A DNA stretch of 64,000 nucleotides from Minisyncoccia bacterium (GTDB lineage Bacteria; Patescibacteriota; Minisyncoccia; Phycocordibacterales; Phycocordibacteraceae): NCBI GenBank assembly GCA_038212075.1, contig JBBQUV010000001.1, positions 35,200 through 99,199 of the forward strand, in the 5' to 3' direction. Shown one piece after another: positions 1 to 64,000 of this stretch; positions within the stretch are counted from its first letter, which is position 1; the number at the start of each line of letters is the position of its first letter. Below the pieces are notes generated by a model that searched no databases, was not told the origin of the DNA, and worked only from the letters and a program-made list of their open reading frames with translations. Both the position numbers and the translations under genes were made by a program.

Positions 1-430
1 CGCCTCCGCGGCAGTGGGTGACGAAGGGAAGGTATACGCAATAGATGTACAGGAAGATGTGCTCATACACCTAAAAGACGCGGCACAGCGCGCGGGACGA
101 AAAAATATTGAAACCATTTGGGGAAATTTTGAAAAACTAGGCGGTACCAAGCTTAAGGACGGTGTACTTGACGCAGTCATTCTCTCCAATGTGCTCTTTC
201 AAATTGAACACCACCAAGGCGCGCTCGCCGAAGTTTCGCGTGTCTTGAAACCAGATGGCAAAATACTGGTGATTGATTGGGCGGGTTCCTATAATGGGCT
301 TGGTCCTGCAACTCACCATGTCGTGAGCGAGCACCAAGCCGAAGAGTTATTTATTACCGCAGGGTTCCATAAGGCAAAAAGCTTCCGCGCGGGTCCCCAT
401 CACTACGGTATACTTTTCACAAAGCCATGA
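1..430 (+). CDS. SAM-dependent methyltransferase, C-terminal part (5' end lies outside window)
   Basis: The open frame runs to the window edge; class I methyltransferase-like C-terminal segments (DAVILSNVL, DGKILVIDW). Confidence 0.5.
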   Translation, partial: ASAAVGDEGKVYAIDVQEDVLIHLKDAAQRAGRKNIETIWGNFEKLGGTKLKDGVLDAVILSNVLFQIEHHQGALAEVSRVLKPDGKILVIDWAGSYNGLGPATHHVVSEHQAEELFITAGFHKAKSFRAGPHHYGILFTKP

Positions 431-1728
431 TGCACATGCGCCCATTCCAAATAATCCTTCTTGCCGTGTTTGCGGTGTCGGCGCTTGTTGGTCTGTACGT
501 GTTTTCCACCTTTAATGGGTTTGGCACCAGTGCCGCGCAGGTGGGAACGGTGGTTATCTGGGGCCCCCTTCCGCAGTCTGCGGTAGACAGTACGCTTAAC
601 ATATTGAAACAAGGGCACAAAGAGTATGCAAATGTTACGTACATAGAAAAACGAGCAGATACCTTTGATACCGAACTCGCAAATGCACTTGCTTCCGGCG
701 TCGGCCCCGACCTCATCATCATCAACCAAGAACAACTACTGACTGAAATTCCAAAAATCCAAACCATTCCGTACGCATCAATTCCACAGCGTACCTTTCT
801 TGATACCTTTCTTTCCCTTGATCAAATCTACTTAAACGCAACAGGTACTTACGGTATCCCTATTACCGTTGACCCTTTGGTGCTCTATTACAATCGCGCT
901 CTGCTCGCGTCTGCGGGAGTTCCAACACCGCCTGCCACATGGGAAGCGGTGGGGGGGCTTGTACCGCTTATTACTAAACAAAACGGAAGCCAAGTTATTT
1001 CCCGTAGTACGATTGCGCTTGGTAGCTACGGCAACATAACAAACGCACGAGCGATTCTTTCGCTTCTATTTCTTCAAGCGGGTTCAGTGGTAACTAAATC
1101 TACGCCACAAGGTATGCGATCTACCCTTGGCGAAACGGCAACGAGTGGCGGTGTCGCAACGCCGGCACAAGCGGCGGTAAATTTCTACACGCAGTTTGCA
1201 AACCCGGGGAAGACGGTCTATTCGTGGAATCCGTCGCTTTCGCCGTCGCGACAAGCGTTTACCACGGGCGACCTCGCACTCTATATTGGCTATGCATCGG
1301 AACTGTCGTCGCTGAAAGCGGCAAACCCAAACCTTTCGTTTGATATGGCGCCCATTCCAGAACCCGGCACAAGTGGCACGCGTAAAAACTATGGTCTTGG
1401 GTACGCATTCGCTATTCCAAAAGTTTCGAAAAACACGAGCGGAGCGTACCTTCTTGCAACGGCATTTGTTGACGATATTGCGCTAAAGTCACTTTCCGCT
1501 TCGCTTGGTATGGCGCCGGCAAAGCGAGCGCTCCTTACATTGGATCCCTCAAACCCCTACACCGCGGTGTACTACCCAGAGGCGCTGAATACCGCAGGCT
1601 GGCTTTCCCCAGCGCCATCTGCGGTAGACACCATCTTCTCTGCTATGATTAACAATATAACTTCTGGCCGCTATGATGCTTCACAAGCGCTCACTGCCGC
1701 GGATCAATCCCTCAATGCCGCATTTTAA
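427..1728 (+). CDS. extracellular solute-binding protein (ABC-transporter substrate-binding family 1-like), N-terminal TM anchor
   Basis: 433 aa with a signal/anchor helix; periplasmic binding-protein-like segments (VVIWGPLP, DLIIINQEQL, YYNRALL). ATGA overlap with the upstream gene. Confidence 0.45.
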   Translation: MMHMRPFQIILLAVFAVSALVGLYVFSTFNGFGTSAAQVGTVVIWGPLPQSAVDSTLNILKQGHKEYANVTYIEKRADTFDTELANALASGVGPDLIIINQEQLLTEIPKIQTIPYASIPQRTFLDTFLSLDQIYLNATGTYGIPITVDPLVLYYNRALLASAGVPTPPATWEAVGGLVPLITKQNGSQVISRSTIALGSYGNITNARAILSLLFLQAGSVVTKSTPQGMRSTLGETATSGGVATPAQAAVNFYTQFANPGKTVYSWNPSLSPSRQAFTTGDLALYIGYASELSSLKAANPNLSFDMAPIPEPGTSGTRKNYGLGYAFAIPKVSKNTSGAYLLATAFVDDIALKSLSASLGMAPAKRALLTLDPSNPYTAVYYPEALNTAGWLSPAPSAVDTIFSAMINNITSGRYDASQALTAADQSLNAAF

Positions 1729-1732
1729 TACC

Positions 1733-2125
1733 ATGCTGAAGCGAGCACGTCCCTATATATTTGTGGTACTGTTTTTCGCGTTTTTCGCACTCCCTGCAAT
1801 CAGTGTTTTTGCAGCTGATGGTAACGCGCTTCCCACAAGTCCGGATGGAACGAGCTGTGCAAATGGCACACTTTGTAATCCGCTCCAAAGTGCCACCATT
1901 CAAGATTTACTTGGAAAAGTGCTTGATGCAGTTATCGCTATTGGTACCGTGGTCGTTACTATCATGCTTGTTTACTGTGGGTTCCTCTTTGTTGTTGCGC
2001 AAGGTAATGAAGAAAAAGTGCGTGATGCTCGTTCCGCGCTTGTGTGGACGGTCATCGGCGCGCTCATACTTCTTGGCGCAAAGGTAATTTCAACCATCAT
2101 TAGCGCTACGGTGGCGACCCTATGA
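1733..2125 (+). CDS. TrbC/VirB2-like (T4SS pilin-like) small membrane protein, paralog 1
   Basis: Signal peptide MLKRARPYIFVVLFFAFFALPAISVFA, then two TM helices joined by a charged loop (AQGNEEKVRDARS). The internal ATG at 1733 is preferred over the ORF-track start at 1673, which overlaps the upstream gene. Confidence 0.6.
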   Translation: MLKRARPYIFVVLFFAFFALPAISVFAADGNALPTSPDGTSCANGTLCNPLQSATIQDLLGKVLDAVIAIGTVVVTIMLVYCGFLFVVAQGNEEKVRDARSALVWTVIGALILLGAKVISTIISATVATL

Positions 2126-2376
2126 TTCAAACCAGCGGACAGACCTTTTTGGGGCTTACCAACAACCTCGTTGCATTTGTAGACGGTTCGGTTATTCCGC
2201 TTCTCGGCGCGCTAGCGTTCGTGTTTTTTCTTATTGGTATGGTGCGCTTCTTTTTCTCACAGAGCGACGAAAATCGCGAGAAGGGAAGGCAGTTTGCACT
2301 TTGGGGCATGGTCGGACTTGTCGTTATTTTTACGGTATGGGGCGTCGTTACTCTATTTGTAGGTGCCCTTCAATAG
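2122..2376 (+). CDS. TrbC/VirB2-like small membrane protein, paralog 2 (no signal peptide)
   Basis: 84 aa, two TM helices with loop SQSDENREKGRQ; ATGA start/stop overlap with paralog 1. Confidence 0.55.
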   Translation: MIQTSGQTFLGLTNNLVAFVDGSVIPLLGALAFVFFLIGMVRFFFSQSDENREKGRQFALWGMVGLVVIFTVWGVVTLFVGALQ

Positions 2377-2427
2377 AACGGGGATAATGAATTGCGCTTT
2401 CACCGCTCCCTGCTACCCTTTGACTAT

Positions 2428-2844
2428 ATGAAAAAAATCGCACTAAAAAGTTCGCTCGCACTTGCGCTCGTCGCAGTGCCGTTTCTAGCGTTTGCTGATA
2501 CTACAAGTGGCACCGTGGGCGGGAAAATCACCACGTTCATAAACTTTTTGAATGCATCCCTTGTTCCTCTTATTTTTGCGGTAGCGTTTATTGTCTTTCT
2601 GTACTTTATATTTCAGTATTTTATTCTCGGTTCAGGCAACGAGGAAAAACTGAAAGAAGGGCGTATGTTTTTGCTCTACAGCATCATTGGTTTTGTCGTG
2701 ATGCTTTCGATATGGGGAATCGTGAATTTGTTTTACTACTCCCTTGATTTTGGTTCACAAAATCATCCAAATTTACCGACGTTTGGAACGGGAAGTGGCA
2801 ATTCCAGTAGTAGTTCAAATAGTCCCGTCAATAACAGCATCTAA
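2428..2844 (+). CDS. TrbC/VirB2-like small membrane protein, paralog 3
   Basis: Signal peptide MKKIALKSSLALALVAVPFLAFA, two TM helices and loop GSGNEEKLKEGR; Ser/Asn-rich C-terminal tail. Confidence 0.6.
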   Translation: MKKIALKSSLALALVAVPFLAFADTTSGTVGGKITTFINFLNASLVPLIFAVAFIVFLYFIFQYFILGSGNEEKLKEGRMFLLYSIIGFVVMLSIWGIVNLFYYSLDFGSQNHPNLPTFGTGSGNSSSSSNSPVNNSI

Positions 2845-2933
2845 TATAATCATCTTGTCCACAGAACCGTAATACCTGCATTGACTTCGTACCAAAGCCG
2901 ATTACCCTTATACCTATAGCCCTAAATACCATT

Positions 2934-3296
2934 ATGAAGAAACTTGCTTATCTCGGTGCTTCCTTTGCGCTTCCAATGCTCGCCTTTGCGCAGGCACAGA
3001 ACGTACAACAACTTGGTGATACTGTTATCCGAATTATCAACACGACGCTCGTACCGCTCGTGTTTGCTCTCGCCTTCATTGTTTTCCTTTGGGGCGTATT
3101 CCAGTTCTTCATCGCGGGTGCAAGCGACGAAGAGAAGCGCGAAGGCGGAAAGTCGTTGATGATCTACGGCTTCATCGGCTTTTTCGTGATGGTGTCCGTT
3201 TGGGGTATTGTGAACCTCCTTGTTGGAACCTTCAACCTTAACTCAAACGCTCCAGTGCAGTATCCGGGTGCTCCGTACACTCAGTCAGGGAATTAA
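2934..3296 (+). CDS. TrbC/VirB2-like small membrane protein, paralog 4
   Basis: Signal peptide MKKLAYLGASFALPMLAFAQA, two TM helices with loop AGASDEEKREGGKS. Confidence 0.65.
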   Translation: MKKLAYLGASFALPMLAFAQAQNVQQLGDTVIRIINTTLVPLVFALAFIVFLWGVFQFFIAGASDEEKREGGKSLMIYGFIGFFVMVSVWGIVNLLVGTFNLNSNAPVQYPGAPYTQSGN

Positions 3297-3313
3297 CGTT
3301 TTTTGAAAAGAAA

Positions 3314-3341
3314 ACCCCCGCCTTAGCGGGGATTTTCTTTT
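3314..3341 (+). terminator. rho-independent terminator
   Basis: ccccgc-ctta-gcgggg hairpin followed by attttctttt. Confidence 0.7.
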
Positions 3342-3389
3342 ACCCACGCACCTCTTTTATCCTGCGGGCTAGCGCCGTATACTAAGGAC

Positions 3390-3701
3390 ATGAAGAAACT
3401 TGCTTATCTCGGTGCGTCCTTTGCTCTTCCAATGCTCGCCTTTGCGCAGGCTAGTGGAGAAAACGCTTCGCAATTTTTTGACAACATAAAAACAAATATT
3501 GTTAACCCTATTATCACGCTTATCGCACTTGCCGCATTCGTAGTGTTTATATGGGGCGTTGTGGAATTTATTCGCAGTGCTGACGACGCGGAGAAGCGAG
3601 GAACCGGCCAACAGCATATGATATGGGGTATTGCCGGTCTCGTTATTATCTTTGGGGCAAACGCTATCATCGCTATTTTAAAAAATACATTTGGGTTGTA
3701 G
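3390..3701 (+). CDS. TrbC/VirB2-like small membrane protein, paralog 5
   Basis: The first 21 codons are nearly identical in nucleotide sequence to paralog 4; two TM helices, loop SADDAEKRGTGQQ. Confidence 0.65.
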   Translation: MKKLAYLGASFALPMLAFAQASGENASQFFDNIKTNIVNPIITLIALAAFVVFIWGVVEFIRSADDAEKRGTGQQHMIWGIAGLVIIFGANAIIAILKNTFGL

Positions 3702-3765
3702 AAAAAAAGAAGACCCGACGCTGTTGCGTAAGGTCTTCAAGGTGTTGACCCACTTGGGTCAAAGA

Positions 3766-4290
3766 TCAGTTGGGCGACGAGGTTTCATCCTCGCAGCTGA
3801 GCGTCTGCACTTGATTGGATGTGTTTTCGACAAATCCGACCAACCACAGCTGGATATTTTTGCCGCGTTCATTGACGCAGGTTCCACCCACCCTGTCGCA
3901 GATACGAAAGGTGTTGGGTGAAGGCGGCGGGGTGAAATTGAATGCACCCACCGGTCTGAACTTTGCAAAATGACCCGGCTGCAAGTACCGCATGACTTTG
4001 TCGGGGCCTTGGCATTTGCACGCCTTCTCCCCGTTTATGCCGCATACATGTGTCTGCCTATCGGCTTCCACAATCGCATTCACGGCGTCCTGCTGTGCCT
4101 GCTGTTGAGCCGCAACAATTGCTTGCCGCGACTCTTCCTGCAAGCCGAACCATTTGCTCCCAGCCGACACAATGACAACGAAGGCCACGAGGCCGATGAT
4201 TCCCCATTTGATGATCATATCGATGAATTGTTTTTGGGAAATTGCTGGTGTTGGTGGCGGTGTTGGCGCCGCCGGTGTGCTTGTTGACAT
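3766..4290 (-). CDS. hypothetical membrane-anchored protein with Cys-rich C-terminal domain
   Basis: 174 aa; Pro/Thr-rich N-terminus, one TM helix, six Cys in the C-terminal half. Its start overlaps the stop of the upstream SPFH gene, so they form an operon. Confidence 0.5.
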   Translation of the reverse strand: MSTSTPAAPTPPPTPAISQKQFIDMIIKWGIIGLVAFVVIVSAGSKWFGLQEESRQAIVAAQQQAQQDAVNAIVEADRQTHVCGINGEKACKCQGPDKVMRYLQPGHFAKFRPVGAFNFTPPPSPNTFRICDRVGGTCVNERGKNIQLWLVGFVENTSNQVQTLSCEDETSSPN

Positions 4291-4292
4291 GA

Positions 4293-5525
4293 CTATCTCC
4301 TCACGGGACGATTGTTGTTGACTGTTGGTTTTCTCGCTTCAAATGTTGGCTTGGGTGCCGGTGGCGGTTCGCCACCGATTTTCCGTGCCAAAGCATCTGC
4401 AACGGGCTTGAGTACTCCGTTAATGGCGGCGTTCGCGTCGAGGTCTTTGATACCGAAAACGGTTTCGTCGACTTTTCGAGTAGTTGCCAAGCCCATTTGC
4501 ATCTCGACGCTGGTAAGTGCGTCTTTGATGTTTATGCCGCTTGCAACCTGATCATCGACCATTTTTTTGATGGCCAGATTCTGCTCTATCTTCGCCGCCA
4601 TTTCGTCGGCTTGGTTTGCCTTAGCGAGAGCAGCCTCACGACGAGACTTCGGAATGTCAAAATATTCGACATCCGCGCCAGTGATTTGTACGCCTCTTGC
4701 GAGTGCGTACGAAAGAAACTGGCCGGCACGGTCGGCGATGATCTGAACACTGTGTTCTCCATCGACGAACTTGTCTTTGTCATCGTATAGACTGTTGTAG
4801 AGCTGGGCGTGCCTCTCAGCACTTTCCAGTGTTCCGTCATCAATTGGAAGATTAACCCAGTCTTTGACGTCGTCCTTGAGGTCGACAGAATCCTCCGCTC
4901 TTTTGAGTTGGTTCACAAAAAAGCGAATAACTGATTTGAACTCAAGGTCCAGAAGTGTGTCGATGGCCTTGACTTCTGTAAGCGACAGAACGGGATTTAC
5001 CGTCCTGCGGGTGAAGAACGCATTGGTCTCCACCTTCAAGTTATCGCCACCGGCGAGGTCGAAGAACGGTTCCGGATTGACCGGGTATTCCCGCATTTCA
5101 ACCGGAACACTTCCTTCAATTCCCGGTATACGCGGATGAATACCTGCGGTAAGCAGGGCGCCATCCGGTTTACCGAAGCGCGTTGAGACGCCTTCGCTAC
5201 CAAGCGGTACCTCGTTTGCCGCATTTGACGACTCACGCATGATCACGCGTATGACGTTGCCGCCCACGACGATCAAAACGATAAGTGCAATCGTGGCTGA
5301 GAAGTAGAAGGCAATCACGGCCGCAAAGGGAATCGCAACTGCGAACCCAGTAATGGCCGAGATGATACCGACACGCTTGAGACTTTCCCAAGGTGTAATG
5401 AGTGTGCCAGGCGCTGGTGCCGCCGCCCCTGGGGCGATACGGACAAACGCAAGCACCTCCGTGCGATATCGAAGTGCCAGAACTGCCATAAGCAGAACTG
5501 CCACGATGATTGCGATCGTTGCCAT
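4293..5525 (-). CDS. SPFH/band-7 (stomatin/flotillin-like) membrane protein
   Basis: 410 aa; N-terminal TM helices followed by an SPFH-like core and an Ala/Glu-rich coiled segment (REAALAKANQADEMAAKIEQ). Confidence 0.55.
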   Translation of the reverse strand: MATIAIIVAVLLMAVLALRYRTEVLAFVRIAPGAAAPAPGTLITPWESLKRVGIISAITGFAVAIPFAAVIAFYFSATIALIVLIVVGGNVIRVIMRESSNAANEVPLGSEGVSTRFGKPDGALLTAGIHPRIPGIEGSVPVEMREYPVNPEPFFDLAGGDNLKVETNAFFTRRTVNPVLSLTEVKAIDTLLDLEFKSVIRFFVNQLKRAEDSVDLKDDVKDWVNLPIDDGTLESAERHAQLYNSLYDDKDKFVDGEHSVQIIADRAGQFLSYALARGVQITGADVEYFDIPKSRREAALAKANQADEMAAKIEQNLAIKKMVDDQVASGINIKDALTSVEMQMGLATTRKVDETVFGIKDLDANAAINGVLKPVADALARKIGGEPPPAPKPTFEARKPTVNNNRPVRR

Positions 5526-5588
5526 GATTTTGCCCCTCCTTAGGGCGGTGCTATGAGATTTTCAAGGGCACAACGCCCACCATGGACT

Positions 5589-5617
5589 ATTATACTACTA
5601 CACAGTATATATGTCAA
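5589..5617 (-). promoter_or_regulatory. consensus sigma70-type promoter driving the SPFH operon
   Basis: On the minus strand: TTGACA, a 17-nt spacer, then TATAAT, about 60 nt upstream of the 5525 start codon. Confidence 0.6.
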
Positions 5618-5667
5618 GTGCTCACATAGCCCGTAGCTACAGGGTTTTTAGCCTGTTCTAAACAAAG

Positions 5668-5749
5668 TGCTGGGGAGAGGACTTGAACCTCCATCCCTTG
5701 CGGGGCCAGCTCCTAAGGCTGGTGCGTCTACCAATTTCGCCACCCCAGC
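5668..5749 (-). tRNA. tRNA-Leu (anticodon TAG)
   Basis: Cloverleaf read by eye: acceptor GCTGGGG/CCCCAGC, anticodon loop CTTAGGA, long variable arm, T-loop TTCAAGT. No encoded CCA. Confidence 0.8.
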
Positions 5750-5837
5750 ACTTTGGTCGGAACAGATCTTCCCATTGACGATACCATTCCTTAGATGTAA
5801 TTGAAAAAGCTCAGTTGTTTGCTACGATGCATGGTAC

Positions 5838-5910
5838 GCGCCTATAGCTCAGTTGGTAGAGCAGATCCCTCTTAAGGATAAGGTCCCTGGTTCGAGCCCA
5901 GGTAGGCGCA
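5838..5910 (+). tRNA. tRNA-Lys (anticodon CTT)
   Basis: Acceptor GCGCCTA/TAGGCGC, anticodon loop CTCTTAA, T-arm CCTGG-TTCGAGC-CCAGG. Confidence 0.75.
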
Positions 5911-5936
5911 CAAAGTATTTCTAGCCACCAAAACAA

Positions 5937-5963
5937 AAACAGCACGTACGTGCTGTTTTTGTT
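5937..5963 (+). terminator. rho-independent terminator after tRNA-Lys
   Basis: cagcacg/cgtgctg palindrome followed by tttttgttt. Confidence 0.6.
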
Positions 5964-6039
5964 TACTATGTGACGAGGTGGCTCGGTCACGAGTTGCGGA
6001 CGGATTGCTCCAAGTATTCGCAATCCGTCTCGCACTCTC

Positions 6040-6124
6040 GACCCGGGCTCGCCGTTGCTTCGCAACAAGGCTGTGCCTTTCGAGTCTCACACGCACGACG
6101 CGCAGGCGTCGTGCTCCTCGGCAC
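6040..6124 (+). repeat. structured element with an inverted copy of the tRNA-Leu(TAA) T-arm and acceptor 3' end, plus a hairpin insertion
   Basis: CTCGCCGT, a hairpin, GCTGTGCC, TTCGAGTCTCAC (matches the T-loop/stem of the adjacent minus-strand tRNA), hairpin gcacgacgcgcaggcgtcgtgc, then TCCTCGGCA (acceptor 3' side). Same layout as the elements at 13427-13505 and 29165-29277. Confidence 0.5.
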
Positions 6125-6147
6125 ATAACTGCGCTTCGCTTGCTCTG

Positions 6148-6236
6148 TGCCGAGGGTGAGACTCGAACTCACATGAGGTGTTTAAAGACCTCTAGGGATT
6201 TTAAGTCCCCTACGTCTACCATTCCGTCACCTCGGC
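6148..6236 (-). tRNA. tRNA-Leu (anticodon TAA)
   Basis: Acceptor GCCGAGG/CCTCGGC, anticodon stem GGGGA/TCCCT with loop CTTAAAA, long variable arm, T-loop TTCGAGT. Confidence 0.8.
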
Positions 6237-6248
6237 AAAACGCACAGG

Positions 6249-6320
6249 AGGCCTGGGGGGGAATCGAACCCCCGCATGTAGGATTTGCAGTCCCAAGTGT
6301 TACCACTTCACCACCAGGCC
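6249..6320 (-). tRNA. tRNA-Cys (anticodon GCA)
   Basis: Acceptor GGCCTGG/CCAGGCC, discriminator U, anticodon loop CTGCAAA, T-arm GGGGG-TTCGATT-CCCCC. Confidence 0.8.
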
Positions 6321-6330
6321 TTGGGTTTGA

Positions 6331-6690
6331 TTATAACTGTTTGCCTAATTCATCCAAGTGCTGGCGATTGCGCTCGCCAGCATCAAGAACAAACTGCACG
6401 CGAGGAAGTTCACGCGTGCGGGCGTGCTCACGCATATATTCACGAAATGCATCAGCGTTGCGATTCAAAAATTCAAGTGCGGTGGTGATTGCTTCATCGG
6501 GGAAAACGGTAACAAACACCGTCGCCCGTTCACCCTTGGAACCAAGTTCTGCGCGCGTGGCAGTGATAAGTGACGTGCCGTTTGATTCGCGCACAATAAA
6601 GTCTGCCGCAAGGTGCGTAAGCAGTTCTTCTACGCGGTCGTGGTGGCGTTTACTGCGTGAATCGGGTCGTGGTGGCGGGGTGAAGTCCAT
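6331..6690 (-). CDS. rbfA: ribosome-binding factor A
   Basis: 119 aa lying immediately downstream of infB, the classic infB-rbfA order; RbfA-like length and charge pattern. Confidence 0.7.
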   Translation of the reverse strand: MDFTPPPRPDSRSKRHHDRVEELLTHLAADFIVRESNGTSLITATRAELGSKGERATVFVTVFPDEAITTALEFLNRNADAFREYMREHARTRELPRVQFVLDAGERNRQHLDELGKQL

Positions 6691-6691
6691 A

Positions 6692-8173
6692 TTACGATTT
6701 TACGACATGGAAGGCGATCACTACGTCACCACCGGCGAGTTCAGCTTTGGTTTCTATTTGCATACCAAAGTCGCCCTCTACGCGGATTTCTTGCACATCA
6801 ACACGTGCCTGCTGAAGATTCACTATTTTTCCGCGACCAATCTCTTCTTCGCGACGGGTCATTTTTACCAGTGCACCAACAGCAAGAGTACCGCTTATCA
6901 GTTTTGCACCAAGCACACGCTTGGTTGATGTTTCGCTAAACACTTTTAGGATTTTGGCTTCGCCAAGCATCACCTCCTTTGCAACCTGCGGTGCGCGTTC
7001 GGCAAGAAGCTCTGCAACGCGTTTGCCGAGGTCGTAAATAATGCTAAACGATTCAATGGAGACGCCAGAACGGTCGGCAAGCTCGCGTGCGGCACTGTCA
7101 GTGGCAACAGAGAAGGCGATAACAACACCGTTTGCGGCTTGTGCATTTTTTACGTCACCTTCGCCGACTGCACCAATACCTGCGGACATGATGCGAATAA
7201 CGGCGTTTTCATGAGTAATTTTTGCAATCTCGTGCTTAATAGCTTCAAGACTTCCCGTCACGTCTGTTTTTAGGATAAGCGGAAGCACGGTCTTTCCGTC
7301 TTCAATCACCTCAGCAGTCACTCCGCGCGATGAATCTTTTTTATTTTTTGCAACAAATGCTTCGGCCTCTTTTCTATTTTTTACCGTTACAAACGGCGTA
7401 CCAGCTGGGGGAAGGGCACTGAATCCAGAAACGCGTGCGGGGGAAGACGCTCCTGCTTCTTTCACGCGGTTGCCTGCGAAGTTTTCAATAAAACGTACGG
7501 GAGCATAGGCATCTTCTGCAACAACGTAGTCTCCAGTATTGAGCGTGCCGTTTTTAACAATGAGTGTTGCGGCAAGCCCTTGGCGTGCGTCTTGTGTTGA
7601 TTCAAGAATAAAGCCAGACGCAGGAAGTTCCGGGTCGGCGGTAAATTCTGCAAGATCGGCAGTGAGAAGTACAAGGTCAAGAAGTTCGGGTACGCCAGCA
7701 CCTGATTTTGAGGAAACTGCCGCGAAGGGAATAGCGCCACCAAGACCTTCTAGATACACGCCGTTTTCAAGGAGTGAATGTTTTGCGCGTTCCGCGTCGG
7801 CACCGTTTTTGTCTATTTTAGTGAACGCGACAACGAAAGGGATATTTGCTTCGGTGATTGCAGAAAGTGCTTCGAGCGTTTGCGGCTTCACCCCTTCATC
7901 TGCGGCAACCACAAGGATGGCGACATCCGCCGCTTGTGCGCCGCGCGCGCGAAGCGCGCGAAAAGCTTCGTGTCCCGGTGTATCAAGAAAAGTGATGTTG
8001 CGAAGTTTGCCCTCGTGTTCGTGCTGAGCTTCGTATGCAGAAACGTGTTGAGTGATGCCACCCGCTTCGCCTGCAGTTACGTTTGCTTTACGGATGTAGT
8101 CCAGCAAGGAAGACTTGCCGTGGTCGATGTGACCCATTACCGCCACTATGGGCGGGCGAGGTGTAGACGCCAT
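6692..8173 (-). CDS. infB: translation initiation factor IF-2 (short form without the N-terminal extension)
   Basis: GTP-binding motifs AVMGHIDHGKSS and DTPGH; the C-terminal IF-2 domains are present. Confidence 0.9.
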   Translation of the reverse strand: MASTPRPPIVAVMGHIDHGKSSLLDYIRKANVTAGEAGGITQHVSAYEAQHEHEGKLRNITFLDTPGHEAFRALRARGAQAADVAILVVAADEGVKPQTLEALSAITEANIPFVVAFTKIDKNGADAERAKHSLLENGVYLEGLGGAIPFAAVSSKSGAGVPELLDLVLLTADLAEFTADPELPASGFILESTQDARQGLAATLIVKNGTLNTGDYVVAEDAYAPVRFIENFAGNRVKEAGASSPARVSGFSALPPAGTPFVTVKNRKEAEAFVAKNKKDSSRGVTAEVIEDGKTVLPLILKTDVTGSLEAIKHEIAKITHENAVIRIMSAGIGAVGEGDVKNAQAANGVVIAFSVATDSAARELADRSGVSIESFSIIYDLGKRVAELLAERAPQVAKEVMLGEAKILKVFSETSTKRVLGAKLISGTLAVGALVKMTRREEEIGRGKIVNLQQARVDVQEIRVEGDFGMQIETKAELAGGDVVIAFHVVKS

Positions 8174-8245
8174 AATATGCTGATTTCAGCACGAAAAATG
8201 GTTGTTTGCAATCGCATCTCTATAATTATTTGGTAGTCTATTGAG

Positions 8246-9403
8246 ATGGAATGGTTTTCAAAAAAACGCATCTATCTTGATTGGGCGGCAAGTGCGCCTG
8301 TCCGACCGCAGGTAGCGCGTGCGTACTCGCGCGCGCTAGTGTCAGGGAACCCATCGTCTGCACACACGGAAGGCCGTATCGCAAAAGATCTGCTTGAAAC
8401 GGCGCGTACCAGCATTGCTCGCGAACTACAGGTAAAACCGGATGACGTTATTTTCACGAGCGGCGCCACCGAAGCAAATAACCTCGCCATTCAAGGGGTT
8501 ATAAAAAAATGGAAAGTGAGTAACCCGAACACGCAACCGCATGTGCTGTACCTCGGAAGCGCGCACGCCTCCACCGTAAAAACGATTCAAGGACTTACTG
8601 CGTTTGGCGTAGTTGCAGAGGAAATGCCAATAAAGGATGGAGAAATTGATATCAAAAAACTATCTACGATGATTCGTCCGGAAACCGCACTGGTTTCTAT
8701 GGATTTTGTTTGTAGCGAAACCGGAACGATTTGGAATACTCGCGAAGTGCGGCAGGCGCTTCCTAAGCAGGTACTTCTTCATGTGGATGCAAGCCAGGCG
8801 CCACTAGAGGAGTCGGTGGAGCGATCACGGCTTGGCGGCGACCTTATCACGCTTGATTCGGGAAAAATTGGCGCCGTACGCGGTACGGGTGTGCTTGTTG
8901 CTCCGCGCACGCTTTCAGTCGCGCCACTCTTTTTTGGTGGTGGACAGGAACGCGCAATGCGCGCCGGTACTGAATCGGTGGCTGGTGTCGTCGCGTTCGC
9001 TGTGGCGCTCACGGCGTGTGTCAAAGAACGCGATGCGTTTAGTGCGCGCGCCCTTGTGGCGCGTGCCAACCTTATTTCCCGTGTTCAGCACCTGTCTGCT
9101 ATTTCCATACATCAGGGCAAAAAAGGTATCGCTCACATTTTGAATATTTCACTTGTTGATCGAGACACCGACTACCTTGCCGCACTTCTCGATGAAGCTG
9201 GCTTCGCTGTTTCAACAAAAAGCGCGTGTGAAAGTGATTCCACGCAAGGTTCGCGCGCCGTGTTCGCGCTTACGGGTGAAAAAAGTCATGCACTTTCCAC
9301 GCTTCGCATTTCGTGGGGGTACGATACGACCGAACGTGATTTGATACGCTTCAGTAAAGCGCTCGGTAAAGCCGTTGCATTCATTGACGCACACCACGTG
9401 TAG
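8246..9403 (+). CDS. cysteine desulfurase (class V aminotransferase, NifS/IscS-like)
   Basis: N-terminal YLDWAASAPV, TSGATEANN, and a PLP-lysine region DSGKIGAVRGTGVLV. Confidence 0.8.
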   Translation: MEWFSKKRIYLDWAASAPVRPQVARAYSRALVSGNPSSAHTEGRIAKDLLETARTSIARELQVKPDDVIFTSGATEANNLAIQGVIKKWKVSNPNTQPHVLYLGSAHASTVKTIQGLTAFGVVAEEMPIKDGEIDIKKLSTMIRPETALVSMDFVCSETGTIWNTREVRQALPKQVLLHVDASQAPLEESVERSRLGGDLITLDSGKIGAVRGTGVLVAPRTLSVAPLFFGGGQERAMRAGTESVAGVVAFAVALTACVKERDAFSARALVARANLISRVQHLSAISIHQGKKGIAHILNISLVDRDTDYLAALLDEAGFAVSTKSACESDSTQGSRAVFALTGEKSHALSTLRISWGYDTTERDLIRFSKALGKAVAFIDAHHV

Positions 9404-9428
9404 TGCTTTGTGTGCTTGAAACTTCCTG

Positions 9429-10181
9429 TTGTATACTCTTTCTATGAATATTGACGATCTCACAAAATCACAACTCCTTCTTCTCACCCTTCTGGTGAAC
9501 TTTGTGATGTCTATTGCGACCGGCATCGTAACCGTTTCTTTGCTCGACCAAGCGCCGGCAACCGTGACGCAAACGGTAAACCGTATTGTGGAGCATACGG
9601 TAGAAACAGTAACGCCAGATACAACAGGAAGCACGGCGACACAGCCATCCGAAGAAGATTTGCTTGTCTCTGCCATTTCCGGCGATAAGGCAAGAACAGT
9701 GTATGTATATGCAGAGGCGACTACGTCCCCTGCGCTCGCGCAAGGAATTTATCTTCCAAAGTCACGTGCGGTTATTGTGCTTGCTGATACCGTGCTTCCT
9801 AAAAATGCCATTGTGAGCTTTCCGAATGGTGCTATCGCACAAGTATCTATTTCGCGCGGTGACGATCAAATCATGATCTACGGGTTCAGCGACTCGGCGG
9901 CACTGCCGGCGGCGCCCGCTACAGTACTCCTTACGCCGCACGATTTGAAGCAGGGGCAAGCAACTATCGCCGTTATTCAAACTGGCGCCGCCGTTACTGG
10001 CATTGTTTCGCAAATCGATGGTAACAAAATAACGACGACACTTCCGCAAACACCACGCGGTGCGTCCGCAGTTTCACTTTCCGGTGGACTCGTTGGTATT
10101 AGTACCGGAGAGGCAAGTGTATACATTAGTGCACAACATATTAACGACCTGCTTTCGGGTCCTGCAACTTCCGGACTCTAA
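9429..10181 (+). CDS. hypothetical membrane-anchored protein (possible degenerate trypsin-like fold)
   Basis: N-terminal TM helix; C-terminal SLSGGLVGI resembles the GDSGG serine-protease motif, but no clear catalytic His/Asp were seen. Confidence 0.35.
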   Translation: MYTLSMNIDDLTKSQLLLLTLLVNFVMSIATGIVTVSLLDQAPATVTQTVNRIVEHTVETVTPDTTGSTATQPSEEDLLVSAISGDKARTVYVYAEATTSPALAQGIYLPKSRAVIVLADTVLPKNAIVSFPNGAIAQVSISRGDDQIMIYGFSDSAALPAAPATVLLTPHDLKQGQATIAVIQTGAAVTGIVSQIDGNKITTTLPQTPRGASAVSLSGGLVGISTGEASVYISAQHINDLLSGPATSGL

Positions 10182-10241
10182 AACACGTAAATGATATACT
10201 AGGGGCACGTGCGGGCAGGAGAGTAATCATTTCATTTTCAT

Positions 10242-12926
10242 ATGCCGCCATTTAAGAATTTCACCACTAAAGCAAAAGAAGCCATTCGTAAGGCACACGA
10301 GCTCGCCATTGAGCGTGGGCAAAACCATGTGTCGCCGCTTCATCTTTTGACGGCGCTTATTCACCAAGAAGAAAGCTTGGTATTTTCCGTGCTCGACCAT
10401 ATGGAGATAGACACCATTCTTCTTGCGGACACTCTGCTTGAAACGCTTGAAGCTCCAGAAACATCCTCGGTTCTTTCACCGTCGTATCAGCTCTACCTCA
10501 CCCCAGACTTGGCGCAAGCACTTGAAGCTTCAGGAAAAGTGGCCGCAAGAATGAACGATCCTTTTGTAGGAACGGAACATTTGTTTGTCGCTATTCTTGA
10601 ACACCCGGGTCCTGCCGCAGATGTTCTTGGGCGTTTTCGTATTGACGAAGATACGGTACAGGCGGTGCTTAAAGAAATTAAATCAATGAAAGAAGGGCAG
10701 ACCGCTGAGCCGAAGCGTTTCCGTGCGCTTGCGAAATACACGCGCAATCTAACCAAGCTCGCAAGTGAAAATGCTCTTGACCCCGTTATTGGTCGTGATC
10801 AGGAAATCAACCGTGTGATTCAAATTCTTTCACGTCGCACGAAAAATAATCCGGTGCTTATTGGTGAAGCGGGCGTGGGCAAAACAGCCATCGCTGAAGG
10901 ACTTGCGGCACGTATTGTAGCGAACGACGTACCAGAATCACTGAAGTCAAAAGAATTGCTTTCGCTCGACATCGGTCTTCTTATTGCCGGTACCAAATAC
11001 CGCGGCGAGTTTGAAGAGCGAATGAAAAATGTAATGAAAGAAGTAGAGAAATCAGATGGGAAAGTTATTTTGTTTGTAGACGAGCTTCACACGCTTGTGG
11101 GTGCTGGCGCCGCAGAAGGCGCAATGGATGCTTCCAACATGCTTAAGCCCGCACTCGCGCGTGGTGAAATTCGTGTTATTGGTGCCACAACATTGAAGGA
11201 GTACCAAAAATATATTGAAAAAGACACCGCACTCACGCGCCGTTTTCAGTCGGTGTTTGTGCAGGAGCCAACGGTAGAGGATGCTGTTGCGATTTTGCGC
11301 GGTTTGCGCGACAAGTATGAACTTTTCCACGGCGTACGTATCACTGATGGCGCCATTGTTTCTGCCGTAGAGCTTTCAAGTCGTTACATTAGCGACCGCT
11401 TCCTCCCAGACAAAGCAATCGACCTTATTGATGAAGCCGCTTCAGGACTCCGTATCGCGCTTGAAAACAAACCGCCACTTCTTGAAGAAACCGATCGTAA
11501 AATCCGCCGTCTTGAAATTGAACGTCAGGCGCTTAAAAAAGATGAAAGCAGTTCTTCAGCAACGGTTGAAACAAAAGAAATAAAAGAACGGCTCAAAACC
11601 ATTAATACTGAAATCGCCGACTTGCGCGAAAAGACTTCAGAGCTAGAGCTTAAATGGAAGAATGAAAAGGAGGTACTGGATGGTATCCGGAAAGCAAAAA
11701 CCGAACTTGAAAAGCTGAAGAATCAGGCCGATGCCGCCGAATCATCGGCAGACCTTGGTACGGTCGCGGAAATTCGTTACGGCAAAATTCCTACGCTCCG
11801 CAAAGATTTGGAAACCAAAATGAAGCGGTTGAAAACACTACAGAAATCACGCCGCATTTTGCATGAAGAAGTAACCGAGCATGAAATTGCCGGCGTAGTG
11901 TCGCGCTGGACGGGTGTACCAGTTTCAAAAATGCTTGAAGAAGAAGCGTCGAAGCTTGCACGTATGGACGAAGAACTGCGCAAGGCGGTTATTGGTCAGG
12001 ACAAGGCACTTGAGATTGTTAGTAATGCAGTGAAGCGATCACGTGTTGGTATTGCCGATCCGAATCGCCCTATTGGCTCATTCCTCTTTATGGGGCCAAC
12101 GGGCGTGGGTAAAACCGAGCTTTCGCGTAAACTCGCGGAGTTTATGTTCAACGATATCGATGCACTGGTACGTGTGGACATGTCCGAGTTTATGGAAAAA
12201 CATTCGGTAGCCAAACTTATTGGTGCACCACCCGGATATGTAGGCTACGAAGAATCGGGCTCACTCACCGAGCGCATTCGTCACCGCCCGTATGCCGTTA
12301 TTCTTTTCGATGAAATTGAAAAGGCGCATCCCGAAGTCTTTAATATCTTGCTTCAAGTGCTTGATTCGGGACACCTCACTGATGGCAAGGGACGAAAGGT
12401 GAACTTCAAGAACACTATCATTGTGCTTACGAGCAACATTGGCGCAGAGTTTATTGACCGTATGGCGTCCATTGGGTTTGGTCACGGTGCTGCCGACGAA
12501 GCGGTGCAGTATGAACAGGTGAAAGAAAAAGTAATGCGCGCCTTGAAAGACCACTTCCGTCCGGAGTTTTTGAATCGCCTCGACGACATTGTTATTTTTG
12601 ACGTGCTTGCAAAAGAAGCGCTCGCAAAAATTGTGGAGGCACAGGTTGGGGAAGTTATTACCCGTCTTGAAACCAAACGTATTACGCTCGCTATTAGTCC
12701 CGAAGCTCGCGCATGGCTGGCTGAAAAGGGTTATAACCCGCAGTATGGCGCTCGCCCCTTGAAGCGACTCATCCAAGACAAAATCCTTACCCCTATTGCC
12801 ACGCTTATGGTGGGGCAGGGGATTATGGAGGGTGGTTCAGTGAGCGTGACGCTGAAGAATGGCGAGCTTCATTTTGACGTAAAGAAGAAGATGGCTACTC
12901 GCAGTCGTGTACTACAGACCGCGTAA
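10242..12926 (+). CDS. clpB: ATP-dependent chaperone ClpB
   Basis: 894 aa; Clp N-domain repeats, two AAA+ modules ([18 protein letters not shown]), and a long middle coiled coil. Confidence 0.9.
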
Positions 12927-12943
12927 AGCTCCACTCACGCTAC

Positions 12944-13072
12944 CGATTTTGGAGCACGCGTCGTCCGGCCCAGCCGCCGGACGCGCTCGCTCTCGGCTTC
13001 GCAAATTCCGGCGCAGCCTCCCTCCGGCGCCGGAATTACCACGCTGCTTGCCTCCGAGAGTCTCCAAAATCG
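12944..13072 (+). repeat. nested imperfect palindrome / long hairpin between clpB and rpmG
   Basis: Outer inverted repeat cgattttggag...ctccaaaatcg; inner perfect 11-bp inverted repeat aattccggcgc / gcgccggaatt; ctctcgg / ccgagag pairs in between. Confidence 0.5.
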
Positions 13073-13122
13073 CCATCATTCCCTCCGTTGCGCAAATACC
13101 CGTTGTTTGTTAAAGTCCACGT

Positions 13123-13278
13123 ATGTCTCAGGATCAACTCATAAAACTCAAGTCCACGAAATCGGACTACATCTACTTTAGCCGTAAGAATCGCAAGAAA
13201 GTAGAGCGCAAGATTGAAGTCAAAAAGTATGACCCAACGCTCCGCAAACGAGTCACCTTTAAGGAAGTGAAGAAGTAG
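13123..13278 (+). CDS. rpmG: 50S ribosomal protein L33 (Cys-less form)
   Basis: A 51-aa ORF absent from the ORF track: MSQDQLIKLKSTKSDYIYFSRKNRKKVERKIEVKKYDPTLRKRVTFKEVKK, which matches the L33 pattern. It is followed by a terminator and tRNA-Trp, a conserved neighbourhood. Confidence 0.7.
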   Translation: MSQDQLIKLKSTKSDYIYFSRKNRKKVERKIEVKKYDPTLRKRVTFKEVKK

Positions 13279-13284
13279 CAAAAT

Positions 13285-13306
13285 CCGCCCGAAAGGGCGG
13301 TTTTGT
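13285..13306 (+). terminator. rho-independent terminator after rpmG
   Basis: ccgccc-gaaa-gggcgg followed by ttttgtg. Confidence 0.7.
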
Positions 13307-13322
13307 GTTAAAATCCCCGCAC

Positions 13323-13396
13323 GGGTCCATCGTATAATGGTAGTACAGCGGCCTCCAAATCCGCTAGCGTAGGTTCGATTCCTACTGGGCCCGCCA
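13323..13396 (+). tRNA. tRNA-Trp (anticodon CCA), with encoded 3' CCA
   Basis: Acceptor GGGTCCA/TGGGCCC, anticodon loop CTCCAAA, T-arm GTAGG-TTCGATT-CCTAC. The anticodon stem has a C-T mismatch at its base. Confidence 0.7.
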
Positions 13397-13402
13397 ATGA
13401 GA

Positions 13403-13427
13403 AACGCCGGAAGGCGTTTTCTCTTTT
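13403..13427 (+). terminator. rho-independent terminator after tRNA-Trp
   Basis: aacgcc-ggaa-ggcgtt followed by ttctctttt. Confidence 0.6.
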
Positions 13428-13505
13428 GGTGGGCCCAAGCAGGCGTGGGGCGCCTGCGTGTAGGAATCGAATGCCGGAGCGCGACGGCGCGAGGCGGGGT
13501 CGCGG
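13427..13505 (+). repeat. structured element with an inverted copy of the tRNA-Trp acceptor 3' end and T-arm, plus a hairpin
   Basis: TGGTGGGCCCA (reverse complement of the tRNA 3' end), hairpin caggcg-tgggg-cgcctg, GTAGGAATCGAA (reverse complement of the T-loop/stem), then GCCGGAGC and ACGGCGAGGCGGGG, motifs shared with the elements at 6040 and 29165. Confidence 0.5.
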
Positions 13506-13647
13506 AATTTTCTAGCAAGAAAATATCCGTGACCGCAAAGCGGAACCGTAGAATCTACAGGATTTGATAAGCGTACTCGCGGTCCTGCTGGGCTCGCCCT
13601 TGTGGGCAACCTACATCTCTTCAGATTTTGTGAGCTACAATATACAT

Positions 13648-14784
13648 ATGCGTGACTACAGGGCTCATATTTTCACACTCGCGTTTGCTGTCGTGCTCAT
13701 TATTCCATTCTTCGCCTTTGGCGCAGTGACCGATCCCGGTAGCTCCGGCTGGTCTATTGTCCCCAAGGAATGTAATTGCCCTCCGGCAAGTGATTCTGCG
13801 CAAGCGGCTGGATGGGGTTGTGTGCTCAAGGTTGTGGCAAATCTGATTCAGTTCGCAATCTATCTTAGTATTACTATTTCTGTACTAATGTTCGCCTATG
13901 CCGGCTTCCTTTGGGTGTTGAATCCCATAAATCCGGAAAATCGCGCGGCGGGAAGGAAGATATTAATGAATGCCGCCATCGGACTTCTCATTACACTTTC
14001 TGCGTGGCTTATCGTGAACACCCTTCTTATTGCACTTGGCGCTAATATTGACGGACAGGGCGGTATTGCTGGCACAACAAAACTACTTAGCGGCGGCTCT
14101 GACTGCACAAAGGGTGATCCGCTTGTAAATAATGGTGGAACGCTTGGAGGCGGTGGTGGAGACACAACAACGCCACCTGGCGGATGTCCATCTGGTCAAC
14201 AGTGTTCTGCAACCACCAAGACTTGTGAATACAAGACAACGACCACCATAACGTGTGGTGATAAAACGTGTGGAAAAAATGAAACCTGTGACGCAACAGC
14301 GAAAACGTGTACGCCTCCACAAGCCTGCACGCCACCCGCGGAAACTGGTAGTGGTGCCAATTGTCCTGCGGCGGCTCCTTCAGCAATGGTCGCGCTCCCA
14401 TCAGGAGATGTCGTTGGAGGAACTGGACTTGCTACGCCGGCAACTGTTCAAAACTACATTGCTATGCGCGCAGCAGCGCTACAAGCAGGATTTGACTTGA
14501 AAGTTTCTAGCGCTTATCGCTCAGATGCAACACAGGTTCAATTATGGAATCAATACTGTTCGTCTGGTACCTGCGGTGCCACAAAAGTGGCGAAGCCCTG
14601 CTCGCTCGGAGGAAATGGATCAAACCATAATTCTGGAGAAGCTCTTGATTTGACTGACGGATGTCATAATGGACAGAGCTGCAGTAGTCCAGCCTATAAC
14701 TGGTTGAAGACAAATGGAGGACGATGGAATTTTAGAAACGCTGTGCCCACTGACCCTGTGCACTGGTCACCGGACGGCCACTAG
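13648..14784 (+). CDS. fusion protein: TrbC/VirB2-like pilin domain, Cys/Thr/Gly-rich linker, and a peptidase M15 (VanY/D-Ala-D-Ala carboxypeptidase-like) domain
   Basis: Signal peptide; a two-TM pilin-like core with loop NPINPENRAAGRK; C-terminal M15 motifs SAYRSDATQVQLW, SNHNSGEALDL and DPVHWSPDG. The start was chosen at the signal-peptide Met (13648) rather than the ORF-track 13564. Confidence 0.65.
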   Translation: MRDYRAHIFTLAFAVVLIIPFFAFGAVTDPGSSGWSIVPKECNCPPASDSAQAAGWGCVLKVVANLIQFAIYLSITISVLMFAYAGFLWVLNPINPENRAAGRKILMNAAIGLLITLSAWLIVNTLLIALGANIDGQGGIAGTTKLLSGGSDCTKGDPLVNNGGTLGGGGGDTTTPPGGCPSGQQCSATTKTCEYKTTTTITCGDKTCGKNETCDATAKTCTPPQACTPPAETGSGANCPAAAPSAMVALPSGDVVGGTGLATPATVQNYIAMRAAALQAGFDLKVSSAYRSDATQVQLWNQYCSSGTCGATKVAKPCSLGGNGSNHNSGEALDLTDGCHNGQSCSSPAYNWLKTNGGRWNFRNAVPTDPVHWSPDGH

Positions 14785-15644
14785 CGCGCCGAATGAAGTT
14801 TGCGTACCCATGCTTTTTGGCGCCGAGCGTAGTGCCACAAGCGTGAAGACAGTGTAGGAAGAAGGGAGGCTTCCATACGTTCACCTCGCAGGTATTCACC
14901 AATTACTTTGTACTCAAGTCCCAGCTCGTTCAGGCGTGTGTCGCCCACGTATTCGCGAACTCGCCGCACTTCGTCAACAAGGCCTTGTGACAGTGCCTTT
15001 TCAAGACGTATCCCAATGCGCTTACGCAATTCTTCTGACGGTGGATTTATTACTATCCATTCAATTGCGTAATCTTCGCGCGCCTTTGGCGCGCGTTCCG
15101 GTACCACCCCGTGCACTGCCGCTATTTCAAGCGCGCGAATAAGTCGCCGCCGATTCCTGGGGTCAAGAACCTTTGCACGGTTAGGATCAACAGCAGAAAG
15201 TCGCGCAAAGAGATCCGCACCAGACACCTGTTCAAGCTCCGCGCGAAGTGCATCATTTTTGTCGGTGCCTTCAGGTAGTCCGTAGAGAAGTGCGTCAAAG
15301 TAAAAATGGCTTCCACCGACAAGAATGGGAAGGTTGCCACGTGCGGTGATTTCCGTAATTAATCGTTCTGCATCTTTCACAAAATCACCTGCACTGTATG
15401 GATTTTTTGGGTCACGAATATCAATAAGGTGGTGGGGCACACCTTGCATTTCATTTGGGGTGATTTTTTCAGTGCCAATATCAAGGGTTGTATAGATTTG
15501 CCGACTATCAACAGAAATAATCTCACCATTGCGGGCGAGTGCTTCAGAGACTGCTCGTGATGACTTTCCTGAGGCGGTTGGCCCCGCGATGCAGAGAATC
15601 TTCAATTGGTCGGCCACTGGCCAGAATGGTATCATAGGCACCAC
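14781..15644 (-). CDS. miaA: tRNA dimethylallyltransferase
   Basis: P-loop GPTASGKS, and DSRQIY..IGT, typical of MiaA. Confidence 0.85.
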   Translation of the reverse strand: MVPMIPFWPVADQLKILCIAGPTASGKSSRAVSEALARNGEIISVDSRQIYTTLDIGTEKITPNEMQGVPHHLIDIRDPKNPYSAGDFVKDAERLITEITARGNLPILVGGSHFYFDALLYGLPEGTDKNDALRAELEQVSGADLFARLSAVDPNRAKVLDPRNRRRLIRALEIAAVHGVVPERAPKAREDYAIEWIVINPPSEELRKRIGIRLEKALSQGLVDEVRRVREYVGDTRLNELGLEYKVIGEYLRGERMEASLLPTLSSRLWHYARRQKAWVRKLHSAR

Positions 15645-15658
15645 TAACCGACATTCCT

Positions 15659-16324
15659 ATGAATAAAGAAACGAAAAGCAACTATTGTGAGCATTGCGGT
15701 GATTTTCACGACGAAATGCCGAGCGAGCACCACTGTTTTGTCCGCATTGGCGGTACGGTGCCTGACTACGAATTTGAAGCATTTGTGGGTGGGGAAGCAA
15801 AGCGAATGAAGTTTTCGGACTTTCGTGGCAAGTGGCTTGCGGTAGTGTTTTATCCCGCCGACTTCACCTTTGTGTGTCCCACAGAGCTTGAAGACCTTGC
15901 AAAACTCTATCCTGAATTTAAAAAGATAAACGCAGAAATTCTTTCATTTTCAACGGACACGGTGTTCACCCACAAGGCATGGCACGATACCTCGCCAGCT
16001 ATTAAGCAAATTGAATATCCGATGGGTTCTGACCCAGCAGGAAAAATTTCCTACGCTTTTGGCACCTTGGTTGAAGGCGGTGACATGGCACTCACGGTAG
16101 ACGAAGGGTTGTCACTGCGTGGTTCGTTCATCGTTGATCCAACAGGTGTGCTTCGTACGATTGAAATTCATGATAATTCCATTGGACGTTCCGCAAAAGA
16201 AACACTGCGCAAACTGCACGCGGCGCAATTTGTAGATGCGCATCCGGGCAATGTATGTCCAGCATCATGGGAACCGGGTGGTGACACTCTTGAACCCGGC
16301 ATGGATTTGGTTGGGAAAATCTAA
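15659..16324 (+). CDS. 2-Cys peroxiredoxin (AhpC/TSA family) with an N-terminal Cys/His-rich extension
   Basis: Peroxidatic motif FTFVCPTE, resolving VCPASW; the N-terminal 30 aa carry C-x2-C, H, HHC. Confidence 0.8.
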   Translation: MNKETKSNYCEHCGDFHDEMPSEHHCFVRIGGTVPDYEFEAFVGGEAKRMKFSDFRGKWLAVVFYPADFTFVCPTELEDLAKLYPEFKKINAEILSFSTDTVFTHKAWHDTSPAIKQIEYPMGSDPAGKISYAFGTLVEGGDMALTVDEGLSLRGSFIVDPTGVLRTIEIHDNSIGRSAKETLRKLHAAQFVDAHPGNVCPASWEPGGDTLEPGMDLVGKI

Positions 16325-16395
16325 ACATATCGCGGCGGCCACTGGCCGCCGCGACTGTTTAAAAAAACACATAAATAGAGTACGATGCCAAATAC

Positions 16396-16476
16396 GCCGG
16401 GGTGGCGAAATGGTATACGCAAGGGATTCAAAACCCCTCGCCGCAAGGCATGAGAGTTCAAGTCTCTCCCCCGGCA
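16396..16476 (+). tRNA. tRNA-Leu (anticodon CAA)
   Basis: Acceptor GCCGGGG/CCCCGGC, anticodon loop TTCAAAA, long variable arm, T-arm GAGAG-TTCAAGT-CTCTC. Confidence 0.75.
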
Positions 16477-16519
16477 CTAGAAAACTTTGCATGTAGTGCG
16501 TGATACAATCTCTGTAATT

Positions 16520-17503
16520 ATGGATGCGGTGAAATATCAGGAACCAACGCGCTACGACTCTGTCTACTGGGTAGACACCGAGCGTATTAAGCCAAACCCG
16601 TACCAGCCGCGTAAAGAATTTGATGAAGAGCATTTGAAGTCGCTCGCTGAATCTATTCGTCAGTACGGGATTCTTCAGCCACTTACGGTCACGCGAATGG
16701 AAGTGTCTAAAGAAGATGGAGGCCTGCAAAGCGAATACGAACTTATTGCCGGTGAGCGTCGTCTTCGCGCGGCAAAATTGATTGGACTACGCCAAGTGCC
16801 CGTGGTTATTCGCCAAGGCGAACAGTCAAGCAAAATGAAGCTAGAGCTTGCGATTATTGAGAACCTTCAGCGCGAAGATTTAAATGCGATTGATCGCTCC
16901 AAAGCGCTTGCTCAGCTCGCAACTGAATTTGGACTTACGCACGCAGAAATCGGCGCAAAAGTAGGGAAGAGCCGTGAATTTGTGAGTAACTCTATTCGTC
17001 TTCTTGGGCTTCCCGAAGAAATTCAGCAAGCGGTGGTTGGAAAAGAAATTTCAGAAGGGCACGCCCGTGCACTCCTGATGTTGAACAATCGACCGGAAGA
17101 AATGAAGACACTTTTCCGCGATATGGTGCTCAGAAAAACCTCGGTTCGTATGGCAGAACAGCTTGCACGTCGTATCGCACAGGACAAAATTAGGAAGCAC
17201 AACAAAACACCGGAAATGATGGAGATTGAAAAATCTCTTACGGAAACACTTGGTACGCGTGTGGTTATTGAAAACCGCCCACAAGGCGGCCGTCTCCTTA
17301 TTGAATTTTTCTCTCCCGAAGACCTTTCCAATATCATTGCCGCGTTTGCCGCAAAAGAAGAAGAAGCCGTTGCGCAGATTGTGGGCCCGGAAGCACAAGC
17401 CGCAAGCGACGCTGAAACAAGTGCGCAAGAAACAGCAACTGCACCAGTGGTTTCAGACAAACCAGAAGAAGATTTGTATTCGGTGAGTAATTTTAGCGTC
17501 TAG
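16520..17503 (+). CDS. parB: chromosome partitioning protein ParB/Spo0J
   Basis: ParB box IAGERRLRAAK, HTH region, acidic C-terminal tail; an internal Met was chosen as the start. Confidence 0.8.
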   Translation: MDAVKYQEPTRYDSVYWVDTERIKPNPYQPRKEFDEEHLKSLAESIRQYGILQPLTVTRMEVSKEDGGLQSEYELIAGERRLRAAKLIGLRQVPVVIRQGEQSSKMKLELAIIENLQREDLNAIDRSKALAQLATEFGLTHAEIGAKVGKSREFVSNSIRLLGLPEEIQQAVVGKEISEGHARALLMLNNRPEEMKTLFRDMVLRKTSVRMAEQLARRIAQDKIRKHNKTPEMMEIEKSLTETLGTRVVIENRPQGGRLLIEFFSPEDLSNIIAAFAAKEEEAVAQIVGPEAQAASDAETSAQETATAPVVSDKPEEDLYSVSNFSV

Positions 17504-19122
17504 CCTTTTGATTCCTTTTGTTTTCTTGGTGCACGTTTCTTTTCTTTCGGACTTTTAACGATAGCGTTTCCGGTAATGACGCCAATGTCTGCAGGATCAA
17601 GACGCATGCGTATATGCCGTCGCGCGAGCGATGTTTTTGCGTAATCAAGCCATTTTTTTGTTGGGTGTGCAGAATCGCGCGTCATAATATCTACCTGGTC
17701 ACCATTCCTAAGTTTGGTATCAAGCGAAACCAATTTCCCATTCACTTTTGCACCGTTCATGTGGTCGCCAAGATCGCTGTGAATGGCATAGGCAAAATCT
17801 ACGGGTGTGGATTCATAAGGAAGGTCAATGGCGTCTCCTCGGGGAGTAAATACAAACACGCGATGGGAAAAGAAATCTTCTTTGAGTCCATCCACAAATT
17901 CTTTTGAACCTGCCTGTTGGGCGTGTGCGTCGGCAAGCTCCGTAATCCACTGGGGAATGTCGTGCGCTTCTTTTGGTACCGGCGCGGCAGTAGCTACTGC
18001 CGGTTTTTTGGAAAAGTTAAGCAGTGACGGAACAAGGTCGCGCATCCATGAAAGTGACAAGCGTCCATAGGCGCTTTTTGGCGCTTCCTTTCCAAGGGTT
18101 TTGTATGACATGTGGGAGGCAATACCAAATTGCGCCCGGCGATGCATTTCTTCAGTGCGCACCTGCATTTCTACAATACCCGCTTCTGGTGTAAGCAGGG
18201 TGGTGTGGAGTGAGCGATACCCGTTTGGTTTAGGAAACGCAACGTAGTCTTTAAATTCACCCGGCATTGGCTTCCAGAGTGAATGAATGACGCCAAGAGT
18301 GCTGTAGCAGTCTTCTATTGTTGGAACAATAACGCGCAGTGCCGCAATGTCGTGGATTTTCGTAATGTCATCGTGTTTGCGTTTCAGTTTTTGGTGCAAA
18401 CTCCAAAGACCTTTTGTGCGAATCTCGGTACGAAATGCGGTAATGCCACGCTTTGCGAGTTCTTTTTGGAGTGTCTTCTGAATTTTAACAAGGCCTTCTT
18501 CCGTTTCTTTCTTTGCAAGTTTTTGCACTTCAATGGTGTGCGCATAGGCATCAGGGTCAACATGGGGGAAGGCGAGGTCTTCAAGGGTTTTCTTAATGCG
18601 CCCCATACCTAAACGATCGGCAATGGGTGCGTAAATTTCCAAGGTTTCAATAGCAATACGTTTTCGTTTTAGTTCTGGAACGTGCTCAAGCGTTTCCATA
18701 TTATGAAAGCGGTCAATGAGTTTAATGATGAGCACACGGATGTCGGCAGACGTAGCAACGAGTAGTCGGCGGAGTGATTCTGCGTGGCGCTCCGCGCCAC
18801 GATATTTGTGTTTACCAAGCTTAGTAACACCCTCAACGAGAAACAGTACGTCCTTACCAAAATCTTTTTCTACCTGTTCAGGTGTTGCCATACCGTCTTC
18901 AATGGCGTCGTGGAGAAGCCCTGCCGCAACGGTATGTGAATCCATGCCAAGAATTGCAAGGTGTTTTGCAACGGCGGATGGATGAATAAAATACGGTTCG
19001 CCGGAAAATCGTTTGTGGTCTTTGTGCGCCGTTTCAGCAAAGATATATGCCTTTTCTACGAGCGCAATATCTTCAGGAGTTGCGCCGTGCAGTTCCGTCA
19101 CGATTTCCTTGACGGTGGTCAT
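17500..19122 (-). CDS. bifunctional (p)ppGpp synthetase/hydrolase RelA/SpoT family
   Basis: HD hydrolase region (HDAIEDG), synthetase region, TGS/ACT-like C-terminus. The ORF-track N-terminal 61 aa looks like a spurious extension; the start is taken at MTTVKEIV. Confidence 0.8.
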   Translation of the reverse strand: MTTVKEIVTELHGATPEDIALVEKAYIFAETAHKDHKRFSGEPYFIHPSAVAKHLAILGMDSHTVAAGLLHDAIEDGMATPEQVEKDFGKDVLFLVEGVTKLGKHKYRGAERHAESLRRLLVATSADIRVLIIKLIDRFHNMETLEHVPELKRKRIAIETLEIYAPIADRLGMGRIKKTLEDLAFPHVDPDAYAHTIEVQKLAKKETEEGLVKIQKTLQKELAKRGITAFRTEIRTKGLWSLHQKLKRKHDDITKIHDIAALRVIVPTIEDCYSTLGVIHSLWKPMPGEFKDYVAFPKPNGYRSLHTTLLTPEAGIVEMQVRTEEMHRRAQFGIASHMSYKTLGKEAPKSAYGRLSLSWMRDLVPSLLNFSKKPAVATAAPVPKEAHDIPQWITELADAHAQQAGSKEFVDGLKEDFFSHRVFVFTPRGDAIDLPYESTPVDFAYAIHSDLGDHMNGAKVNGKLVSLDTKLRNGDQVDIMTRDSAHPTKKWLDYAKTSLARRHIRMRLDPADIGVITGNAIVKSPKEKKRAPRKQKESKG

Positions 19123-19355
19123 GGTATATAGGATACTCGTATTCCGTAGGAGCTGCAAACAAAGAGGACACAATGCGCGTATGCACGTACTGCGGGTACA
19201 CGGTGGACAGACCTTGTTCCGCCGCGGAAGACCCGCAAACTGCCAAAGAAAGCTGTGTCGAAAGACGCAGAGTGAAAAAAGTTCCCGAACCTGAAAGGGT
19301 TCCAAAAAAACGCCGCAAAGCGGCGAGAGCGACGACCCGAAAACGGCGTCGCTTT

Positions 19356-21737
19356 TTATTTTAGATATTCACTTGCTTCATCCGGCGTCAGCGTATCTGG
19401 CTTTACTGACTCAGGAAGATAGATACGGCGAAGGCCTTTTTTCAAAAAGTACCCTTGTTTGGACTTAAGAAGCACGAGCGATTTGCCAGTCTTTGGGTGT
19501 TTACCGATTTCGCGAACGATTTCCACACCACGGGGTGGTTTCTTCGGTTCTTTAAAAATCGCGATGGCGCGTTCAAGCGTAACGGTGTACGGATCGTCAG
19601 GAACTTTAAGTGAACGAAATTCACCATCATGCACGACAAACGGACCAAAACGTCCGATGCCTGCTGAAATTGGCTTCTCCGTTTCTGGATGGGTTCCAAG
19701 CACGCGGGGAAGGGAAAGATATTTAACCGCGTCAGCAAGGGTGACCGACCCCAAGTCTGTTTTTGGAGGAATACCAGCACGTTTCGCCGCAATTTTTACT
19801 TTTTTCTTTCGTCCCTTACTTTTTTTCTTCGGTACTTCTTCAGCTACCTCTTCTTTTTTCGGAAGTTCAAGGGGCATTTCAACGTACGGACCAAATCGTC
19901 CGGTACGAATGTAAATGGGCATATGTGTTTCTGGATGGATACCAATTGGCTCGTCTGGCTTTAGTTCCTCACCTTTTTCCGTACGTGCACCCATACAGTC
20001 TGGGTATCGCTTACAGCTCATAAATACGCCACCACGGCCGAGCTTCATCTCCATTGGGCTGGTGCATAGCGGACAGTCAAATTCTTTCGGCGCATCGCCC
20101 AGTGAGGTTGCTTTCGGTAGTTTTTCTTTTGACGCCACTACCTTTGCGAATGGTGTATAAAAATCCGCGAGTGTTTTTTCATATTCACGTTCTCCACGCG
20201 CAATTTCGTCGAGTTCATCCTCCATTTCTGCCGTGAACGTGTCGCTGATGTAATCGGCAAAATGCTCTTCAAGCCAGCCAGACACGACCATGCCCGTTGC
20301 TGTCGGCATAAGTGTGCGGCCTTCTTTAATCGCGTACTCGCGATCCTGAATGGTTTTCATAATGCTTGCATAGGTAGACGGGCGACCGATACCTCGCTTT
20401 TCTAGTTCCTTCACCAGTCCTGCTTCTGTGTAGCGATTTGGCGGCTCGGTTTGTTTTTCCGTACCTTCCAAAGATATAAGAGAAAGAGATTCATCTTTAG
20501 TGAGTTTGGGTAGCTCGGTGTCTTCGCCGCGCGCGCGGGTATCACAGGCAAGCCAGCCGGGAAAAGTGATACGAGAACCAGATGCGGTGAAAAGGGGAAT
20601 CGTGTCGCCACCGGTTACCTTTACGCTCGTGCGCAGTGCTTGGGCACTTTTCATTTGTGAAGCGAGTGCACGTACACGAATAAGTTCATACAGATTTTGT
20701 TCGTCCACCGTTGCGCCCGCACGTTGCTTCCCTGGGTTTGTGGGACGCACTGCCTCGTGCGCTTCCTGTGCATTTTTGCTTTTTGTTTTGTATTCGCGTG
20801 TTTCCAAATAGTCTTTTCCAAACTCTGTTTCAACCACTCCTGCAATAACCGCAATCGCTTCTTTGGCGAGGTTCACGGAGTCGGTGCGCATGTAGGTAAT
20901 GTGCCCAGCTTCATAGAGTTTTTGTGCGGCACGCATAGTGCGGCTTGGAGAAAAGGCTAGACGGGTTGACGCAACTTGTTGCAGAGTAGACGTAGTGAAC
21001 GGTGGACGCGGAGCACGTGCTTCGTCGCGTTCTGTCACGTCGGCAACTTTCCACGTTGCTTTTTTCCCGGCTTCGACAATGCGTTCAGCCTCTTCTTTTG
21101 TTTTTGGTTCTTCCACGCACGTGGTGGCGAATTCGCCGCCCTTTGCTTTAAATAGCGCACCAATGACAAAAAAGGTTTCCGGAATGAATGCTTTAATTTC
21201 GCGTTCGCGTTCGGCAAGAATACGAAGTGCTGGTGACTGCACTCGGCCAGCAGAAAGGCCGTAGCGCACTTTTTTCCAAATAAGTCCCGATAGGTCATAG
21301 CCCACAATGCGGTCAAGTACGCGCCGCGCTTCTTGCGCGCGGCGCAAATGCTCGTCAATCGTGCGTGGGTGAGCAAGCGCCTCTTCAATCGCCGTCTTGG
21401 TGATTTCATGGAAAACCACACGGTGGGGCTTCTTCAAACCGACCGCCTCCTTTATATGCCACGCAATAGCTTCACCTTCGCGGTCGGGGTCAGTGGCAAG
21501 GAAGACTTCTTTTGCTTTGTCGGCCGCTTTCTTGATACGTTCAATAACCTCACGTTTTTCCGCGGGTACGATGTATTTCGGCTTAAAACCGTTTTCAATA
21601 TCAATAGCGTTTTTGTCGCTTTTTGGTAGGTCGCGTACGTGCCCCACAGAAGCAAGAACCTCGTATTCTTTTCCGAGATATCCACCGATGGTGCGCGCCT
21701 TTGCGGGCGACTCCACTATTAATAGTTTGTTGGCCAC
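19356..21737 (-). CDS. topA: DNA topoisomerase I
   Basis: Toprim domain start MANKLLIVESPAKA, a catalytic Tyr region, C-terminal zinc ribbons and a Lys-rich tail. Confidence 0.9.
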   Translation of the reverse strand: MANKLLIVESPAKARTIGGYLGKEYEVLASVGHVRDLPKSDKNAIDIENGFKPKYIVPAEKREVIERIKKAADKAKEVFLATDPDREGEAIAWHIKEAVGLKKPHRVVFHEITKTAIEEALAHPRTIDEHLRRAQEARRVLDRIVGYDLSGLIWKKVRYGLSAGRVQSPALRILAEREREIKAFIPETFFVIGALFKAKGGEFATTCVEEPKTKEEAERIVEAGKKATWKVADVTERDEARAPRPPFTTSTLQQVASTRLAFSPSRTMRAAQKLYEAGHITYMRTDSVNLAKEAIAVIAGVVETEFGKDYLETREYKTKSKNAQEAHEAVRPTNPGKQRAGATVDEQNLYELIRVRALASQMKSAQALRTSVKVTGGDTIPLFTASGSRITFPGWLACDTRARGEDTELPKLTKDESLSLISLEGTEKQTEPPNRYTEAGLVKELEKRGIGRPSTYASIMKTIQDREYAIKEGRTLMPTATGMVVSGWLEEHFADYISDTFTAEMEDELDEIARGEREYEKTLADFYTPFAKVVASKEKLPKATSLGDAPKEFDCPLCTSPMEMKLGRGGVFMSCKRYPDCMGARTEKGEELKPDEPIGIHPETHMPIYIRTGRFGPYVEMPLELPKKEEVAEEVPKKKSKGRKKKVKIAAKRAGIPPKTDLGSVTLADAVKYLSLPRVLGTHPETEKPISAGIGRFGPFVVHDGEFRSLKVPDDPYTVTLERAIAIFKEPKKPPRGVEIVREIGKHPKTGKSLVLLKSKQGYFLKKGLRRIYLPESVKPDTLTPDEASEYLK

Positions 21738-21827
21738 AGACTATGCATACCGCGCGACACTATATATCGTCAAGCGATTCGCTCTGTATGAAATAAGAAA
21801 CGAGCGCCGGAATATTCTTCCAAGCGC

Positions 21828-22169
21828 TCAGTTTTGATGCGATTTTTGCATCTTTTTGTTTACGATTTCAATAACGGCAATCCGTGAATCTATTTTGGCA
21901 ACTTCCGCTTTAGAAAACCGTTTTTCGAGTTGCGTTCGAAACAGTTTTTCTACGGCTTCTGTTGCCTCCACAAATTGCGCGTTTGAAAGCTTTGGTGCGG
22001 TGAGTCGTTGCGCTCGAAAATCAAGCCACCTACGTACCCACCAAGAAAGTCGTGGCCGCAAGACCTCCTTGTAGTGCTCCGTCTTCGTTTTCGCTTGGAT
22101 GAACTTTTCTGCACCCTCAACCCCGAAAAAACCTTCGAGGCGGGTGCGTGCCGGATGCTTATCCTGCAT
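21828..22169 (-). CDS. hypothetical protein
   Basis: 113-aa ORF with good coding potential between topA and the EEP gene; no motif recognised. Confidence 0.4.
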   Translation of the reverse strand: MQDKHPARTRLEGFFGVEGAEKFIQAKTKTEHYKEVLRPRLSWWVRRWLDFRAQRLTAPKLSNAQFVEATEAVEKLFRTQLEKRFSKAEVAKIDSRIAVIEIVNKKMQKSHQN

Positions 22170-22240
22170 ACACTTCTCCTCTCGTCGGTTCGGGGTTTCG
22201 TAGAGTTAACGCGAATGAGAGCGTTTCGTCAAACGCGCTA

Positions 22241-23032
22241 TTACTGTACTTCAACAAAAATGGGGCGGTGATCGGATCCTACAGGATCTGAAAGCACTTC
22301 AGCGCGCACTGTTTTTAAATGTTTTGAAACAAGAATGTGGTCAAGCTGAGAACGCGATATGCGATGGGTGATACGTCCACGATGGGCATTGGTAAGTTCT
22401 CTGTTTGCAAAATGTTTTTCAATATTTTTACGCTCACGCTTCACCATAAACATATCGCTTATCCGCCCACCAAGGATCCAGTTGGTCATGCTGGTAACCA
22501 TAGATTCAATAATATTAAAGTCCCCGCACACAATAGTAGGAAGTGTTGGATCAAGGTGTTCCATTGCCATAACAAATTCTTGTTCACGCTGTTTTGGCGA
22601 CATAAGTACTAAGTGCAAATTGAACACACGGGTAATTCCGGACGGTGTTTCAACGTCTGCATAAATGCCGTGCCGGTTGCCTTTCCCCCACGACCAGAAC
22701 GCAAGCGCAACCAGTATGCTCACGGTCATCCTCGTTCTAAGGGGAACGTTTGGTTCCCAGTAGGGAAGCGGAATCATTCCTGTGTGGCGAATAGGAAATT
22801 TTGAAATGATAACCACGTAGTGGCTCACGCGTTTACCTTTTACGATACGATCTACTTCCGGCATATAAAAAAGCTGATAGGGAAGTGTTTTAAGTCGAGC
22901 AAGAAACACCTCAGGTACTTCTTGCAGACACCACACATCAAAATCGCTTTCTGAAATAAAATCAAAGGCACGGTCAAGGTGCTGGCTTCTATACCAGATA
23001 TTCCACGAATAAATTTTCATACTCTTCGCCAC
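22241..23032 (-). CDS. endonuclease/exonuclease/phosphatase (EEP) family protein
   Basis: YSWNIW..CLQEV N-terminal motif, GDFN and SDHRP near the C-terminus. Confidence 0.75.
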   Translation of the reverse strand: MAKSMKIYSWNIWYRSQHLDRAFDFISESDFDVWCLQEVPEVFLARLKTLPYQLFYMPEVDRIVKGKRVSHYVVIISKFPIRHTGMIPLPYWEPNVPLRTRMTVSILVALAFWSWGKGNRHGIYADVETPSGITRVFNLHLVLMSPKQREQEFVMAMEHLDPTLPTIVCGDFNIIESMVTSMTNWILGGRISDMFMVKRERKNIEKHFANRELTNAHRGRITHRISRSQLDHILVSKHLKTVRAEVLSDPVGSDHRPIFVEVQ

Positions 23033-23877
23033 GCGCTAAATTCTTCCTTGGCGAGTCCTTTTAGTTCAAGCGCAACAAGTGCCGTGAGCGCATCGCCGGC
23101 AGAAAGCTTGGATGCGCGTATAAGTTCATCTTTTGGCATAGGTTCCGTGAGTAGATCATAGAGTGTTTTCTCTGCGCCGTCCAAATGTATGGAAACTTCT
23201 TTCGCGTCTTTCTGTCTTGGCTCAAGGTGAAGGGCTTCCAAAATATGTTCAGATTCTGTTACGAGCGCCCCACCAAGACGAATGAACAAATGTGGACCAA
23301 ACCCGTGAGCGTCGCTAATACGGTGGGGAATACAAAGCAAATCGCGATTATATTCCGATGCTAGGCGAGCGGTGATAAGGGTGCCAGAGCGGTCGCTCGC
23401 TTCAATAATAAGCACGGCATCTGACATACCAACCATGATCCTATTACGAGAGGGGAAGTCATACGGGTGCGCCAGATAGTCTTCTGGATGTTCCGAAAGA
23501 AGCATTCCGCCAGCGGAAAGAATGTCGTGGGCGAGCCCAAGGTTCGTGCGCGGTGCAATCACCCCATCACTAAGCCCTGAACCCGGAACGGCGATGGTGT
23601 GGAGTCCTGCGGAAAGTGCCGCGCGGTGCGCACACGCGTCTGCACCAAGCGCGAGCCCTGACACAATAGAAACGGGATATCCAGCAAGTCCGGCAATAAG
23701 TTTTTCGCATGCTTCCTTCCCATAACGAGAAAGCGCGCGCGAACCAACCACGACAAGGTGTTTTGTACCATCTGGTGCGGGTGTTCCGCGTGCCCACAAG
23801 TGTGGCGGCGGCTCCGGAATTTCAGACAATCCCCTCGGATGTTCCTTCCTCGCAAGTTGTCGTGTCGCGTTTTCCAT
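23017..23877 (-). CDS. dprA: DNA processing protein DprA (SMF family)
   Basis: Rossmann-like DprA core (VVVGSRALSRYG, GLALGADA, SGTLITA) and a C-terminal winged-helix-like region. Confidence 0.8.
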   Translation of the reverse strand: MENATRQLARKEHPRGLSEIPEPPPHLWARGTPAPDGTKHLVVVGSRALSRYGKEACEKLIAGLAGYPVSIVSGLALGADACAHRAALSAGLHTIAVPGSGLSDGVIAPRTNLGLAHDILSAGGMLLSEHPEDYLAHPYDFPSRNRIMVGMSDAVLIIEASDRSGTLITARLASEYNRDLLCIPHRISDAHGFGPHLFIRLGGALVTESEHILEALHLEPRQKDAKEVSIHLDGAEKTLYDLLTEPMPKDELIRASKLSAGDALTALVALELKGLAKEEFSAWRRV

Positions 23878-23896
23878 ACTATCCTGTCAATTATAT

Positions 23897-25165
23897 ATGT
23901 TAGATATCCATTTCATTCGCGAAAACACCGATTTGGTGAAAGCGGGGGCGGCAAAGAAGCGCATCACCGTAGACATTGACCGCCTTATCGCGGTAGACGA
24001 CGAACGCAAAACACTGCGCCAAGAGCTTGATGAAAAGCGCGCGGAACAAAACCGTGCCTCAGGTGCCATCTCGCTCGCAAAAGACGACGAGCGCGCCAAG
24101 CTTATTGAATCAATGCAACACCTAAAGGCTGGGATGGGAGAAATTGAAGAAAAGTATAAAAAGGTGATGGAAGAATGGCAGAAGCTGATGCTTGAAGTGC
24201 CGAATCTTCCTGACATTTCTGTTCCGGATGGTGAAAGTGATAAAAACAATGTGGAAGTAAAAAAATGGGGGGAGCTTCCCGTGTTTGATTTTGAACCGAA
24301 AGATCACGTGACGCTTATGGAGAAGGCAGGCATGGCCGACTTTGAACGTGGCGCAAAGGTTGCGGGCTTTCGCGGTTATTTCTTGCGCGGTGACGGAGTG
24401 CTTCTTGCAAACGCTGTATGGCAGTTGGCACTGAAACATTTTTCTGCAAAAGGATTGGAACCGCTTATGGTGCCGTCTCTGGTGCGTCGCGAAACTTTTA
24501 TGGGCACCGGCTATTTGCCGCAGGGTGAAGAAGATTTGTACAAAACCCAAGACGGAGAATATCTTGCTGGCACCGCTGAGGTGGCGACTATGGGCTACCA
24601 CATGGACGAAGTGTTGGATATTGAAAAACTGCCAGTACAATTTCTCTCCTTCTCGCCCTGTTTTCGTCGGGAGGCGGGTGCGCACGGCAAAGACGTGCGC
24701 GGACTCATCCGCGTACACGAATTTTTCAAATGGGAGCAGGTGGTTTTGTGTAAAGCCGAGCACGGTGAGTCAGTGAAAATGCACGAATGGCTAAACCGTA
24801 ATACGGAAGAACTTATTGAAATGCTCAACATCCCGTATCACACTGTTGCAAATTGTGGTGGCGATCTTGGACTTGGACAAGTGAAAAAGTATGACATTGA
24901 ACTGTGGGTGCCGATGGAACATACCTATCGCGAAATCAGTTCCGCATCCTATTTCCACGATTTTCAAACCCGTCGTTTGAATATTCGTTATCGCGACACG
25001 GAAGGGAAAATGCAATTTGCGCACTCCCTAAATTCAACCGCAATTCCAACCCCGCGCATTCTGGTGTCTATCGTAGAAAACTATCAACAAAAAGACGGAA
25101 CGATAAAAGTGCCCGAAGCACTCATCCCCTATGTCGGCAAAGAAGTCTTGGGACATTCGTCGTAA
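23897..25165 (+). CDS. serS: seryl-tRNA synthetase
   Basis: N-terminal coiled-coil arm and class II aaRS motifs (FRRE, GxGxGxxR-like). Confidence 0.9.
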   Translation: MLDIHFIRENTDLVKAGAAKKRITVDIDRLIAVDDERKTLRQELDEKRAEQNRASGAISLAKDDERAKLIESMQHLKAGMGEIEEKYKKVMEEWQKLMLEVPNLPDISVPDGESDKNNVEVKKWGELPVFDFEPKDHVTLMEKAGMADFERGAKVAGFRGYFLRGDGVLLANAVWQLALKHFSAKGLEPLMVPSLVRRETFMGTGYLPQGEEDLYKTQDGEYLAGTAEVATMGYHMDEVLDIEKLPVQFLSFSPCFRREAGAHGKDVRGLIRVHEFFKWEQVVLCKAEHGESVKMHEWLNRNTEELIEMLNIPYHTVANCGGDLGLGQVKKYDIELWVPMEHTYREISSASYFHDFQTRRLNIRYRDTEGKMQFAHSLNSTAIPTPRILVSIVENYQQKDGTIKVPEALIPYVGKEVLGHSS

Positions 25166-26054
25166 CCCGGGGCGGGTAGTGCGACTTAACCCCGGTCCTA
25201 TCATTGCGGAACGCGCGCGCGTTGCCGACCGTGGTCCGGGGCTTAAGGTTCGTCGTAAAAAAGCGAAGCGTCGCCTCCTTATATTGTTTTCAGTGCTCTT
25301 GGTTGTGTTGCTTGGTGTAAGTGTGTACGTGCTGTGGCGTCCCGCACTGCGGGTACAGAATATTTCTATTGCAGGGTTTGATGCCTCAACACTTGAACCC
25401 ATTGTGAAGGATACGTTGTCTGGTACCTACGCGTGGATACTCCCGCACGACTCCATTTTCTTTTTCTCCGCTCTTCGTATTCGTGGCGCTGTTATGAATG
25501 CCTACCCTGACATCGCCACGGTCTCCGTGTCGCGCACAGGCTTTGATTCCATAAAAATAGAAACCACCGAACGGGTGAGTGCATTTGATTGGTGTGGGTC
25601 TTCCGCAGATACAGCCATTACCACGTGCTATTCGACCGACGAAGAAGGATTTATTTTTGCGCAATCGCTCGCGGGTATTCCTGACGATGGCGCAAGCACT
25701 ACACCGCACACGCTTCGTGTATATGCGCCGCTCGACTCCGCCGCCGTACTTGATTCTTCCGGCACACCAATTCATTCCTTTGTGCAAAATCCGTCGGTCA
25801 TTCCTGCCGCGCTACGCCTTGAGCGCGCCATAGTGTCGCTTGGCGCGAATGTTTCTTCGCTCCAAATACGAAACGACGAAGCAGATTTCTTTTTGGTAAG
25901 CGGAACACGCATTACCTACGTGCTCGGGCACGAAGAACAGGCGGCACAACTCGCGGCTACGGCATTTCCCCAGATTAATTTGAATGATGGTTCGGTTAAC
26001 TACGTGGATTTACGTTTCGATGGAAAGGTTTATTTTAAGAAAAAAGGAGGGTAA
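25131..26054 (+). CDS. cell division protein FtsQ/DivIB-like (POTRA domain)
   Basis: Basic N-terminus, a single TM helix, and a POTRA-like segment LRVQNISIAG. The 5' end overlaps the serS 3' end, so the true start may be internal. Confidence 0.5.
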   Translation: MSAKKSWDIRRNPGRVVRLNPGPIIAERARVADRGPGLKVRRKKAKRRLLILFSVLLVVLLGVSVYVLWRPALRVQNISIAGFDASTLEPIVKDTLSGTYAWILPHDSIFFFSALRIRGAVMNAYPDIATVSVSRTGFDSIKIETTERVSAFDWCGSSADTAITTCYSTDEEGFIFAQSLAGIPDDGASTTPHTLRVYAPLDSAAVLDSSGTPIHSFVQNPSVIPAALRLERAIVSLGANVSSLQIRNDEADFFLVSGTRITYVLGHEEQAAQLAATAFPQINLNDGSVNYVDLRFDGKVYFKKKGG

Positions 26055-26063
26055 TGTGAATAT

Positions 26064-27053
26064 ATGACCTCGTTTTGGAGCGGCCTCAAGCGGCCATTTT
26101 TTGTCCTCGCGCCTATGGCGGACGTCACCGACCCTGCGTATCGTCGGATTATTGCGCGTATCGCTCCGCCGGACGTCATGTGGACGGAGTTTGTCTCTGC
26201 TGACGGGCTCTACCATACCCGCGAGATGAAAAAGATGAAGGATGAAGAAAATCCACTTGTGCGCGATTTTCAATTTTCAGAAAACGAGCATCCGATTGTG
26301 GCGCAGATTTTTGGTAGCACGCCCGAAACCATTGCGTATGCTTCTGAACTTGCCGCGAAGCTTGGCTTTGATGGTGTAGACATTAATATGGGTTGTCCTG
26401 ATCGTTCTATTGAAAAACAAGGCGCGGGTGCAGGAATGATAAAGACGCCCGCAAAAGCAAAAGAAATAATCCGCGCCGCCCGTGACGGCGCGGCGCGCGG
26501 CAAAGAGGGAGGATTGCCCATTTCTGTAAAAACGCGTATCGGGTACAACACCAACATAATGGAAGAGTGGTTGCCCGCGCTTCTTGAAGAAGAGCTTGCC
26601 GCGCTCACGGTGCACTTGCGCACTCGAAAAGAAATGTCACTGGTGCCTGCGCATTGGGAGCTTATGCCACGCATAGTAGAAATTCGTAACGCCGTTGCGC
26701 CCGATACATTGATTATTGGAAACGGCGATGTGAAAGATTTAGACGAAGCAAAAATAAAAATAGAAGAATCTGGTGCCGATGGCGTGATGCTTGGTCGTGC
26801 AATTTTTGGCAACCCATGGCTTTTCACAGGAAAGAAGCCAGAAGACACGCCGGTGGCAGAACGTCTTACTGCGCTTGTTTCACTTGCAGAAGCATTTGAA
26901 AAACTGCGCCCGCAGAAGTCATTTCATATCTTGAAAAAGCACATAAAGGCATTTGTTACGGGTTTTGACGGTGCCGCAGAATTGCGTGCCAAGCTTATGG
27001 AAACAGAATCGGCTGAAGCCCTTGCGCGCGTGATTGAGGACCATCGGCTATAA
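26064..27053 (+). CDS. tRNA-dihydrouridine synthase
   Basis: FVLAPMADVTD and DINMGCP motifs of the Dus family. Confidence 0.85.
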   Translation: MTSFWSGLKRPFFVLAPMADVTDPAYRRIIARIAPPDVMWTEFVSADGLYHTREMKKMKDEENPLVRDFQFSENEHPIVAQIFGSTPETIAYASELAAKLGFDGVDINMGCPDRSIEKQGAGAGMIKTPAKAKEIIRAARDGAARGKEGGLPISVKTRIGYNTNIMEEWLPALLEEELAALTVHLRTRKEMSLVPAHWELMPRIVEIRNAVAPDTLIIGNGDVKDLDEAKIKIEESGADGVMLGRAIFGNPWLFTGKKPEDTPVAERLTALVSLAEAFEKLRPQKSFHILKKHIKAFVTGFDGAAELRAKLMETESAEALARVIEDHRL

Positions 27054-27060
27054 TCTCTCT

Positions 27061-28095
27061 ATGGCACATCAGTCTCTCTACCGCACGCATCGCCCGCATA
27101 CCTTTAAAGATGTGGCGGGGCAGGAGCACATCACGTCAGCGCTTGCGGAGCAGATTAAGTCCGAAAAGGTGGGGCATGCCTATTTGTTTGCTGGTTCGCG
27201 TGGACTGGGGAAGACCTCGGTGGCGCGTATTTTTGCGAACGAGCTTGGATGCAAAAATAACGATTTATATGAAATAGACGCGGCAAGCAACAACAGCGTA
27301 GATGACATTCGCGCACTCACGGAAAACGTATATACACTCCCGTTTGAGTCGCCATATAAGGTATACATTTTGGACGAAGCACACATGCTTTCAAAGGGCG
27401 CATGGAATGCTTTTTTGAAAACCCTTGAAGAACCGCCAGCGCATGCCATTTTCATTCTTGCCACCACCGAGCTTTCTCGTGTGCCGGAAACTGTGCAGTC
27501 GCGGTGCCAAGTGTTCACTTTTAAAAAACCAACACGCAGTGAACTGGCGAAGGTTGTTTCAAGTGTCGCGAAAAAAGAAGGATATGTGATTGAACCATCT
27601 GCCGCAGACCTTATCGCGCTTCTTGCGGAAGGTTCGTATCGCGATGCGCTTTCGGTTTTGGAGCGGGCGCTTTCTGCTGGAAGCGATAAAAAACTCACAC
27701 GAGCAGAGGCAGAGAAGGCAACAGGAGCGCCAAAGCACGAGCTGGTGCACTCACTCGTGTCCGCGCTCGCCAAAGGCGAGCGCGCCACAGCACTCACTTC
27801 CATCCGCAAGGCCGCAGATGGAAGTGTTGATATGCAACTCTATTTGTCACTGGTGCTCGACAGTATTCGCGCGGTGCTTTTGGTGCGTTACGCGCCAGAG
27901 CTTCGTAAAGAGTTTCAGGAAGAACTTGGAGCAGATGAGTATGGGGAAATAGAAAAGCTCGCAAGCGACAAGGAGTCAAAACTCACCCACGAAACACTCA
28001 AGGCATTTTTGGATGCGGCGACCCGTATCCGCTATGCACCTGTTGCGTCTCTTCCGCTTGAGCTTGCGGTGTTTGAGCTTTTTAAGACTGAATAA
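27061..28095 (+). CDS. dnaX: DNA polymerase III subunit gamma/tau (short form)
   Basis: HRPxxFxDVxGQ, Walker A GSRGLGKTS, and a sensor region; start chosen at MAHQSLYR. Confidence 0.85.
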   Translation: MAHQSLYRTHRPHTFKDVAGQEHITSALAEQIKSEKVGHAYLFAGSRGLGKTSVARIFANELGCKNNDLYEIDAASNNSVDDIRALTENVYTLPFESPYKVYILDEAHMLSKGAWNAFLKTLEEPPAHAIFILATTELSRVPETVQSRCQVFTFKKPTRSELAKVVSSVAKKEGYVIEPSAADLIALLAEGSYRDALSVLERALSAGSDKKLTRAEAEKATGAPKHELVHSLVSALAKGERATALTSIRKAADGSVDMQLYLSLVLDSIRAVLLVRYAPELRKEFQEELGADEYGEIEKLASDKESKLTHETLKAFLDAATRIRYAPVASLPLELAVFELFKTE

Positions 28096-28898
28096 TGAAA
28101 GATTTTTTCTACTGGATTATTCTTGTAGTTATTGGCGTCAGTGCCGGCGGATTTTTGTACTATAAGCATCTTGATACTCTTCCGTGTACGCACCCAGTTG
28201 AATACTCCATTGGTGCTGTTGATCCGCGGTTTGGAACAAATGCTAGTGAACTCACGAGCGACCTTGCTTTTGGTGCGGCTATTTGGAATAAAGCGGCAGG
28301 GAAGACTCTTTTCACGCTTGTGCCCTCGGGTGGTGTAAAAGTAAATCTTATTTACGACGAACGTGAAGAATCGGCAAAGCTGGGACTTGAAATTGCGAAA
28401 GAGCAAGTGACGACAGATGCTATGCGCGCCACCGTAGATGCAGAGCACGCACAGGTGAAATCGGAACAAGATGCACTGAATGCGGAAATTTCTGCGATAA
28501 ACGCGCGCGGCGGCGCAACCCCTGCCGACCGCACGCGCATTACTGCAGAACAGCAATCACTAGAGCTTCGTATTGAAACATTAAATAATGATGTTGCTTC
28601 CTTTAACGCCCGCATTCGCGCGCTGAATGCACAAGTTGCAGAATTTAATAAAACCGCGGGACATTTGTTTAAAGAAGGTGAGTATGTTCAAGATGCAAGC
28701 GGAAAACGCATAAATATTTTTGAATTTGTCGGAAAAAATCAGCTGGAGCGCGTACTCGCGCACGAGCTTGGGCACGCGGTGGGGCTCGATCACAACGACG
28801 ACCCCGACTCCATAATGTACGCCAACAACGAAAGCGGAAACTTAATCCCCACAGCCACCGACGTTTCTGCCCTTAAGTCCCTCTGCGGGATTTCGTAG
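28095..28898 (+). CDS. membrane-anchored matrixin-like zinc metalloprotease (metzincin) with a coiled-coil insert
   Basis: N-terminal TM helix; HELGHAVGLDHNDDPDSIMY, which is HExxHxxGxxH plus a Met-turn; a central Ala/Gln-rich heptad-like region. Confidence 0.7.
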   Translation: MKDFFYWIILVVIGVSAGGFLYYKHLDTLPCTHPVEYSIGAVDPRFGTNASELTSDLAFGAAIWNKAAGKTLFTLVPSGGVKVNLIYDEREESAKLGLEIAKEQVTTDAMRATVDAEHAQVKSEQDALNAEISAINARGGATPADRTRITAEQQSLELRIETLNNDVASFNARIRALNAQVAEFNKTAGHLFKEGEYVQDASGKRINIFEFVGKNQLERVLAHELGHAVGLDHNDDPDSIMYANNESGNLIPTATDVSALKSLCGIS

Positions 28899-28949
28899 AC
28901 CCTCACGGTCACCGCATTTTTTTGGTATGGTAGTGGAAGTGCGCTATTT

Positions 28950-29090
28950 GGGGGATCGTCTAACGGTAAGCAGAGCTTTCTGCCTGCGCTCGCTCGGAAC
29001 GGATAAGCAAAGCCTCATCCTTTCCTCGCTCGCTTGGCGGTAGGACAGCGGCCTTTGAAGCCAGTGATACGATAGAAATGTTCGATAATT
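28950..29090 (+). pseudogene. pseudo-tRNA: partial duplicate of tRNA-Gln (5' half and anticodon arm) split by a ~64-nt insertion, lacking T-arm and acceptor 3' strand
   Basis: GGGGGATCGTCTAACGGTA and GGACAGCGGCCTTTGAAGCC are identical to the downstream tRNA-Gln but are separated by an insert. The 3' portion diverges (AGTGATACGATAGAAATGTTCGATAATTT). Confidence 0.6.
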
Positions 29091-29092
29091 TT

Positions 29093-29161
29093 GGGGGATC
29101 GTCTAACGGTAGGACAGCGGCCTTTGAAGCCGTTAATTTTGGTTCGATTCCAAGTCCCCCA
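29093..29161 (+). tRNA. tRNA-Gln (anticodon TTG)
   Basis: Acceptor GGGGGAT/GTCCCCC, anticodon stem GCGGC/GCCGT with loop CTTTGAA, T-arm TTGG-TTCGATT-CCAA, discriminator A. Confidence 0.75.
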
Positions 29162-29164
29162 GCA

Positions 29165-29277
29165 AAAATGTGCGGAGCAGATTTTAGTGCGGGGAAGCGA
29201 GACGTCTGCACGTCTCGTGTCTTGGAATCGAACGCCGGAGCATGTTCCATTCAGCAGAATGGAACGGCGAGGCGGTG
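29165..29277 (+). repeat. structured element with an inverted copy of the tRNA-Gln T-arm, plus hairpins
   Basis: Hairpin cgagacgtctgcacgtctcg, CTTGGAATCGAA (reverse complement of the tRNA-Gln T-loop/stem), CGCCGGAGC, hairpin ttccattcagcagaatggaa, and ACGGCGAGGCGGTG. Shares motifs with the elements at 6040 and 13427. Confidence 0.5.
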
Positions 29278-29391
29278 CTCGACCAAAGTTTCTTATGAGC
29301 GAAGCGAATTAGAAACTTGAAGTGCTCTTGTGGTATAGACCATTACCGAGCGACGGCGAGGTAGTGAGTTGAAGGAGATAAGTGTAATCAC

Positions 29392-29409
29392 GGTCCAAGT
29401 TCCCCAGCA
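29392..29409 (+). repeat. direct repeat of the tRNA-Gln 3' terminus (att-like)
   Basis: GGTCCAAGTTCCCCAGCA compared with the tRNA 3' end ATTCCAAGTCCCCCAGCA (16/18 identical), about 230 bp downstream of the tRNA. Confidence 0.5.
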
Positions 29410-29508
29410 AATTAGGACTAAGCACGTATGAGGGTTCCATTTGCGTTGCAGCGAAGTCCTTTTTGTTCAGGTCGTTGTAATTAACGCTTTGTCAAGTTAT
29501 AGTAAGTC

Positions 29509-29691
29509 ATGTATATGGAGGAAAATCCGGACATTCTGACACTAGAGCAAGCCAGTAAGCTCCTGAATTGCCACCCAAACACGTTGAGGAATTGGGACAA
29601 TAAAGGAATCCTGAAGGCCATTCGCTTTGGTACGCGGAAGGATCGTCGGTACAGAAAAAGCGACATACTTAAGCTGCTAAAACAAAAATAA
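29509..29691 (+). CDS. excisionase/MerR-family helix-turn-helix DNA-binding protein (Xis-like)
   Basis: 60 aa; LTLEQASKLLNCHPNTLRNWDNKGILKAIRFGTRKDRRY matches the HTH_17/excisionase pattern. Confidence 0.6.
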   Translation: MYMEENPDILTLEQASKLLNCHPNTLRNWDNKGILKAIRFGTRKDRRYRKSDILKLLKQK

Positions 29692-29693
29692 TT

Positions 29694-30620
29694 ATGAAAA
29701 ACTACTATCGCATAATGCTTGGACGAAAAAGTAGCCACGCTGATGAGGCACATAAGGGCAATTTCGTTGCGGCGGGCTTCATTAAAGACAAGGACCTCAC
29801 GCGTCACCTACCTGACAATTGGCGTGATTTTAATAAAGAATTCATCCCATTATTTCTTGATCAGAATCCTGAAAAGACAAAGATATCAGCGGGTCTCGCG
29901 TGCGGAATGCTCTGGACTGTCGCTAAGGGGGTTTTGGTGGGAGACATAGTGCTCTGCCCGGATGGTAAGGGTAGTTACTACGCAGGCGAGGTTACTGGCG
30001 AGTATGAATATCATAAGGGCGAAACGTTGCCGCATCGTCGGTCGGTTCGTTGGTTCACTCGTGCCATCTCACGTGACGAAATGAGCGAACCACTCAAGAA
30101 TTCAGCAGGTTCGATTGGTACGGTCAGCAATATAACGAAATATGCGGAGGAAATTGAGGCGCTAATTTCCGGCAGTCTTCCTGCCTCAATCATTTCGACT
30201 GATGCGACCATTGAAGACCCAAGCGAATTCGCGCTTGAAAAACATTTGGAGGACTTTCTTGTTCAAAACTGGCATGGCACAGAGTTAGGTAAGCGATTCG
30301 ATATTTATGAAGAGGATGGTGAAAAGGTTGGGCAACAATACCCAAGCGATACCGGTCCCATTGATATTCTCGCTATCAGTAAAGACAAAAAAGAGATAGC
30401 TGTCATCGAGCTCAAAAAAGGTCGTGCAAGTGATGTGGTCGTGGGACAAGTTCAACGATACATGGGGTATGTGAAAGAAGAATTAGCTGAAGACAATCAG
30501 TCCGTGCGAGGCATCATCATTGCGTTCGAGAATGATGTCAAAATAAATCGTGCCCTCTCTGTTGCTCCGAACATTGAGTTCTACACCTACAAAATCCACT
30601 TTAAGCTAGAGAAAAAATAA
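29694..30620 (+). CDS. two-domain protein: N-terminal unknown domain plus a C-terminal PD-(D/E)xK nuclease-fold domain (restriction-endonuclease-like)
   Basis: C-terminal GPIDILAISKDKKEIAVIELKKG.....GQVQRYMGYV, a D...E-L-K nuclease signature with a downstream Q..Y segment. It starts 2 nt after the xis-like gene. Confidence 0.55.
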   Translation: MKNYYRIMLGRKSSHADEAHKGNFVAAGFIKDKDLTRHLPDNWRDFNKEFIPLFLDQNPEKTKISAGLACGMLWTVAKGVLVGDIVLCPDGKGSYYAGEVTGEYEYHKGETLPHRRSVRWFTRAISRDEMSEPLKNSAGSIGTVSNITKYAEEIEALISGSLPASIISTDATIEDPSEFALEKHLEDFLVQNWHGTELGKRFDIYEEDGEKVGQQYPSDTGPIDILAISKDKKEIAVIELKKGRASDVVVGQVQRYMGYVKEELAEDNQSVRGIIIAFENDVKINRALSVAPNIEFYTYKIHFKLEKK

Positions 30621-30758
30621 TTTCATGAGCAAAAGAGAAACAAATTCAAGTATGTCCAAAGAGCAGGAGCGAGCAGAGGATTGATGTGGTTGAATTAAAC
30701 AAGTTTGCAAAGCTATATAAAAAAGAATTAAAACATTTTATAAATTAACTTTAATATT

Positions 30759-31376
30759 ATGGATTCAAAAGAAACAAAAAATATATGGATAGTGGTCGTT
30801 GTTATTGCATTGATAGCGGGTGCATATTATTTTGGCACAGCATCAAAAAATCAAACTGGAGTTACAGATAATACACAAGATACTAATACGCTTACACCCA
30901 CCCAAGAAACTGCCACGCAACAAAATCAGGTTGCTCCAGTTGTTACCATTAAACCAAAAGTTACTGTCCCACAGAATACATACACTAACTTCGAGTTGTC
31001 AGAAAATCCAAAATATTTATTTAGCAAAGATTTTAACCCAAATAAAGCAAAGGTCTTTGGAGTTGGTATAGGTGACTTAAGAAGTAATATTACTTCTATA
31101 GTACCTCAACAAGAATACGGAAGCTGGGTAAGAACAACAAATTCAACTGCATATCGTATAGTAAATGGCATAGTGGTGGAAATAGCGCTTAATAATGATG
31201 GCATAGCTAATCTTTTTAGGACAGATGAAATTATTATAAAATTCGGTCAATCAGACCAAACTAAAACAACCGGTAACCCTCCATACACTACGACCACCTA
31301 TTACTACGTAAACAGAGGCTTGGTTGTTTATGATTATGGATCATCGGGTATAAAAGTAAATATTATTGGCAACTAA
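30759..31376 (+). CDS. hypothetical membrane-anchored/secreted protein (AT-rich gene)
   Basis: 205 aa, N-terminal TM helix, Thr/Gln-rich linker. Noticeably lower GC than the flanking DNA. Confidence 0.45.
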   Translation: MDSKETKNIWIVVVVIALIAGAYYFGTASKNQTGVTDNTQDTNTLTPTQETATQQNQVAPVVTIKPKVTVPQNTYTNFELSENPKYLFSKDFNPNKAKVFGVGIGDLRSNITSIVPQQEYGSWVRTTNSTAYRIVNGIVVEIALNNDGIANLFRTDEIIIKFGQSDQTKTTGNPPYTTTTYYYVNRGLVVYDYGSSGIKVNIIGN

Positions 31377-31381
31377 AATGT

Positions 31382-32287
31382 TTGAACAGAGCTGAGTTTT
31401 TTATGTCTATACCAGAAAACTTTTTTAAAGATTCGAACGGAATAATCAAGTGGCACCAAGAACACCACCCGAAATCTTACGAAAGCTATTTTCTGATAAA
31501 AGAGAAAGTTAAAAATTCCAAATTTTCTGGCTCGGCTGGACTTCTGCGAAATTTAGAAGGAAATAAAACTGTCACAGGATTTCTGTCTTTTTTGACTGAA
31601 ATAAATCTTGCCAATTTGTTTTTGGATAAGAAGGTTAAAGATTTGTCTTATGAACCGAAACATATGTCTGGTGTTGATTTCTCTTTTAATGACATCGCGA
31701 TATCTGTTAAGAATCTCCACCCAAAAAATTACGAAAAGAGCGAACAACAAGTAATAGATGCATTTCGTACGGCAGGAGGCGGTAAAACGAGTTTGACTCA
31801 TAAAAACTTCTCCAGTATTGCTATTGAAGTTAAAAAAACTGAAATGGGTACTTATGGCTGGGAGAGGTTAGAAACTGGACACAGCGGATTTCTCGATAGT
31901 GATTTATACGAAATGTCTGCTCCATTAAATTACATTGGAAAATTTGAACAGTCAGATATAAAAAATAACAAAAGGGTCTTATTTTTCTTTATTCAATCAA
32001 GTGATTTTGCACAGTATTATATTCAAGATATCGTAATTTGGTATTTTGGATATCCTGTTGAAAAGTATCAACCAATTTTTCAGAACGATATGAATTGGTA
32101 TAACAAGCTTCTAAAAACACCTCCTAAGAAAAATAATATTGATGCAATCGTATTTATGTATGCACCCAATACCTTATTGAGCTGGCCACTTGGCTGTTTG
32201 GGTGATGTATCAGATAAGGCGGCACGATTACAGATTTATGCGAAGGAAAAATCTTTTTCCGAACAGATAAAATTAATTTTATCTTAA
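31382..32287 (+). CDS. hypothetical protein (AT-rich gene)
   Basis: 301 aa, Lys/Asn-rich, no recognised motif; lies 6 nt after the previous gene, so likely an operon. Confidence 0.45.
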   Translation: MNRAEFFMSIPENFFKDSNGIIKWHQEHHPKSYESYFLIKEKVKNSKFSGSAGLLRNLEGNKTVTGFLSFLTEINLANLFLDKKVKDLSYEPKHMSGVDFSFNDIAISVKNLHPKNYEKSEQQVIDAFRTAGGGKTSLTHKNFSSIAIEVKKTEMGTYGWERLETGHSGFLDSDLYEMSAPLNYIGKFEQSDIKNNKRVLFFFIQSSDFAQYYIQDIVIWYFGYPVEKYQPIFQNDMNWYNKLLKTPPKKNNIDAIVFMYAPNTLLSWPLGCLGDVSDKAARLQIYAKEKSFSEQIKLILS

Positions 32288-32483
32288 GGGAGCAATCCTC
32301 GCTGTTTTATAATATTTCCTAAAAACGGCGGGGATTTGTGCGCGAACGGGAGGGTGGCTCAAGCGCATTTGCATTTGAGCCTCGGACATTTTCGCTAGGG
32401 CGTCCTGACTCACGGATGAGCGCCGCCGTTATCTTGCAATACAGAAATTCGAAGCGGAAGCGACACCACATACAGTCGATATG

Positions 32484-32915
32484 AAAACGAGAAAGGGGGT
32501 TGGCTGAGCCGGTTGGTCGAGCCCTGCCGAGACGAGGCGAAGCTGGGGGAAGGATTCCTTCCCCCAAACAGTCTCCTGCCCTCGCACCGCTCCGCAGAGC
32601 GATAATACGCTGGGGTATGCGAAACGTCTTTTCAAAGAGGGGCGCCTGTCGGAGCAAGGCATTCACTTTTATAAGTTAGGCAGTGCAAAACCCACTCACG
32701 ATTACGGCATCCCTAAGAATCCTTCGATGCCAGTTGAGCTGAGTGAAATGCTCAAAAAGGACTCGAAGGCGAAAAAATTCTTTGAAGCATTTTCGCCCTC
32801 AAACAAAAAATCTATCTATCGCTGGATACTCAAAGGGAAACTTGAAGCAACAAGACAAAAGCGTGTTATGCACGTAGTTACTAAGGCGCGAGAAGGCAGT
32901 CGGGACGTAATTTAA
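32484..32915 (+). pseudogene. YdeI/OmpD-associated (DUF1801-like) family fragment; N-terminally truncated, with only the last 62 codons ATG-initiated (32727..32915)
   Basis: The C-terminal segment KAKKFFEAFSPSNKKSIYRWILKGKLEATRQKRV matches the YdeI C-terminal pattern. The frame stays open upstream to 32484 without a start codon. Confidence 0.4.
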
Positions 32916-32964
32916 AACTCCTAGCCTCATACCAGATGGTCAGGTCTAAGTTATACTTAAAAAT

Positions 32965-33321
32965 ATGCGAAACATTGCGCCAGAAATAGTTCGCAAAAGA
33001 TTGTTGGTTGAGGCGAAGTTTTCAATTGCTGTTGATGCCGAAGTGGTGAAGAATTTTCTGCTTTCACTTGCCGCTCACCTAGAACTGCGAACATATGGTG
33101 ACCCTATTATTCACTCTCCAGGCGGGGAAGGGAAAGAGGAGAATCAAGGCTTTGACGCTTTCATTCCGCTCATTGATTCCGGTATTTCTTTGTACGTATG
33201 GACAAATGTGCAATTTCTTTCTTGCGTTCTTTATACTTGCAAGGACTTCTCTACGGAGAACGCTGTTACATTCACAACCGATTTCTACAAAACAACCGAT
33301 TTGGTATTTCAGGAATTCTAG
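32965..33321 (+). CDS. S-adenosylmethionine decarboxylase-like protein (SpeH/AdoMet_dc family)
   Basis: 118 aa; the pattern RLLVEA......LAAHLELRTYGDPIIHSPG....DSGISLYVWTNVQFLSCVLYTCKDF resembles small pyruvoyl-dependent AdoMetDC. Confidence 0.45.
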   Translation: MRNIAPEIVRKRLLVEAKFSIAVDAEVVKNFLLSLAAHLELRTYGDPIIHSPGGEGKEENQGFDAFIPLIDSGISLYVWTNVQFLSCVLYTCKDFSTENAVTFTTDFYKTTDLVFQEF

Positions 33322-33380
33322 TTCAAAGAAATAACGGTGACGCCCAATGTGGAATCGAGAATCCGTACTATACTCAACAC

Positions 33381-34211
33381 ATGTCTAATAAAACAGCTCG
33401 CAACATTGGGCAGGGAATTCTTGCAATCGTTGTGCTCGCCGCTATTGGTGCCGGACTTTACTACGCAACCATGCATCGAAGTGTTTCTTCCTGTACTAAT
33501 CTCGTACTCACTCATTCACTGACCATTGGTAGCACTGATACTGCCAATGATGAAGAAGTGTCGAAACTGCAAACATATCTGCGTGCTTGGGGTGAAAAGA
33601 TTATGGAACCAAAAGTAAAAGATCTCCCCGTTACCGGTTACTTTGGTTCGCAGACACGCACTGCCGTCGCCTTGTATCAGAAAATTCATAACATACCGAC
33701 CGATCCAGAGAGCGATGTCGCTACCACTACTGAGTGGGATAACCCAAATTACGGCATCGTTGGTCCACGTACTCGGAACTTGCTTAACAAAAGTTGTCTT
33801 GAAGGGGGATTCAGTGCTGGTATTGCATCACCTGCAACTGACCCCCTCATCACGAGTGTTGTGCTCGGTGCCTATCAGCAGTCGCTCTCTCAACCACTTA
33901 CGGTGGCTGTGACGGTACTGCCCATCACCTTCAAAGGATTCATAGAACTATATATTGTTCCTGCAAATCATAGTGGGCAGTGGCAGACGCTTGGGAGAGA
34001 GGTCGCCCAGACGGGTGACATTAGAGATGGATTCTCGGGCACACTAAAATTTAACATCACTGATTTTTCAGGTGGTGGTCTCCCTCAGCATGCTGGGGTA
34101 GTGGATGTTACTCCTGGTACGTACACTATCGTCGCACATGCCTATGACGGCACTTCAAATGGCACTCGTGTCATGGACACGATGAGTCTACCCGTTACCT
34201 TCACGCGGTAG
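33381..34211 (+). CDS. membrane-anchored protein with a peptidoglycan-binding-like domain and a C-terminal beta-rich domain
   Basis: TM helix, then LQTYLRAWG...LPVTGYFGSQTRTAVALYQ, which has PG_binding_1-like spacing. The internal Met after the upstream overlap was chosen as the start. Confidence 0.5.
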   Translation: MSNKTARNIGQGILAIVVLAAIGAGLYYATMHRSVSSCTNLVLTHSLTIGSTDTANDEEVSKLQTYLRAWGEKIMEPKVKDLPVTGYFGSQTRTAVALYQKIHNIPTDPESDVATTTEWDNPNYGIVGPRTRNLLNKSCLEGGFSAGIASPATDPLITSVVLGAYQQSLSQPLTVAVTVLPITFKGFIELYIVPANHSGQWQTLGREVAQTGDIRDGFSGTLKFNITDFSGGGLPQHAGVVDVTPGTYTIVAHAYDGTSNGTRVMDTMSLPVTFTR

Positions 34212-34257
34212 TACGAAGACTTGCGGTTTCAGTAGGGTGTGATATAATGAGTTTACT

Positions 34258-34584
34258 GTGACTTACACCAAGAAACCAAGCGGTTATGCTCGCAAGAGCT
34301 TCGGCACTCGCCCAAGCTCAGGGTTTAAACAAGACTCTCGTGGTGAATCGGCAGAGCGCTTCCAAGCGACCTGTAACGAATGCCATGCGAAGTGTGAAGT
34401 ACCGTTTCGCCCTAATGGCAAGAAGCCGGTTTATTGCCGCAATTGTTTTAAGGGCAAGGAAGAGACTCCGTCATATGGTGCTCGTGGATCCTTTAAGGAC
34501 CACAGCCGCCAAGATCCGGATTTCGCTCAGCGTCTCGACGCTATCGAAGCGAAACTAGACCGCATTCTCAAGTCACTCAGTTAA
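34258..34584 (+). CDS. zinc-ribbon domain protein (CxxC...CxxC), basic N-terminus
   Basis: CNECHAKCEVPFRPNGKKPVYCRNCF; followed by a strong terminator. Confidence 0.5.
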   Translation: MTYTKKPSGYARKSFGTRPSSGFKQDSRGESAERFQATCNECHAKCEVPFRPNGKKPVYCRNCFKGKEETPSYGARGSFKDHSRQDPDFAQRLDAIEAKLDRILKSLS

Positions 34585-34600
34585 TTGAATTAAGCGAGAA

Positions 34601-34631
34601 AAACCCGAAACCTTTGGTTTCGGGTTTTTCT
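34601..34631 (+). terminator. rho-independent terminator
   Basis: cccgaaacc-tttg-gtttcggg followed by tttttc. Confidence 0.75.
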
Positions 34632-34707
34632 ATACTCTTCGTTACTAAACGTACTGTTAGACTTTCTGATTAAATCGCTATAGTATCACCCGACTGGGCA
34701 TTAAGGA

Positions 34708-35031
34708 GTGGTTGAAATGAGTGAACTTTGGGAAATCTTGGTTCCTCGCGCGTTGAATGGCGGGGAAGAAATACCCGTTTCGTACCATCAAGCGTGGGAC
34801 AAGCGGGTGCGTGAAATTGCAGGTGGCCTCACGATTTTGAAGTCAGCCCGAGGCATCTGGGAAAGTCCGACAGGAGAGATCTTTCAAGAAGCGATGATCC
34901 CCGTTCGGATAGCCTGTTCCGAAGTGCAGATACGTCAGATCGCCAATTTGACCATGGATTACTATGACCAAGAAGCGGTCATGGCGTATCGGGTAAGCGA
35001 TCTTGTCATTATCCAGCACAAGGGATCATGA
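34708..35031 (+). CDS. hypothetical protein
   Basis: 107-aa ORF with an upstream RBS-like GGAG; no motif recognised. Confidence 0.4.
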   Translation: MVEMSELWEILVPRALNGGEEIPVSYHQAWDKRVREIAGGLTILKSARGIWESPTGEIFQEAMIPVRIACSEVQIRQIANLTMDYYDQEAVMAYRVSDLVIIQHKGS

Positions 35032-35129
35032 ATACGATTACGAAAACCGTGGCGGCCATTATTCTTTGGCCGCCACGCCCCTTTATATAAGCGTCCGCTC
35101 ATTGTTCCAGATTGAGGTAGAATAAAAAT

Positions 35130-35630
35130 ATGCAGAATATAGACTGGAACACTAAAGTTAAGGAAGCATTGGATCGTACTGAATTCATGGCAATCTCCAC
35201 TCTTGGAAGCGATGGAAGTTGGATATGTCCAGTGCAATTTGGGCACAACGAAAATTTTGAGCTCTATTTTAAATCAATGCCGCACTCAAAGCATATGCAG
35301 AATTTAAAAAATGACGAACGTGTCTCAGTTGCCATTTTCAAGACGGAACGTTTTCCAGGCACCCGAGAAGTGATGGGTTTACAGTTACGTGGAAAGGCTA
35401 CCGTTTTAACCGAAAGGAGCGATATTGAAGAAGCCGCCCGCCACATGTATGGCCGTGACCCAAGAAAGATAGATTATCGGACAAAGGTGGACGAACATCT
35501 TGGTCCTGACGCAGTTTGGAATTTCGTGAAAATAACACCGGAAGAAGCGTGGTGCTTCGACTCACGAGTTTTTGAAGAAGAGAGGGTGCAGATTGATTTG
35601 GCAACGTTAAAGCTTAAGCTCAACTACTAG
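35130..35630 (+). CDS. pyridoxamine 5'-phosphate oxidase-like FMN-binding family protein (general stress protein 26-like)
   Basis: 166 aa; matches the PNPOx-like split-barrel pattern (FMAISTLGSDGSWICPVQF...ELYFKS). Confidence 0.55.
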   Translation: MQNIDWNTKVKEALDRTEFMAISTLGSDGSWICPVQFGHNENFELYFKSMPHSKHMQNLKNDERVSVAIFKTERFPGTREVMGLQLRGKATVLTERSDIEEAARHMYGRDPRKIDYRTKVDEHLGPDAVWNFVKITPEEAWCFDSRVFEEERVQIDLATLKLKLNY

Positions 35631-35701
35631 GAGGGTTCCACTATCGTTCCAAACAGTAAAAGTATCACCATCGTTCCAAATAATTTTAAAAACTTCTTAC
35701 G

Positions 35702-36178
35702 CTAGGGTTTTAAAATTAGAGGAAGTTCTAGTTCTTTTTCCATTAAAATTAATTGCTTGAGTTGTTCGTCCATTCCTTCAATTATTTCTAACTGTTTAGG
35801 AACGAGACTGTCGTTCCTCGTATCATTTGTTGTCTCACCGCTTTTCCCTGGCACGACATATACGTTACCTGTTTCAGGGGTAGCTCCGGGAACAATTTTA
35901 ATTCCTTCCGTTCTAAATCTTTCTAGTACCGTATCTATGGGGGTTACGTACCCGATAAGGTCTTCTTCGTCGGCTTTCATTTTTGCATACGCTGTCGCAT
36001 CTATTCCTGGAAAAGGAAAAACCTTTCCGCCCTCGGCAAGTTCAATTGCCAAGGTCGCCATCTCTCTTTTCTGCCGGATGCGTTTTCCTTCAGGGCTTTC
36101 AAATATTTTGGCAGGTCCTTCTTCTCGCATATGCGCAAGCGTACCACGTGGCCTATGTAGCACATCACTAACGTTCAA
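35702..36178 (-). CDS. hypothetical protein
   Basis: 158-aa ORF; a bidirectional hairpin lies between it and the upstream gene. Confidence 0.4.
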   Translation of the reverse strand: MNVSDVLHRPRGTLAHMREEGPAKIFESPEGKRIRQKREMATLAIELAEGGKVFPFPGIDATAYAKMKADEEDLIGYVTPIDTVLERFRTEGIKIVPGATPETGNVYVVPGKSGETTNDTRNDSLVPKQLEIIEGMDEQLKQLILMEKELELPLILKP

Positions 36179-36247
36179 TTTTATAAAAGAAAACCGCCCC
36201 TTCGTCGAAACGAAGGTTTGGTTTTCGTTTCGCCGAGGGGCGGTTGG

Positions 36248-36526
36248 TCAGCACATCAGCATGGTCAGGCCATAGACCGAGCCCGACAGGATACTGCAGC
36301 GATCCTTGTCGATGGTCACTGTCGGCATTTCATCGCTGTGGCAGATATGACCGTTGGTGAAGGTCAGCTTTCCGTGATCCACAGTGATGTCCATTATCGC
36401 TCCCTCCGTTTGGCAGAGATGGACGATGCTGGTGTTTGCGTGGTGGCGCGGCTTCGGCGTTTTTGCCTCAGCACCGGCAGTAGTTGCCATACAAATGGCC
36501 GTTGCGATAAGAAGAGCTTTCTTCAT
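36248..36526 (-). CDS. small secreted Cys/His-rich protein
   Basis: Signal peptide MKKALLIATAICMATTAGAEA; 92 aa with 5 Cys and 6 His. Confidence 0.5.
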   Translation of the reverse strand: MKKALLIATAICMATTAGAEAKTPKPRHHANTSIVHLCQTEGAIMDITVDHGKLTFTNGHICHSDEMPTVTIDKDRCSILSGSVYGLTMLMC

Positions 36527-36663
36527 GGATGCCTCCCTGTGCATCAAAAGGTTACATGTTTATTATAATATACTATATATGTAAAGTCAATATTTCAGTA
36601 AAAAAGTCTATGGCGGCTCGGTGCTATACTTTTTACATCACTCTTATTCACTAGCGCACCACT

Positions 36664-37086
36664 ATGCCGGACTTCATTAATCTTTGGGTAATAGGGATTT
36701 CAATGATTCTTTCCGTAGTCCTTGGTTTTATTTGGTACGGTCCATTGTTTGGAAAGAAATGGATGGAACTGTCCGGCATTCCTATGCCGAGCGAAAAACC
36801 ATCTATGAAAATGATGGCAAAACCTATTCTCTTGTCCTTGATTGGTGCCCTCTTTATGAGCTTCGCACTTGTGTCGGTAACCGCGTTTCATAACGCGTAC
36901 TGGGACGTGACCGGCTACGCCGCAGGCCTTTCGTTCGCATTCTTTCTTTGGCTTGGATTTATTGTGCCTCCGTACTTGAATTTTTCTGGATGGGAACAGA
37001 AATCGTGGACGCTCTTCTGCATTAATACCGGCTATTGGCTTGTTCTGCTTTTTGTTATTGCTTCGCTCGCTGTTGTCCTTGGATAG
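36664..37086 (+). CDS. DUF1761-like integral membrane protein
   Basis: 140 aa with four predicted TM helices. Confidence 0.45.
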   Translation: MPDFINLWVIGISMILSVVLGFIWYGPLFGKKWMELSGIPMPSEKPSMKMMAKPILLSLIGALFMSFALVSVTAFHNAYWDVTGYAAGLSFAFFLWLGFIVPPYLNFSGWEQKSWTLFCINTGYWLVLLFVIASLAVVLG

Positions 37087-37101
37087 GGTAGAATTTTAAG
37101 A

Positions 37102-37572
37102 ATGGAGCGGAATAAGGCGATACCTGCGGCGTATCTTTTGCTTGAAAAAGAAGGCAAGTTTCTTATCGCACGACGTTGTAATACTGGATATTCGGACGGG
37201 CAGTATCAGGTGCCTGCAGGGCATGTAGACGCGGGAGAGCTTCCAAGCGAAGCGCTTATTCGTGAAGCAAAAGAGGAGATTGGCATTGCTATAGCTCCTG
37301 AGGACGTGAAGCTGGTGCATGTTTCGTATCGCCCAAAGCACGACAATACGGATAATCGTGTGGATTTTTTCTTTACGGTGCAAAAGTGGGGTGGTGAAGT
37401 GGAAAATAAAGAACCACATAAGTGTGATGATTTGCAGTGGGTGTTGCCTACGGAACTTCCGGAGAACATGACCGCGCATGTGCGTGATGCCTTCGAGTGT
37501 ATTCAAAAAGGAATTATGTATAAAGAGCTGGATCTAGAATTTTTAAAACTGCACGGGCTGTATCGCCCATAA
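37102..37572 (+). CDS. NUDIX hydrolase
   Basis: Nudix box GHVDAGELPSEALIREAKEEIGI. Confidence 0.8.
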   Translation: MERNKAIPAAYLLLEKEGKFLIARRCNTGYSDGQYQVPAGHVDAGELPSEALIREAKEEIGIAIAPEDVKLVHVSYRPKHDNTDNRVDFFFTVQKWGGEVENKEPHKCDDLQWVLPTELPENMTAHVRDAFECIQKGIMYKELDLEFLKLHGLYRP

Positions 37573-37721
37573 CCTGCCTATGCAACAAAAGTACTGGATG
37601 ATTGCGACAATCGTGGGTGCGGTCATTATCGTTGTTGGCGTTATCGCACTTGTCGCTATTCCCGTGTAAGGGTTTGCAACTTTGTACGTCTATAGAGCGT
37701 AATAAGAGTATCGCCAAGGCC

Positions 37722-38195
37722 ATGAAAAAATTCTTCCTCTCATTCGTATTCCTGTTTGCCTTCGGTGCCTATGCGCTTTGGGCATCACAAAACCCTACGA
37801 GCGCTGATACTGTTACAGCGCAAACGACTCCAGTAACTGACCCGGTCACCATACCTATCAATACTCCAGCCACGCCAGTTATAACTCCCATCACTCCGGT
37901 GGCAACAGGAAAATATAAGGATGGTGCCTACACGGGAAGCGTCGCGGATGCGTATTACGGATATATTCAAGTGGAAGCAACGGTGAAAAACGGTGCACTT
38001 GCGGACGTTACTTTTCTTCAATATCCAAACGACCAACGCCAATCGCAATTTATAAACGAGCAAGCGATGCCCTTCTTAAAGAAAGAAGCACTTCAAGCAC
38101 AAAGTGCAAACGTGAGTGGTGTATCGGGCGCAAGCGATACCAGCATAGCGTTTCGCGAGTCGCTTGCCTCAGCACTCGCAAAAGCACACGTATAA
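37722..38195 (+). CDS. FMN-binding domain lipoprotein/secreted protein (ApbE flavinylation substrate)
   Basis: Signal peptide MKKFFLSFVFLFAFGAYA; Thr/Pro linker; FMN_bind-like YKDGAYTGS and flavinylation motif VSGVSGASDTS. Confidence 0.75.
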   Translation: MKKFFLSFVFLFAFGAYALWASQNPTSADTVTAQTTPVTDPVTIPINTPATPVITPITPVATGKYKDGAYTGSVADAYYGYIQVEATVKNGALADVTFLQYPNDQRQSQFINEQAMPFLKKEALQAQSANVSGVSGASDTSIAFRESLASALAKAHV

Positions 38196-38198
38196 GGT

Positions 38199-38945
38199 AT
38201 GCGAGAAATACGCGACATCATGGGAACGCCTGTGTCGGTTGAAATTGTTGACGTGCGCGCAACAAAGGAGCACTACGAACGGGTGTTTGCATATTTTCGT
38301 TCCATCGATGAACAGTTCAGTACCTATAAACAGGGAAGCGAAATTTCTAAAATCAATCGCGGAGACATTCAGTCGGCTGAGTACAGCCGACTGATGAAAG
38401 AAGTGTTTGAAAAAGCAGAAAACACCAAACAAGAAACAGCTGGTTATTTTGATATCGCCACGCCATCGGGCGCTATTGACCCTTCTGGGCTCGTGAAGGG
38501 TTGGGCGGTACAGAATGCGGCAGAACTCATTCGCGCCATGGGCTTTGATAATTTTTACGTAGAAGCGGGTGGTGATATTCAAACATCGGGTGTTTCGCAA
38601 GACGGTACACCGTGGTCACTTGGTATTAGAAACCCATTTACTCAAACCGAAATTGTAAAGGTGGTGTATCCAAAGGGGCGTGGTGTTGCAACGTCTGGCA
38701 CCTATATTCGCGGCGAACATATGTATGATCCTCATACTGGTATAGAACCCATGCACGACATAGTGAGCTTTACGGTGATTGGTCCAAACGTGTACGAAGC
38801 TGATCGGTTTGCAACCGCCGCGTTTGTAATGGGTACACGTGGCATTGAATTTGTTGAAAATCGCATCGGTTTTGAAGGGTATGCTATTCATCTTGATAAA
38901 ACAGCAACCGTAACCAGTGGATTTGAGACGTATACAACGCCATGA
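38199..38945 (+). CDS. apbE: FAD:protein FMN transferase (ApbE family)
   Basis: 248 aa with ApbE family patterns (MGTPVSVEI, GAIDPSGLVKGWAV, YVEAGGDI, VATSGTY). Confidence 0.8.
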   Translation: MREIRDIMGTPVSVEIVDVRATKEHYERVFAYFRSIDEQFSTYKQGSEISKINRGDIQSAEYSRLMKEVFEKAENTKQETAGYFDIATPSGAIDPSGLVKGWAVQNAAELIRAMGFDNFYVEAGGDIQTSGVSQDGTPWSLGIRNPFTQTEIVKVVYPKGRGVATSGTYIRGEHMYDPHTGIEPMHDIVSFTVIGPNVYEADRFATAAFVMGTRGIEFVENRIGFEGYAIHLDKTATVTSGFETYTTP

Positions 38946-39928
38946 TTACGGTTATTGATTCCATTCTAAATCGCATAACGATGTATCGGCTCGTGCTGTA
39001 CGAACTTTTATTTCTCGTTGCGAGCGCATGCGCGCTTGGTTTCTTTGGGGTTATAGCGTATAGCCCAGCGGCACTTCTATATTCGGGCGGTGTTATTTTC
39101 TTTACGGCATGGATAGCAAATGAAATCTTTGCGTATTTTTTTGACGCGCCAAGTAATCCTGAATCAACGTATCTGACCGCGCTGATTTTAGTGCTTATTA
39201 TTACGCCTCCACACACGCTGTATGACATAGCGTTCCTGAGTATCGCAATTCCTGCCGCGCTACTTGCTGTTGCCTCAAAGTACGTAGTTGCTATTCACAA
39301 AAAACATATTTTCAACCCAGCGGCATTCGGCGTTGCAGGAACAGCACTTCTGCTTGGCAGTGCGGCAAGTTGGTGGATTGGAACACCATGGATGATTCCT
39401 TCCGTGCTTGTTGGTGGGCTTCTTGTTGTGCGTAAATTGCGCCGCTTTGATTTATTTTTTGCATACCTCGCCGCATTTCTCGTGGGACTTTTTGCGTTCA
39501 ACTATCAGAAAAGTCTTTATCTTATTGCCACCATCACCATTCCGCACGCGCTCTTCTATGCTCCAGTGTTCTTCTTTGCAACCGTAATGCTCACCGAACC
39601 ACTTACGATGCCGCATACGAAGTGGTTGCGTGTTGCGTATGGGGCACTTATTGGACTTCTGTTTGTGCCACAAGTACATATTGGCTCGTGGTACTTAACG
39701 CCGGAACTAGCACTTCTCTTTGGAAACGTCTTTGCCTACATAGTAAGTCCGAAGGAAAAACTGATATTGACGCTTTTAAAGAAAATTCGTATTTCGCATT
39801 CGGTATATGAGTTTGTGTTTGCAAACCCGTACCCACTTCTTTTTTCAGCAGGGCAATATTTAGAGTGGACACTGCCGCACACAAGCCCCGATGCTCAAGG
39901 ACATCCGGCTTGGCGTGAAATTTTATGA
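38942..39928 (+). CDS. RnfD/NqrB-like polytopic membrane protein (putative flavinylated subunit) with the start of an FAD-binding segment at its C-terminus
   Basis: Motifs KKHIFNPAAFG (compare RnfD GQNPFNPAM) and FFFATVMLTEPLT (compare the RnfD SGAT...LTDPVT flavinylation region); C-terminal GQYLEWTLPHTSPDAQGHP resembles an FAD_binding_8 start. Confidence 0.6.
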   Translation: MITVIDSILNRITMYRLVLYELLFLVASACALGFFGVIAYSPAALLYSGGVIFFTAWIANEIFAYFFDAPSNPESTYLTALILVLIITPPHTLYDIAFLSIAIPAALLAVASKYVVAIHKKHIFNPAAFGVAGTALLLGSAASWWIGTPWMIPSVLVGGLLVVRKLRRFDLFFAYLAAFLVGLFAFNYQKSLYLIATITIPHALFYAPVFFFATVMLTEPLTMPHTKWLRVAYGALIGLLFVPQVHIGSWYLTPELALLFGNVFAYIVSPKEKLILTLLKKIRISHSVYEFVFANPYPLLFSAGQYLEWTLPHTSPDAQGHPAWREIL

Positions 39929-40406
39929 ACCATCGAGCACGTTTAAAAAACAACTGTTTGGAATGAAAACAGGAGCCCGCGTGGTGGCCTCACAGCTTTC
40001 CGGCGATTTTACTTTACCTAAAGACACAAACGAAAAACTGGTATTCATCGCAGGCGGTATTGGCGTAACACCGTTTAGAAGTATGGTGCGGCATTTGCTC
40101 GATACTGGTGAAAAGCGAGACATTGTTATGCTGTATGCCAATAGAATCAGTAGCGATGTTGCGTATCGGGAAGTGTTTCAAGAAGCGGAGCGCGTTTTTG
40201 GAACAAAAACAGTGTATGTTTCGGGCGATGGTAACCCATCACGCATTGACGCGGCACTCATTATGCATGAAGTCCCAGATTTTAGTGAACGTATGTTCTA
40301 TATTTCAGGCCCTCAAGCAATGGTAACCAGCATGGCACACACGCTGATCGATATGGGTATCCATCGTTCTCGTATCAAAAAAGATTACTTCCCTGGATTT
40401 GCGTAA
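39891..40406 (+). CDS. ferredoxin-reductase-like NAD(P)-binding domain protein (possibly the C-terminal part of the preceding gene via a frameshift)
   Basis: LVFIAGGIGVTPFRSM NAD-binding Rossmann motif; overlaps the preceding ORF by 38 nt in a different frame. Confidence 0.6.
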   Translation: MLKDIRLGVKFYEPSSTFKKQLFGMKTGARVVASQLSGDFTLPKDTNEKLVFIAGGIGVTPFRSMVRHLLDTGEKRDIVMLYANRISSDVAYREVFQEAERVFGTKTVYVSGDGNPSRIDAALIMHEVPDFSERMFYISGPQAMVTSMAHTLIDMGIHRSRIKKDYFPGFA

Positions 40407-40418
40407 AAGACGGAGATA

Positions 40419-40718
40419 GTGCATCCGCCCACGCCAAGTTATACTCCGCGTATGGACGACTTCTTGAAGATGGATATTTTCTTTTTTGTGGCGACCGTTG
40501 CTGTCGTTGTGGTAAGCGCCTGTGCCGCTCTTGTGCTTTGGCGGCTTCAAAGAATTCTCAGACACATTGAGCATATTTCAGGACAAATTTCTGCGGAGAG
40601 TGAAGCTATTCGACTTGATATTGCCGATATGCGTACTGACGTGCGTTCCAAGGGATTGATACGCTCTCTTTCTCATTTTTTGATAAAAGCAAAAAAGCGA
40701 TCAGATGAAGCATCTTAA
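40419..40718 (+). CDS. small membrane protein, hypothetical
   Basis: 99 aa, one TM helix; the start is uncertain (possible internal Met). Confidence 0.35.
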   Translation: MHPPTPSYTPRMDDFLKMDIFFFVATVAVVVVSACAALVLWRLQRILRHIEHISGQISAESEAIRLDIADMRTDVRSKGLIRSLSHFLIKAKKRSDEAS

Positions 40719-40754
40719 TGTAATGTTCATGATGGGGCGTGTAGGATAGAGCAT

Positions 40755-41141
40755 ATGACAAAAAATAAAAAGAATCAGGATGTCGTTAGGGCGGCGGAAA
40801 TAGGGGCTGGTATTGTTGCTATTGGGGCGGCCGCGGCGGCGGGATACTATTTTTATGCAACTAAGGATGCAAAAACGCATAGAAAAGAGCTATCGTCATG
40901 GGCGTCGGGTTTAAAGAAAGAAGTTATACGAGAAGTAAAAAAACTTAAAACAATGGATGCAGAATCTGTTGCGCACGCCATTGATTCCGCTGTTGCAACT
41001 TATGAAGGTGTGCGTTCTATTAAGCGAGCAGATGTGAACCGTGCCGCCCGTGAACTTAAAACAAACTGGCAGAAAGTTAAACAGGAAGCGGTGAAGGACG
41101 CGCCAAAACGTCGAACACCCGCAAAAGCAAAAAAGAAGTAA
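40755..41141 (+). CDS. hypothetical membrane-anchored protein with a Lys-rich tail
   Basis: 128 aa with an Ala/Gly-rich TM helix. Confidence 0.4.
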   Translation: MTKNKKNQDVVRAAEIGAGIVAIGAAAAAGYYFYATKDAKTHRKELSSWASGLKKEVIREVKKLKTMDAESVAHAIDSAVATYEGVRSIKRADVNRAARELKTNWQKVKQEAVKDAPKRRTPAKAKKK

Positions 41142-41188
41142 TACACGGACCTTTTCGAGTTCTGCGACGCTTTGGTATACTAAAAGAC

Positions 41189-42241
41189 GTGAATCGCATT
41201 TTTGCCGTACTCCTCCTCCTTACGCCCCTTGCGGTTGTTGCTGAATACCTGGGGTGGTCGCCTCTTGCTATCTTCCTTATATCTGCCGTGGCAATTATTC
41301 CGATTGCCAAATATATTGGGGACGCGACCGAAGAGCTTGCCGCCCGCGCAGGACCCGCAGTGGGAGGACTTCTGAATGCAACCTTTGGAAACGCCACCGA
41401 GCTCATCATTGGCTTGTTCGCCCTTCAAGCAGGACTTGTGGAAGTGGTGAAGGCGTCTATTACCGGTTCCATCATTGGCAACTTGTTGTTTGTGCTTGGA
41501 ACAGCAATGCTCGTGGGTGGGTGGGGAAGAGAACGTCAGCACTTTAATGCAACCGGCGCAAAGGCGCAGGGCTCAATGCTTCTTCTGGCGACAACGGCGC
41601 TGGTTATTCCGGCAATTTTTGTGTTTACTGCCGACGGTGGAAGCGACGTTACGGTTGAATACCTTTCTATCTTTGTTGCCGCGCTGATGATCTTGGGATA
41701 TTTCGCCAGCTTGTTGTTTACGCTCCACACCCACAAGCATTTGTTTTTGTATCAAGAAGAAGAACGCGTGACCGCTCCACACTGGAGTCTAACTAAAAGT
41801 CTTGTGGTGCTTTTTTTCGCCACTATTGGTGCCGCTGTGGTGAGCGAAATACTGGTCGGTGCCATTCGCCCCTTGATTGAGATTTTTGGGTGGACGGAGT
41901 TGTTCATCGGTGTAATCGTCGTTGCTATTGTTGGCAATGCCGCCGAGCACCTTTCTGCGATTACTGCGGCGAAAAAAGGACGCATGGACCTTGCACTTCA
42001 AATTTCTATTGGTTCGGCGTCGCAAATCGTGATGTTTGTCGCGCCGGTATTGGTACTGGTAAGCCTCTTTTTCGTACAGCCGATGAATCTTATTTTCAAT
42101 CTGTTTGAAATCATTGCTATTATTTTTGCGGTGTTTGTTACCAACTCCGTTATTGAAGACGGTGAGAGTACGTGGTTTGAAGGTTCGCAACTTTTAATCG
42201 CCTACGTGATTATGGCTGTAGCATTCTTTTTCCACCCATAA
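41189..42241 (+). CDS. Ca2+/H+ antiporter (CaCA family)
   Basis: Two alpha repeats, GNATELIIG and GNAAEHLSAI. Confidence 0.8.
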   Translation: MNRIFAVLLLLTPLAVVAEYLGWSPLAIFLISAVAIIPIAKYIGDATEELAARAGPAVGGLLNATFGNATELIIGLFALQAGLVEVVKASITGSIIGNLLFVLGTAMLVGGWGRERQHFNATGAKAQGSMLLLATTALVIPAIFVFTADGGSDVTVEYLSIFVAALMILGYFASLLFTLHTHKHLFLYQEEERVTAPHWSLTKSLVVLFFATIGAAVVSEILVGAIRPLIEIFGWTELFIGVIVVAIVGNAAEHLSAITAAKKGRMDLALQISIGSASQIVMFVAPVLVLVSLFFVQPMNLIFNLFEIIAIIFAVFVTNSVIEDGESTWFEGSQLLIAYVIMAVAFFFHP

Positions 42242-42244
42242 CCT

Positions 42245-44164
42245 ATGAGGGCTCTTGTTCACCATTCAAGTAAAAGTGTCCGACGCATACACGCGTTGAA
42301 AATGGTTGAATCATTTTTTGATGACTCGCTCGGTTCCGAATCGCGCCGTGCATGGGTTGTTCTCATTGCTATCGCGATTACGCTTATCGCGTATCTTTTT
42401 GTACCGACACTAAAACCCCTTTTGTATGTGGTCGCGATTATTGGCGTCCTTCCAACCGCAATTGAGGCGGTGCGCTCTACTGGTGAGGCGCGTATTTCCA
42501 TAGATACATTTAATGCGTTTGCGGTGGCGGCGTCACTGCTTGCTGGCCAACCTTCTTCTGCGGCGTTTATTGACTTGATGCTCTTATCGGCGTCACTTCT
42601 TGATATTTTCACCACTCAGCGTTCAAATCGCGCAACAGAAAAACTGCTTCGTATGAAGCCAACGCGCGCCACGCGAGAAACGTCTGCGGGTGCACTTGAA
42701 GACGTTCGTGTCGCTGAGCTTCGTACTGGTGACGTCGTAGTAGTGAAGGGTGGCGATCAAGTTCCTGTAGACGGTGTCATTACGTTTGGGGAAGGTTCAT
42801 TTAACGAAGCTTCACTCACGGGAGAATCTGCGCTTGTACACAAGCGCATTGGCGATCATGTGGTGAGCGGTACGTTAAATGAATCAGGAACCGTAAAAGT
42901 TCGCGCAACCGCCGTGGGCAAAGACTCCACGATTGAACGAATGGCAGAACTTATTCATTCCGCCGGTACGAATAAATCAAGCCCGGAACGTCTTGCCGAC
43001 AAATTCGCTGGTATCTTTTTGCCCGCAGTAGGTCTTGGTGGACTTATTGCATATCTGGTGACCGGAAATTTGACGATGACCATCGCTCTCTTTTTGGTGG
43101 CGTGCGCCGACGACATTGCGGTAGCGATTCCGCTTGCGATTACGGCGGCAATTGGGCAGTCGTCTCGTATGGGTGTGCTTGCAAAGGGCGGGGAACGATT
43201 GGACGAAATGGGGAGTATCACCACGCTCGTGCTTGATAAAACAGGAACGCTTACCTACGGTTCACGAAAAGTGAGTGCGGTAGAAATTGCTGATGGTATT
43301 GAAGAAAAAGAATTTTGGGCAACCGTTGGTGTCGCTGAAAAGTTTTCAGAACAACCAATAGGGCGTGCTCTTTTTGCTGAAGCGTGTGCTCGCGCGGGCG
43401 GCACGTGTCCTGATCCCGATTCATTTGATGCGGTTACCGGAAGCGGCATAAAGGCAAGGGCACATGGTCATGCTGTTATCATTGGCTCTCGAGTATTTCT
43501 CACTAGTTTGAAAATAAAACTTCCTGCTGAAACAGAAGACGCTGGTGGCAGTGCGATTTTCGTTGCGTTTGATAAAAAATACGCCGGCACCATTACGCTT
43601 GCTGATGTTCCGCGCACAGAAGCAAAAGAAGCACTCGCGCGTCTTCGCGCGCTCGGAGTGAAAACAGTAATGTTCACTGGAGATTCAGAACCGGTTGCGC
43701 GCGCAATTGGCGCGGCTCTTGGTATTGATGAAGTGCGTGCGCATATGGCACCTGAAGACAAATTGAAGGGTATTGAAGAACTTATGGCGAAAGGAGAAAA
43801 AGTGGGTGTTGTGGGTGATGGGGTGAATGATGCTCCCGCGCTTGCGCGTGCAGACGTTGGCATCGCTATGGGCGGCACCGGTATGGCGGTAACGGTAGAA
43901 GCGGCAGATATCGTTATTCTTACGGATAATTTGGATCGCATTGCAGACGTGATCACGCTTGCGCGCCGCACTCGCTCCGTGGTGTACGGCGACATGGTTA
44001 TTTGGGTCATTACGAACCTTGTTGGCTTCGCCTTGGTGTTTGCCGGAATTCTTGGACCCGTGCTTGCGGCGGTGTACAACTTCGCCACGGACTTTTTACC
44101 GCTTATGAATTCCGCCCGACTGTTCTCTCGCGGAAGGGTTCCGCACAATACGCGTAAAGCGTAA
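42245..44164 (+). CDS. cation-transporting P-type ATPase (P1B-like, no N-terminal metal-binding domain)
   Basis: DKTGTLT phosphorylation site, GDGVNDAPAL hinge, TGES-like actuator (LTGES). No CPC motif was seen (ACADD in the TM). Confidence 0.8.
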   Translation: MRALVHHSSKSVRRIHALKMVESFFDDSLGSESRRAWVVLIAIAITLIAYLFVPTLKPLLYVVAIIGVLPTAIEAVRSTGEARISIDTFNAFAVAASLLAGQPSSAAFIDLMLLSASLLDIFTTQRSNRATEKLLRMKPTRATRETSAGALEDVRVAELRTGDVVVVKGGDQVPVDGVITFGEGSFNEASLTGESALVHKRIGDHVVSGTLNESGTVKVRATAVGKDSTIERMAELIHSAGTNKSSPERLADKFAGIFLPAVGLGGLIAYLVTGNLTMTIALFLVACADDIAVAIPLAITAAIGQSSRMGVLAKGGERLDEMGSITTLVLDKTGTLTYGSRKVSAVEIADGIEEKEFWATVGVAEKFSEQPIGRALFAEACARAGGTCPDPDSFDAVTGSGIKARAHGHAVIIGSRVFLTSLKIKLPAETEDAGGSAIFVAFDKKYAGTITLADVPRTEAKEALARLRALGVKTVMFTGDSEPVARAIGAALGIDEVRAHMAPEDKLKGIEELMAKGEKVGVVGDGVNDAPALARADVGIAMGGTGMAVTVEAADIVILTDNLDRIADVITLARRTRSVVYGDMVIWVITNLVGFALVFAGILGPVLAAVYNFATDFLPLMNSARLFSRGRVPHNTRKA

Positions 44165-44206
44165 CCGCTGGTCTGCGGGGTTGGTTTATGTTACATTGCG
44201 CCCGCA

Positions 44207-45202
44207 ATGGCTGATTCATACGAATCCCAGCTTATCGACCTGCGTGCGGGCAGGGACGTCTCCTTTTTCGACCTTTTGTCTATAGATCAGCTCACCAAGG
44301 CCGATATACGGCTTATTTTTGAACTTGCCCATGGCTTTAAGGAAGCGGGCACTGCAAAAATGACTCTCTGCAAAGGCCGTTCCCAAGTGAACGCCTTTTT
44401 TGAATCCTCAACACGTACGATGGCAAGTTTTGACCTCGCGGCGAAGAATTTGGGTATGGATACCACCAGCATTTCTTCCACCGGTTCCTCTACAAAAAAA
44501 GGCGAAAGCTTTATTGATACGGTTGAAACGGTTTCGGCATATGGACTTGCAACACTCGTGGTGCGCACCGCGCAGTCAGGCGCACCAGAATTTGCGGCGC
44601 GTCATATTGCCGCGGCGGTGATAAATGCTGGAGACGGATGGCACGAACACCCCACTCAAGGACTTTTGGATGCGATGACGATGCTTGAAGCATTCGGCAC
44701 TAAAGATTTGTCCGGAAAAATTATTACGATAGTAGGTGACATCACGCATTCGCGCGTGTTTGGTTCTCTGGTGCGTATTGTGAAAAAACTCGACGGGAAA
44801 GTGCGTATTGCCGCACCGGAAACATTTCTTCCAGATTTTGTAGAAAAGTTTGGTGTCGCGGTATACACCAACGTTGAAGACGCGCTGAAAGATGCCGATG
44901 TCGTATACGCGCTTCGTGTACAGGAAGAGCGAGGTGCAAAAGGGTACATTCCTACCATGCGTGAGTATTCAAAAACATTTGGTATTTCTGCCGCCCGCCT
45001 TGCACTTGCAAAGCCTACGGCAATTTTGATGCATCCTGGGCCCGTGATGCGCGACATTGATGTGCACTCCGCACTTGTGGCACGGCACCCCCAATCGCGT
45101 ATTTTGGAGCAAGTAAAAAATGGCTTTGCGGTGCGCAAAGCGATTTTGTGGTTGCTTGCTGAACGCTACGACCAAAAAAAGAAAACTTACACCACGATAT
45201 GA
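44207..45202 (+). CDS. pyrB: aspartate carbamoyltransferase catalytic subunit
   Basis: STRT, HPTQGLLD and HPGP motifs; adjacent to pyrC. Confidence 0.8.
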   Translation: MADSYESQLIDLRAGRDVSFFDLLSIDQLTKADIRLIFELAHGFKEAGTAKMTLCKGRSQVNAFFESSTRTMASFDLAAKNLGMDTTSISSTGSSTKKGESFIDTVETVSAYGLATLVVRTAQSGAPEFAARHIAAAVINAGDGWHEHPTQGLLDAMTMLEAFGTKDLSGKIITIVGDITHSRVFGSLVRIVKKLDGKVRIAAPETFLPDFVEKFGVAVYTNVEDALKDADVVYALRVQEERGAKGYIPTMREYSKTFGISAARLALAKPTAILMHPGPVMRDIDVHSALVARHPQSRILEQVKNGFAVRKAILWLLAERYDQKKKTYTTI

Positions 45203-46491
45203 GCTCACTACTTATTAAAGGAGGGCGCATTGTAGATCCGGCTTCACGCAAGGATACTATTGGTGACATCTTTGTGGTTGACGGTGTTATTCGCAAAATC
45301 GGAAAACTAAAAGAAAAAGCCGACGAAGTAATTAATGCGAAGGGGCTTATTGTTACACCCGGGCTTGTTGATATGCACGTGCATTTTCGTGAACCGGGGC
45401 GTGAAGACCAAGAAACCATTTTAACTGGCTCGCGTGCGGCACTTGCTGGTGGAGTGACTTCGGTTGCTACTATGCCGAACACAAATCCTATTGCTGACAA
45501 CCAAGCGGTCATTGAATTTATGGTGAATCGCGCCAAAGAGCTTCGACTCGTGAATGTGTTTCCGGTTGGTGCGACCACGAAAAAAACAGAAGGTGATTTA
45601 CTTTCGGAAATGTGGGAAATGAAGCGTTCGGGCGCCGTCGCCGTTACGGACGACGGTGTGGACGTGGAGAACGGAGGACTTCTTTTGAAAGCACTTGAAT
45701 ATGCAAAAACGCACGATTTGTTGGTGATGAGTCACTGCGAGACAGAAGAACTTGCTGATGGTGGAGTAATGCATGAAGGATGGGTTTCAACCGACATGGG
45801 ACTTCCTGGATTGCCCGAAGTTGCGGAAGATTTGGCGGCGCATAAAAGCATTTTGCTCGCGCGCCGAAGCGGCGCGCGCGTGCATCTTACGCACCTTTCA
45901 ACAAAAGGTGCCGTGATGGCAGTACGTGATGCAAAAAAATCAGGAATGAAAAACGTGACTGCAGATGTTTCTATACAGCACGCCGTGCTTACAGACGAGG
46001 AATGTCGCGGATACAATACGAATGCGAAGATGTATCCGCCGCTCCGCTCCGACGATCACGTGAAAGCGATTGTCGCAGGTATCAAAAATGGCACGGTAGA
46101 TGCGATTACCACTGACCACGCGCCGCACATTGAACCAGATAAAATTAAACCGTTTGTAGATGCGGCGCGTGGTACGGTGGGGCTTGAAACGAGCTTTGCG
46201 GCACTCTACACGTATTTGGTAAAACCAAAACACATTACGTTGTCCGAAGGTATTGCACTTATGACCTACAAACCTGCCCGTATTCTTGGGCAGAAAAAAG
46301 GAACACTTGCGGTGGGCGCAGACGCGGATATCGCACTATTTGATATTAAGAAAGAATGGAAGGTAGACCCCACGAAGTTTTATTCCAAAGGCAAAAACTC
46401 TGTGTTTGCAGGGAAGAAGCTTATCGGAAAAGCAGTGCACACCATCGTCGCTGGAGAAATAAAAATGAAAGACGGCAAGGTGCTATCCTAA
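45199..46491 (+). CDS. pyrC: dihydroorotase
   Basis: GLVDMHVHFREPG metal-binding motif and an amidohydrolase fold. Confidence 0.85.
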   Translation: MSSLLIKGGRIVDPASRKDTIGDIFVVDGVIRKIGKLKEKADEVINAKGLIVTPGLVDMHVHFREPGREDQETILTGSRAALAGGVTSVATMPNTNPIADNQAVIEFMVNRAKELRLVNVFPVGATTKKTEGDLLSEMWEMKRSGAVAVTDDGVDVENGGLLLKALEYAKTHDLLVMSHCETEELADGGVMHEGWVSTDMGLPGLPEVAEDLAAHKSILLARRSGARVHLTHLSTKGAVMAVRDAKKSGMKNVTADVSIQHAVLTDEECRGYNTNAKMYPPLRSDDHVKAIVAGIKNGTVDAITTDHAPHIEPDKIKPFVDAARGTVGLETSFAALYTYLVKPKHITLSEGIALMTYKPARILGQKKGTLAVGADADIALFDIKKEWKVDPTKFYSKGKNSVFAGKKLIGKAVHTIVAGEIKMKDGKVLS

Positions 46492-46495
46492 CCAT

Positions 46496-47572
46496 ATGCT
46501 TGGAGCGCCTTTCTTTGACCCGCTCAAAACCTATTACGAGAATTGGGAGAAAGGACCATTTAATGGATTTGCCGATGGCGTAGTGCTTGATGAAGGTCCT
46601 GCGCTTTTTGATTTTCTTGGTGGACGCATTTCGTATCCGCTTGGTATTCCTGCGGGACCGCTTTTGAACGGAAAGTTTGTAAAAGCGGCGATGGATAAGG
46701 GTTGGACGGTGCCGGTGCATAAAACGGTGCGTACGCGTACGCGAAAATGCAATGAATGGCCGAACGTTCTTGGGGTGAAAGATTTGCCCGGCGACCTTAC
46801 TCTTGAACGTGCGAAAGAACCTCTTGTGGTTACGAATGAATACAGCGAACCACTTTCCATAACGAATTCTTTTGGAAATCCTTCATACGAACCGGAAGTG
46901 TGGATGAAAGATTTAGAAGAGTGTATTTCGTATGCTCGCCCGGGAGAGCTCGTGATGTGCTCGCTTGAAGGAACAAAATGGGACGAAAACTGGACGACGG
47001 AAGAATATGTAAACGATTGGGCAAGTGGAATGCAGATGTTGAAGTCCGCGGGAGTGAAAGTGGTAGAAGCAAACTTGAGCTGTCCGAACGAAGGCGCGGC
47101 AAGTTTGCTTTGCTTTGACGTACCAAAGGTAAAAATGATTGCAATGGCAATCAAAGAGAAAATAGGTGATACACCACTTGTTATAAAAATCGCGTACTTC
47201 GGCGAAGACGAACTTCGAGAGCTTGTGAAAGAAGTGGGGAACATTGTGGACGGTTTTTCTGCAATCAATACCATTCCTGCTCCCGTAGTGAACCCAGATG
47301 GCACGCAAGCGCTTATTGGCGAGCACCGCGTTAAAAGTGGCATTTGTGGACACGCGGTGAAGTGGGCGGGCGTAGACATGGTTCGTCGTCTTGCAGTACT
47401 CCGCAAGGAATTTCATATGGGCTACGGCATTATCGGTTCTGGCGGCGTCACCGTGCCTGAAGATTTTCGTGAGTACCGCGATGCGGGTGCGGATGTAGTG
47501 ATGAGTGCAACGGGTGCCATGTGGAATCCGTATCTCGCTAAAGAAATTAAAGCGATGTATCCAAATGGCTAA
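46496..47572 (+). CDS. pyrD: dihydroorotate dehydrogenase
   Basis: NLSCPN and IIGSGGV motifs. Confidence 0.8.
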   Translation: MLGAPFFDPLKTYYENWEKGPFNGFADGVVLDEGPALFDFLGGRISYPLGIPAGPLLNGKFVKAAMDKGWTVPVHKTVRTRTRKCNEWPNVLGVKDLPGDLTLERAKEPLVVTNEYSEPLSITNSFGNPSYEPEVWMKDLEECISYARPGELVMCSLEGTKWDENWTTEEYVNDWASGMQMLKSAGVKVVEANLSCPNEGAASLLCFDVPKVKMIAMAIKEKIGDTPLVIKIAYFGEDELRELVKEVGNIVDGFSAINTIPAPVVNPDGTQALIGEHRVKSGICGHAVKWAGVDMVRRLAVLRKEFHMGYGIIGSGGVTVPEDFREYRDAGADVVMSATGAMWNPYLAKEIKAMYPNG

Positions 47573-48206
47573 TATGGAAACGGCACGCGAAGTCGCACGA
47601 GCACTCATTGCTATCGGCGCTATTGGATTTAGTGTTGATAAGCCAGTTACATTTGCTTCTGGCATCGTTGCTCCTGTATATGTTGATAATCGTAAATTTC
47701 CTTTTCATCCTGCAGAATGGACAAGGATAATAAATGGATTTGCGGATTTACTAAAAAAAGAAAATCTTTCTGTAGAGGTGATTGCGGGGGTAGAAGCGGC
47801 GGGTATTCCGCATAGTGCGGCGCTTGGATTCCATACCAATACGCCTTCCGTATTTATACGAAAAAAACCAAAAGGCTACGGGATGAATAAATTAGTCGAG
47901 GGTGGAAACGTTTCGGGAAAAAAAGTTGTTCTCGTTGAAGACCTTGTTACTACCGGCGGAAGTAGCTTGAATGCAGTCAGGGCACTTCAAGATGAGGGAG
48001 CAAAAGTAACGGACGTAATCGTCATCGTGACTTACGGCTTTCCTGAATCAGTAGAGGCATTCAAAAATGCAAATGTAACGCTACACTCTCTGACAAGTTT
48101 TCCTATCATTCTTGAAGAAGCACAAAAGCTTGGAAAGCTTTCTTCCGAAGACGCACAGATCATTGAAGCGTGGGCCCAGAACCCCCATCATTGGCGAGAA
48201 GCATGA
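47565..48206 (+). CDS. pyrE: orotate phosphoribosyltransferase
   Basis: PRPP-binding loop VVLVEDLVTTGGS. The start at MANMET overlaps the pyrD stop, and the ORF-track upstream extension is rejected. Confidence 0.8.
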   Translation: MANMETAREVARALIAIGAIGFSVDKPVTFASGIVAPVYVDNRKFPFHPAEWTRIINGFADLLKKENLSVEVIAGVEAAGIPHSAALGFHTNTPSVFIRKKPKGYGMNKLVEGGNVSGKKVVLVEDLVTTGGSSLNAVRALQDEGAKVTDVIVIVTYGFPESVEAFKNANVTLHSLTSFPIILEEAQKLGKLSSEDAQIIEAWAQNPHHWREA

Positions 48207-48787
48207 CCACCTATATTCTTCACGGAGGATATGTGAGGCACAGTAATGAATCTAACGATGCTTACTATCGTAGAGTAATTGAGCTTGTGCCCGAGGGAGG
48301 AACTATACTTTTTGTATACTTTGCCGCTCGTAACGACGAAGGAAATTATGAGGAACTCTATACTGCACAGAAGATGCAGATGGAGCAATTCGTAAATGGT
48401 AAACGCCTGACGTACGTATGTGCCACTCCAGAACACTTTCTTGAAGAAATTAAAAATGCAGACGCAGTACTTATGCGTGGAGGAAGTACCAATACATTAT
48501 TGGAAACGTTACGAACATATCCAGATTTAAAAAACGCGTTTGAAGATAAGGTGGTAACCGGTTCATCTGCTGGCGCATACGCTATCGCCGCATATAACTA
48601 TGACAAGTCACAGCGCACTATGCGCACTGGTCTAGGGCTACTTCAAGTTCGCGCGGTATGTCACTACCAGAGTGAAAACGAAGAAAATTGCGTGGATGAC
48701 GATGGTGTGACAATTATGAACGCTGTCCATGGGGAGCTACCGCTTATTGTTCTAAAGGATCACGAGTGGAAAGAATTCACCGTATGA
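48203..48787 (+). CDS. peptidase S51 family / class I glutamine amidotransferase-like protein
   Basis: GGSTNTLL.....GSSAGA catalytic Ser region; the ATGA junctions on both sides suggest it is co-translated with the pyr genes. Confidence 0.55.
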   Translation: MTTYILHGGYVRHSNESNDAYYRRVIELVPEGGTILFVYFAARNDEGNYEELYTAQKMQMEQFVNGKRLTYVCATPEHFLEEIKNADAVLMRGGSTNTLLETLRTYPDLKNAFEDKVVTGSSAGAYAIAAYNYDKSQRTMRTGLGLLQVRAVCHYQSENEENCVDDDGVTIMNAVHGELPLIVLKDHEWKEFTV

Positions 48788-49581
48788 ATCCAATTGAAAA
48801 ATACGATGCGCGGGTGGAGAAGGTAAATTCGCTTTTGTGCGTAGGACTGGACGCTGATTTTGAAAAAATTCCGGAACGATTCAAAACGTTATCAAACCCT
48901 CAGTTTGCTTTCAATAAATACATTATTGATGAGACGCACGAATACGCCGCGGCATATAAACCAAACGCCGCATTTTATGAAGCTCGCGGGGACAGAGGGC
49001 TTCGCGAACTTAAAATGACCATGGATTATCTTACGGAAAACCATCCAGATGTCTTCACTATATACGATGCAAAACGTGCAGACATTGGAAATACCAATAC
49101 GGGATATGTTTCTGCCATTTTTGATTGGCTTGGGTTTGATGCCATCACCCTTCATCCGTATCTTGGTGGAGAAGCACTCTCGCCGTTTCTAGAGCGAAAA
49201 GATAAGGTAAGTATTGTGCTGTGCCGCACGTCTAATCCTGATTCCAATGAATTTCAAAATCTTGTGGCGGATGGAAAACCATTGTGGCACCATGTGGCAG
49301 AACGCGTCGCAAAGCAATGGAACAAAAACGCCAACTGCATGCTTGTTGTTGGCGCTACGTATCCGGAAGAAATGAAAGCCATCCGTGCCATCGTTGGCGA
49401 CATGACGTTTCTTGTGCCTGGTATTGGTGCACAAGGTGGGGACGTGAAGGCAGTGGTTGAAGCAGGGAAAAATGCTGCGGGAAAGGGACTCATTATAAAT
49501 TCCTCTCGAGGTATTATATTTAGTGATGATCCACATGAAGAAGCAAAGAAATTGAGAGACGAAATTAATCTGTACCGCTAA
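48784..49581 (+). CDS. pyrF: orotidine 5'-phosphate decarboxylase (long type)
   Basis: LCVGLDAD and DAKRADIGNT motifs. Confidence 0.8.
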   Translation: MNPIEKYDARVEKVNSLLCVGLDADFEKIPERFKTLSNPQFAFNKYIIDETHEYAAAYKPNAAFYEARGDRGLRELKMTMDYLTENHPDVFTIYDAKRADIGNTNTGYVSAIFDWLGFDAITLHPYLGGEALSPFLERKDKVSIVLCRTSNPDSNEFQNLVADGKPLWHHVAERVAKQWNKNANCMLVVGATYPEEMKAIRAIVGDMTFLVPGIGAQGGDVKAVVEAGKNAAGKGLIINSSRGIIFSDDPHEEAKKLRDEINLYR

Positions 49582-49589
49582 TCGTTCAG

Positions 49590-49940
49590 GTGTATACTTT
49601 ATATATGAATATACTTCTTCACTGGCTTATATCCGCACTCGCTATTCTTGTGGCGGCATTTCTCATTCCGGGCGTACAGATCTCCATTATTAGTGCCTTT
49701 GTGCTTGCCGTTGTGCTTGGACTCATCAACATAACCCTCAAGCCCATTCTGTTTGTCCTTACTCTTCCGGTCACCATTCTTACGCTCGGGTTATTCTCGC
49801 TCGTACTAAACGCACTTCTTATTATGCTCGCGGCGTTTATTGTGCCGGGCTTCATTGTTGCTGGATTTTGGTCAGCGCTTTTGTTCGCACTTGTCCTCTC
49901 CCTTATTAATCTTCTCTTTGGACAAGGCTGGAAGCTCTAA
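49590..49940 (+). CDS. 4-TM membrane protein, YvlD/phage-holin-4-like family
   Basis: 116 aa, four hydrophobic helices, ends GQGWKL. Confidence 0.5.
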   Translation: MYTLYMNILLHWLISALAILVAAFLIPGVQISIISAFVLAVVLGLINITLKPILFVLTLPVTILTLGLFSLVLNALLIMLAAFIVPGFIVAGFWSALLFALVLSLINLLFGQGWKL

Positions 49941-49945
49941 CCGAT

Positions 49946-50428
49946 ATGAAAAGGCGCCAACGCTTTGGCGGCTATGTCGCGCTTATGGCGACCATTGTTA
50001 TTTCGCTCATGCTTCTTGTGATGGTTGCTGAAGAAGAATTTTCTGGATGGCACATTCGTTTCAATGTGCTTGGCACTGAACAAAAAGAAGAAGCGGACGC
50101 GCTTGCCGACGGCTGTGCGAACCAAGCACTTGCGCGTCTTATTACTGACCCACTGTTTAGTGGAGGCGCTCTAAACCAACTGCCGTCTGGGACTTGCTAC
50201 GTGTACCCTATTACGGTTTCAGACACTGGCGATGTGCTTATTCGCGTGCAGGCGCGAGTGGGTGATGCACTTCTGGAACGCGCTACTGTTTCCAATCTCG
50301 CGTTTTCCACAAACATCAGCACCATTCATATCGGCACCGCAACAGACGCGAGCTACGGTCTTGTTGGTGTCGAGCCACCGTCACTAGACATAACCCCCGG
50401 TTCTTGGCAGGAAGTTCCGACAAATTAA
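49946..50428 (+). CDS. pseudopilin/minor pilin-like protein
   Basis: N-terminal hydrophobic segment GGYVALMATIVISLMLLVMV resembling a degenerate prepilin N-terminus; lies immediately upstream of a type IV pilin gene. Confidence 0.4.
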   Translation: MKRRQRFGGYVALMATIVISLMLLVMVAEEEFSGWHIRFNVLGTEQKEEADALADGCANQALARLITDPLFSGGALNQLPSGTCYVYPITVSDTGDVLIRVQARVGDALLERATVSNLAFSTNISTIHIGTATDASYGLVGVEPPSLDITPGSWQEVPTN

Positions 50429-50481
50429 CTATCCACATCCTGCACTCTCTCCAGGTAATGGAGGGGTACAATGCTAACAAT

Positions 50482-50976
50482 ATGAAAAAACAAAACTTCG
50501 TTCGCGGTTTTACGCTTATTGAAATTCTTGTTGTTATCGGTATCATCGCGGTGCTCGCTGGCATTGTGATTGTCGCTATTAACCCCGCAAAGCAATTTGC
50601 TCAAGCGCGTAACACCGAACGTCAGTCAAATGTAACCGCAATTCTTAATGCCATCGGTCAGCGTATTGCAGACAATAAAGGAATTTTTGCGGGTAACTAT
50701 GTGGTATCGGGAACAACGTATACCTGTGACGCACTTCCACTGACTCCTTCAGATATAAAAAGCGGTGGAGTTGATCTCGGAAAATGCCTTATCCCAACGT
50801 ATATCTCTACACAAATTCCTGTTGATCCAAACGGAGGTTTTTGGACTGACGTCACCGACTACGATACGCAATACACCGCAGGCGTTGACGCCCTTGGTCG
50901 AGTAACCGTGTGTGCGCCAAAGGCAGCACTTGAAACTTCCATTCCGGACGTTAAGGAGATCTGCATAACTCGCTAG
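50482..50976 (+). CDS. type IV pilin (prepilin-type N-terminal cleavage/methylation domain)
   Basis: RGFTLIEILVVIGIIAVLAGIVI class III signal; start chosen at MKKQNF. Confidence 0.8.
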   Translation: MKKQNFVRGFTLIEILVVIGIIAVLAGIVIVAINPAKQFAQARNTERQSNVTAILNAIGQRIADNKGIFAGNYVVSGTTYTCDALPLTPSDIKSGGVDLGKCLIPTYISTQIPVDPNGGFWTDVTDYDTQYTAGVDALGRVTVCAPKAALETSIPDVKEICITR

Positions 50977-51035
50977 CTCTGAACTTCTGGGGCGTATAGC
51001 AAGGGGTTTTCATCCTGTTATACTGGTATGAAGCT

Positions 51036-52214
51036 ATGAAAATCGTTTTGACGGGCGGCGGCACGGGCGGGCATTTCTATCCGCTTATTGCGATTACTGA
51101 AGCCATACACGAAATAGTGGGGGAGCGCCGTTTGGTGCCGCCGCAAATCTATTACTTCGCACCAGCACCCTATGACGACGAAGCGTTGTTTGAAAACGGT
51201 ATTGTATTTGTCAAAATTCCTGCAGGAAAAATGCGCCGATACAAAGCGCTCTCGAATACACTGCACAATATTCTTGACCTTGGCCTTACGGCGCTTGGTT
51301 TTTTTGAAGCGCTTCTTGAACTGTTTCGCATGTATCCGGATATTATTATCTCAAAAGGTGGCTATGGCAGTGTACCGGTAGTGCTTGCCGCAAAAGTAAT
51401 CGGCATCCCTATCATCATTCATGAATCAGACAGTAAACCGGGGCGCGCAAACCTTCTTGCCTCGCGTTTTGCAACACGTATAGGAATAGCCTTTGAAGCG
51501 GCGGCGCTCGCATTTCCCCCTAAAGTACGCGGCAACATCGCTCTTGTTGGTATTCCTATTCGTCGTGAGGTGGCACGTCCGGAAGTGGAAGGAGCAAAGC
51601 AAGAGCTCGGTCTTGATCAAAACGCACCCACCGTACTTATTTTGGGCGGATCCACCGGATCTGCACGTATTAATGAAACCGTGCTTACGGCACTTCCTGA
51701 CTTGGTGGCGTTTGCAAACGTGATTCACCAAACAGGTAAAAAAGAAATTGAAAGTGTGAAAAGCACGAGCAGTGTTATCTTGGGCAAGAATCCACATGCC
51801 GAACGCTACCATCCGTTTGCGTACTTATCTGCGCAATCCATTCGCCGCGCCGCAGGCGCGGCAGACATTATCATTTCGCGCGCGGGATCAACCGCTATCG
51901 CAGAACTTTCGCTTTGGAAAAAGCCGGCAATTCTTATTCCTATTCCAGAATCGCTTAGTCACGATCAGCGCACAAACGCCTACGCCTACGCGCATACTGG
52001 CGCCGCAGAAGTCTTGGAAGAAGCAAATATGACTCCACACGTACTTGTCTCCGAAGCAAAGCGGATAACAAGCAACCACGCACTTGCGCAATCTATGGGT
52101 CAAAAAGGCGGGTCCTTTATGCCGGGAGATGCCGCACGCCTTATTGCGGAAGAAGCATTGCGTATCGCACTTACCCACGAGGAAGATCCCCTTCCTCCAC
52201 AGCAGTCGGTATGA
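51036..52214 (+). CDS. murG: undecaprenyldiphospho-muramoylpentapeptide beta-N-acetylglucosaminyltransferase
   Basis: N-terminal GGGTGGH and C-terminal GT-B motifs. Confidence 0.85.
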   Translation: MKIVLTGGGTGGHFYPLIAITEAIHEIVGERRLVPPQIYYFAPAPYDDEALFENGIVFVKIPAGKMRRYKALSNTLHNILDLGLTALGFFEALLELFRMYPDIIISKGGYGSVPVVLAAKVIGIPIIIHESDSKPGRANLLASRFATRIGIAFEAAALAFPPKVRGNIALVGIPIRREVARPEVEGAKQELGLDQNAPTVLILGGSTGSARINETVLTALPDLVAFANVIHQTGKKEIESVKSTSSVILGKNPHAERYHPFAYLSAQSIRRAAGAADIIISRAGSTAIAELSLWKKPAILIPIPESLSHDQRTNAYAYAHTGAAEVLEEANMTPHVLVSEAKRITSNHALAQSMGQKGGSFMPGDAARLIAEEALRIALTHEEDPLPPQQSV

Positions 52215-53641
52215 ACGTACGCACACGTTTTGCACCAAGTCCCACTGGGTTCATGCACGTCGGCGGCGTGCGCACCGCACTCTATGCGTGGCTCTATGCT
52301 CGCCAGCATAACGGGCAATTTATTTTACGTATTGAAGACACGGATAAGGGCAGGGAAGTGGAAGGATCTATTGGGCACATTATTGAATCTTTGAAATGGC
52401 TTGGTATTGAATGGGATGAAGGAATAGACAAGGGTGGACCCTACGAACCGTATTTGCAGTCTGCACGGCTCGCGTCGTATAAAAAATATGCAGAGCAGTT
52501 AGTGGCAAAGGGGTTTGCCTATCCTGATCCGTATTCGAGCGTCGAATTGGAAGCGTTTCGCAAAAAAGCAGAAGATGAAAAACGTCCCTTTTTATTTCGT
52601 GACCACCGTCCGGAAACATTTGGTACATGGGACGGTGTTCAAGCGCTTCGCTTTAAGGTGCCAGAGGTAAAACGCTATACCTGGAATGACATTGTTCGTG
52701 GCGAACTTTCTGCAGGTGTAGAAGCGTTGGATGACTTCATTTTGATAAAGGCTGACGGATACCCAACCTACAACTTTGCGCACGTGATTGATGACCTTGA
52801 AATGGACATCACGCACATTATGCGTGGCGAAGAGTTTATTTCATCCACTCCAAAATTTTTGTCGCTCTATGATGCGCTTGATATTGATCGACCGGAAATT
52901 GCTACTCTGCCAGTTATTTTGGGCGAAGAAGGAACAAAGAAGCTTGGCAAGCGCGATGGCGCAAAAGATATTTTGGAATATCGCGATGAAGGCTACATGC
53001 CCGAAGCAATGATGAATTTTCTTGCGCTTCTTGGATGGCATCCGGAAGGTGACAACGAACTATTGTCGGCACAAGAAATTATGGGTGCGTTTGATATACA
53101 AAAAGTCCAAAAAGGTGGCGCACGGTTTGATGACCAAAAACTGCTTCACATTAACCAAGCGTGGATGCGAAAGCTTTCGGACGAAGAATATATTGCGCGC
53201 GGAGCATTTGAAGCAGATCCTAAATTGGCACAGATTGTGCCCATGCTGAAAGAGCGCGCCCGCACCTTTGGTGAGGCGCGTCACATGCTTACGGGAGAAC
53301 TCGCGCATCTTTTTTCCACACCATCTCTTGAGCCAGAAAAACTCGTGCATAAGGAACCGGAGGGGAGGAAAGGGCTTACACTTTCTGCGCTCAAAACCGC
53401 CGAAGAAATCATACAAACGCTTCCAGAAGGCGTATCTATCGAATCGGTAAAAGAGGCACTGATGCCACTTGCCGACGCTGAAGAAGTAAAAGGGAAGGGA
53501 GGTAGAGGGGGCGTGCTGTGGCCGCTTCGCTATGCCCTTTCTGGAGCCGACCGTTCACCTGACCCTTTTACTATTATTTCCATACTAGGACCTAAAGAAT
53601 CCTCCGAGCGTATCTTGAAAGCACTTGCTATACTGGAATAG
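52211..53641 (+). CDS. gltX: glutamyl-tRNA synthetase
   Basis: RFAPSPTGFMHVGG (HIGH region) and KLSKR-like KLGKR. Confidence 0.9.
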   Translation: MNVRTRFAPSPTGFMHVGGVRTALYAWLYARQHNGQFILRIEDTDKGREVEGSIGHIIESLKWLGIEWDEGIDKGGPYEPYLQSARLASYKKYAEQLVAKGFAYPDPYSSVELEAFRKKAEDEKRPFLFRDHRPETFGTWDGVQALRFKVPEVKRYTWNDIVRGELSAGVEALDDFILIKADGYPTYNFAHVIDDLEMDITHIMRGEEFISSTPKFLSLYDALDIDRPEIATLPVILGEEGTKKLGKRDGAKDILEYRDEGYMPEAMMNFLALLGWHPEGDNELLSAQEIMGAFDIQKVQKGGARFDDQKLLHINQAWMRKLSDEEYIARGAFEADPKLAQIVPMLKERARTFGEARHMLTGELAHLFSTPSLEPEKLVHKEPEGRKGLTLSALKTAEEIIQTLPEGVSIESVKEALMPLADAEEVKGKGGRGGVLWPLRYALSGADRSPDPFTIISILGPKESSERILKALAILE

Positions 53642-54838
53642 ATGAATTGTGCCCGTCGCTCATGTGCCATCTTTCTCATGTTGCTCATGTTTCCGCTTGC
53701 TTTGTATGCGCAGGACGCTACGGAAAGCACCGGTCAAGCATCTGCGCTTGAACAGCAAATCGCTGCGTATAAAACACAACTAAAAACGCTCGGCGCGCAA
53801 AAGCAAACACTACAGTCAACCATTCAGTCTTTGGATATTTCTCGTTCGGAAATAACGGCACAAATTAAACTCACGCAAAGTAAAATTGGGGACGCGAACG
53901 TTGCGTTGAAAGGGTTGTCATCAGATATTTTGAATAAAGAAGATGCTATCTCACTTGAAAAGGCCGGTGTATCCGGTTCGTTGCGTGACGTTGCCATTTT
54001 AGACGATCACCCACTTGCCGCCGTAGTATTTTCTTCAGATTCATTTGGGAAAGCGTGGGCGGCGATAGACGCTGATACGGTACTTGCCGCATCGCTTCAA
54101 GATCACACAAAAAACCTTGCCTCGGCAAAAACGATACTGGTGGGAAGACAAACAAAAGTGACGGCGGCAAAAAAAGACCTTTCGAATTTAAGCATTGATT
54201 TGTTAAATCAACAGCGGTCACTTGATGCAAATAAAAAACAAAAGCAGGCGCTCTTAGCTCAAACGAAAAACAGTGAAGGAAATTATCAAAAATTACTTGC
54301 TTCAGCACAAGCAGAACTCATCAGTCTTACCGCCTTTACCGCGGGTGGTAGCGCACTCGGCACACAAACCATTTGTGATGATTGGGGTTGCTACTACAAC
54401 CAACGCGACTCTGCGTGGGGAAGTATTCCACTGAACGGTACTCGCTACACACTTCTTTCTGCTGGATGCTTGGTTACGTCTATGGCGATGGTGATGACGC
54501 ATTATGGATATAAAAATGTAACACCTGTCACTATTAATTCGAATCCAGCAAACTTCACTGCATACGCGCCGCTTCTCCTTAAAACCGTGTATGCCGCAGG
54601 AGTATCCGCAACGCGTGTTGATGCCACTATGGACGCCGTGCTTGCTACGGGCAATCCAGTGGTTGTGGGGCTTCACCCGACTAAGGGCGCCACGCACTTT
54701 GTGGTAATCACGAGCGGCAGTAACGGTTCCTATCTTATGCGCGATCCGTGGATTGCTGGTGCAAAAGACGTTAGTTTTACTGCACACTACAGCTTGGCAA
54801 GCATCTACCAAGTAAGTAAGGTCGTCGTTGGTGGTTAA
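53642..54838 (+). CDS. secreted coiled-coil protein with a C-terminal papain-like (peptidase C39-like) cysteine peptidase domain
   Basis: Signal peptide; a long Gln/Leu-rich heptad region; C-terminal GCLVTSMAMVMTHYG, which resembles the catalytic Cys region of the C39-like fold. Confidence 0.55.
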   Translation: MNCARRSCAIFLMLLMFPLALYAQDATESTGQASALEQQIAAYKTQLKTLGAQKQTLQSTIQSLDISRSEITAQIKLTQSKIGDANVALKGLSSDILNKEDAISLEKAGVSGSLRDVAILDDHPLAAVVFSSDSFGKAWAAIDADTVLAASLQDHTKNLASAKTILVGRQTKVTAAKKDLSNLSIDLLNQQRSLDANKKQKQALLAQTKNSEGNYQKLLASAQAELISLTAFTAGGSALGTQTICDDWGCYYNQRDSAWGSIPLNGTRYTLLSAGCLVTSMAMVMTHYGYKNVTPVTINSNPANFTAYAPLLLKTVYAAGVSATRVDATMDAVLATGNPVVVGLHPTKGATHFVVITSGSNGSYLMRDPWIAGAKDVSFTAHYSLASIYQVSKVVVGG

Positions 54839-55446
54839 AGTCCTGCGGTCGGTATTTTGTGCCACTTATTTGAATAGAGGTGCCAGTTTGAAACGTTGGA
54901 TTTTTGTATCGCGTCCCACATGGCTTTTGCTGATTTTGTATAGAGTTTTTTATCGCGCACCAGCTTTCGATTCATTTTTAGTTTTTTCGGGAGTAGGGAA
55001 CCGCGCTCCTCGAGCTCTTTGAGTTCAATATCTATATCCAGATTATCCGCATCTTTTACAATCTTTGCTTCAATAGATGTGCGCGCCTCATATTCGTGGA
55101 GCGTTGTAGTGTGCAAGTCGCCAAGTATAGTATTCGCAAATAAATCTGTTGCCGCCTGCTCTTCATTTGCAGTCGCGTATACCTTCTGTATGTAGCCAAG
55201 GTCTCCGGTGCGAGTTTCAGCAATATCGTGTACGAGTGCCATTTTTAAAATCTTCTCCTCATCCTTCACACCTTCTTTACGCGCCAGTATAAGTGCAATA
55301 AAAGCGACACGAAAACTGTGTTCAAGATTCGTCGCACATTTCATGCCAAAGTGTTGCACCCACTGGCGATCAAAATTACGCATCGTGCCGATTTCGTAGA
55401 GAAAATCGATGTCGCGCGAAACGGCTTTGGGTTGCTTCTTTTTCAT
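54835..55446 (-). CDS. HD-domain phosphohydrolase (YfbR-like)
   Basis: H..HD motif (LVHDIAETRTGD). Confidence 0.75.
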   Translation of the reverse strand: MKKKQPKAVSRDIDFLYEIGTMRNFDRQWVQHFGMKCATNLEHSFRVAFIALILARKEGVKDEEKILKMALVHDIAETRTGDLGYIQKVYATANEEQAATDLFANTILGDLHTTTLHEYEARTSIEAKIVKDADNLDIDIELKELEERGSLLPKKLKMNRKLVRDKKLYTKSAKAMWDAIQKSNVSNWHLYSNKWHKIPTAGL

Positions 55447-55568
55447 TACGCGAAGTATAGCGCGTGAAGAAACGACTAGACAACATAATGTTTATGTGTC
55501 GCAAAATCGTTCAGCCGAGATTCTGGGGCAGGGGATAGGGGAGTGGAATACGGCTTTTCTCCTTTTCT

Positions 55569-55787
55569 TTGTCGCGTTACCATATACCTATGCTTCGTAT
55601 CATCTTCTACCTTGTCGTGGGAATACTTATTTTGTCGTTCTTCGGTATTTCTATTCAAAGCATTATTCACTCGCCCACCGGTCAAGAAAATTTTGGCTTT
55701 GTTGGAAATCTGCTCGCCGCGGGATTTAATTTCATTGTTGACTTCTTTGTAAGTATTATTAATTGGTTCCGTCATCTTATCCCGTAA
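55569..55787 (+). CDS. possible small membrane protein
   Basis: 72-aa ORF with two hydrophobic segments; no other support. Confidence 0.25.
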   Translation: MSRYHIPMLRIIFYLVVGILILSFFGISIQSIIHSPTGQENFGFVGNLLAAGFNFIVDFFVSIINWFRHLIP

Positions 55788-55797
55788 CCCCTTTACT

Positions 55798-56052
55798 ATG
55801 GATCAAGACCCAAATAAGCCTATTTCCGTAACTATTCCGCCGGATGCTACGCCTTCGTTTACGAATGCCACTCAGGTGACCGTTTCAGACGACTCTGTAG
55901 TCATTCAATTCGCGTACCTGCGCCCCAACGCCACCGCTGGTCAGCTTATTGCAGAAGTAGTACTTTCACCCAAACACGCCATCGAATTCAGTAAGTCTTT
56001 GGACAACACGCTCAAGCAACATTTTACGAGGCATTTAAACTCAGAAGTATAG
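55798..56052 (+). CDS. hypothetical small protein
   Basis: 84-aa ORF with an RBS-like sequence upstream. Confidence 0.4.
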   Translation: MDQDPNKPISVTIPPDATPSFTNATQVTVSDDSVVIQFAYLRPNATAGQLIAEVVLSPKHAIEFSKSLDNTLKQHFTRHLNSEV

Positions 56053-56520
56053 GTTTCTGTCTGCGACTATCCGCCGTTGTCTGCGCATTGAATGACATGG
56101 TGCTCAAGAAGCTCATCCAAGGGTGGTTTTGGATGAATTCTTTAGGGAAGGGTTTCTCCCTAGTATAGTGTCGCAAAAGATATATTGTGCGACACTCCTA
56201 TATTAAACTCCCCCACGTACAGAGCTATAAAAATGGCTGGGATTTGAATCGCACGAATTATGTTCTTCCCCACTCTTTTGTTCGCCGCTGAATTATTTTT
56301 GTGGCATGGGTTCTATACGTCCCTTTTCAGTATGTTCTGTATCAAACGTTGAACCACTTCCCCGAACAAAATTTCCTAAAACCGGGGAAGTGATCGGTCA
56401 AAAATACCGACCGTATCAGGGAAGTGACTTCCCTGTTGATAAAAGAGAAAACCGCATCGTCAGGGTGAGTTTGCGGTCCTCTCTCCTTTCGATACGGTTC
56501 GTTGTTGATGATTGTTGTGG

Positions 56521-56991
56521 TCAGCTGGCATTCCAGAGCGTCAGCGCGATGCTCTGAAGGCCGTATTGTCCGGGTCCTGCGATGACGACGACTGCCAGCA
56601 TCACCGCGTAGATCGTTTCCGGCAGGTACAACACGTCGCACACATAGTCGGCTCTGTTGATGGGTGTGTACGAGTTCACCCGCTTCATGCCGTCGGTGAG
56701 AATGGCAATACCAAGGATGCAGAGCATCCCAAGTGCCGCGAGCGGTGCAAGAACACCGCTTACCACACCGAGGCCGCCGAAGAATTCAACGCTGGGCACA
56801 AACCACTGGTTGAATCCAAGAAACGGAACGCCGCATGCCTTGAGTGTTGCCACCAGCGTCGCGTGCCGTTCCTTGTTGAACAGCTTGTGGTAGCCGGAGA
56901 TAGCAAAGAATGCTCCAACAGCCAAGCGGTTCAACAGCAGTGCAGTATCGGGCTGGCCTAACCCGTTAAGCAGAAAATCCTGAATGTTCAT
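56521..56991 (-). CDS. DoxX family membrane protein
   Basis: 156 aa, four TM helices, DoxX-like N-terminal pattern. Confidence 0.6.
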   Translation of the reverse strand: MNIQDFLLNGLGQPDTALLLNRLAVGAFFAISGYHKLFNKERHATLVATLKACGVPFLGFNQWFVPSVEFFGGLGVVSGVLAPLAALGMLCILGIAILTDGMKRVNSYTPINRADYVCDVLYLPETIYAVMLAVVVIAGPGQYGLQSIALTLWNAS

Positions 56992-57151
56992 ATGCGTGCC
57001 CCTTTCTAAGAGCTAAGAGTTCCTAAGCATTAAAACATATATAAAATAAAAAGCAATTATACGGGCGCAAACGTAAACTTGTGTATGTTGTGTATATAGT
57101 TGTGGATAAGTGCATAGCGTAAAGAAACGAGTCGGTGGTATTGTTTGTGTA

Positions 57152-57835
57152 ATGGCTTATCGCGTTATTCTCACTCCCGCACAAGAAGAAACGCTTTCTT
57201 TTTTGAAGCGCTATATCAAAAAGCACAAACAAGGACCAACGATTCTTGAAATTCAAAGTGAATTCAAACTGAAATCTCTTCGCAGTGTTACGCAACGCAT
57301 TGAGGGACTGGAACGCAAGGGTTTTATTTCACGAGATAAATTCCAGCACCGAAGCATTCAGATACTAGAAACAGCAAACGCCGTGCCGCTTGGGATGATT
57401 CAGGTGCCCGTCATTGCCTCTGCCGGTTGTGACGCAGTAGATGTGTACGCGCAGGATGAATTTGGTGAATACATTCTTATAAATAAGAATTTGGTGCCAC
57501 TGCATACCAACATTGCCGCTATTCGCGCCGTTGGCGACAGTATGCAAGACGCTGGCATTCGAAATGGCGACTACGTGATTGTGGAAGTAACCGATGCTGT
57601 ACAAAACGGCGACAGAGTCGTGGCAGTACTCGGAAATATGGCAGTCATTAAGCAATACTGCAAAACCGATGGGATAGTTGTATTGAATCCGGAAAACGCG
57701 AACGGTGGATACTACCCTATCGTGGTTGCTCAGGAAGACTCAAAGATTTTTGGGAAAGTGCTCAGTATTATTCCCGGAACTGAGTGGGTGGAAGATGTAA
57801 AGATTGAATATTACCCTGAGTATTCAATGACCTAA
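57152..57835 (+). CDS. lexA: LexA repressor
   Basis: N-terminal winged HTH; autocleavage site region VIASAGCD (Ala-Gly); S24 peptidase Ser (GDSM) and Lys (AVIKQY). Confidence 0.8.
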   Translation: MAYRVILTPAQEETLSFLKRYIKKHKQGPTILEIQSEFKLKSLRSVTQRIEGLERKGFISRDKFQHRSIQILETANAVPLGMIQVPVIASAGCDAVDVYAQDEFGEYILINKNLVPLHTNIAAIRAVGDSMQDAGIRNGDYVIVEVTDAVQNGDRVVAVLGNMAVIKQYCKTDGIVVLNPENANGGYYPIVVAQEDSKIFGKVLSIIPGTEWVEDVKIEYYPEYSMT

Positions 57836-58587
57836 CACTTCACGTTTGCGGTGATATAGGTGAAGGCTTCGTCGACGCTATCTACGAGTACAAACAAATC
57901 CATATCTTCAGGGCTTATTGCGCTGTGTTCACCAAGAAGTTTATTCTTAAAAAACTCAAGAAGTGGAGTCCAGTACTCCTTTCCATAGAGAACGATAGGC
58001 ACGCGTTTAATCTTTTTGGTTTGAATAAGGGTGAGAATTTCAAAAAATTCATCGAGTGTGCCAAAACCGCCGGGGAAATAAATGTACACTTCGGAAGCAA
58101 ATGTGAGCATTACTTTGCGCACAAAGAAGTGATCAAAAGTAATAAATTCGGTCAAAAACTTGTTTTCAAACTGTTCCGAAGGAAGGCGAATGTTCAGACC
58201 AACTGACGTGCCACCGGCTTCATAGGCACCCTTGTTTGCTGACTGCATGATGCCGGCGGCGCCACCGGTAATGATGGCAAACCCTGCCTTTGCGAGTTTG
58301 CCCGCAAGCTCTTCTGCTTCTTGATAAAAATGACTTTCAAAGGTTCCGCGGGCAGTACCAAAAATGGAAGCCGCAAGACCATATTTACCCAGAAGATCAA
58401 AACCTTCTGTAAATTCCGACATTATTTTAAACAGACGCCACGACTCAAGCACTTTTGGCTTACACACAAGTGGTGTATGGGTAGTAGGAACTTCATCCTT
58501 CCCTTTTTCAATAGCACGAGTCAAAGCAAGCGCCGTTTCGTGCGTAGTAGGTTGCGTGATGGTTTGTGGTTTTATGTCGTCAGCCAT
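57832..58587 (-). CDS. LOG family protein (cytokinin riboside 5'-monophosphate phosphoribohydrolase-like)
   Basis: TGGAAGIMQSAN and PGGFGTLDEF motifs. Confidence 0.8.
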   Translation of the reverse strand: MADDIKPQTITQPTTHETALALTRAIEKGKDEVPTTHTPLVCKPKVLESWRLFKIMSEFTEGFDLLGKYGLAASIFGTARGTFESHFYQEAEELAGKLAKAGFAIITGGAAGIMQSANKGAYEAGGTSVGLNIRLPSEQFENKFLTEFITFDHFFVRKVMLTFASEVYIYFPGGFGTLDEFFEILTLIQTKKIKRVPIVLYGKEYWTPLLEFFKNKLLGEHSAISPEDMDLFVLVDSVDEAFTYITANVKC

Positions 58588-59168
58588 GGAATAGGAAAAG
58601 AACTAAATTCAGGAAGTAGTTTTTTATTATACGCGATGCGTGAAATAACTTTAGCATGGGATAGCGCTCCCGTGAGCGCGTTGTGGGGTTTTGGTTCTTC
58701 TTCTAGTCCGCAATACTTGAGCGCAAAATCTAAATTAATCGCCGAGTGGTGATGCAGAAGCGGCGGCTCCTTCCCTTTCTCAGTCATATGAAGCCAGCAG
58801 AGTGTATGGGTGTCGATGGTGCGATGGGCAAAAGGAAACTCTATGCCGGCACGTCCGCAGGCTGCCTGCACAAAGTCCCTATCATACGAAGGATTTTGCC
58901 CGGCAAATGTTTGATTTTTCGCTCTATCTGTTGCCCACGCTACAAACGCCTTTACGAGCTCCGCCTCTGATTTTTTTGAGGTATCCAGACATTCTTCGCG
59001 AGTAAAACCGTTTACGGCAAGCGCGTCATCAGCAATATGTGCACCATCCCACACGCGACACTCGTCGTAGAACTGATTTGTGGGCTCGTCTAAATCTAGT
59101 GCACCTATAGAAAGTATGGAATTTTTTTCAGCGCTTACTCCACTGCCTTCAACATCAAGAACAATCAT
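58572..59168 (-). CDS. 3'-5' exonuclease, DEDD (DnaQ-like) family
   Basis: Exo I LDVEGSG, and later a HNAL..A Exo III-like motif. Confidence 0.65.
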   Translation of the reverse strand: MIVLDVEGSGVSAEKNSILSIGALDLDEPTNQFYDECRVWDGAHIADDALAVNGFTREECLDTSKKSEAELVKAFVAWATDRAKNQTFAGQNPSYDRDFVQAACGRAGIEFPFAHRTIDTHTLCWLHMTEKGKEPPLLHHHSAINLDFALKYCGLEEEPKPHNALTGALSHAKVISRIAYNKKLLPEFSSFPIPWLTT

Positions 59169-59189
59169 TAGTCCCAGTGTAGCAGACGG

Positions 59190-59636
59190 CTACATTCCCT
59201 TGCAGTTTGTTGCCGCAGTGTAGCCTGCGGCTTCTGCCGCCGCGCGGGTCGGGAACCACACTTTGTTTTCCTCTTTAATCAGCTTCACTGTCCCGCACCA
59301 CGGAAAGTAGTACTTACTGCCTGTTTTAGCCGCTACCACCTGCCCGTCAGTGGCCACGGGCGCGGTGACCGGAATAGGAGTGATAACGGCAGCCGCGGCG
59401 GCCGCAGGCTGGGTGTAAGCACTTGTAGTGCCCCCAAGCGGGGTTGTAGTGGGTGTTTCGCCTATAGTGAGGTTGCTCCCCGCCTGTCCTTTCCCTTCAA
59501 GAATGCCAAGGCCAAAGCTGGCTGTAGAGCTCAAAATAACGATGCCGGCGATAAGCCAAGCCCCAGGAATACGGCCTAGGTGCGCCTTGCCCGCATCTGT
59601 TAGGTCTGCTATAGTCATGCAGTAAAAGCATACCAC
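59190..59636 (-). CDS. hypothetical membrane-anchored protein with a C-terminal Cys-containing motif
   Basis: TM helix, Thr/Ala linker, C-terminal YYFPWCGTV...[18 protein letters not shown], reminiscent of Ada-type metal-binding spacing. Confidence 0.4.
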
Positions 59637-59637
59637 T

Positions 59638-59910
59638 ATGGCATCAACAAAAGCTGGAGGATCCGCAAAGAACCTGAATGACTCAAACCCGAAATACCTC
59701 GGGGTTAAGCTTGGTGACGGTCAGACCGTAAAGTCCGGTCAGATTATTGTGCGCCAGCGCGGTACCAAAATTGAGGCGGGAAAGAATGTTCGTGTTGGCC
59801 GCGACCACACGCTCTACGCTTCATCTGCTGGCGTTGTCTCCTTTCGTGATCGTCGCAAGACGGGTTTTGATGGACGAGTTATGCGTAAGAAAGTTGTTGA
59901 TGTAGCGTAA
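59638..59910 (+). CDS. rpmA: 50S ribosomal protein L27
   Basis: GGS..N..DSN.K.LGVK...[10 protein letters not shown], and GRDHTLYA conserved L27 blocks. Confidence 0.9.
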
Positions 59911-59932
59911 GCACATCTTTCAGGACAAAAGG

Positions 59933-59962
59933 AAAACCCCGCTCGCGCGGGGTTTTCCTTTT
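59933..59962. terminator. bidirectional rho-independent terminator between rpmA and rplI
   Basis: aaaaccccgc-tcgc-gcggggtttt. Confidence 0.75.
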
Positions 59963-59976
59963 GTTGAACCGAGGAT

Positions 59977-60402
59977 TTATTCAGCCTCAATAGTGATGGA
60001 AAACGTTCCGAACTGGTCCCCGTTTGAAACAGGAATCTCAAAAGTACCAGCTTCTTTTATTGGCTTTTCAAGCGCTATCACTTCCACGGGAAGCTGTGCG
60101 GCGGTAGCAATTTCTGTTGCGTCTACTGCGTCGTACAAGTGCCCTTTTTCGTTTACTTTCTTGCGAATAACCACTGAACCTTCTGCAAGTGCCACAATGC
60201 GTTCTGCCACCAATGCCTTGCTTACATCACGCTTCGCATCTACCTGCTTTTTGCGCATTTCAGCGTCCTTTTTTGCTTGGGGAGTTGCAAGAACCGCCAT
60301 GCGCTTTGGAATAAGAAAATTAAGGGCGTGACCGTCCTTAACTTCAATCATTTCGTGGGCTCGTCCCGTGTCCTTTACGTCTCGCGTCAATATAACTTTC
60401 AT
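59977..60402 (-). CDS. rplI: 50S ribosomal protein L9
   Basis: MKVILTRDVKDTG...FLIPK N-domain, with a linker helix and C-domain. Confidence 0.85.
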   Translation of the reverse strand: MKVILTRDVKDTGRAHEMIEVKDGHALNFLIPKRMAVLATPQAKKDAEMRKKQVDAKRDVSKALVAERIVALAEGSVVIRKKVNEKGHLYDAVDATEIATAAQLPVEVIALEKPIKEAGTFEIPVSNGDQFGTFSITIEAE

Positions 60403-60441
60403 AGTTGTGCCATCCTATCCTGTTTAGTCCCCCTCTGCAAC

Positions 60442-61374
60442 TTATAAAGATGTCGCCGATGCTGTGTCTTGGGGCACTTCAACTACCGTGCTTTGTGTGG
60501 CGTCAAAGATAAGGAATCCTACAATAAGGAGTAACAGACAGAAGGCGCCACCAAATATCTCTACTAAGCCAGTACGCAAGTGGACCACAATGGCGATAGA
60601 CAAGAGAATGAGCACACAGCCAGCAAGCGCCGAAAGAATATAAATAATAGTGTGGGTTGGTGAAGTCATTACTTGGTCTATAAAACCAAGAACGGTTTGT
60701 GTTTCTGCCCCCAACACTTTTTTGGTGCCAGTGTTCGCGTTTACGCTATCAGCACTAGTCGGTATCTTGCCTGTTACCACTGGCGCAGGTTTTGCAAATA
60801 GTTGTACCACAAAGGTTACTTGCTCCCCCTTGTACATACCGTCTGCGGTCGCAATACCGATGCGTGTGTATTGGGGTTTTACGATGTTTGCTCGATGCGT
60901 TGGCGAGTTCATCCACGCTGACTCAACGTCCTTTGAGTCAGAAAAGTTTACCGCAAGATTTTCACCCGCATATTCATATGTATAACCAAGCACATCAAAC
61001 CAGTGCCATGGTTGGTACCCTTCTGGCGTCACGTGGGCAAAATATCCCTTTGCTGCCATGTCGTTTGCTTTCAGCTGTGCCGCTTGGTCGAGTAGTGGGT
61101 CTTCGATAAGTGCGTCAAGTTTTTGTGTTTGTCGGTCGGCGTTGGTAAGTGAAATGAGTGCGCCCGGAAGCACCGATGCAAGAAAATTTCCTTTCCCAAA
61201 TCCACTACTTGAAGTAAGAAAGTATGCGCCTTGAAGCACACCCACCATCACTACGACGGCAATAACTGAAGAGTAAGCAAAAATTTGCGGGCTGTATTGA
61301 TTTTCTTTATGCGGTACAAGAAAATTGTGAACGCGATGATGGAGCGCTTTGTGGTTTTTTTTCATACTAGCCAC
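60442..61374 (-). CDS. CAP/SCP (YkwD-like) domain protein with N- and C-terminal TM helices
   Basis: GENLAVNF....AWMNSPTHRANIV...YTRIGIA CAP-domain signature. Confidence 0.6.
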   Translation of the reverse strand: MASMKKNHKALHHRVHNFLVPHKENQYSPQIFAYSSVIAVVVMVGVLQGAYFLTSSSGFGKGNFLASVLPGALISLTNADRQTQKLDALIEDPLLDQAAQLKANDMAAKGYFAHVTPEGYQPWHWFDVLGYTYEYAGENLAVNFSDSKDVESAWMNSPTHRANIVKPQYTRIGIATADGMYKGEQVTFVVQLFAKPAPVVTGKIPTSADSVNANTGTKKVLGAETQTVLGFIDQVMTSPTHTIIYILSALAGCVLILLSIAIVVHLRTGLVEIFGGAFCLLLLIVGFLIFDATQSTVVEVPQDTASATSL

Positions 61375-61523
61375 CGCGACTTATTGTTTCTTGCCGCACG
61401 AGTGATACTTGCGTGGCGTGCCGTACCCATGTGTTCCTCAAGTATAGCAAGTCAGAACAAAGGAATACGACTATACACATCTACAGGGCGCGATTATGAT
61501 CGATGCAAGCTACGCTATAAGGG

Positions 61524-62297
61524 ATGCGATATTTTGCGGTTACCCTGCTTGCGCTTCTTATTTCGCTACCTGCCTATGCCGCAGATACATCGGTGGCGGC
61601 AGGGTTTCCGCCCGGATCACTCTGGCTTTCTAAAACAGCACTGAAGGATGGTGATACCACCACAGTGTTTACCGTGCTCTATAACAGTAGCGATGCATCG
61701 CTTACTGGTGATGCGATATTTTTGGTTGATACTACCGAACTTGCGCGTAAACACTTCGTGCTTGATGTCGGCACCACAGAAGTTGAATCGGTCTCTTGGA
61801 CTGCGGTTACGGGAATGCACACGCTTTCTGCTCGCATAGAAAACGTAACCAATAGCAGTACAAAAGCAAAGACAACCATACAAAGCACCGCGGCTGGAAC
61901 AGTTTCGGTAACGGTGTTGGCTCCTCCACCTCCACCCCCGCCAGTGGTGATTGCGAGCTCTACTCCTGTGGGCGGTGTAGTGCCAATTATTGAAAATGCA
62001 GGAAAAACAATCTATGCGGCCGCTGAGGATGCACGCAAAAGCGGCGCCGCGGCGCTCGCGATCGCGCTTGCTCCGGTGAAAGAAACAACACACGGTTCGG
62101 TGCTTAGTGCAGAAACAGAAAACAGAGTACCGTCTGCGCAAAACGAATCATTTTTTCAAAAATTTTGGAAAGGATTTCTTTCACTTCTCTTATTTATTTT
62201 TCAAACACAGACACTCTTTTACCTTGTTCTTGCTGTTGTTCTGTATTTGCTGTACAAGCTTGCGCGGGTCTTTTTTGCCGAGCGCAGGCGAGCGTAA
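61524..62297 (+). CDS. hypothetical secreted/membrane protein with a poly-Pro linker
   Basis: Signal peptide MRYFAVTLLALLISLPAYA, a PPPPPPP stretch, and a C-terminal TM helix. Confidence 0.45.
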   Translation: MRYFAVTLLALLISLPAYAADTSVAAGFPPGSLWLSKTALKDGDTTTVFTVLYNSSDASLTGDAIFLVDTTELARKHFVLDVGTTEVESVSWTAVTGMHTLSARIENVTNSSTKAKTTIQSTAAGTVSVTVLAPPPPPPPVVIASSTPVGGVVPIIENAGKTIYAAAEDARKSGAAALAIALAPVKETTHGSVLSAETENRVPSAQNESFFQKFWKGFLSLLLFIFQTQTLFYLVLAVVLYLLYKLARVFFAERRRA

Positions 62298-62344
62298 TCC
62301 ACAATTCGACAAAAGTGCCTGTTTGATTTATAATAAGAGTATCT

Positions 62345-63865
62345 ATGGAGCGCATTCGGGGTTTTTTCCACTACGTTTCTACTACAGCTCAGTCACTCTG
62401 GGTGAAGTTTCGCGCACTCAAACTCTGGCAACAGGGAGTGTCTGCCGCTGTGCTTCTGGTGGTGGTTGTCTATATGGTTTTGCATATTGGTTCCAGTTCC
62501 GCCGCAATCACCCAAGACACACTCCCAACCGTCCGTCTTGCTTCCCTCTCTTCGCTCACGGCGACTGGTGGTTTGGTAGACGTGGTGGGTACCGTTCGTT
62601 CTGAAAGCGAAGCAAACATACTCGCAAAAACAGGCGGCGTGGTGCAAGTGCTTCACACGAGCCTTGGCTCAGCCGTACCTGCGGGTTTTGTGATTGCTGA
62701 AGTTGAAAACGCGAGTGAGCGTGCGACGGTACTCCAAGCAGAAGGCGCCTATGATGCGGTAATAGCGGCCCGTTCCGCCACTTCTCTTCCAGAAACAGAA
62801 ACACTTGCACGCAGTAGATATCAAGAAGCATATACCACCGTGGACACAGTGCTTCGCGCTGATATTGATACTTTTTTTGGTAATCCAACATCATACGGTC
62901 CTGCACTCCTTATCAGTGCTGGCGGCATTGGTGACCCTACCGCTATTTCTCGACGTCGCGCTGATTTAGATACGCTTATGACCACGTGGCGCAGTCATGT
63001 TGCCACTGCAGATGCAACAAACCCAGCAACCCTTTTGGATGAGGCATACACCAATACACAAACAATCTCTCTCTTCCTTAGCGACTTAGCGGTGATTGCA
63101 AACGAGCGAGATTCTGGAGCAACTGCGACCCAGCTCACGGCGCTTGCTACAGCACGTGCAAGCATTGACGGGCTTCTTTCCACCATTTCCACTGCCCGTA
63201 CTACGTATCGCACGACAAGTACGGGAGCAACGGCGAGCGCAGATGCAAGCGTGAAGCAAGCGCTTGGCGCCTTGAACGGAGCGCAAGCAAATCTTGAAAA
63301 AACACTCGTACGCGCTCCCATTGCCGGCACGGTAAACTTTCTTTCGCTTCATGTTGGGGACTACGTCACATCGCTTTCACACGTAGCAACTGTTGCACAA
63401 AACGGTGCGCTTGAAATTGTCGCTTACGTTTCTATCGATGACCGTGGCGCGCTCACTATTGGCCAACACGTTGCGGTTGCTGGCGGCGGCACAGGCATCA
63501 TTACCTCTGTTTCTCCGGCACTGAACCCAGTGACCAAACAAATTGAAGTGCATATTGCCGTCGAAGGAAAAAGCACGCTTGAAAACGGGCAGGCAGTGCA
63601 CGTGCAACTTGCAAGTACGCCAACCGTACCTGTGACCGCTTCTGGTCCTTTGATGCTTCCCCTTACCACACTCAAACTTACTCCCGCCGCTCGCGTTGTC
63701 TTTTCTGTTGGCGAGGATGGTCGTCTTGTCGCACACCCAGTAGACATTGGTGAAGTGCGTGGTGACCGTATTGAAATTCGTACATCACTTCCGTCAGACT
63801 TGCGCATTGTCGTTGACGCACGCGGGCTTTCTGAAGGTCAAAAGGTAAACGTAGGTGTTGAGTAG
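62345..63865 (+). CDS. efflux transporter periplasmic adaptor (HlyD/membrane fusion protein family)
   Basis: N-terminal TM helix, an alpha-hairpin region, and a beta-barrel/lipoyl-like region VRAPIAGTV. Confidence 0.7.
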   Translation: MERIRGFFHYVSTTAQSLWVKFRALKLWQQGVSAAVLLVVVVYMVLHIGSSSAAITQDTLPTVRLASLSSLTATGGLVDVVGTVRSESEANILAKTGGVVQVLHTSLGSAVPAGFVIAEVENASERATVLQAEGAYDAVIAARSATSLPETETLARSRYQEAYTTVDTVLRADIDTFFGNPTSYGPALLISAGGIGDPTAISRRRADLDTLMTTWRSHVATADATNPATLLDEAYTNTQTISLFLSDLAVIANERDSGATATQLTALATARASIDGLLSTISTARTTYRTTSTGATASADASVKQALGALNGAQANLEKTLVRAPIAGTVNFLSLHVGDYVTSLSHVATVAQNGALEIVAYVSIDDRGALTIGQHVAVAGGGTGIITSVSPALNPVTKQIEVHIAVEGKSTLENGQAVHVQLASTPTVPVTASGPLMLPLTTLKLTPAARVVFSVGEDGRLVAHPVDIGEVRGDRIEIRTSLPSDLRIVVDARGLSEGQKVNVGVE

Positions 63866-63866
63866 T

Positions 63867-64000
63867 ATGCCTACGCCTCCCTCTTTTATGACGAGGCTTT
63901 GGAGTTTTTTCATCCACAAGCAAAATTTTACGGTTTTTTTGATGGCCGTGCTTCTTATTGGCGGTTTCTATGCCGTTCTCGCCATTCCAAAAGAAGCCAC
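63867..64000 (+). CDS. RND-type efflux pump inner-membrane subunit, N-terminal fragment (continues beyond window)
   Basis: It starts 2 nt after the adaptor gene; MPTPPSFMTRLWSFFIHKQNFTVFLMAVLLIGGFYAVLAIPKE is typical of the AcrB-family N-terminal TM1. Confidence 0.5.
   Translation, partial: MPTPPSFMTRLWSFFIHKQNFTVFLMAVLLIGGFYAVLAIPKEA

Follow-up and report, generated by a model that had tools for sequence, protein, structure and literature searches.

The gene examined here is a complete open reading frame that joins a VirB2/TrbC-type pilin module to a C-terminal M15 peptidase head, and it lies in a 64-kb stretch of DNA of an ultra-small bacterium (Patescibacteria) that was analysed as a whole (hereafter, the window). 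The coordinates of the gene, its domains and its neighbours are given in Table 1. The ORF starts with ATG; an alternative TTG start at 13564 would lengthen it, but homologues give no support for this longer form. NCBI has a protein identical to the 378-residue product (P0001). The tRNA-Trp gene directly upstream marks the border of a segment that differs among relatives. Because a terminator-like hairpin separates this tRNA from the fusion gene, the latter looks like its own transcription unit. No riboswitch was found in its 5' region, where the Rfam match was to the tRNA only. At the other end, the stop codons of the fusion gene and the convergent miaA overlap in a shared CTAG (14781-14784), and this junction is kept in relatives. 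MurG is also encoded in the window, indicating that the organism makes peptidoglycan.

Table 1. Features of the pilin-peptidase locus and of the pilin array in the same window (positions are those of the window).
Feature	Position	Strand	Basis or remark
Free-standing VirB2-like pilin array	1673..3701	+	Four ORFs and a weak fifth at 2104-2373
tRNA-Trp	13323..13396	+	ARAGORN; Rfam 60 bits; locus comparison
Terminator-like hairpin, 3' of tRNA-Trp	13401..13420	+	
Pilin-M15 fusion gene, complete	13648..14784	+	ORF list; 378 aa and TAG stop; both Pfam domains above gathering scores
Predicted Sec-type signal peptide (residues 1-26)	13648..13725	+	Sequence reading: basic n-region, hydrophobic core, AFG/A
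Mature N-terminal extracytoplasmic segment with C42 and C44	13726..13818	+	Net charge -2
VirB2/TrbC-type pilin hairpin (residues 58-132)	13819..14043	+	Pfam PF18895, helices, module HMM, charge
Flexible Thr/Gly/Pro/Cys-rich stalk (residues 133-238)	14044..14361	+	Composition; pLDDT
Cys-rich stalk insert (residues 180-227, 8 Cys)	14185..14328	+	
M15/LAS-fold zinc peptidase head (residues 239-378)	14362..14781	+	Pfam VanY, fold match
R291...Q296 of SxYRSxxxQ (M15 substrate-binding motif)	14518..14535	+	Both invariant
H327-x6-D334, first two predicted zinc ligands (SNHNSGEALD)	14626..14649	+	Invariant
D369-P-V-H372, predicted catalytic acid/base and third zinc ligand	14752..14763	+	Invariant
miaA	14781..15644	-	Convergent with fusion gene

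The predicted signal peptide begins with MRDYRAH, continues in a hydrophobic run and ends at AFG/A. Its residues 3-18 are helical in the predicted structure, and conservation among relatives exceeds 90% at P20 and A25. The negative charge of the segment that follows fits a location outside the cell, and its two cysteines, C42 and C44, are each conserved as Cys in 69 of 82 relatives. The pilin hairpin consists of a first transmembrane helix, the basic loop NPINPENRAAGRK and a second transmembrane helix, and structure prediction places long hydrophobic helices at residues 56-91 and 96-130 with a pLDDT of 87-95. The Pfam T4SS_pilin family (PF18895) is matched over residues 65-126 with 28.8 bits, a marginal pass of its gathering score (26.6). 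The loop carries a net charge of +2 and its flanks -2 and -1. The predicted orientation of the loop is towards the cytoplasm, or towards the pilus lumen if the protein sits in a pilus, and both ends of the hairpin would then lie outside the cell. In solved conjugative pili, the inter-helix loop is directed towards the lumen, with both termini together (PMC12037004). The fusion thus has the signal peptide, the two hydrophobic helices and the short basic loop of VirB2/TrbC pilins. Its 378 residues, with about 250 in a C-terminal stalk and enzyme, go beyond the small, pilin-fold-only protein of that class, and it is not located beside VirB4, VirB6 or other T4SS genes.

The window also holds an array of free-standing pilin ORFs, which match PF18895 at 1e-8 to 4.5e-12 and match TrbC too. 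An HMM built from the N-terminal module of 82 relatives matches every pilin ORF of the array, with E values of 4.7e-15 to 6e-8. On the strength of these profile matches, the N-terminal module of the fusion and the free pilins of this genome are homologues. The sequence-only reading had described a signal peptide followed by a two-helix pilin core of the type found in the array, and both the Pfam and the module HMM results bear this out; the alternative that the N-terminus is an ordinary signal-anchor unrelated to pilins did not hold. The relative position of the array is the same in L003 and in L007.

Between hairpin and head lies a stalk of 106 residues, among them 22 Thr, 21 Gly, 9 Cys and 8 Pro. 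Its pLDDT is 35-57 at residues 140-176 and rises to 70-80 in short beta elements at 184-222. C153, near the stalk base, is Cys in 82/82 relatives. The earlier description of a Cys/Thr/Gly-rich linker was right as to composition but needs correcting as to the cysteines, since the Cys-rich part occurs in only 1-3 of the 82 M15-headed relatives. The same insert is common to the differently headed P0079, P0061 and P0091 and, judged by this distribution, the Cys-rich stalk is a lineage-specific insert.

The C-terminal head is the most conserved part of the fusion protein (mean identity, 61%). It matches Pfam VanY (PF02557) over residues 265-363 with 44.2 bits (gathering score, 25; E=2e-11), and all three M15 motifs that had been read from the sequence are present: S288-A-Y-R291-S...Q296, S325-N-H327-N-S-G-E-A-L-D334 and D369-P-V-H372-W. 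The predicted structure of the head has a pLDDT above 90, and Foldseek placed it, with a probability of 1.00, among VanXYc (2e-5), VanY, LdcB and Ply500 (1e-3), with a weaker tail of VanX and Hedgehog. H327, D334, D369 and H372 are invariant among the 82 relatives. H327 and D334 align with H80 and D87 of Ply500 and with the SxHxxGxAxD motif of VanY and LdcB. The HMM local alignments end just before D369-P-V-H372; this motif aligns gap-free with D130-Y-P-H133 of Ply500 (sequence from X85009), whose catalytic domain has just two His. The expected H/D/H ligands are accordingly all accounted for: by alignment, the zinc site of the head is complete (H327, D334 and H372) and is accompanied by a catalytic Asp, D369. 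Of the cysteines in the head, C239 and C318 never vary, and Cys is kept at C339 and at C345 in 77-78 of the 82 relatives.

The head had been called VanY-like, with a D,D/L,D-peptidase signature. Its assignment to M15 stands, but the SNHNxGxAxD and DxxH motifs fit Ply500 at least as well. In overall similarity, M15B enzymes were ranked first by Foldseek, and a head profile searched against PDB sequences gave LdcB/YodJ at 6.7e-9, VanY at 1.7e-8 and Ply500 at 6.7e-8. The ExxH catalytic Glu of M15B enzymes (E175 in VanY, according to the title of PDB entry 5hnm) is absent from the head, which has an invariant DxxH instead, and VanY aligns with an additional insert ahead of its ExxH. The M15C-type motifs SNHNxGxAxD and D-x-x-H-aromatic are present with the spacing of Ply500. 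The NCBIfam models for LdcB (18.9 versus a cutoff of 275 bits) and DdpX (22.9 versus 176) were not reached. In sequence, the catalytic motifs thus resemble those of the lytic L-Ala-D-Glu endopeptidase Ply500 more closely than those of the VanY/LdcB carboxypeptidases. We infer that the head acts outside the membrane and there cleaves the stem peptides of peptidoglycan.

Some 90 protein clusters and the genomes of 23 species of Paceibacteria contain the fusion, always at one core chromosomal site, ClpB-L33-tRNA ... miaA-Prx-ParB. Both Pfam domains occur together in about 80 database clusters, indicating that the combination is far beyond chance. The suggested survey of the architecture also revealed that the peptidase is one of many heads borne by the same module. 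An exhaustive search of representative proteins gave 279 matches to the pilin module at E<=1e-10; nearly all of the best 150 of these are proteins of 250-470 aa with the module at the N-terminus. PF18895 is matched by 138 of the 144 closest module relatives (best, 1e-31) and TrbC by 8. A word-indexed search with the N-terminal 150 aa alone retrieved only 3 short pilins. At least 13 C-terminal head clusters occur on the one pilin module. The heads that Pfam recognises are all peptidoglycan hydrolases (SLT_3, 9; SLT, 5; VanY, 5; CHAP, 5), and the majority of heads have no recognisable family. The head of the P0079 type, with the pattern HYGG...DF...HxH, gave only an insignificant Hedgehog N-domain in a PDB profile search (E=0.7), and its AF2 model (pLDDT 58) retrieved nothing meaningful with Foldseek. 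The TEAYPPT head had no match in the PDB. For the HYGG...DF...HxH, TEAYPPT and HGNGYKxD heads, hhalign probabilities against the M15 head were below 3%; their motifs give an impression of further LAS peptidases, which we do not claim.

Between L33 and miaA, L007 and L009 encode the same module and Cys-rich stalk with another head. The 12 modules closest to that of the fusion (53-71% identity) all carry non-M15 heads, and the closest M15 heads (64-76% identity) are carried by modules just 33-47% identical. By these comparisons, one head has replaced another at the orthologous locus, and modules do not share the history of their heads. Among the alternative heads, one shows clear homology to Tae3, an amidase effector of the T6SS (PDB 4hz9, E=5.9e-20; entry identified as Tae3 via PMC11796386). 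At two independent loci, the Tae3-like head is followed by a gene with FYKWY and QD motifs that is DUF3828/Tai3-family-like, with matches below the curated threshold (21.2 and 15.3 bits versus a gathering score of 26). The 162-aa neighbour in L009 had no PDB match alone and no homologues in a word-indexed search; Tai3-like support for it came with the second example, in L036, and is sub-threshold in Pfam. Most relatives pair the M15 gene with a pilin-SLT gene, that is, a peptide cutter with a glycan cutter, and the gene for a small transmembrane protein that follows pilin-SLT is an immunity candidate for the SLT head.

Searches with tblastn and HMMs found neither a pilin-SLT partner nor its small transmembrane protein in the window. 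No VirB4, VirB6 or VirD4 was found among the scanned ORFs of the window, and T4SS machinery was also not found within 10 kb on either side of the fusion gene in relatives; Parcubacteria C7867-004, a fusion-bearing genome, has VirB4 elsewhere in the genome. The family has one conserved N-terminal module with variable C-terminal enzymatic heads, as polymorphic systems do. The other mark of such systems, a cognate immunity gene, is absent beside the M15 gene in the window: no immunity-like neighbour was found, and there are zero extra genes from tRNA-Trp to miaA. That the fusion gene does not adjoin T4SS machinery and that the M15 gene has no immunity-like neighbour both count against the reading set out next, as do the sub-threshold immunity assignment for the Tae3-like heads and the many heads of no recognisable family.

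The best reading of the protein, as we infer it, is an extracytoplasmic, pilin-borne peptidase that breaches cell walls. After Sec export, the VirB2-type hairpin would reside in the membrane with its basic loop towards the cytoplasm or lumen. From the C-terminus of the hairpin, the stalk of about 100 Thr/Gly/Cys-rich residues would extend outward and end in the M15 head; this outside location is suggested by the charge distribution and by the conserved extracytoplasmic cysteines. The M15 head would be one of several exchangeable, pilin-borne wall hydrolase heads that may open peptidoglycan where the VirB2-type pilus/T4SS apparatus of epibionts operates. The target would be a foreign wall, that of a host or competitor, at cell-cell contact, and the pilin module would serve as the device for delivery or display. 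We put the probability of this reading, an exported wall peptidase with an interchangeable head on a pilin stalk that opens peptidoglycan, preferentially that of a foreign wall, at about 40%. In its favour are the catalytic residues and their Ply500-like spacing, the modular family with heads swapped at the orthologous site, the mosaic of modules and heads, the Tae3 homologue, the pilin-SLT partner of most relatives, and MurG in the window together with VirB4 in a fusion-bearing genome. The head being the best-conserved part and the housekeeping neighbourhood being stable, a self-directed function also fits. In a bolder and rather speculative version, the free pilins and the fusion, as a minor pilin, would copolymerise into a T4SS-type pilus. 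The pilus would then bear exchangeable hydrolase warheads (M15, SLT, Tae3-like and others) on its outer surface or tip and breach the host or competitor wall on contact, with membrane-anchored immunity-like proteins (DUF3828/Tai3-like and the small SLT partner) silencing the unpolymerised membrane pool. F-pilin with C-terminal epitope fusions is reportedly displayed on pili, which is not counted as evidence here.

The main rival, and a serious contender, is that the wall being opened is the cell's own. The hairpin-anchored peptidase, together with the pilin-SLT of relatives, would then be a functional analogue of VirB1 that cuts the organism's peptidoglycan locally for a pilus, a T4SS or another envelope-spanning machine. 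The monoderm T4SS hydrolases PrgK, TraG and CwlT are membrane anchored and combine glycan and peptide cleavage (PMC12102498), an arrangement that the pair of pilin-SLT and pilin-M15 mirrors. Most VirB2-bearing Patescibacteria in a 2025 survey have no recognisable VirB1 (PMC12102498), a gap that the family could fill. The gene is conserved and vertically inherited at one fixed site, the pilin array belongs to the same conserved neighbourhood, and the lack of an adjoining immunity gene agrees with a self-directed role. However, heads of differing bond specificity swap at one locus and the module and head trees disagree, which would be unusual for an enzyme acting on the cell's own, constant wall; moreover, Tai3-family-like neighbours accompany the Tae3-like heads, and the gene lies outside any T4SS operon.

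We consider it unlikely that the protein is a housekeeping carboxypeptidase of the LdcB/VanY type that trims terminal D-Ala or tetrapeptides, with the pilin-like hairpin as a mere two-helix anchor. The Pfam name, the top PDB sequence match (B. subtilis LdcB/YodJ), the top folds (VanXYc, VanY and LdcB), the NCBI label of relatives as DD-carboxypeptidase family proteins and the core-gene neighbourhood all speak for it, and the absence of an immunity partner is as expected of a non-lytic trimming enzyme. Nevertheless, the NCBIfam scores are far under the LdcB/DdpX cutoffs, the motif is DxxH with Ply500 spacing rather than ExxH, and the anchor is a conserved VirB2-type module reused with many hydrolase heads. 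The orthologous site of relatives holds a Tae3-like amidase or an unrelated head, which specific trimming would not tolerate. It is less likely still that module and stalk serve for export only and that the head is cut off as a soluble, secreted hydrolase. C-terminal processing is known in VirB2-family pilins (27 residues in TrbC and 5 in TrhA; PMC12037004), and disorder is predicted for the long, low-complexity stalk; however, neither a TraF-like protease nor a conserved cleavage motif was identified, and the disulfide-rich stalk and the invariant C153 suggest a structured tether. Such release would be a matter of delivery mode and would agree with an own-wall as well as a foreign-wall target. 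Descent from an acquired vancomycin-resistance VanY gene or from a prophage endolysin is highly improbable. The name VanY, weak PHROG matches to a tape-measure M15 domain and an endolysin, and weak tblastn matches to Microbacterium phage endolysins hint at it, but the phage matches are marginal (E 1e-5 to 6e-4), van or phage genes are absent nearby, and the region is a syntenic core region in 23 species. The genomic context effectively rules this origin out.

Patescibacteria account for much of bacterial diversity. The cultivated members are attached to other bacteria, a lifestyle for which their T4SS and VirB2-like pilin arrays are indispensable, although the role of this system is enigmatic (PMC12857230, PMC12102498). 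What the fusion adds is a set of candidate wall cutters joined physically to the pilin fold, in a group in which most VirB2-bearing genomes have no recognisable VirB1, and a large modular family whose heads are exchangeable and mostly of unknown fold. Should host walls be the substrate, the family would offer a new delivery route for wall-degrading effectors, new peptidoglycan hydrolases and a testable approach to the breaching of hosts by epibionts. Should it be the own wall instead, the family would account for the building of a VirB2-type pilus through the wall of a monoderm. Were the pilus indeed to carry the heads as warheads, pilin-borne effectors would add a new delivery route for polymorphic antibacterial effectors, and the essential T4SS and pilin arrays of Patescibacteria would gain a concrete molecular role.

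Among known systems, the VirB1-like proteins PrgK of pCF10, TraG of pIP501 and CwlT of ICEBs1 are likewise membrane-tethered, extracytoplasmic wall hydrolases associated with VirB-type machinery. VirB1-like proteins are recognised by an SLT/GH23 and/or CHAP/NlpC domain encoded in a T4SS locus; the fusion has neither the domain nor the location, and sister proteins on the same pilin module carry SLT, SLT_3 or CHAP-type heads. PrgK, TraG and CwlT join glycan and peptide cutting, whereas in most relatives of the fusion these activities are split over pilin-SLT and pilin-M15. Their catalytic domains are SLT, CHAP, NlpC/P60 or LytM and their anchor is a plain transmembrane helix or a lipobox; the fusion has an M15/LAS head on a VirB2-type pilin hairpin. 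In addition, the fusion gene lies outside a T4SS operon and its heads are exchanged among lineages, unlike in those systems.

As for the head, the closest likeness in catalytic motifs is Ply500, the L-alanoyl-D-glutamate endopeptidase of Listeria phage A500 (MEROPS M15C, PDB 2vo9). The two share the LAS fold and the motifs GYRSxxEQ, GGxSNHNxGxAxD and D-x-P/V-H-aromatic, with the same spacing after a conserved Trp. Ply500 differs from the fusion in being a soluble endolysin, encoded by a phage, whose C-terminal domain binds the wall. LdcB/YodJ and VanY/VanXY (MEROPS M15B; PDB 4ox3, 4mph, 5hnm and 4mut) belong to the same Pfam family, are the best sequence and fold matches and share with the head the Arg/Gln substrate motif and the H-x6-D zinc ligands. 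However, LdcB and VanY have the Glu of ExxH where the head has the Asp of DxxH, and the head has neither the long insert before the last motif nor a van operon.

The VirB2/TrbC pilins and the arrays of Patescibacteria (Quinonero-Coronel et al. 2025, PMC12102498) have the signal peptide, hairpin, basic loop and PF18895/PF04956 matches seen in the fusion, and a pilin array co-occurs in the same genome. VirB2-like pilin arrays of Patescibacteria are also the subject of Wang et al. 2023, as cited in PMC12102498. Known VirB2 pilins are about 70-150 aa long and have no enzymatic domain, whereas the fusion adds a stalk and head of about 250 aa. The T6SS pair Tae3-Tai3 (PDB 4hz9) and polymorphic toxins likewise combine a conserved N-terminal delivery module with variable, wall-degrading C-terminal heads, and sister loci of the fusion carry a Tae3 homologue with DUF3828/Tai3-family-like neighbours, as in Tae3-Tai3 pairs. 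Effector-immunity pairs have an immunity gene, for which the M15 gene of the window has no candidate neighbour, and the toxicity of its head is putative. Those toxins are delivered by PAAR, VgrG, Rhs or LXG, whereas the fusion would be delivered by a T4SS-type pilin. We found no description of a pilin-M15 fusion in the searchable literature, in agreement with the earlier remark that the well-described T4SS components do not include such a combination. The joining of the same pilin module to other wall-cutting enzymes in relatives points to pilin-hydrolase fusions as an undescribed way to mount wall-breaching tools on a membrane or pilus stalk.

The sequence-only reading had described the fusion ORF as a signal peptide and pilin-like core joined by a Cys/Thr/Gly-rich linker to an M15 peptidase domain. 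This layout was confirmed as written (the ORF, two Pfam domains, three motifs, and the linker composition). T4SS_pilin (PF18895) covers residues 65 to 126 of the protein with 28.8 bits against a curated Pfam threshold of 26.6, and VanY (PF02557) covers residues 265 to 363 with 44.2 bits against a curated threshold of 25. The linker (residues 133 to 238, 106 residues) contains 22 Thr, 21 Gly, 9 Cys, and 8 Pro, and all the quoted M15 signatures are present (S288-AYR291-S...Q296, S325-NH327-NSGEAL-D334, and D369-PV-H372-W). An in-frame TTG at 13564 is an alternative start that would add 28 residues; it is disfavored because homologues begin at the ATG position, with the same basic-then-hydrophobic leader. 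An AlphaFold2 model with an 82-sequence alignment as input (mean pLDDT, 81.6) gave the protein segments listed in the table. The inter-helix loop of the module, NPINPENRAAGRKILMN, has a net charge of +2, and the flanks carry -2 before helix 1 and -1 after helix 2. Because of this charge distribution under the positive-inside rule, the loop is predicted to lie in the cytoplasm and the two hairpin ends outside, the topology of VirB2-family pilins; the stalk and head would then be extracytoplasmic. In conjugative pili of solved structure, the inter-helix loop points into the lumen, and both termini are found side by side (PMC12037004). The conserved Cys residues of the fusion family (C153, C239, and C318 invariant, C339 and C345 in 77-78 of 82, and C42 and C44 in 69 of 82) fit an oxidizing, extracellular location.

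Locations of the features identified (window nucleotides unless residues or a relative's locus are named)
Feature	Location	Strand	Remark
Pilin-M15 fusion ORF	13648-14784	+	378 codons, from ORF list
Leader helix	fusion protein residues 3-18		AlphaFold2 model
Long helical hairpin	fusion protein residues 56-91 and 96-130		pLDDT 87-95, AlphaFold2 model
Disordered stretch	fusion protein residues 140-176		AlphaFold2 model
Few short beta elements, Cys-rich part of stalk	fusion protein residues 184-222		pLDDT 70-80, AlphaFold2 model
Compact C-terminal domain	fusion protein residues 240-378		pLDDT >90, AlphaFold2 model
tRNA-Trp	13323-13396		just upstream of fusion gene
Gene behind pilin-Tae3-like gene, convergent	L009 11047-11535	-	DUF3828 best Pfam match, below threshold
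Gene behind pilin-Tae3-like gene, convergent	L036 1043-1393	-	DUF3828 best Pfam match, below threshold
PG_binding_1 domain protein	33198-34211	+	envelope/secretion-related
Peptidase_C39_2-like protein	53642-54838	+	envelope/secretion-related
CAP (cysteine-rich secretory) domain protein	60442-61374	-	envelope/secretion-related

Four proteins of the free pilin array (1673-3701) match PF18895 (1e-8 to 4.5e-12), and the one at 3390-3701 also matches TrbC above the gathering score. An HMM of the module (fusion family residues 30 to 150) matches all four array pilins (4.7e-15 to 6e-8) and nothing else in the window except the small ORF 2104-2373. The fusion module is thus genuinely related to the free pilins of this genome and is no ordinary signal anchor. 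A structure search with the helical hairpin, a fold for which such searches discriminate little, gave A. pernix 8dfu as the best pilus match (E=2.9). The ORF at 2104-2373 (+; module HMM, 2e-4) is a fifth pilin-like ORF within the array, below the 90-aa minimum of the ORF list. On the opposite strand 3' of the array (3766-5525, -) are genes for a 174-aa TM protein without a Pfam match and a 410-aa SPFH/Band 7 protein; the relative's locus L007 has two unannotated genes in their place. Giant proteins outside the window (P0230, P0132, P0154, P0183, P0134, and P0226; 560-1775 aa) carry 5-17 tandem pilin modules and amount to whole pilin arrays joined in one polypeptide.

The M15 identity of the C-terminal domain was borne out by the VanY score and by matches of both profile and model to M15 structures. 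Among solved structures, the family profile matched B. subtilis LdcB/YodJ (6.7e-9), VanY (1.7e-8), the phage A500 endolysin Ply500 (6.7e-8), and LdcB of B. anthracis and S. pneumoniae. Foldseek with the AlphaFold2 model returned VanXYc (2e-5), VanY, LdcB, and Ply500 (1e-3), followed by weaker matches to VanX and Hedgehog, a pattern that places the modeled head in the LAS-fold series. All 82 relatives conserve R291, Q296, H327, D334, D369, and H372. Because the HMM alignments end just short of the last motif, the Ply500 sequence (X85009) was compared directly. Its catalytic domain has two His only, H80 in GGQSNHNYGVAVD87 and H133 in DYPH, and EGFKWGGDWKSFKDYPHFE of Ply500 aligns without gaps to NGGRWNFRNAVPTDPVHWS of the window protein, with W on W, D130 on D369, and H133 on H372. 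From this alignment the zinc site, with H327, D334, and H372 as the H, D, and H ligands, is predicted to be complete. The head shares the catalytic Asp (DxxH) and the first motif, SNHN, with Ply500. In contrast, the first motif of VanY and LdcB reads SEHQ, and an insert precedes their ExxH (E175A VanY structure entry). Scores against the curated LdcB and DdpX models of NCBIfam fell far below the cutoffs. Because of these motifs and missed models, we assign the head to M15/LAS, probably outside the LdcB/VanY carboxypeptidases; a Ply500-type endopeptidase activity is at least as likely as theirs.

The fusion was found in 23 species (one genome scanned per species) labeled Paceibacterota, Parcubacteria, or Kaiserbacteria. 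The order in nearly all loci is IF2-NifS-ClpB-L33-(variable stretch)-fusion-miaA(convergent)-Prx-ParB-RelA/SpoT-TopA, and that of the window is identical; the fusion is thus a vertically inherited chromosomal gene and not one of a mobile element, van cluster, or prophage. A terminator also lies just 5' of the fusion gene, near tRNA-Trp. The fusion gene and miaA each end in TAG, with the two stop codons overlapping as the palindrome CTAG (14781-14784); the same 4-bp overlap of gene coordinates occurs in the relatives' loci L001 and L005. VirB4, VirB6, and VirD4 were found neither among the scanned window ORFs, which include every ORF of ≥500 aa, nor within 10 kb on either side of the fusion in relatives. 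The fusion-bearing Parcubacteria C7867-004 (L018) is among the VirB4-positive Paceibacteria in Table S1 of PMC12102498. MurG is encoded in the window, which indicates that the organism makes peptidoglycan.

The ATG at 13648 has a TACAAT hexamer (13636-13641) 6 nt ahead of it, with the same spacing in L007 (TACAAT) and L009 (TAGAAT); a leaderless fusion mRNA is possible. For lack of a -35 match, the hexamer was missed by the consensus promoter scan. The stretch from L33/tRNA-Trp to the fusion (window 13279-13647) differs among relatives (L001, L005, L009, and L034), holding Memo/PGA_cap, NUDIX, or DUF1295 genes, a pilin-SLT gene with a small TM protein, or nothing. In L009, tRNA-Trp is reduced to a 3' remnant beside inserted genes, among them those of a diversity-generating retroelement (RVT_1 and bAvd) and of VWA and AAA_5 proteins. 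This variable stretch looks like an integration hotspot at the tRNA. Elsewhere, a low-GC stretch (29694-32287; 0.37 versus ~0.49 in the rest of the window) with a NucS/PDDEXK-type nuclease gene (29694-30620) and ORFs without a Pfam match is possibly an acquired island. The window also has what looks like a de novo pyrimidine operon (44207-49581, +; aspartate carbamoyltransferase, dihydroorotase, dihydroorotate dehydrogenase, phosphoribosyltransferase, and OMP decarboxylase), which is of note in view of the usual description of Patescibacteria as unable to synthesize nucleotides.

The fusion protein matched 110 database clusters. About 80 of them contain both Pfam domains, and NCBI gives some the name "D-alanyl-D-alanine carboxypeptidase family protein"; 20 of these 110 first matches had the module without an M15 head. 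An exhaustive module-only search gave 4026 representative proteins at E<=1e-3 (279 at E<=1e-10), the best 150 of which are nearly all 250-470 aa long with the module at residues 30-140. PF18895 was present in 138 of the 144 module-bearing representatives scanned, in which the only other recurrent Pfam families were SLT_3 (9), TrbC (8), SLT (5), VanY (5), and CHAP (5); most heads in this set had no Pfam match. Clustering of the last 125 residues gave 13 head groups, including SLT_3-like (39 representatives), HYGG...HxH (26), TEAYPPT (20), HGNGYKxD (16), Tae3/CHAP-like (11), and M15 (5, standing for 94 clusters at 90% identity). At the L33-miaA site, L007 (two independent assemblies) has the same module and Cys-rich stalk up to PQACTPP and then an HYGG head, and L009 has a Tae3-like head, so that heads have been swapped in place at an orthologous site. 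The 12 modules nearest that of the window (53-71% identity) all carry non-M15 heads, and the nearest M15 heads (64-76%) sit on modules only 33-47% identical to it; module and head thus have separate histories.

In at least 19 loci, a pilin-SLT_3-like gene and, behind it, a gene for a conserved small TM-anchored protein lie ahead of the M15 gene. The small-protein gene is always behind the SLT gene and missing wherever that gene is missing; both are absent from the window. The small protein (~165-195 aa, no Pfam match, C-terminus ...NLGxSFCPGAxxLP) is encoded directly 3' of each pilin-SLT gene in L001-L032 (e.g., L005 9453-10004) and may act as an inhibitor/immunity protein or as an assembly factor. 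The Tae3-like head is clearly homologous to Tae3, an amidase effector of the T6SS (PDB 4hz9, E=5.9e-20; identified as Tae3 in PMC11796386 and PMC10318531). The convergent genes of L009 and L036, which are independent loci, encode products that are 32% identical and share FYKWY and QD motifs; their DUF3828 E values are 0.023 and 3.7e-4, both sub-threshold, and their joint profile matches PDB 3kzt (7e-4). Tai3, the immunity protein against Tae3, belongs to DUF3828 and inhibits its target through a QDx motif (PMC13082787), and the arrangement is suggestive of effector-immunity pairs. No DUF3828-like or similar neighbor lies beside the M15 gene of the window. Between L33 and the pilin-Tae3-like gene of L034, a 221-aa protein (712-1377, +) with a C-terminal TM segment and a thioester (TED) adhesin domain (22.6 bits versus a gathering score of 22) may be a covalent adhesin beside a wall-hydrolase head.

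What the sequence shows is an exported product in which a VirB2-type hairpin leads through an external stalk to an M15 head with all its catalytic residues, from a family with exchangeable heads. The head would cut peptidoglycan stem peptides outside the membrane, and the pilin module would serve as a membrane root or pilus subunit. We tentatively favor a wall-breaching role at contact with another cell (confidence 0.4) because of the exchangeable heads with different bond specificities and the homology to a known antibacterial effector, and also because of the immunity-like neighbors, the length of the stalks, and the epibiotic way of life in this phylum. The main rival, a VirB1-like role in which the fusion acts on the producer's own wall, is only somewhat less likely. 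In its favor, the gene has a fixed core location, the pairing of SLT and peptidase resembles PrgK, TraG, and CwlT, and VirB1 is reported to be scarce in VirB2-bearing Patescibacteria (PMC12102498). A plain housekeeping carboxypeptidase is improbable, as the motif pattern of the head, the failed LdcB model, and the exchange of heads among relatives all speak against it. Release of the head by C-terminal processing, which occurs in TrbC and TrhA (PMC12037004), is possible by analogy and compatible with all of these readings.

A 2025 survey of Patescibacteria T4SS found pilins via PF18895 and PF04956 and discussed arrays and VirB1 (PMC12102498); its main text and supplements make no mention of VanY/M15 or enzyme fusions. 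The only VirB2-like pilins described in a 2025 T4SS review are small ones (PMC12857230), and no relevant paper came up in literature searches pairing VirB2 with M15, or Patescibacteria with either VanY or the combination of pilin and peptidoglycan hydrolase. As far as searched, the pilin-M15 architecture is present in databases yet undescribed in the literature, in agreement with the earlier view that it is not a well-described T4SS component. We rate the fusion as related to modular effectors and to known membrane-tethered, T4SS-associated wall hydrolases.

Follow-up and report, generated by a model that had tools for sequence, protein, structure and literature searches.

Introduction

Several described systems resemble the locus studied here. 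In integrative elements that target tRNA genes, with tyrosine-integrase attL/attR at T-loop sites, the tRNA 3' end is likewise repeated directly, the repeat begins within the T-loop and can extend past the end of the tRNA, and the tRNA locus is likewise a hotspot of variable genes. The T-box riboswitch is a cis-encoded, structured RNA with segments complementary to one tRNA, represented for many tRNA identities and containing G.A-rich motifs; its place is upstream of mRNAs, where it recognizes a folded tRNA in trans by the anticodon and the NCCA end and governs a terminator or the ribosome binding site. Introns of groups I and II have a conserved RNA core with guide segments (P1/P10, EBS-IBS) that covary with the flanking host sequence; they may be ORF-less and multi-copy, they follow the orientation of the host gene, and Patescibacteria tRNA genes are known hosts (PMC13011429). 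In integron attC sites and CTX-phage attP, inverted segments fold to imitate a duplex target, with structure conserved over sequence. Finally, MITE and REP repeats and tRNA-like punctuation RNAs (mascRNA, 3'ETS spacers) are small, multi-copy, non-coding sequences in tRNA transcription units, and excision by tRNA-processing enzymes is a possibility common to them and to the sequence described below.

We analysed a 64-kb stretch of DNA, hereafter the window, in which the 3' end of tRNA-Gln is repeated downstream of the gene. Unlike the repeats of tRNA-targeted integrative elements, those found here enclose only about 130-230 nt of conserved, covarying non-coding structure, lacking both integrase and cargo; the tRNA 3' end also occurs in inverted form, and the variable genes lie outside the repeats. 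In contrast to a T-box, the sequence is downstream of the tRNA gene, complements about 21 nt of the acceptor/T 3' strand, carries a sense decoy and has no Rfam T-box match. It differs from group I and II introns in that the host tRNA is uninterrupted, the core is too small and has no intron-model match, and part of the "exon" is duplicated. Unlike attC and attP, it has a strongly conserved unpaired core with RNA-type motifs, and it shows no IntI or Xer linkage and no cassette. What separates it from MITE/REP repeats and punctuation RNAs is that its arms are copied from the neighbouring tRNA, that it contains a three-way junction and that its 3' end is base-paired, not a free NCCA; with regard to MITEs in particular, the arms vary with the neighbouring tRNA and the duplicated segment is not constant, ranging from 15 to >39 nt. 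The repeat of the tRNA-Gln 3' end is part of a conserved, apparently undescribed structured non-coding element of ~150-250 nt, and not an island scar. Full-text literature searches brought up no description of the family, the nearest paper being on group I introns in the anticodon loops of Patescibacteria tRNAs.

The repeat of the tRNA-Gln 3' end closes a structured element

The intact tRNA-Gln(TTG) gene occupies positions 29092-29163 of the plus strand (ARAGORN; Rfam tRNA, 60.9 bits), G53 and C56 of its T-loop being at 29142 and 29145. The 248 nt that follow it (29164-29411) fold at -95.4 kcal/mol, against -71.3 kcal/mol for shuffled sequences (z = -5.0), and represent one copy of a conserved non-coding element family found behind co-oriented tRNA genes of Patescibacteria. 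All parts of this copy are on the plus strand. It starts with a spacer, AAAAATGTGCGGAGCAGATTTTAG (29164-29187), which according to the alignment is kept in the orthologous Gln loci L217 and L223. The antisense arm comes in two parts. Part a, TGCGGGGAA (29188-29196), is the complement of the acceptor 3' strand, as indicated by the fold, a duplex test and the alignment; here it is a better fit to the downstream copy, UUCCCC(A)GCA, than to the tRNA. The P0 hairpin predicted by folding (GCGAGACGT CTGC ACGTCTCGT, 29197-29218) splits the arm at the acceptor/T-stem junction, and part b, CTTGGAATCGAAC (29221-29233), is a 13/13 reverse complement of tRNA-Gln G53-G65, that is, of the T-loop and the T-stem 3' strand.

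The core begins with P2 (29233-29274), recognized by cmsearch and from the consensus, which consists of a CGCC/GGCG stem, a G-GA/GA internal loop and a variable hairpin with an AGCA loop. The J2/3 and P3 region (29275-29393), delimited by the fold and by alignment with L217 and L025, is ~49 nt larger than in the Gln orthologs and is followed by GAT and a 14-nt insert. The covariance model built for the family (R1) matches 29193-29322 with 63 bits (E 1e-14, cmsearch), starting 29 nt past the end of tRNA-Gln, and its P2/P3 core motif, GAACGCCGGAGC ... GCGAGGCGGUG ... AG.CCGAG ... CGAGAG.CG, is present in the tRNA-Gln element.

The 3' module is the direct copy of the tRNA-Gln 3' end at 29394-29411, TCCAAGTTCCCCAGCAAA, which comprises the T-stem 3' strand, the acceptor 3' strand, the discriminator and CAAA. 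It begins 231 nt after tRNA-Gln and is identical to 29149-29166 at 17/18 positions, while 0.08 matches with up to 3 mismatches would be expected by chance; an earlier, sequence-only reading of this DNA had placed such a repeat correctly at about 230 bp but had counted 16/18. The T-loop part of the copy, GAT, is set apart by the 14-nt insert, which is common to the window, L217 and L025. The 18-nt repeat is thereby the last module of the element: it pairs with the antisense arm and closes the junction. The tRNA-Gln element has the traits by which we define the family, namely a same-strand tRNA upstream, an antisense arm split by P0 and a 3' direct copy.

The covariance model detects three copies within the window, behind tRNA-Gln, tRNA-Trp and tRNA-Leu. 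The second, at 13428-13600 on the plus strand, follows tRNA-Trp (13323-13396) and its terminator, and was identified by the shared motif, its fold (z = -5.07) and cmsearch (E 2e-7). The third, at 5970-6124 on the minus strand, lies 22 nt past tRNA-Leu(TAA) (6147-6236, minus strand) and scores 46 bits (E 2e-10); its antisense arms match their own tRNA at 9/9 and 12/12 positions.

The element recurs behind many tRNA genes of Patescibacteria

Some 70 sites, in Patescibacteria MAGs and in metagenomes, carry a member of the family; this set was recovered with sequence patterns taken from the window and is therefore biased. A motif scan with subsequent filtering gave 42 Patescibacteria loci, about 36 of which have a same-strand tRNA closely upstream and about 25 of which carry a terminal copy of their own tRNA 3' end at 15-17/17 positions. 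The covariance model, whose effective sequence number is only 1.41, gave 55 matches in the CPR (Patescibacteria) loci and 13 in metagenome loci. Overall, a same-strand tRNA lies <250 nt upstream of 61/70 elements, and at several loci the element sits between co-oriented tRNAs. It is composed of a short spacer, the 3' strand of its own tRNA in inverted form and split by P0, a conserved three-way-junction core and a directly repeated tRNA 3' end.

The antisense 13-mer matches at 12/13 positions or more in 39/60 cognate pairs versus 7.5% of non-cognate pairs, and the direct copy is perfect (15/15) in 15/60 cognate pairs versus 0/3498 non-cognate pairs. Even unusual T-loops (TTCGAGT, TTCGAAT, TTCAATT, TTCAACT and TTCAAGT) are mirrored by the antisense arm. 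The left edge of the direct copy is constant, at T55|C56, and its right edge falls 0 to +20 nt past the end of the tRNA.

The consensus fold (RNAalifold) contains 39-40 pairs, 26-27 of them with compensatory changes; in P0 such changes affect 8/9 pairs. Paired alignment cells amount to 94.8%, compared with 75.9% in shuffles; covariation reaches a score of 0.529, where shuffles score 0.181 and slid controls do not exceed 0.15. The core is characterized by a three-way junction (P2, P3) with tandem G.A loops. Within 28850-29550 the Rfam 15 covariance models (tmRNA, group I/II introns, T-box, small ribozymes, Y RNA) found the tRNA alone at E ≤10, and no Rfam match at E ≤1 overlapped the canonical members L079, L112, L117, L053 and L217. 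A scan of the window at the Rfam gathering thresholds likewise gave tRNAs alone. The likeness of GGAAUCGAAC to the tmRNA 5' motif GGAUUCGAC had pointed to a tmRNA, a reading that was discarded on account of the different architecture and the lack of any ARAGORN or Rfam tmRNA match. Hammerhead, hairpin and k-turn junctions were likewise rejected by reasoning from junction strand lengths and loop sizes, with no Rfam match. An all-against-all BLAST of ORFs within 2.5 kb at 36 loci gave no neighbouring protein family present in more than 5 loci.

At the orthologous Gln loci of relatives, the antisense arm keeps pace with the tRNA-Gln present there, even if the direct copy has become a fossil. In L217 the arm fits its diverged tRNA-Gln at 9/9 and 13/13 positions while the 3' segment is still of the window type, and in L025 the corresponding values are 9/9 and 12/13. 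L223 has kept the spacer, the antisense arm and P0, and the core is absent; in L221 a 3' fragment of tRNA-Gln is displaced in the classical manner. Close Gln orthologs were not recovered when metagenomes were scanned with the conserved 3' segment.

A possible antisense and decoy device acting on the tRNA precursor

The reading that we favour, with a probability of roughly 0.4, is that the element may serve as a cis-acting antisense/decoy RNA device on the tRNA precursor. Its orientation and its position inside tRNA clusters suggest that it would be transcribed together with the tRNA. The antisense arm could then pair with the tRNA's own 3' strand and block the cloverleaf; in the alternative state it would pair with the downstream decoy copy, and the conserved core would choose between the antisense:tRNA and antisense:decoy states. 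The target of such a device would be folding or processing of the tRNA precursor, and it may have spread among tRNA genes through copying of tRNA 3' ends. In predicted folds of the co-transcript the antisense arm is indeed paired to the 3' strand of the tRNA, at 3-29 kcal/mol below the sum of the separate folds, these being nearest-neighbour energies that ignore tRNA tertiary structure and modifications. A terminator-like hairpin stands between tRNA and element at 12/36 loci, which speaks against this reading, and after the element at 9/36. We propose only tentatively that the element is an antisense-plus-decoy switch, with the three-way junction as a sensor controlling tRNA folding or processing, or else a self-propagating RNA element that copies tRNA 3' ends.

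If true, about 21 nt of antisense and a sense decoy would tie each element to its own tRNA, and an added layer of tRNA control, or of parasitism, would exist in a huge and poorly understood bacterial radiation with minimal genomes. Were the switch to be real, it would amount to riboswitch-like control of tRNA supply from the 3' side of the gene.

We consider it rather unlikely that the element is a selfish, non-autonomous mobile or duplicating sequence, whose core inserts behind tRNA genes at the T-loop and whose RNA fold serves propagation. On that account the tRNA 3' end would be duplicated from C56 outward as a long target duplication, and expansion would occur by unequal exchange between copies. 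The distribution of the element is consistent with this, as many tRNA identities carry it and several copies occur per genome, and so is the state of the orthologous Gln loci, which are variously intact, truncated or decayed. Mismatches between antisense arm and tRNA are G.U in 23 cases and A.C in 23; the bias toward G.U that would have attested pairing at the RNA level is absent, copying at the DNA level fits as well as selection on RNA pairing, and this counts in favour of a selfish element. The same holds for direct repeats that are exact for 19-39 nt and extend into the trailer, for tandem arrays in L235, L069, L101 and L053, and for paralogues in one MAG that lie behind tRNA-His and tRNA-Glu and are 86% identical in variable columns; in appearance, such exact copies, arrays and near-identical paralogues look like mobility or duplication and not like regulation. 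Several observations speak against selfish propagation, however. The element has no associated transposase, integrase or reverse transcriptase, and it was not found in viral contigs, where the 16-mer motif had 18 chance matches and none of the 78 matches to the gapped core pattern was confirmed by the covariance model (0/78). Arg-GCG and Gly-GCC copies are 0.86-0.94 identical across distant genomes and the Gln copy is common to the window, L217 and L025; this persistence of orthologous copies indicates vertical inheritance. Moreover, the antisense arm still matches the tRNA perfectly long after the direct copy has decayed, and no known mechanism yields inverted plus direct target copies with a hairpin at a fixed place. 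The origin of these copies could expose a new mechanism of templated duplication or insertion.

The sharp T55|C56 boundary also invites comparison with an intron-like or ribozyme element of the T-loop inserted at 55/56, whose core would catalyse or direct cleavage and ligation; we regard this as improbable. Here refolding of the transcript could pair tRNA positions 1-55 with the downstream copy, positions 56-76, the antisense arm and the core would form the insertion, and the exons would be held in register by the arm in the manner of the P1/P10 guide pairings of a group I intron. The arm is indeed continuous over the junction, with AAC opposite G53-T55 and then the complement from position 56 onward, and the predicted minimum-energy fold of the full transcript is the one in which the tRNA 3' strand pairs with the antisense arm, being more stable if the downstream copy is available for pairing. 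ORF-less tRNA introns are, in addition, abundant in Patescibacteria (PMC13011429). Splicing would nevertheless be unnecessary, as the upstream tRNA is already complete; the core has only about 110 nt and no Rfam group I, group II or small-ribozyme match, the window, L217 and other loci have a downstream copy that has lost its match to the tRNA, and none of the loci examined has the interrupted form alone.

The variable genes beyond the element are not bounded by the repeats

The sequence-only reading had taken the locus for the footprint of integration at a tRNA gene, and much of what it described beyond the repeat was borne out. The excisionase-like HTH gene (29509-29691, plus strand) encodes a small HTH_17/MerR-type DNA-binding protein with an excisionase-like fold (Pfam HTH_17, 2e-11; PHROG excisionase/regulator families; PADLOC mad1, 1.6e-9). 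The next gene (29694-30620, plus strand) encodes a 308-aa PD-(D/E)XK / NucS_C-domain protein (Pfam NucS_C, 1.8e-9) which, by a full-length profile match to PADLOC PDC-S02 (PDLC04799; 5e-158, residues 1-307), is a candidate member of this candidate defence family. The compositional anomaly noted in that reading is found at 30-32 kb, where GC is 0.40 and 0.34 versus about 0.49 elsewhere. ORFs in 22-44 kb are otherwise assigned by synteny and Pfam to housekeeping genes. In support of the integration reading, the relatives do differ at this locus: upstream, the order dprA-serS-dus-dnaX-matrixin-tRNA-Gln is conserved, while L217, L219, L221 and L223 have other genes downstream. The gene order shared with L217 is regained at FMN_bind/ApbE, after 8.2 kb in the window versus about 1 kb in L217; PNPOx was dropped as the anchor for this limit because the two proteins, with 27% identity over 83 aa, are no orthologs. 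Among the ORFs at 29.5-37.6 kb no recombinase was revealed by Pfam and PHROG, in agreement with the reported lack of an integrase.

What did not hold is the role of the repeats as attL/attR-like borders. Both copies lie upstream of the variable genes, and the 64 kb contain no third copy of the 18-nt repeat with up to 3 mismatches. The 18-nt repeat, located between tRNA-Gln and the variable genes, does not mark an island's far border; beyond the element, the genes form a variable, defence-type region that is not bounded by the tRNA-Gln repeats. An integrase-mediated island remnant, with the tRNA as attL, the 18-nt repeat as attR and the integrase lost, is thus largely refuted and highly improbable. 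It would account for an identity block running from the T-loop to the 3' end, like the sites of T-loop-targeting integrases, for the differing gene content after tRNA-Gln among relatives, for the adjoining excisionase-like HTH and low-GC genes and for the displaced tRNA-Gln 3' fragment of L221. Yet the repeat is on the tRNA side of the variable genes, just 231 nt from the tRNA, with no distal repeat in 64 kb and no integrase in the 8-kb variable segment, and the 231 nt between the repeats, rather than being the decayed DNA of an island, belong to a conserved structured family with strong covariation that follows about 60 other tRNAs, where neither islands nor shared neighbours accompany it. 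In L217 the same 3' segment is present without the variable genes of the window and is followed after 54 nt by ordinary genes, and the HTH gene of the window is partnered with the PDC-S02 defence candidate. For the annotation of Patescibacteria this carries a warning: repeats of tRNA 3' ends that island finders take as att scars can belong to the element, and counting them as scars leads to false island calls.

Least probable of all is a DNA-level site in which a single strand folds to mimic the duplex of the tRNA gene 3' end (cf. integron attC, CTX-phage attP) for a recombinase encoded elsewhere: the inverted and direct copies together restore the tDNA duplex between C56 and the 3' end, and the arms lack a G.U bias and the T-loop boundary is fixed, but the core helices tolerate G.U, the conserved tandem G.A loops and the purines at the junction have the character of RNA motifs, no recombinase is linked and the orientation is strictly that of the tRNA.

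The pseudo-tRNA upstream of tRNA-Gln is a separate duplicate

A split pseudo-tRNA that lacks a T-arm precedes tRNA-Gln, as had been noticed from the sequence, with blocks and insert somewhat longer than first given. Block 1 (28947-28968, plus strand) is identical at 22/22 positions to 29090-29111 and comprises 2 upstream nt plus tRNA-Gln positions 1-20, instead of 19 nt. Block 2 (29038-29062, plus strand) is identical at 25/25 positions, not 20, to 29107-29131 and covers tRNA-Gln positions 16-40, i.e. the 3' side of the D-arm and the anticodon arm; no T-arm follows it on its 3' side. Dinucleotide shuffles give an expectation of 0 chance matches for the blocks. The insert in the D-loop of the pseudo-tRNA (28969-29037) has 69 nt, where 64 had been stated. 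It is flanked by a direct repeat of CGGTA, a 5-nt repeat that results from the overlap of the two blocks by CGGTA within the intact tRNA.

The pseudo-tRNA, a partial copy of tRNA-Gln (positions -2 to 40) specific to this lineage, arose in an event separate from the element. It is neither a trait of the element family nor the product of an integration that restores the 3' end, and it is confined to this locus, with 5' tRNA remnants absent at every other element locus. An incoming tRNA cassette inserted into the resident T-loop, which would have accounted for the pseudo-tRNA, was rejected for the same absence of 5' remnants. Logan contig L216, an independent assembly, is 100% identical to the window across 27410-29126, pseudo-tRNA included.

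Further copies of the 69-nt insert were not present in the fetched sequence data. The best fold of the insert, a GA-rich hairpin, is that of the minus strand (z = -3.85 versus -1.56 on the plus strand), and a motif resembling this minus-strand form was observed downstream of the L058 element.

The downstream repeat at the tRNA-Gln locus lies in a structured region

The intact tRNA-Gln(TTG) was located at 29092-29163 by ARAGORN and Rfam. A sequence-only reading had described a partial duplicate upstream of this gene and a direct repeat of its 3' end downstream, taking them as the footprint of a tRNA-targeted integration. Exact matching confirmed these repeats, with slightly different figures. 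In the upstream pseudo-tRNA, 28947-28968 is identical to 29090-29111 (22/22; tRNA positions 1-20 plus two leader bases) and 29038-29062 to 29107-29131 (25/25; positions 16-40), with zero expectation for either block in dinucleotide shuffles. The 3'-end repeat lies at 29394-29411 (17/18), only 0.08 such matches being expected by chance. An independent Logan contig (L216), corresponding to 27410-29126, was identical across the pseudo-tRNA; thus, the observation itself stands. This assembly stops exactly within the sequence common to pseudo-tRNA and tRNA; evidently, the short repeat breaks de Bruijn assemblies here, and in short-read MAGs the assembly of such loci may be incomplete.

The 248-nt stretch that begins at the tRNA end and includes the repeat had a folding energy of -95.4 kcal/mol compared to -71.3 +/- 4.8 for shuffles (z = -5.0), and 29221-29233 is an exact inverted copy of the tRNA-Gln T-loop and T-stem 3' strand (13/13). 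The window has a second copy (17/18) of an 18-mer of this spacer, about 70 nt after tRNA-Trp; the region there folds with z = -5.07 and shares the layout, adapted to tRNA-Trp. The 3'-end repeats belong to an apparently undescribed family of structured elements that mirror the neighbouring tRNA: Rfam contained no matching family, and no description was found in literature searches.

A family of tRNA-mirroring elements in Patescibacteria

Scanning species-representative genomes with AATCGAAYGCCGGAGC yielded mostly chance matches, plus about 42 Patescibacteria loci with extended conserved context. A same-strand tRNA ended 20-220 nt upstream in about 36 of these 42, and a 15-17/17 copy of the 3' end of the locus's own tRNA closed the element in about 25. 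In the canonical unit, the tRNA is followed by a short, often palindromic spacer, the reverse complement of the acceptor 3' strand (sometimes with CCA), the P0 hairpin (AAGC...GCGU), the reverse complement of the T-stem 3' strand and T-loop, GAA, P2 (CGCC/GGCG, G-GA/GA loop, variable hairpin), GUG, P3 (GCCC/GGGC, AG.CC/GG.CG, tandem GA/GA loop, variable hairpin) and, finally, the direct copy. The left edge of this copy is always T55|C56 (or C56|G57) of the T-loop; its right edge varies, lying between the tRNA terminus and a point 20 nt or more inside the trailer. RNAalifold on 20 members gave 39 pairs, with compensatory changes in 26. For 19 members, 94.8% of cells were paired (75.9% in shuffles), and the covariation score was 0.529, compared to 0.181 in shuffles and no more than 0.15 with slid partners.

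A covariance model of the family, R1, found three copies in the window, behind tRNA-Gln, tRNA-Trp (13428-13600, plus strand, after the tRNA-Trp terminator) and tRNA-Leu(TAA). The last, first seen with R1, lies 22 nt behind its tRNA (5970-6124, minus strand), with a strong terminator beyond it (about 5929-5963). The antisense arms of the Trp and Leu copies match their own tRNAs at 12/13, and their direct copies are degenerate. Outside the window, R1 matched 55 times in CPR (Patescibacteria) loci, 13 times in metagenome loci and once in the related locus L217; the viral contigs searched contained zero copies. A same-strand tRNA lay less than 250 nt upstream of 61 of 70 elements (three others were at contig ends and six were without an upstream tRNA), and at least 13 tRNA identities carry elements. 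Among R1-found copies behind tRNAs with other T-loops, the antisense sequence was ACTCGAA for TTCGAGT, ATTCGAA for TTCGAAT, AATTGAA for TTCAATT, AGTTGAA for TTCAACT and ACTTGAA for TTCAAGT. Arm scores clearly separated cognate from non-cognate tRNAs. As the antisense matches variant T-loops, the neighbouring tRNA is the source of both arms. Family membership is well supported. No recurrent protein family was found beside the elements.

The six elements without a recognisable upstream tRNA are among loci L033, L047, L058, L247 and L263. That of L058 retains the spacer of its paralogue L027, with the tRNA reduced to a scrap; the L047 element seems to be of the Gln type and follows a tRNA-like sequence not called by ARAGORN. 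At L235 (4560-5120, minus strand), the tandem array behind tRNA-Ser(CGA) consists of two identical 155-nt units and then one canonical unit. The 155-nt units have a divergent core and a direct copy beginning earlier in the T-arm (GGTTCGAATCC...), and suggest subfamilies that R1 barely detects (32 bits). At L053 (4796-5060), a unit of tRNA 3' end, terminator, antisense arm, P0 and core occurs 1.5 times (period 177 nt); its second copy breaks off within the anti-T arm.

The Gln element in related genomes

Matrixin homologs placed the window in the Minisyncoccota/Paceibacterota group. The block dprA-serS-dus-dnaX-matrixin-tRNA-Gln is common to the relatives' loci L217, L219, L221 and L223, and the region beyond the tRNA differs. 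In L217 the element is present (89.6 bits); the acceptor and T stems of its tRNA-Gln differ from the window's, and its antisense arms match its own tRNA-Gln (9/9 and 13/13), while its 3' segment (GATAAATGTAATCATGGTCCAAGTCCCCCAGC) instead keeps the window-type tRNA end. L223 retains the spacer, P0 and both antisense parts (9/9, 12/12) without the core, and L219 only a scrap (GGAATTCGAACCGAGGCCGC). A Gln element of the same subtype occurs in a Taylorbacteria locus (L025). This comparison indicates that the Gln element is old in the clade and that, of its parts, the antisense arm remains complementary to the tRNA. The window's direct copy has a C-to-T change, and its antisense arm a corresponding change from GGGGGA to GGGGAA; together they preserve arm-to-decoy pairing (the decoy being the direct copy). 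As one event, this is no more than modest evidence.

In L221 (6805-7650), matrixin is followed by an ORF of about 230 aa and a different tRNA-Gln, of 76 nt with encoded CCA; a displaced tRNA-Gln 3' fragment (GGTTCGATTCCTAGTCTCCCAGCA) lies ten nt past this tRNA. Such an arrangement is a classical sign that the tRNA was a site of replacement or integration.

A possible cis-acting RNA device

In nearest-neighbour folds of tRNA plus element, the last 13-21 nt of the tRNA paired with the antisense arm in 15 of 16 cases, and the acceptor stem formed in none of the 16. These folds were 3-29 kcal/mol below the sum of the separate folds, and more stable still when the direct copy was free to pair. The antisense arm would thus have two mutually exclusive states, bound either to the tRNA 3' strand or to the decoy, the latter closing the conserved junction. 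At several loci, the element lies between co-oriented tRNAs. Given this position and the two predicted states, we favour a cis-acting RNA device that would affect folding or processing of the tRNA precursor. Several findings call for caution: a terminator-like hairpin precedes the element in 12 of 36 loci, arm mismatches show no G.U bias, and exact long repeats, tandem arrays and paralogues 86-93% identical behind different tRNAs all point to duplication or mobility. The main rival is a selfish element that copies tRNA sequence. An intron-like element or a folded DNA site is less likely.

The segment downstream of tRNA-Gln

The excisionase-like HTH gene of the sequence-only reading encodes an HTH_17/MerR protein (29509-29691; PADLOC mad1 match) and lies 2 nt upstream of a gene for a 308-aa PD-(D/E)XK protein (29694-30620), a full-length match to the defence candidate PDC-S02 (E 5e-158). 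The pair looks like a small defence module and not an excisionase with cargo. Two further ORFs (205 and 301 aa; 30759-32287) occupy the window's lowest-GC stretch (0.34-0.40); neither had a significant Pfam match or any PHROG or PADLOC match, the 301-aa ORF giving one sub-threshold PAS_10 match in Pfam. Since synteny with L217 returns only at FMN_bind/ApbE (51% and 68% amino-acid identity), we delimited 29412-37600 as a variable segment. It contains no detectable integrase and is not flanked by the tRNA-Gln repeats. The integration reading is partly supported, in that a variable, defence-type region adjoins tRNA-Gln, but it is mistaken as to the 3'-end repeats, which belong to the element family.

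Of the 36 loci examined, only this one has the pseudo-tRNA. It is sharply bordered and 100% identical to the tRNA parts it copies, which favours a recent origin by partial duplication. Its blocks are separated by 69 nt (28969-29037); in the intact tRNA they share CGGTA, so that this 5-nt direct repeat flanks the insert. On the minus strand, the insert forms a hairpin (z = -3.85) that has alternating G-C and tandem G.A steps, the GC/GA steps being repeated (CGAGCGAGG...CCGAGCGAG), and perhaps represents a small RNA hairpin that is mobile or recurrent. A motif resembling it lies just downstream of the L058 element (about 5255-5315).

Follow-up and report, generated by a model that had tools for sequence, protein, structure and literature searches.

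A covariation-supported family of structured non-coding elements, carrying a segment antisense to the neighbouring tRNA, at tRNA gene 3′ ends in Patescibacteria

The window, which is the whole 64,000-nucleotide stretch of DNA that was analysed, contains a tRNA-Gln gene followed directly on its 3′ side by a folded non-coding element of about 220 nt, which ends at around position 29409. The element, called instance 2 here, copies the stretch of tRNA-Gln from the T-loop to the 3′ end in both orientations. The gene and the parts of the element are as follows.

29092-29163, plus strand: tRNA-Gln (UUG), called by ARAGORN (29092-29162 and 60.9 bits with Rfam)
29164-29186, plus strand: spacer AAAAATGTGCGGAGCAGATTTTA, with an A run, a GCGGAGC mini-hairpin and a T run
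29187-29197, plus strand: anti-acceptor segment GTGCGGGGAAG, the 5′ strand of the closing helix P1, pairing with 29399-29409
29198-29217, plus strand: hairpin P1a CGAGACGTCTGCACGTCTCG, which splits the antisense segment exactly at the acceptor/T-stem junction
29221-29232, plus strand: motif CTTGGAATCGAA, placed by exact string search
29221-29233, plus strand: anti-T-stem and anti-T-loop CTTGGAATCGAAC, the exact reverse complement of tRNA-Gln positions 53-65
29233-29241, plus strand: motif CGCCGGAGC, placed by exact string search
29233-29277, plus strand: conserved core domain P3/P3a, made of CGCC-GGA-GC, a variable hairpin and then GGCGAGGCGGTG, with a GGA/GA internal loop
29245-29264, plus strand: variable hairpin TTCCATTCAGCAGAATGGAA of P3/P3a, placed by exact string search
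29264-29277, plus strand: motif ACGGCGAGGCGGTG, placed by exact string search
29278-29376, plus strand: 3′ core domain (P4/P5 region) with several hairpins, from the MFE fold and a partial fit to covariance model R1
29377-29393, plus strand: small 3′ hairpin module GATAAGTGTAATCACGG, from sequence and fold
29394-29409, plus strand: direct copy of the tRNA-Gln 3′ end TCCAAGTTCCCCAGCA, identical at 15 of 16 positions, the 3′ strand of P1

The anti-acceptor segment is antisense to the 3′ strand of the tRNA-Gln acceptor stem, its discriminator base and a genomic 'CA', and the 13-nt antisense of the T arm is exact (in shuffled downstream sequence the longest match averaged 5.8 nt and never exceeded 11 nt). 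In the predicted fold, the direct copy pairs back with both antisense pieces, and the region 29164-29420 folds at −95.4 kcal/mol (z = −4.99), a stability that none of 200 shuffles reached. By subtype the element is L-like with extra 3′ hairpins, its 3′ core domain being longer than the type L consensus. The small 3′ hairpin module is common to elements with unrelated cores (L161, L179, L028 and instance 1 of the window), and the spacer is kept in orthologous loci (AAAAAAGTGCGAAGCAGTTTTT in L147 and AAAAGTGCGCAGCAATTTT in L150). By eye, the trailer that follows the direct copy resembles the trailers found directly 3′ of the same tRNA-Gln in several element-free loci. A 5′ fragment of tRNA-Gln lies upstream of the window's tRNA-Gln and a low-GC island lies downstream; no far-end repeat of the tRNA-Gln end bounding this island was found in the window.

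An earlier note on this DNA had described an inverted tRNA mimic at 29165-29277, an observation that is real but incomplete. The five motifs that it listed are all in place within 29198-29277 (exact string search), and the antisense copy of the T arm is borne out by the exact 13-nt match. Its interval takes in the 5′ half of the element, but the fold runs on to about 29409 and ends in the small hairpin and the direct copy. The element was also said to begin 4 nt after the tRNA, whereas position 29165 lies 2-3 nt after it and the first listed feature 35 nt after it. The description lacked the anti-acceptor segment and the 3′ direct copy. The word 'mimic' is apt in a structural sense: the P1 helix reproduces the acceptor/T-stem stack, and in most members of the family a hairpin occupies the place where the tRNA body would be.

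Two instances had been counted in the window, one each after tRNA-Trp and tRNA-Gln. Both are real, but a third is present after tRNA-Leu(UAA).

13323-13396, plus strand: tRNA-Trp, the gene 5′ of instance 1
13401-13420, plus strand: intrinsic terminator between tRNA-Trp and instance 1
13427-13598, plus strand: instance 1, after tRNA-Trp, with anti-acceptor segment TGGTGGGCCCA, P1a, GTAGGAATCGAA, an S-type core and the direct copy TCCTGCTGGGCTCGCC (13583-13598)
6147-6236, minus strand: tRNA-Leu(UAA), the gene 5′ of instance 3
5969-6146, minus strand: instance 3, after tRNA-Leu(UAA), with a GCGAAGC spacer, anti-acceptor segment GTGCCGAGG, P1a, GTGAGACTCGAA, an S-like core and the diverged copy CGAGCCACCTCGTCACA
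about 5930-5958, minus strand: hairpin and T run after the 3′ copy of instance 3, from the sequence

The layout that the tRNA-Trp and tRNA-Gln elements were said to share is confirmed by an 18-mer, GGAATCGAAYGCCGGAGC, that occurs exactly twice in the window (0.11 occurrences expected). Their kinship is upheld by covariance model R1, which was built from 11 L-type members, none of them from the window, and which scores both elements (61.4 and 34.4 bits). The same model scores instance 3 at 33.7 bits (E = 4.5e-7), and this element has a fold with z = −5.3 and an exact 12-nt antisense match. An exact antisense T arm of 12-13 nt is therefore present at +57 to +64 after three of the window's seven tRNAs, and none was found after the other four. 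Instances 1 and 2 belong to different subtypes and are only 69% identical, which indicates no recent movement in the window genome. No promoter-like site was called between tRNA and element for instances 1 and 2, and no terminator-like site was called in the 29164-29186 spacer. The intrinsic terminator between tRNA-Trp and instance 1 makes the transcription of that instance uncertain.

We searched for related loci with the shared motif relaxed to GGANTCGAANGCCGGAGC, an exact 16-base pattern that biases the set toward conserved members. The pattern matches more than 120 genome loci at the least, overwhelmingly in Patescibacteria and with some in Elusimicrobia; among the matches listed, the Patescibacteria include Saccharibacteria, Paceibacterota, Parcubacteria and others. 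The names of the window's own protein relatives point to a Paceibacterota/Minisyncoccota-like organism as its source. We retained the 80 matches, among those listed, that also carry a downstream GCGAGGCGG-type signature, and 58 of these 80 have a tRNA on the same strand 19-150 nt upstream. Seventeen amino-acid specificities are represented when four copies located 165-286 nt downstream of a tRNA are counted. The earlier proposal of a recurrent element linked to tRNA genes thus holds well beyond the window. Among the retained matches, elements at tRNA-Trp occur in seven lineages, and miaA lies within about 3 kb in four of these, at one tRNA-Leu locus and at one locus with no detected tRNA.

Read on the tRNA strand, the members share one order: a spacer (often containing a terminator-like hairpin), the anti-acceptor segment, an optional P1a, the anti-T segment, P3, further hairpins and the direct copy. 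The antisense segment spans T-loop position 54 to the tRNA 3′ end and is usually split by P1a, while the direct copy spans T-loop position 56/57 to the tRNA 3′ end and sometimes reaches into the trailer. These two segments pair and close the fold, and the resulting helix reproduces the acceptor/T-stem stack. The family consensus of the anti-T-stem and anti-T-loop is GGAWUCGAA, and P3 consists of (C)GCC/GGC(G) with a GGA/GA internal loop and a variable hairpin. Subtype S is marked by GGCGGGGUCGCG ... GUGACC and subtype L by GGCGGUGCCCAGCCCGAG ... GAGAGGCGAGGGAG. From reading the sequences, a hairpin and T run directly follow the 3′ copy in several loci.

With the L-type model, 91 copies from 89 sources score E < 0.001, among them second copies in many of the 8-kb loci. 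In the alignment of these copies, which was fitted to the model and whose pairing figures are therefore somewhat inflated, 93.9% of cells are paired (66.8% when shuffled and 34-43% when the partner is slid) and all 42 of 42 pairs show compensatory changes. Independently, RNAalifold applied to a MAFFT alignment of the seed members found compensatory changes in 25 of 42 pairs. The sequence of P1a (helix 1) is variable, and yet all of its 9 pairs show compensatory changes and 97.3% of its cells are paired. Covariation strongly supports the predicted secondary structure. The 91-copy alignment contains 133 G-U or U-G pairs, compared to 42 A-C or C-A pairs, and this excess indicates that the tRNA-sense strand is the folded one. 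A kissing interaction between the loops of P1a (CUGC) and P3a (AGCA) was rejected, as the observed complementarity (1.77) did not exceed that of permuted pairings (1.82).

The elements are matched to the tRNA beside which they lie. In 57 of 58 loci, the single variable base of GGANTCGAA is the complement of T-loop position 59 in the tRNA next to it, with all four pair types represented. The last 12 nt of the tRNA recur at the 3′ end of the element with a mean of 10.7 identical positions out of 12 (7.75 for shuffled queries), and tRNA positions 63-73 are identical in the downstream copy in 35 of the 58 loci. Over these 11 positions, the 3′ copy is closer to the tRNA (9.9/11) than the antisense segment is (7.9/11, counting Watson-Crick pairs only). 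Duplex energies favour a better conserved antisense segment in 28 of 29 comparisons, but this preference is driven by the T-loop part and we rejected it. In L147 and in window instance 3, the antisense segment is a perfect match to the functional tRNA and it is the 3′ copy that deviates; the 3′ copy of L147 is of another tRNA-Gln type. Chance is ruled out as the source of these matches by the exact-match controls and the family statistics.

Two readings of the antisense segment were also rejected. It is not a copy of the tRNA's own 5′ strands, as at G-U pairs (tRNA-Trp and the tRNA-Ala of L101) it is the Watson-Crick complement of the 3′ strand. In L101, as read from the sequence, the mimic has an A-U pair in place of the G3-U70 identity pair of tRNA-Ala. 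Nor is it the primer-binding site of a retroelement: where CCA is not encoded (the window tRNA-Gln and L147, two loci only), the antisense segment follows the genomic 'GCA' and trailer and not GCCA with its added CCA.

Viewed from the tRNA gene, the elements look insertional. The left edge of the direct repeat is fixed at C56/G57, the right edge lies 0-39 nt past the tRNA end, and the length varies from 12 to 57 nt (57 in L022, 55 in L080, 39 in L043, 32 in L107 and 31 in L085), and it sometimes takes in a terminator. The inserts between the repeats are 132-326 nt long and have no ORF. Of the orthologous Dus-DnaX-M10-tRNA-Gln loci, those of the window and of L147 are filled and L148 is empty. 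The orthologous element of L147 stands beside a different type of tRNA-Gln, and in L150 the 5′ module of the window element is combined with another core. Filled L258 and empty L235 are 86% identical over 73 nt of downstream flank. In metagenomes, about 7 of 103 informative loci with an identical tRNA-Gln 3′ end contain an antisense element, with at least two core types unlike that of the window, and many other tRNA-Gln loci contain tandem 3′ fragments of tRNA-Gln variants.

The elements also form arrays and differ in their cores. Tandem copies are found in L045, L105, L020 and L064, and copies with a different core or without a 3′ copy in L150 and L007. The core types found at one tRNA differ by lineage (L and S at tRNA-Trp; L, T and X at tRNA-Gln). 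In one MAG, the cores at tRNA-Asn (L015) and tRNA-Cys (L045), two tRNAs with identical T arms, resemble each other closely along most of their length. L022 has a perfect repeat of 57 nt, but the match of its antisense segment is limited to the T-loop plus 5 nt, possibly the pattern expected of an off-target jump. A whole-tRNA mobile cassette that splits the resident gene was rejected, as an upstream 5′ fragment occurs only at the window tRNA-Gln and possibly at L002 out of 45 loci.

No protein family accompanies the elements consistently. An all-against-all BLAST and a Pfam census of 145 flanking ORFs found no conserved neighbour. Apart from two LAGLIDADG hits, the 25 most frequent Pfam families of these ORFs are those of housekeeping genes, and none is a recombinase, transposase or reverse-transcriptase family. 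One locus contains a lone serine-recombinase-like ORF, noticed by eye. Searched with all 4227 families of Rfam 15, including tRNA, tmRNA, T-box, group I and II introns and self-cleaving ribozymes, only tRNA reached its gathering score, and at E up to 10 no family matched the element itself (28900-29500 and 13300-13660). A full-text literature search found no description, which is not proof that the family has never been described. The family is absent from Rfam 15, and the nearest known systems, compared below, do not fit it as a family.

The ends of IS200/IS605 elements and their palindrome-associated derivatives are likewise small, hairpin-rich and placed in one orientation beside a sequence read by a guide; the element's right end resembles the target, and non-coding derivatives are mobilised in trans. 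Internal guides of IS200/IS605 elements read two equivalent cleavage sites, one in the left flank and one at the element's right end. The layout here is analogous, being orientation-specific with a target-like right end and a target that would be read by a putative guide of about 20 nt. However, IS200/IS605 guides comprise 4-5 nt on a fixed motif, whereas the antisense segment here covers the whole tRNA 3′ segment and is locus-specific. In addition, the fold here seems RNA-like, and neither TnpA (Y1 HUH) nor TnpB is linked among the 25 most frequent flanking Pfam families.

The bridge (seek) RNAs of IS110/IS1111 are also structured, element-encoded RNAs with reprogrammable target-matching segments beside conserved scaffold helices. 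Unlike the present elements, they adjoin a DEDD/serine recombinase gene and carry target and donor guides in internal loops. Here no such gene is adjacent among the 25 most frequent flanking Pfam families, and a single antisense segment lies in the closing helix, paired in cis with the target copy; we therefore rejected a bridge RNA. Integron attC sites and the attP hairpin of CTX phage (recombined by XerCD) share with the family a folded, imperfect inverted repeat that mimics a duplex target, an exchange point at the hairpin base and cassette-like arrays, but the present elements have no linked integron integrase or Xer among the 25 most frequent flanking Pfam families, lie at a T-loop target and contain a conserved structured core in each unit.

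The integrative elements that use tRNA genes as attB sites (phages, ICEs and their cis-mobilisable remnants) resemble the family in their tRNA 3′-end direct repeat, which flanks the present elements as well, in the intact tRNA and in tandem accretion. The differences are the size of about 100-250 nt, the lack of an integrase, the antisense copy of the site and the 17 specificities served with one conserved core. With inserts that have no ORF and no recombinase among the 25 most frequent flanking Pfam families, an integrase-type integrative element was rejected. A MITE-type transposon was rejected as well, as the terminal inverted repeats change with the neighbouring tRNA and the repeat length is variable.

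Tests against known tRNA-related RNAs gave a similar outcome. Dicistronic tRNA-ncRNA genes and tRNA-like structures are alike in placing an ncRNA directly 3′ of a tRNA without a promoter of its own, and the closing helix here resembles the minihelix recognised by RNase P, RNase Z and the CCA-adding enzyme. Plant tRNA-snoRNA genes, as cited in PMC12045711, are an example of the dicistronic arrangement. Unlike these, the closing helix here is copied in sequence from the neighbouring tRNA and there is no T-loop. We rejected tmRNA, of which ARAGORN calls none in the window, as the element has no T arm and the three copies per 64 kb each match a different tRNA. We also rejected a T-box riboswitch: it gave no Rfam hit, the complementarity is to the T arm and acceptor strand instead of the anticodon, the genes nearby have no relation to each other, and several loci have the hairpin and T run right behind the 3′ copy.

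Presence and absence at orthologous loci, the arrays, unrelated cores with common end modules, the edges of the repeats and the absence of a linked protein point to a non-autonomous insertion that targets tRNA genes. Our tentatively preferred reading is that the family may be a non-coding, non-autonomous insertion element specific to tRNA gene 3′ ends in Patescibacteria; its mobility we infer only from the comparative patterns. Most likely, the antisense segment serves as the guide through which the target is matched. It would pair with the tRNA gene from the T-loop to the 3′ end, the near-universal T-loop would provide a common seed for the pairing, and insertion would leave the paired stretch on both sides of the element, so that the tRNA gene stays intact. 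Having no promoter of its own, the element would most likely be transcribed on the tRNA strand by read-through from the tRNA promoter. Mobilisation would be supplied in trans by a putative enzyme, and the active form may be either RNA or a folded single-stranded DNA.

No known mechanism explains how antisense segments that fit each of 17 tRNA specificities would arise. At one and the same tRNA-Gln, several unrelated cores carry a matching segment, and the antisense part could therefore be made from the target during insertion instead of being a pre-existing guide. That the antisense copy generally arises by fold-back synthesis was rejected, as neither L022 nor L080 carries a mirrored trailer 3′ of the repeat. 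The perfect antisense segments and differing 3′ copies of L147 and instance 3 mean that the insertion model would need an extra recombination step.

By analogy with the systems compared above, we would class the family as site-specific, putatively guide-bearing mobile elements; to its being categorically new we give a limited but real chance. Such a new class would comprise mobile elements free of protein genes, whose transcript or folded strand reads any tRNA end by means of a reprogrammable antisense segment of about 20 nt. The transcript or strand would then direct, or even catalyse, insertion at T-loop position 55/56 and duplicate the paired stretch. The result would be a nucleic-acid-guided system that targets tRNA genes and differs from CRISPR-associated transposons, IS110 bridge RNAs and group II introns. 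If the insertion reading is true, a tiny non-coding element present in many copies in very small genomes finds tRNA genes by base pairing and inserts there while leaving them whole, which would be a new mode of target recognition among guide-using mobile elements. It would also explain part of the heavy rearrangement around tRNA genes in Patescibacteria and provide a compact, naturally reprogrammable targeting module.

We assign a limited chance to a host-selected ncRNA of tRNA biology, co-transcribed with the tRNA and using either the antisense segment or the tRNA-like closing helix. Its job could be to control 3′ processing, to offer RNase P, RNase Z or the CCA-adding enzyme a substrate or decoy, or to sequester the 3′ half of the tRNA. 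Strong structural conservation with covariation, the constant co-orientation with the tRNA without an own promoter, and persistence of the family in streamlined genomes all speak for such an RNA, as do the antisense segments that still match the functional tRNA where the 3′ copy has diverged (L147 and instance 3) and the presence at tRNA-Trp in seven lineages, with miaA nearby in four. The closing helix with a hairpin in place of the tRNA body fits as well, but in L101 the replacement of G3-U70 by A-U shows that this helix is not a faithful copy of an acceptor stem. Furthermore, the elements are sporadic (3 of 7 window tRNAs and about 7% of identical tRNA-Gln ends), the orthologous locus L148 is empty, and the same tRNA holds different core types in different lineages. 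The tandem arrays, the copies with another core or no 3′ copy (L150 and L007) and the repeats that reach into non-functional trailers also count against a host function. Consequently, given the sporadic distribution and the turnover of cores, a host role in tRNA processing fits poorly. If it were nevertheless true, the elements would be an abundant, undescribed class of tRNA-linked RNA in a major bacterial radiation; under either reading, a covariation-backed family outside Rfam 15 is ready for description and modelling.

A smaller chance, which we call doubtful, goes to folded single-stranded DNA as the active form, by analogy with hairpin-recombining systems: the hairpin made of tRNA end, spacer and antisense segment would mimic the tRNA gene as a duplex and would be recombined at its base by a trans-acting enzyme. 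These three parts do make up a single long palindrome that is nearly perfect, with runs mirrored across some spacers (an A run by a T run in L147, and ACAAAAT by ATTTTGT in L101 and L020). The base of the hairpin is also where the repeat has its edge, and units are arranged in cassette-like arrays. The spacers contain GCGNAGC, with N varying among orthologues, and GCGNAGC folds as DNA into a very stable mini-hairpin. In instance 2 and L147, it is the genomic trailer ('GCA') and not the mature CCA that the antisense segment follows, and the order of tRNA end, element and tRNA-end copy matches the cleavage-site layout of IS200/IS605. However, the preference for G-U/U-G over A-C/C-A pairs (133 vs 42) argues against folded DNA, and tandem G-A internal loops with long compensated core helices are more typical of functional RNA. 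The 25 most frequent flanking Pfam families also include no linked Y1 transposase, integron integrase or Xer gene, and the known guides of this kind span 4-5 nt instead of about 20.

Two remaining readings are unlikely. To the first we give little credence: the elements would be scars of recombination, left by integrase islands or by the replacement of tRNAs by homing-endonuclease cassettes, and the direct copy would be a tRNA 3′ fragment that became displaced, everything else coming from an attachment region that decayed. Such events are suggested by the tRNA-Gln loci that are full of tandem 3′ fragments of tRNA-Gln variants, by the upstream 5′ fragment and downstream low-GC island of the window, and by the 3′ copy of L147 that derives from a different tRNA-Gln type. 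A family of HTH and LAGLIDADG-like ORFs also adjoins the tRNA 5′ end in 11 loci and lies between tRNA and element in L019. Yet scars would not keep about 40 compensated pairs across 91 copies, or the 18-mer across phyla, and would not carry, in 57 of 58 cases, an antisense segment that fits the tRNA beside it; no integrase is linked among the 25 most frequent flanking Pfam families, and the window's island is not bounded by a far-end tRNA-Gln repeat.

The second reading, which we consider highly improbable, is a self-spliced or protein-spliced T-loop intron, in which positions 1-55 would be joined to the downstream 3′ copy to give the mature tRNA: T-loop introns are known in archaea, and the repeat edge at T-loop position 55/56 and the highly structured intervening RNA would suit one, but a complete tRNA lies upstream in every case, the downstream copies of L147 and instance 3 would mismatch the acceptor stem, terminators often separate both copies, no Rfam group I or group II intron matches at E up to 10, and the splice site would lie inside a continuous helix instead of a bulge-helix-bulge.

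The search pattern also gave 26 matches in viral contigs, which lack the downstream GCGAGGCGG-type signature save for the near-identical L133 and L142; these two have no tRNA upstream, and we took them as chance matches and rejected their membership. Most of the other viral-contig matches share one common conserved stretch that reads like a gene.

The 5′ module of the element family (anti-acceptor, hairpin and anti-T arm) is also found on elements with quite different cores, namely types T and X, and the 3′ hairpin is often common to them as well. Among loci retrieved from other genomes and metagenomes, type T cores occur at L150, L007, L020, L161, L164, L179 and L194, and type X cores at L105, L218, L229 and L258. 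The differing cores include one that starts with GAAGACCTTGCGAGTATAT and another that starts with GAACGAGAAGAGGGGGTCGG. Judging from these common ends joined to differing cores, the end modules and cores of the elements seem to recombine.

The window also holds a third copy of the family, following tRNA-Leu(UAA):
5969-6146, minus strand, third element-family copy, 3′ of tRNA-Leu(UAA)
Its antisense part matches tRNA-Leu(UAA) perfectly over 9 + 12 nt, whereas its 3′ direct copy has diverged. Short motifs, GCGNAGC mini-hairpins and GAACGAAGTGA, recur in the spacers of this copy and of the tRNA-Gln element, in those of L147 and L150, and in those of L006, L034, L090, L096, L097 and L107; the N of the mini-hairpin differs among orthologues.

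At many metagenome loci (L157, L164, L184, L217, L229, L236, L239, L250, L254 and others), the intact tRNA-Gln is directly followed by at least one variant tRNA-Gln 3′ fragment in tandem. The tandem fragments suggest repeated gene replacement or integration at the site 3′ of tRNA-Gln. A fragment of the opposite end is present in the window:
28941-29060, plus strand, tRNA-Gln 5′ fragment (positions 1 to ~44)
Its D-loop is split by a ~70-nt insert with GGTA at each edge, and comparable tRNA-Gln copies with a likewise interrupted D-loop are found at L175 and L261. The intact gene begins 29 nt downstream of the window's fragment.

Directly 3′ of the tRNA-Gln element, the GC content falls to 0.34-0.40, compared to ~0.49, and a non-coding stretch lies beyond:
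~29500-32300, plus strand, low-GC stretch
29509-29691, plus strand, HTH_17/excisionase-like protein
29694-30620, plus strand, NucS/PDDEXK-like nuclease
32300-32680, non-coding stretch of ~380 nt, GC-rich by reading
Two further ORFs of the low-GC stretch had no significant family match, and the stretch is not bounded by a second copy of the tRNA-Gln end. Within 32300-32680, no long ORF was found, and Rfam, searched with E values up to 1, gave a single match, to a miRNA model at chance level (E = 0.89).

An ORF family of ~200-230 aa combines an N-terminal HTH with a LAGLIDADG-like motif (e.g. LYWAEGSK). At 11 loci (L007, L046, L096, L149, L161, L163, L190, L194, L214, L239 and L263), a gap of 2-64 nt separates the end of the ORF from the tRNA gene that follows on the same strand; at L019, the ORF sits between tRNA-Glu and the element. 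The family may represent homing endonucleases that cause tRNA genes to be replaced.

A distinct conserved non-coding sequence follows tRNA-Gln at L178, L191, L201, L246 and L249. It includes CGGAGC-hairpin-GCGA and GCGAGGCGGGGGTTCGAGCC, and therefore has short motifs in common with the family core, but not the family layout.
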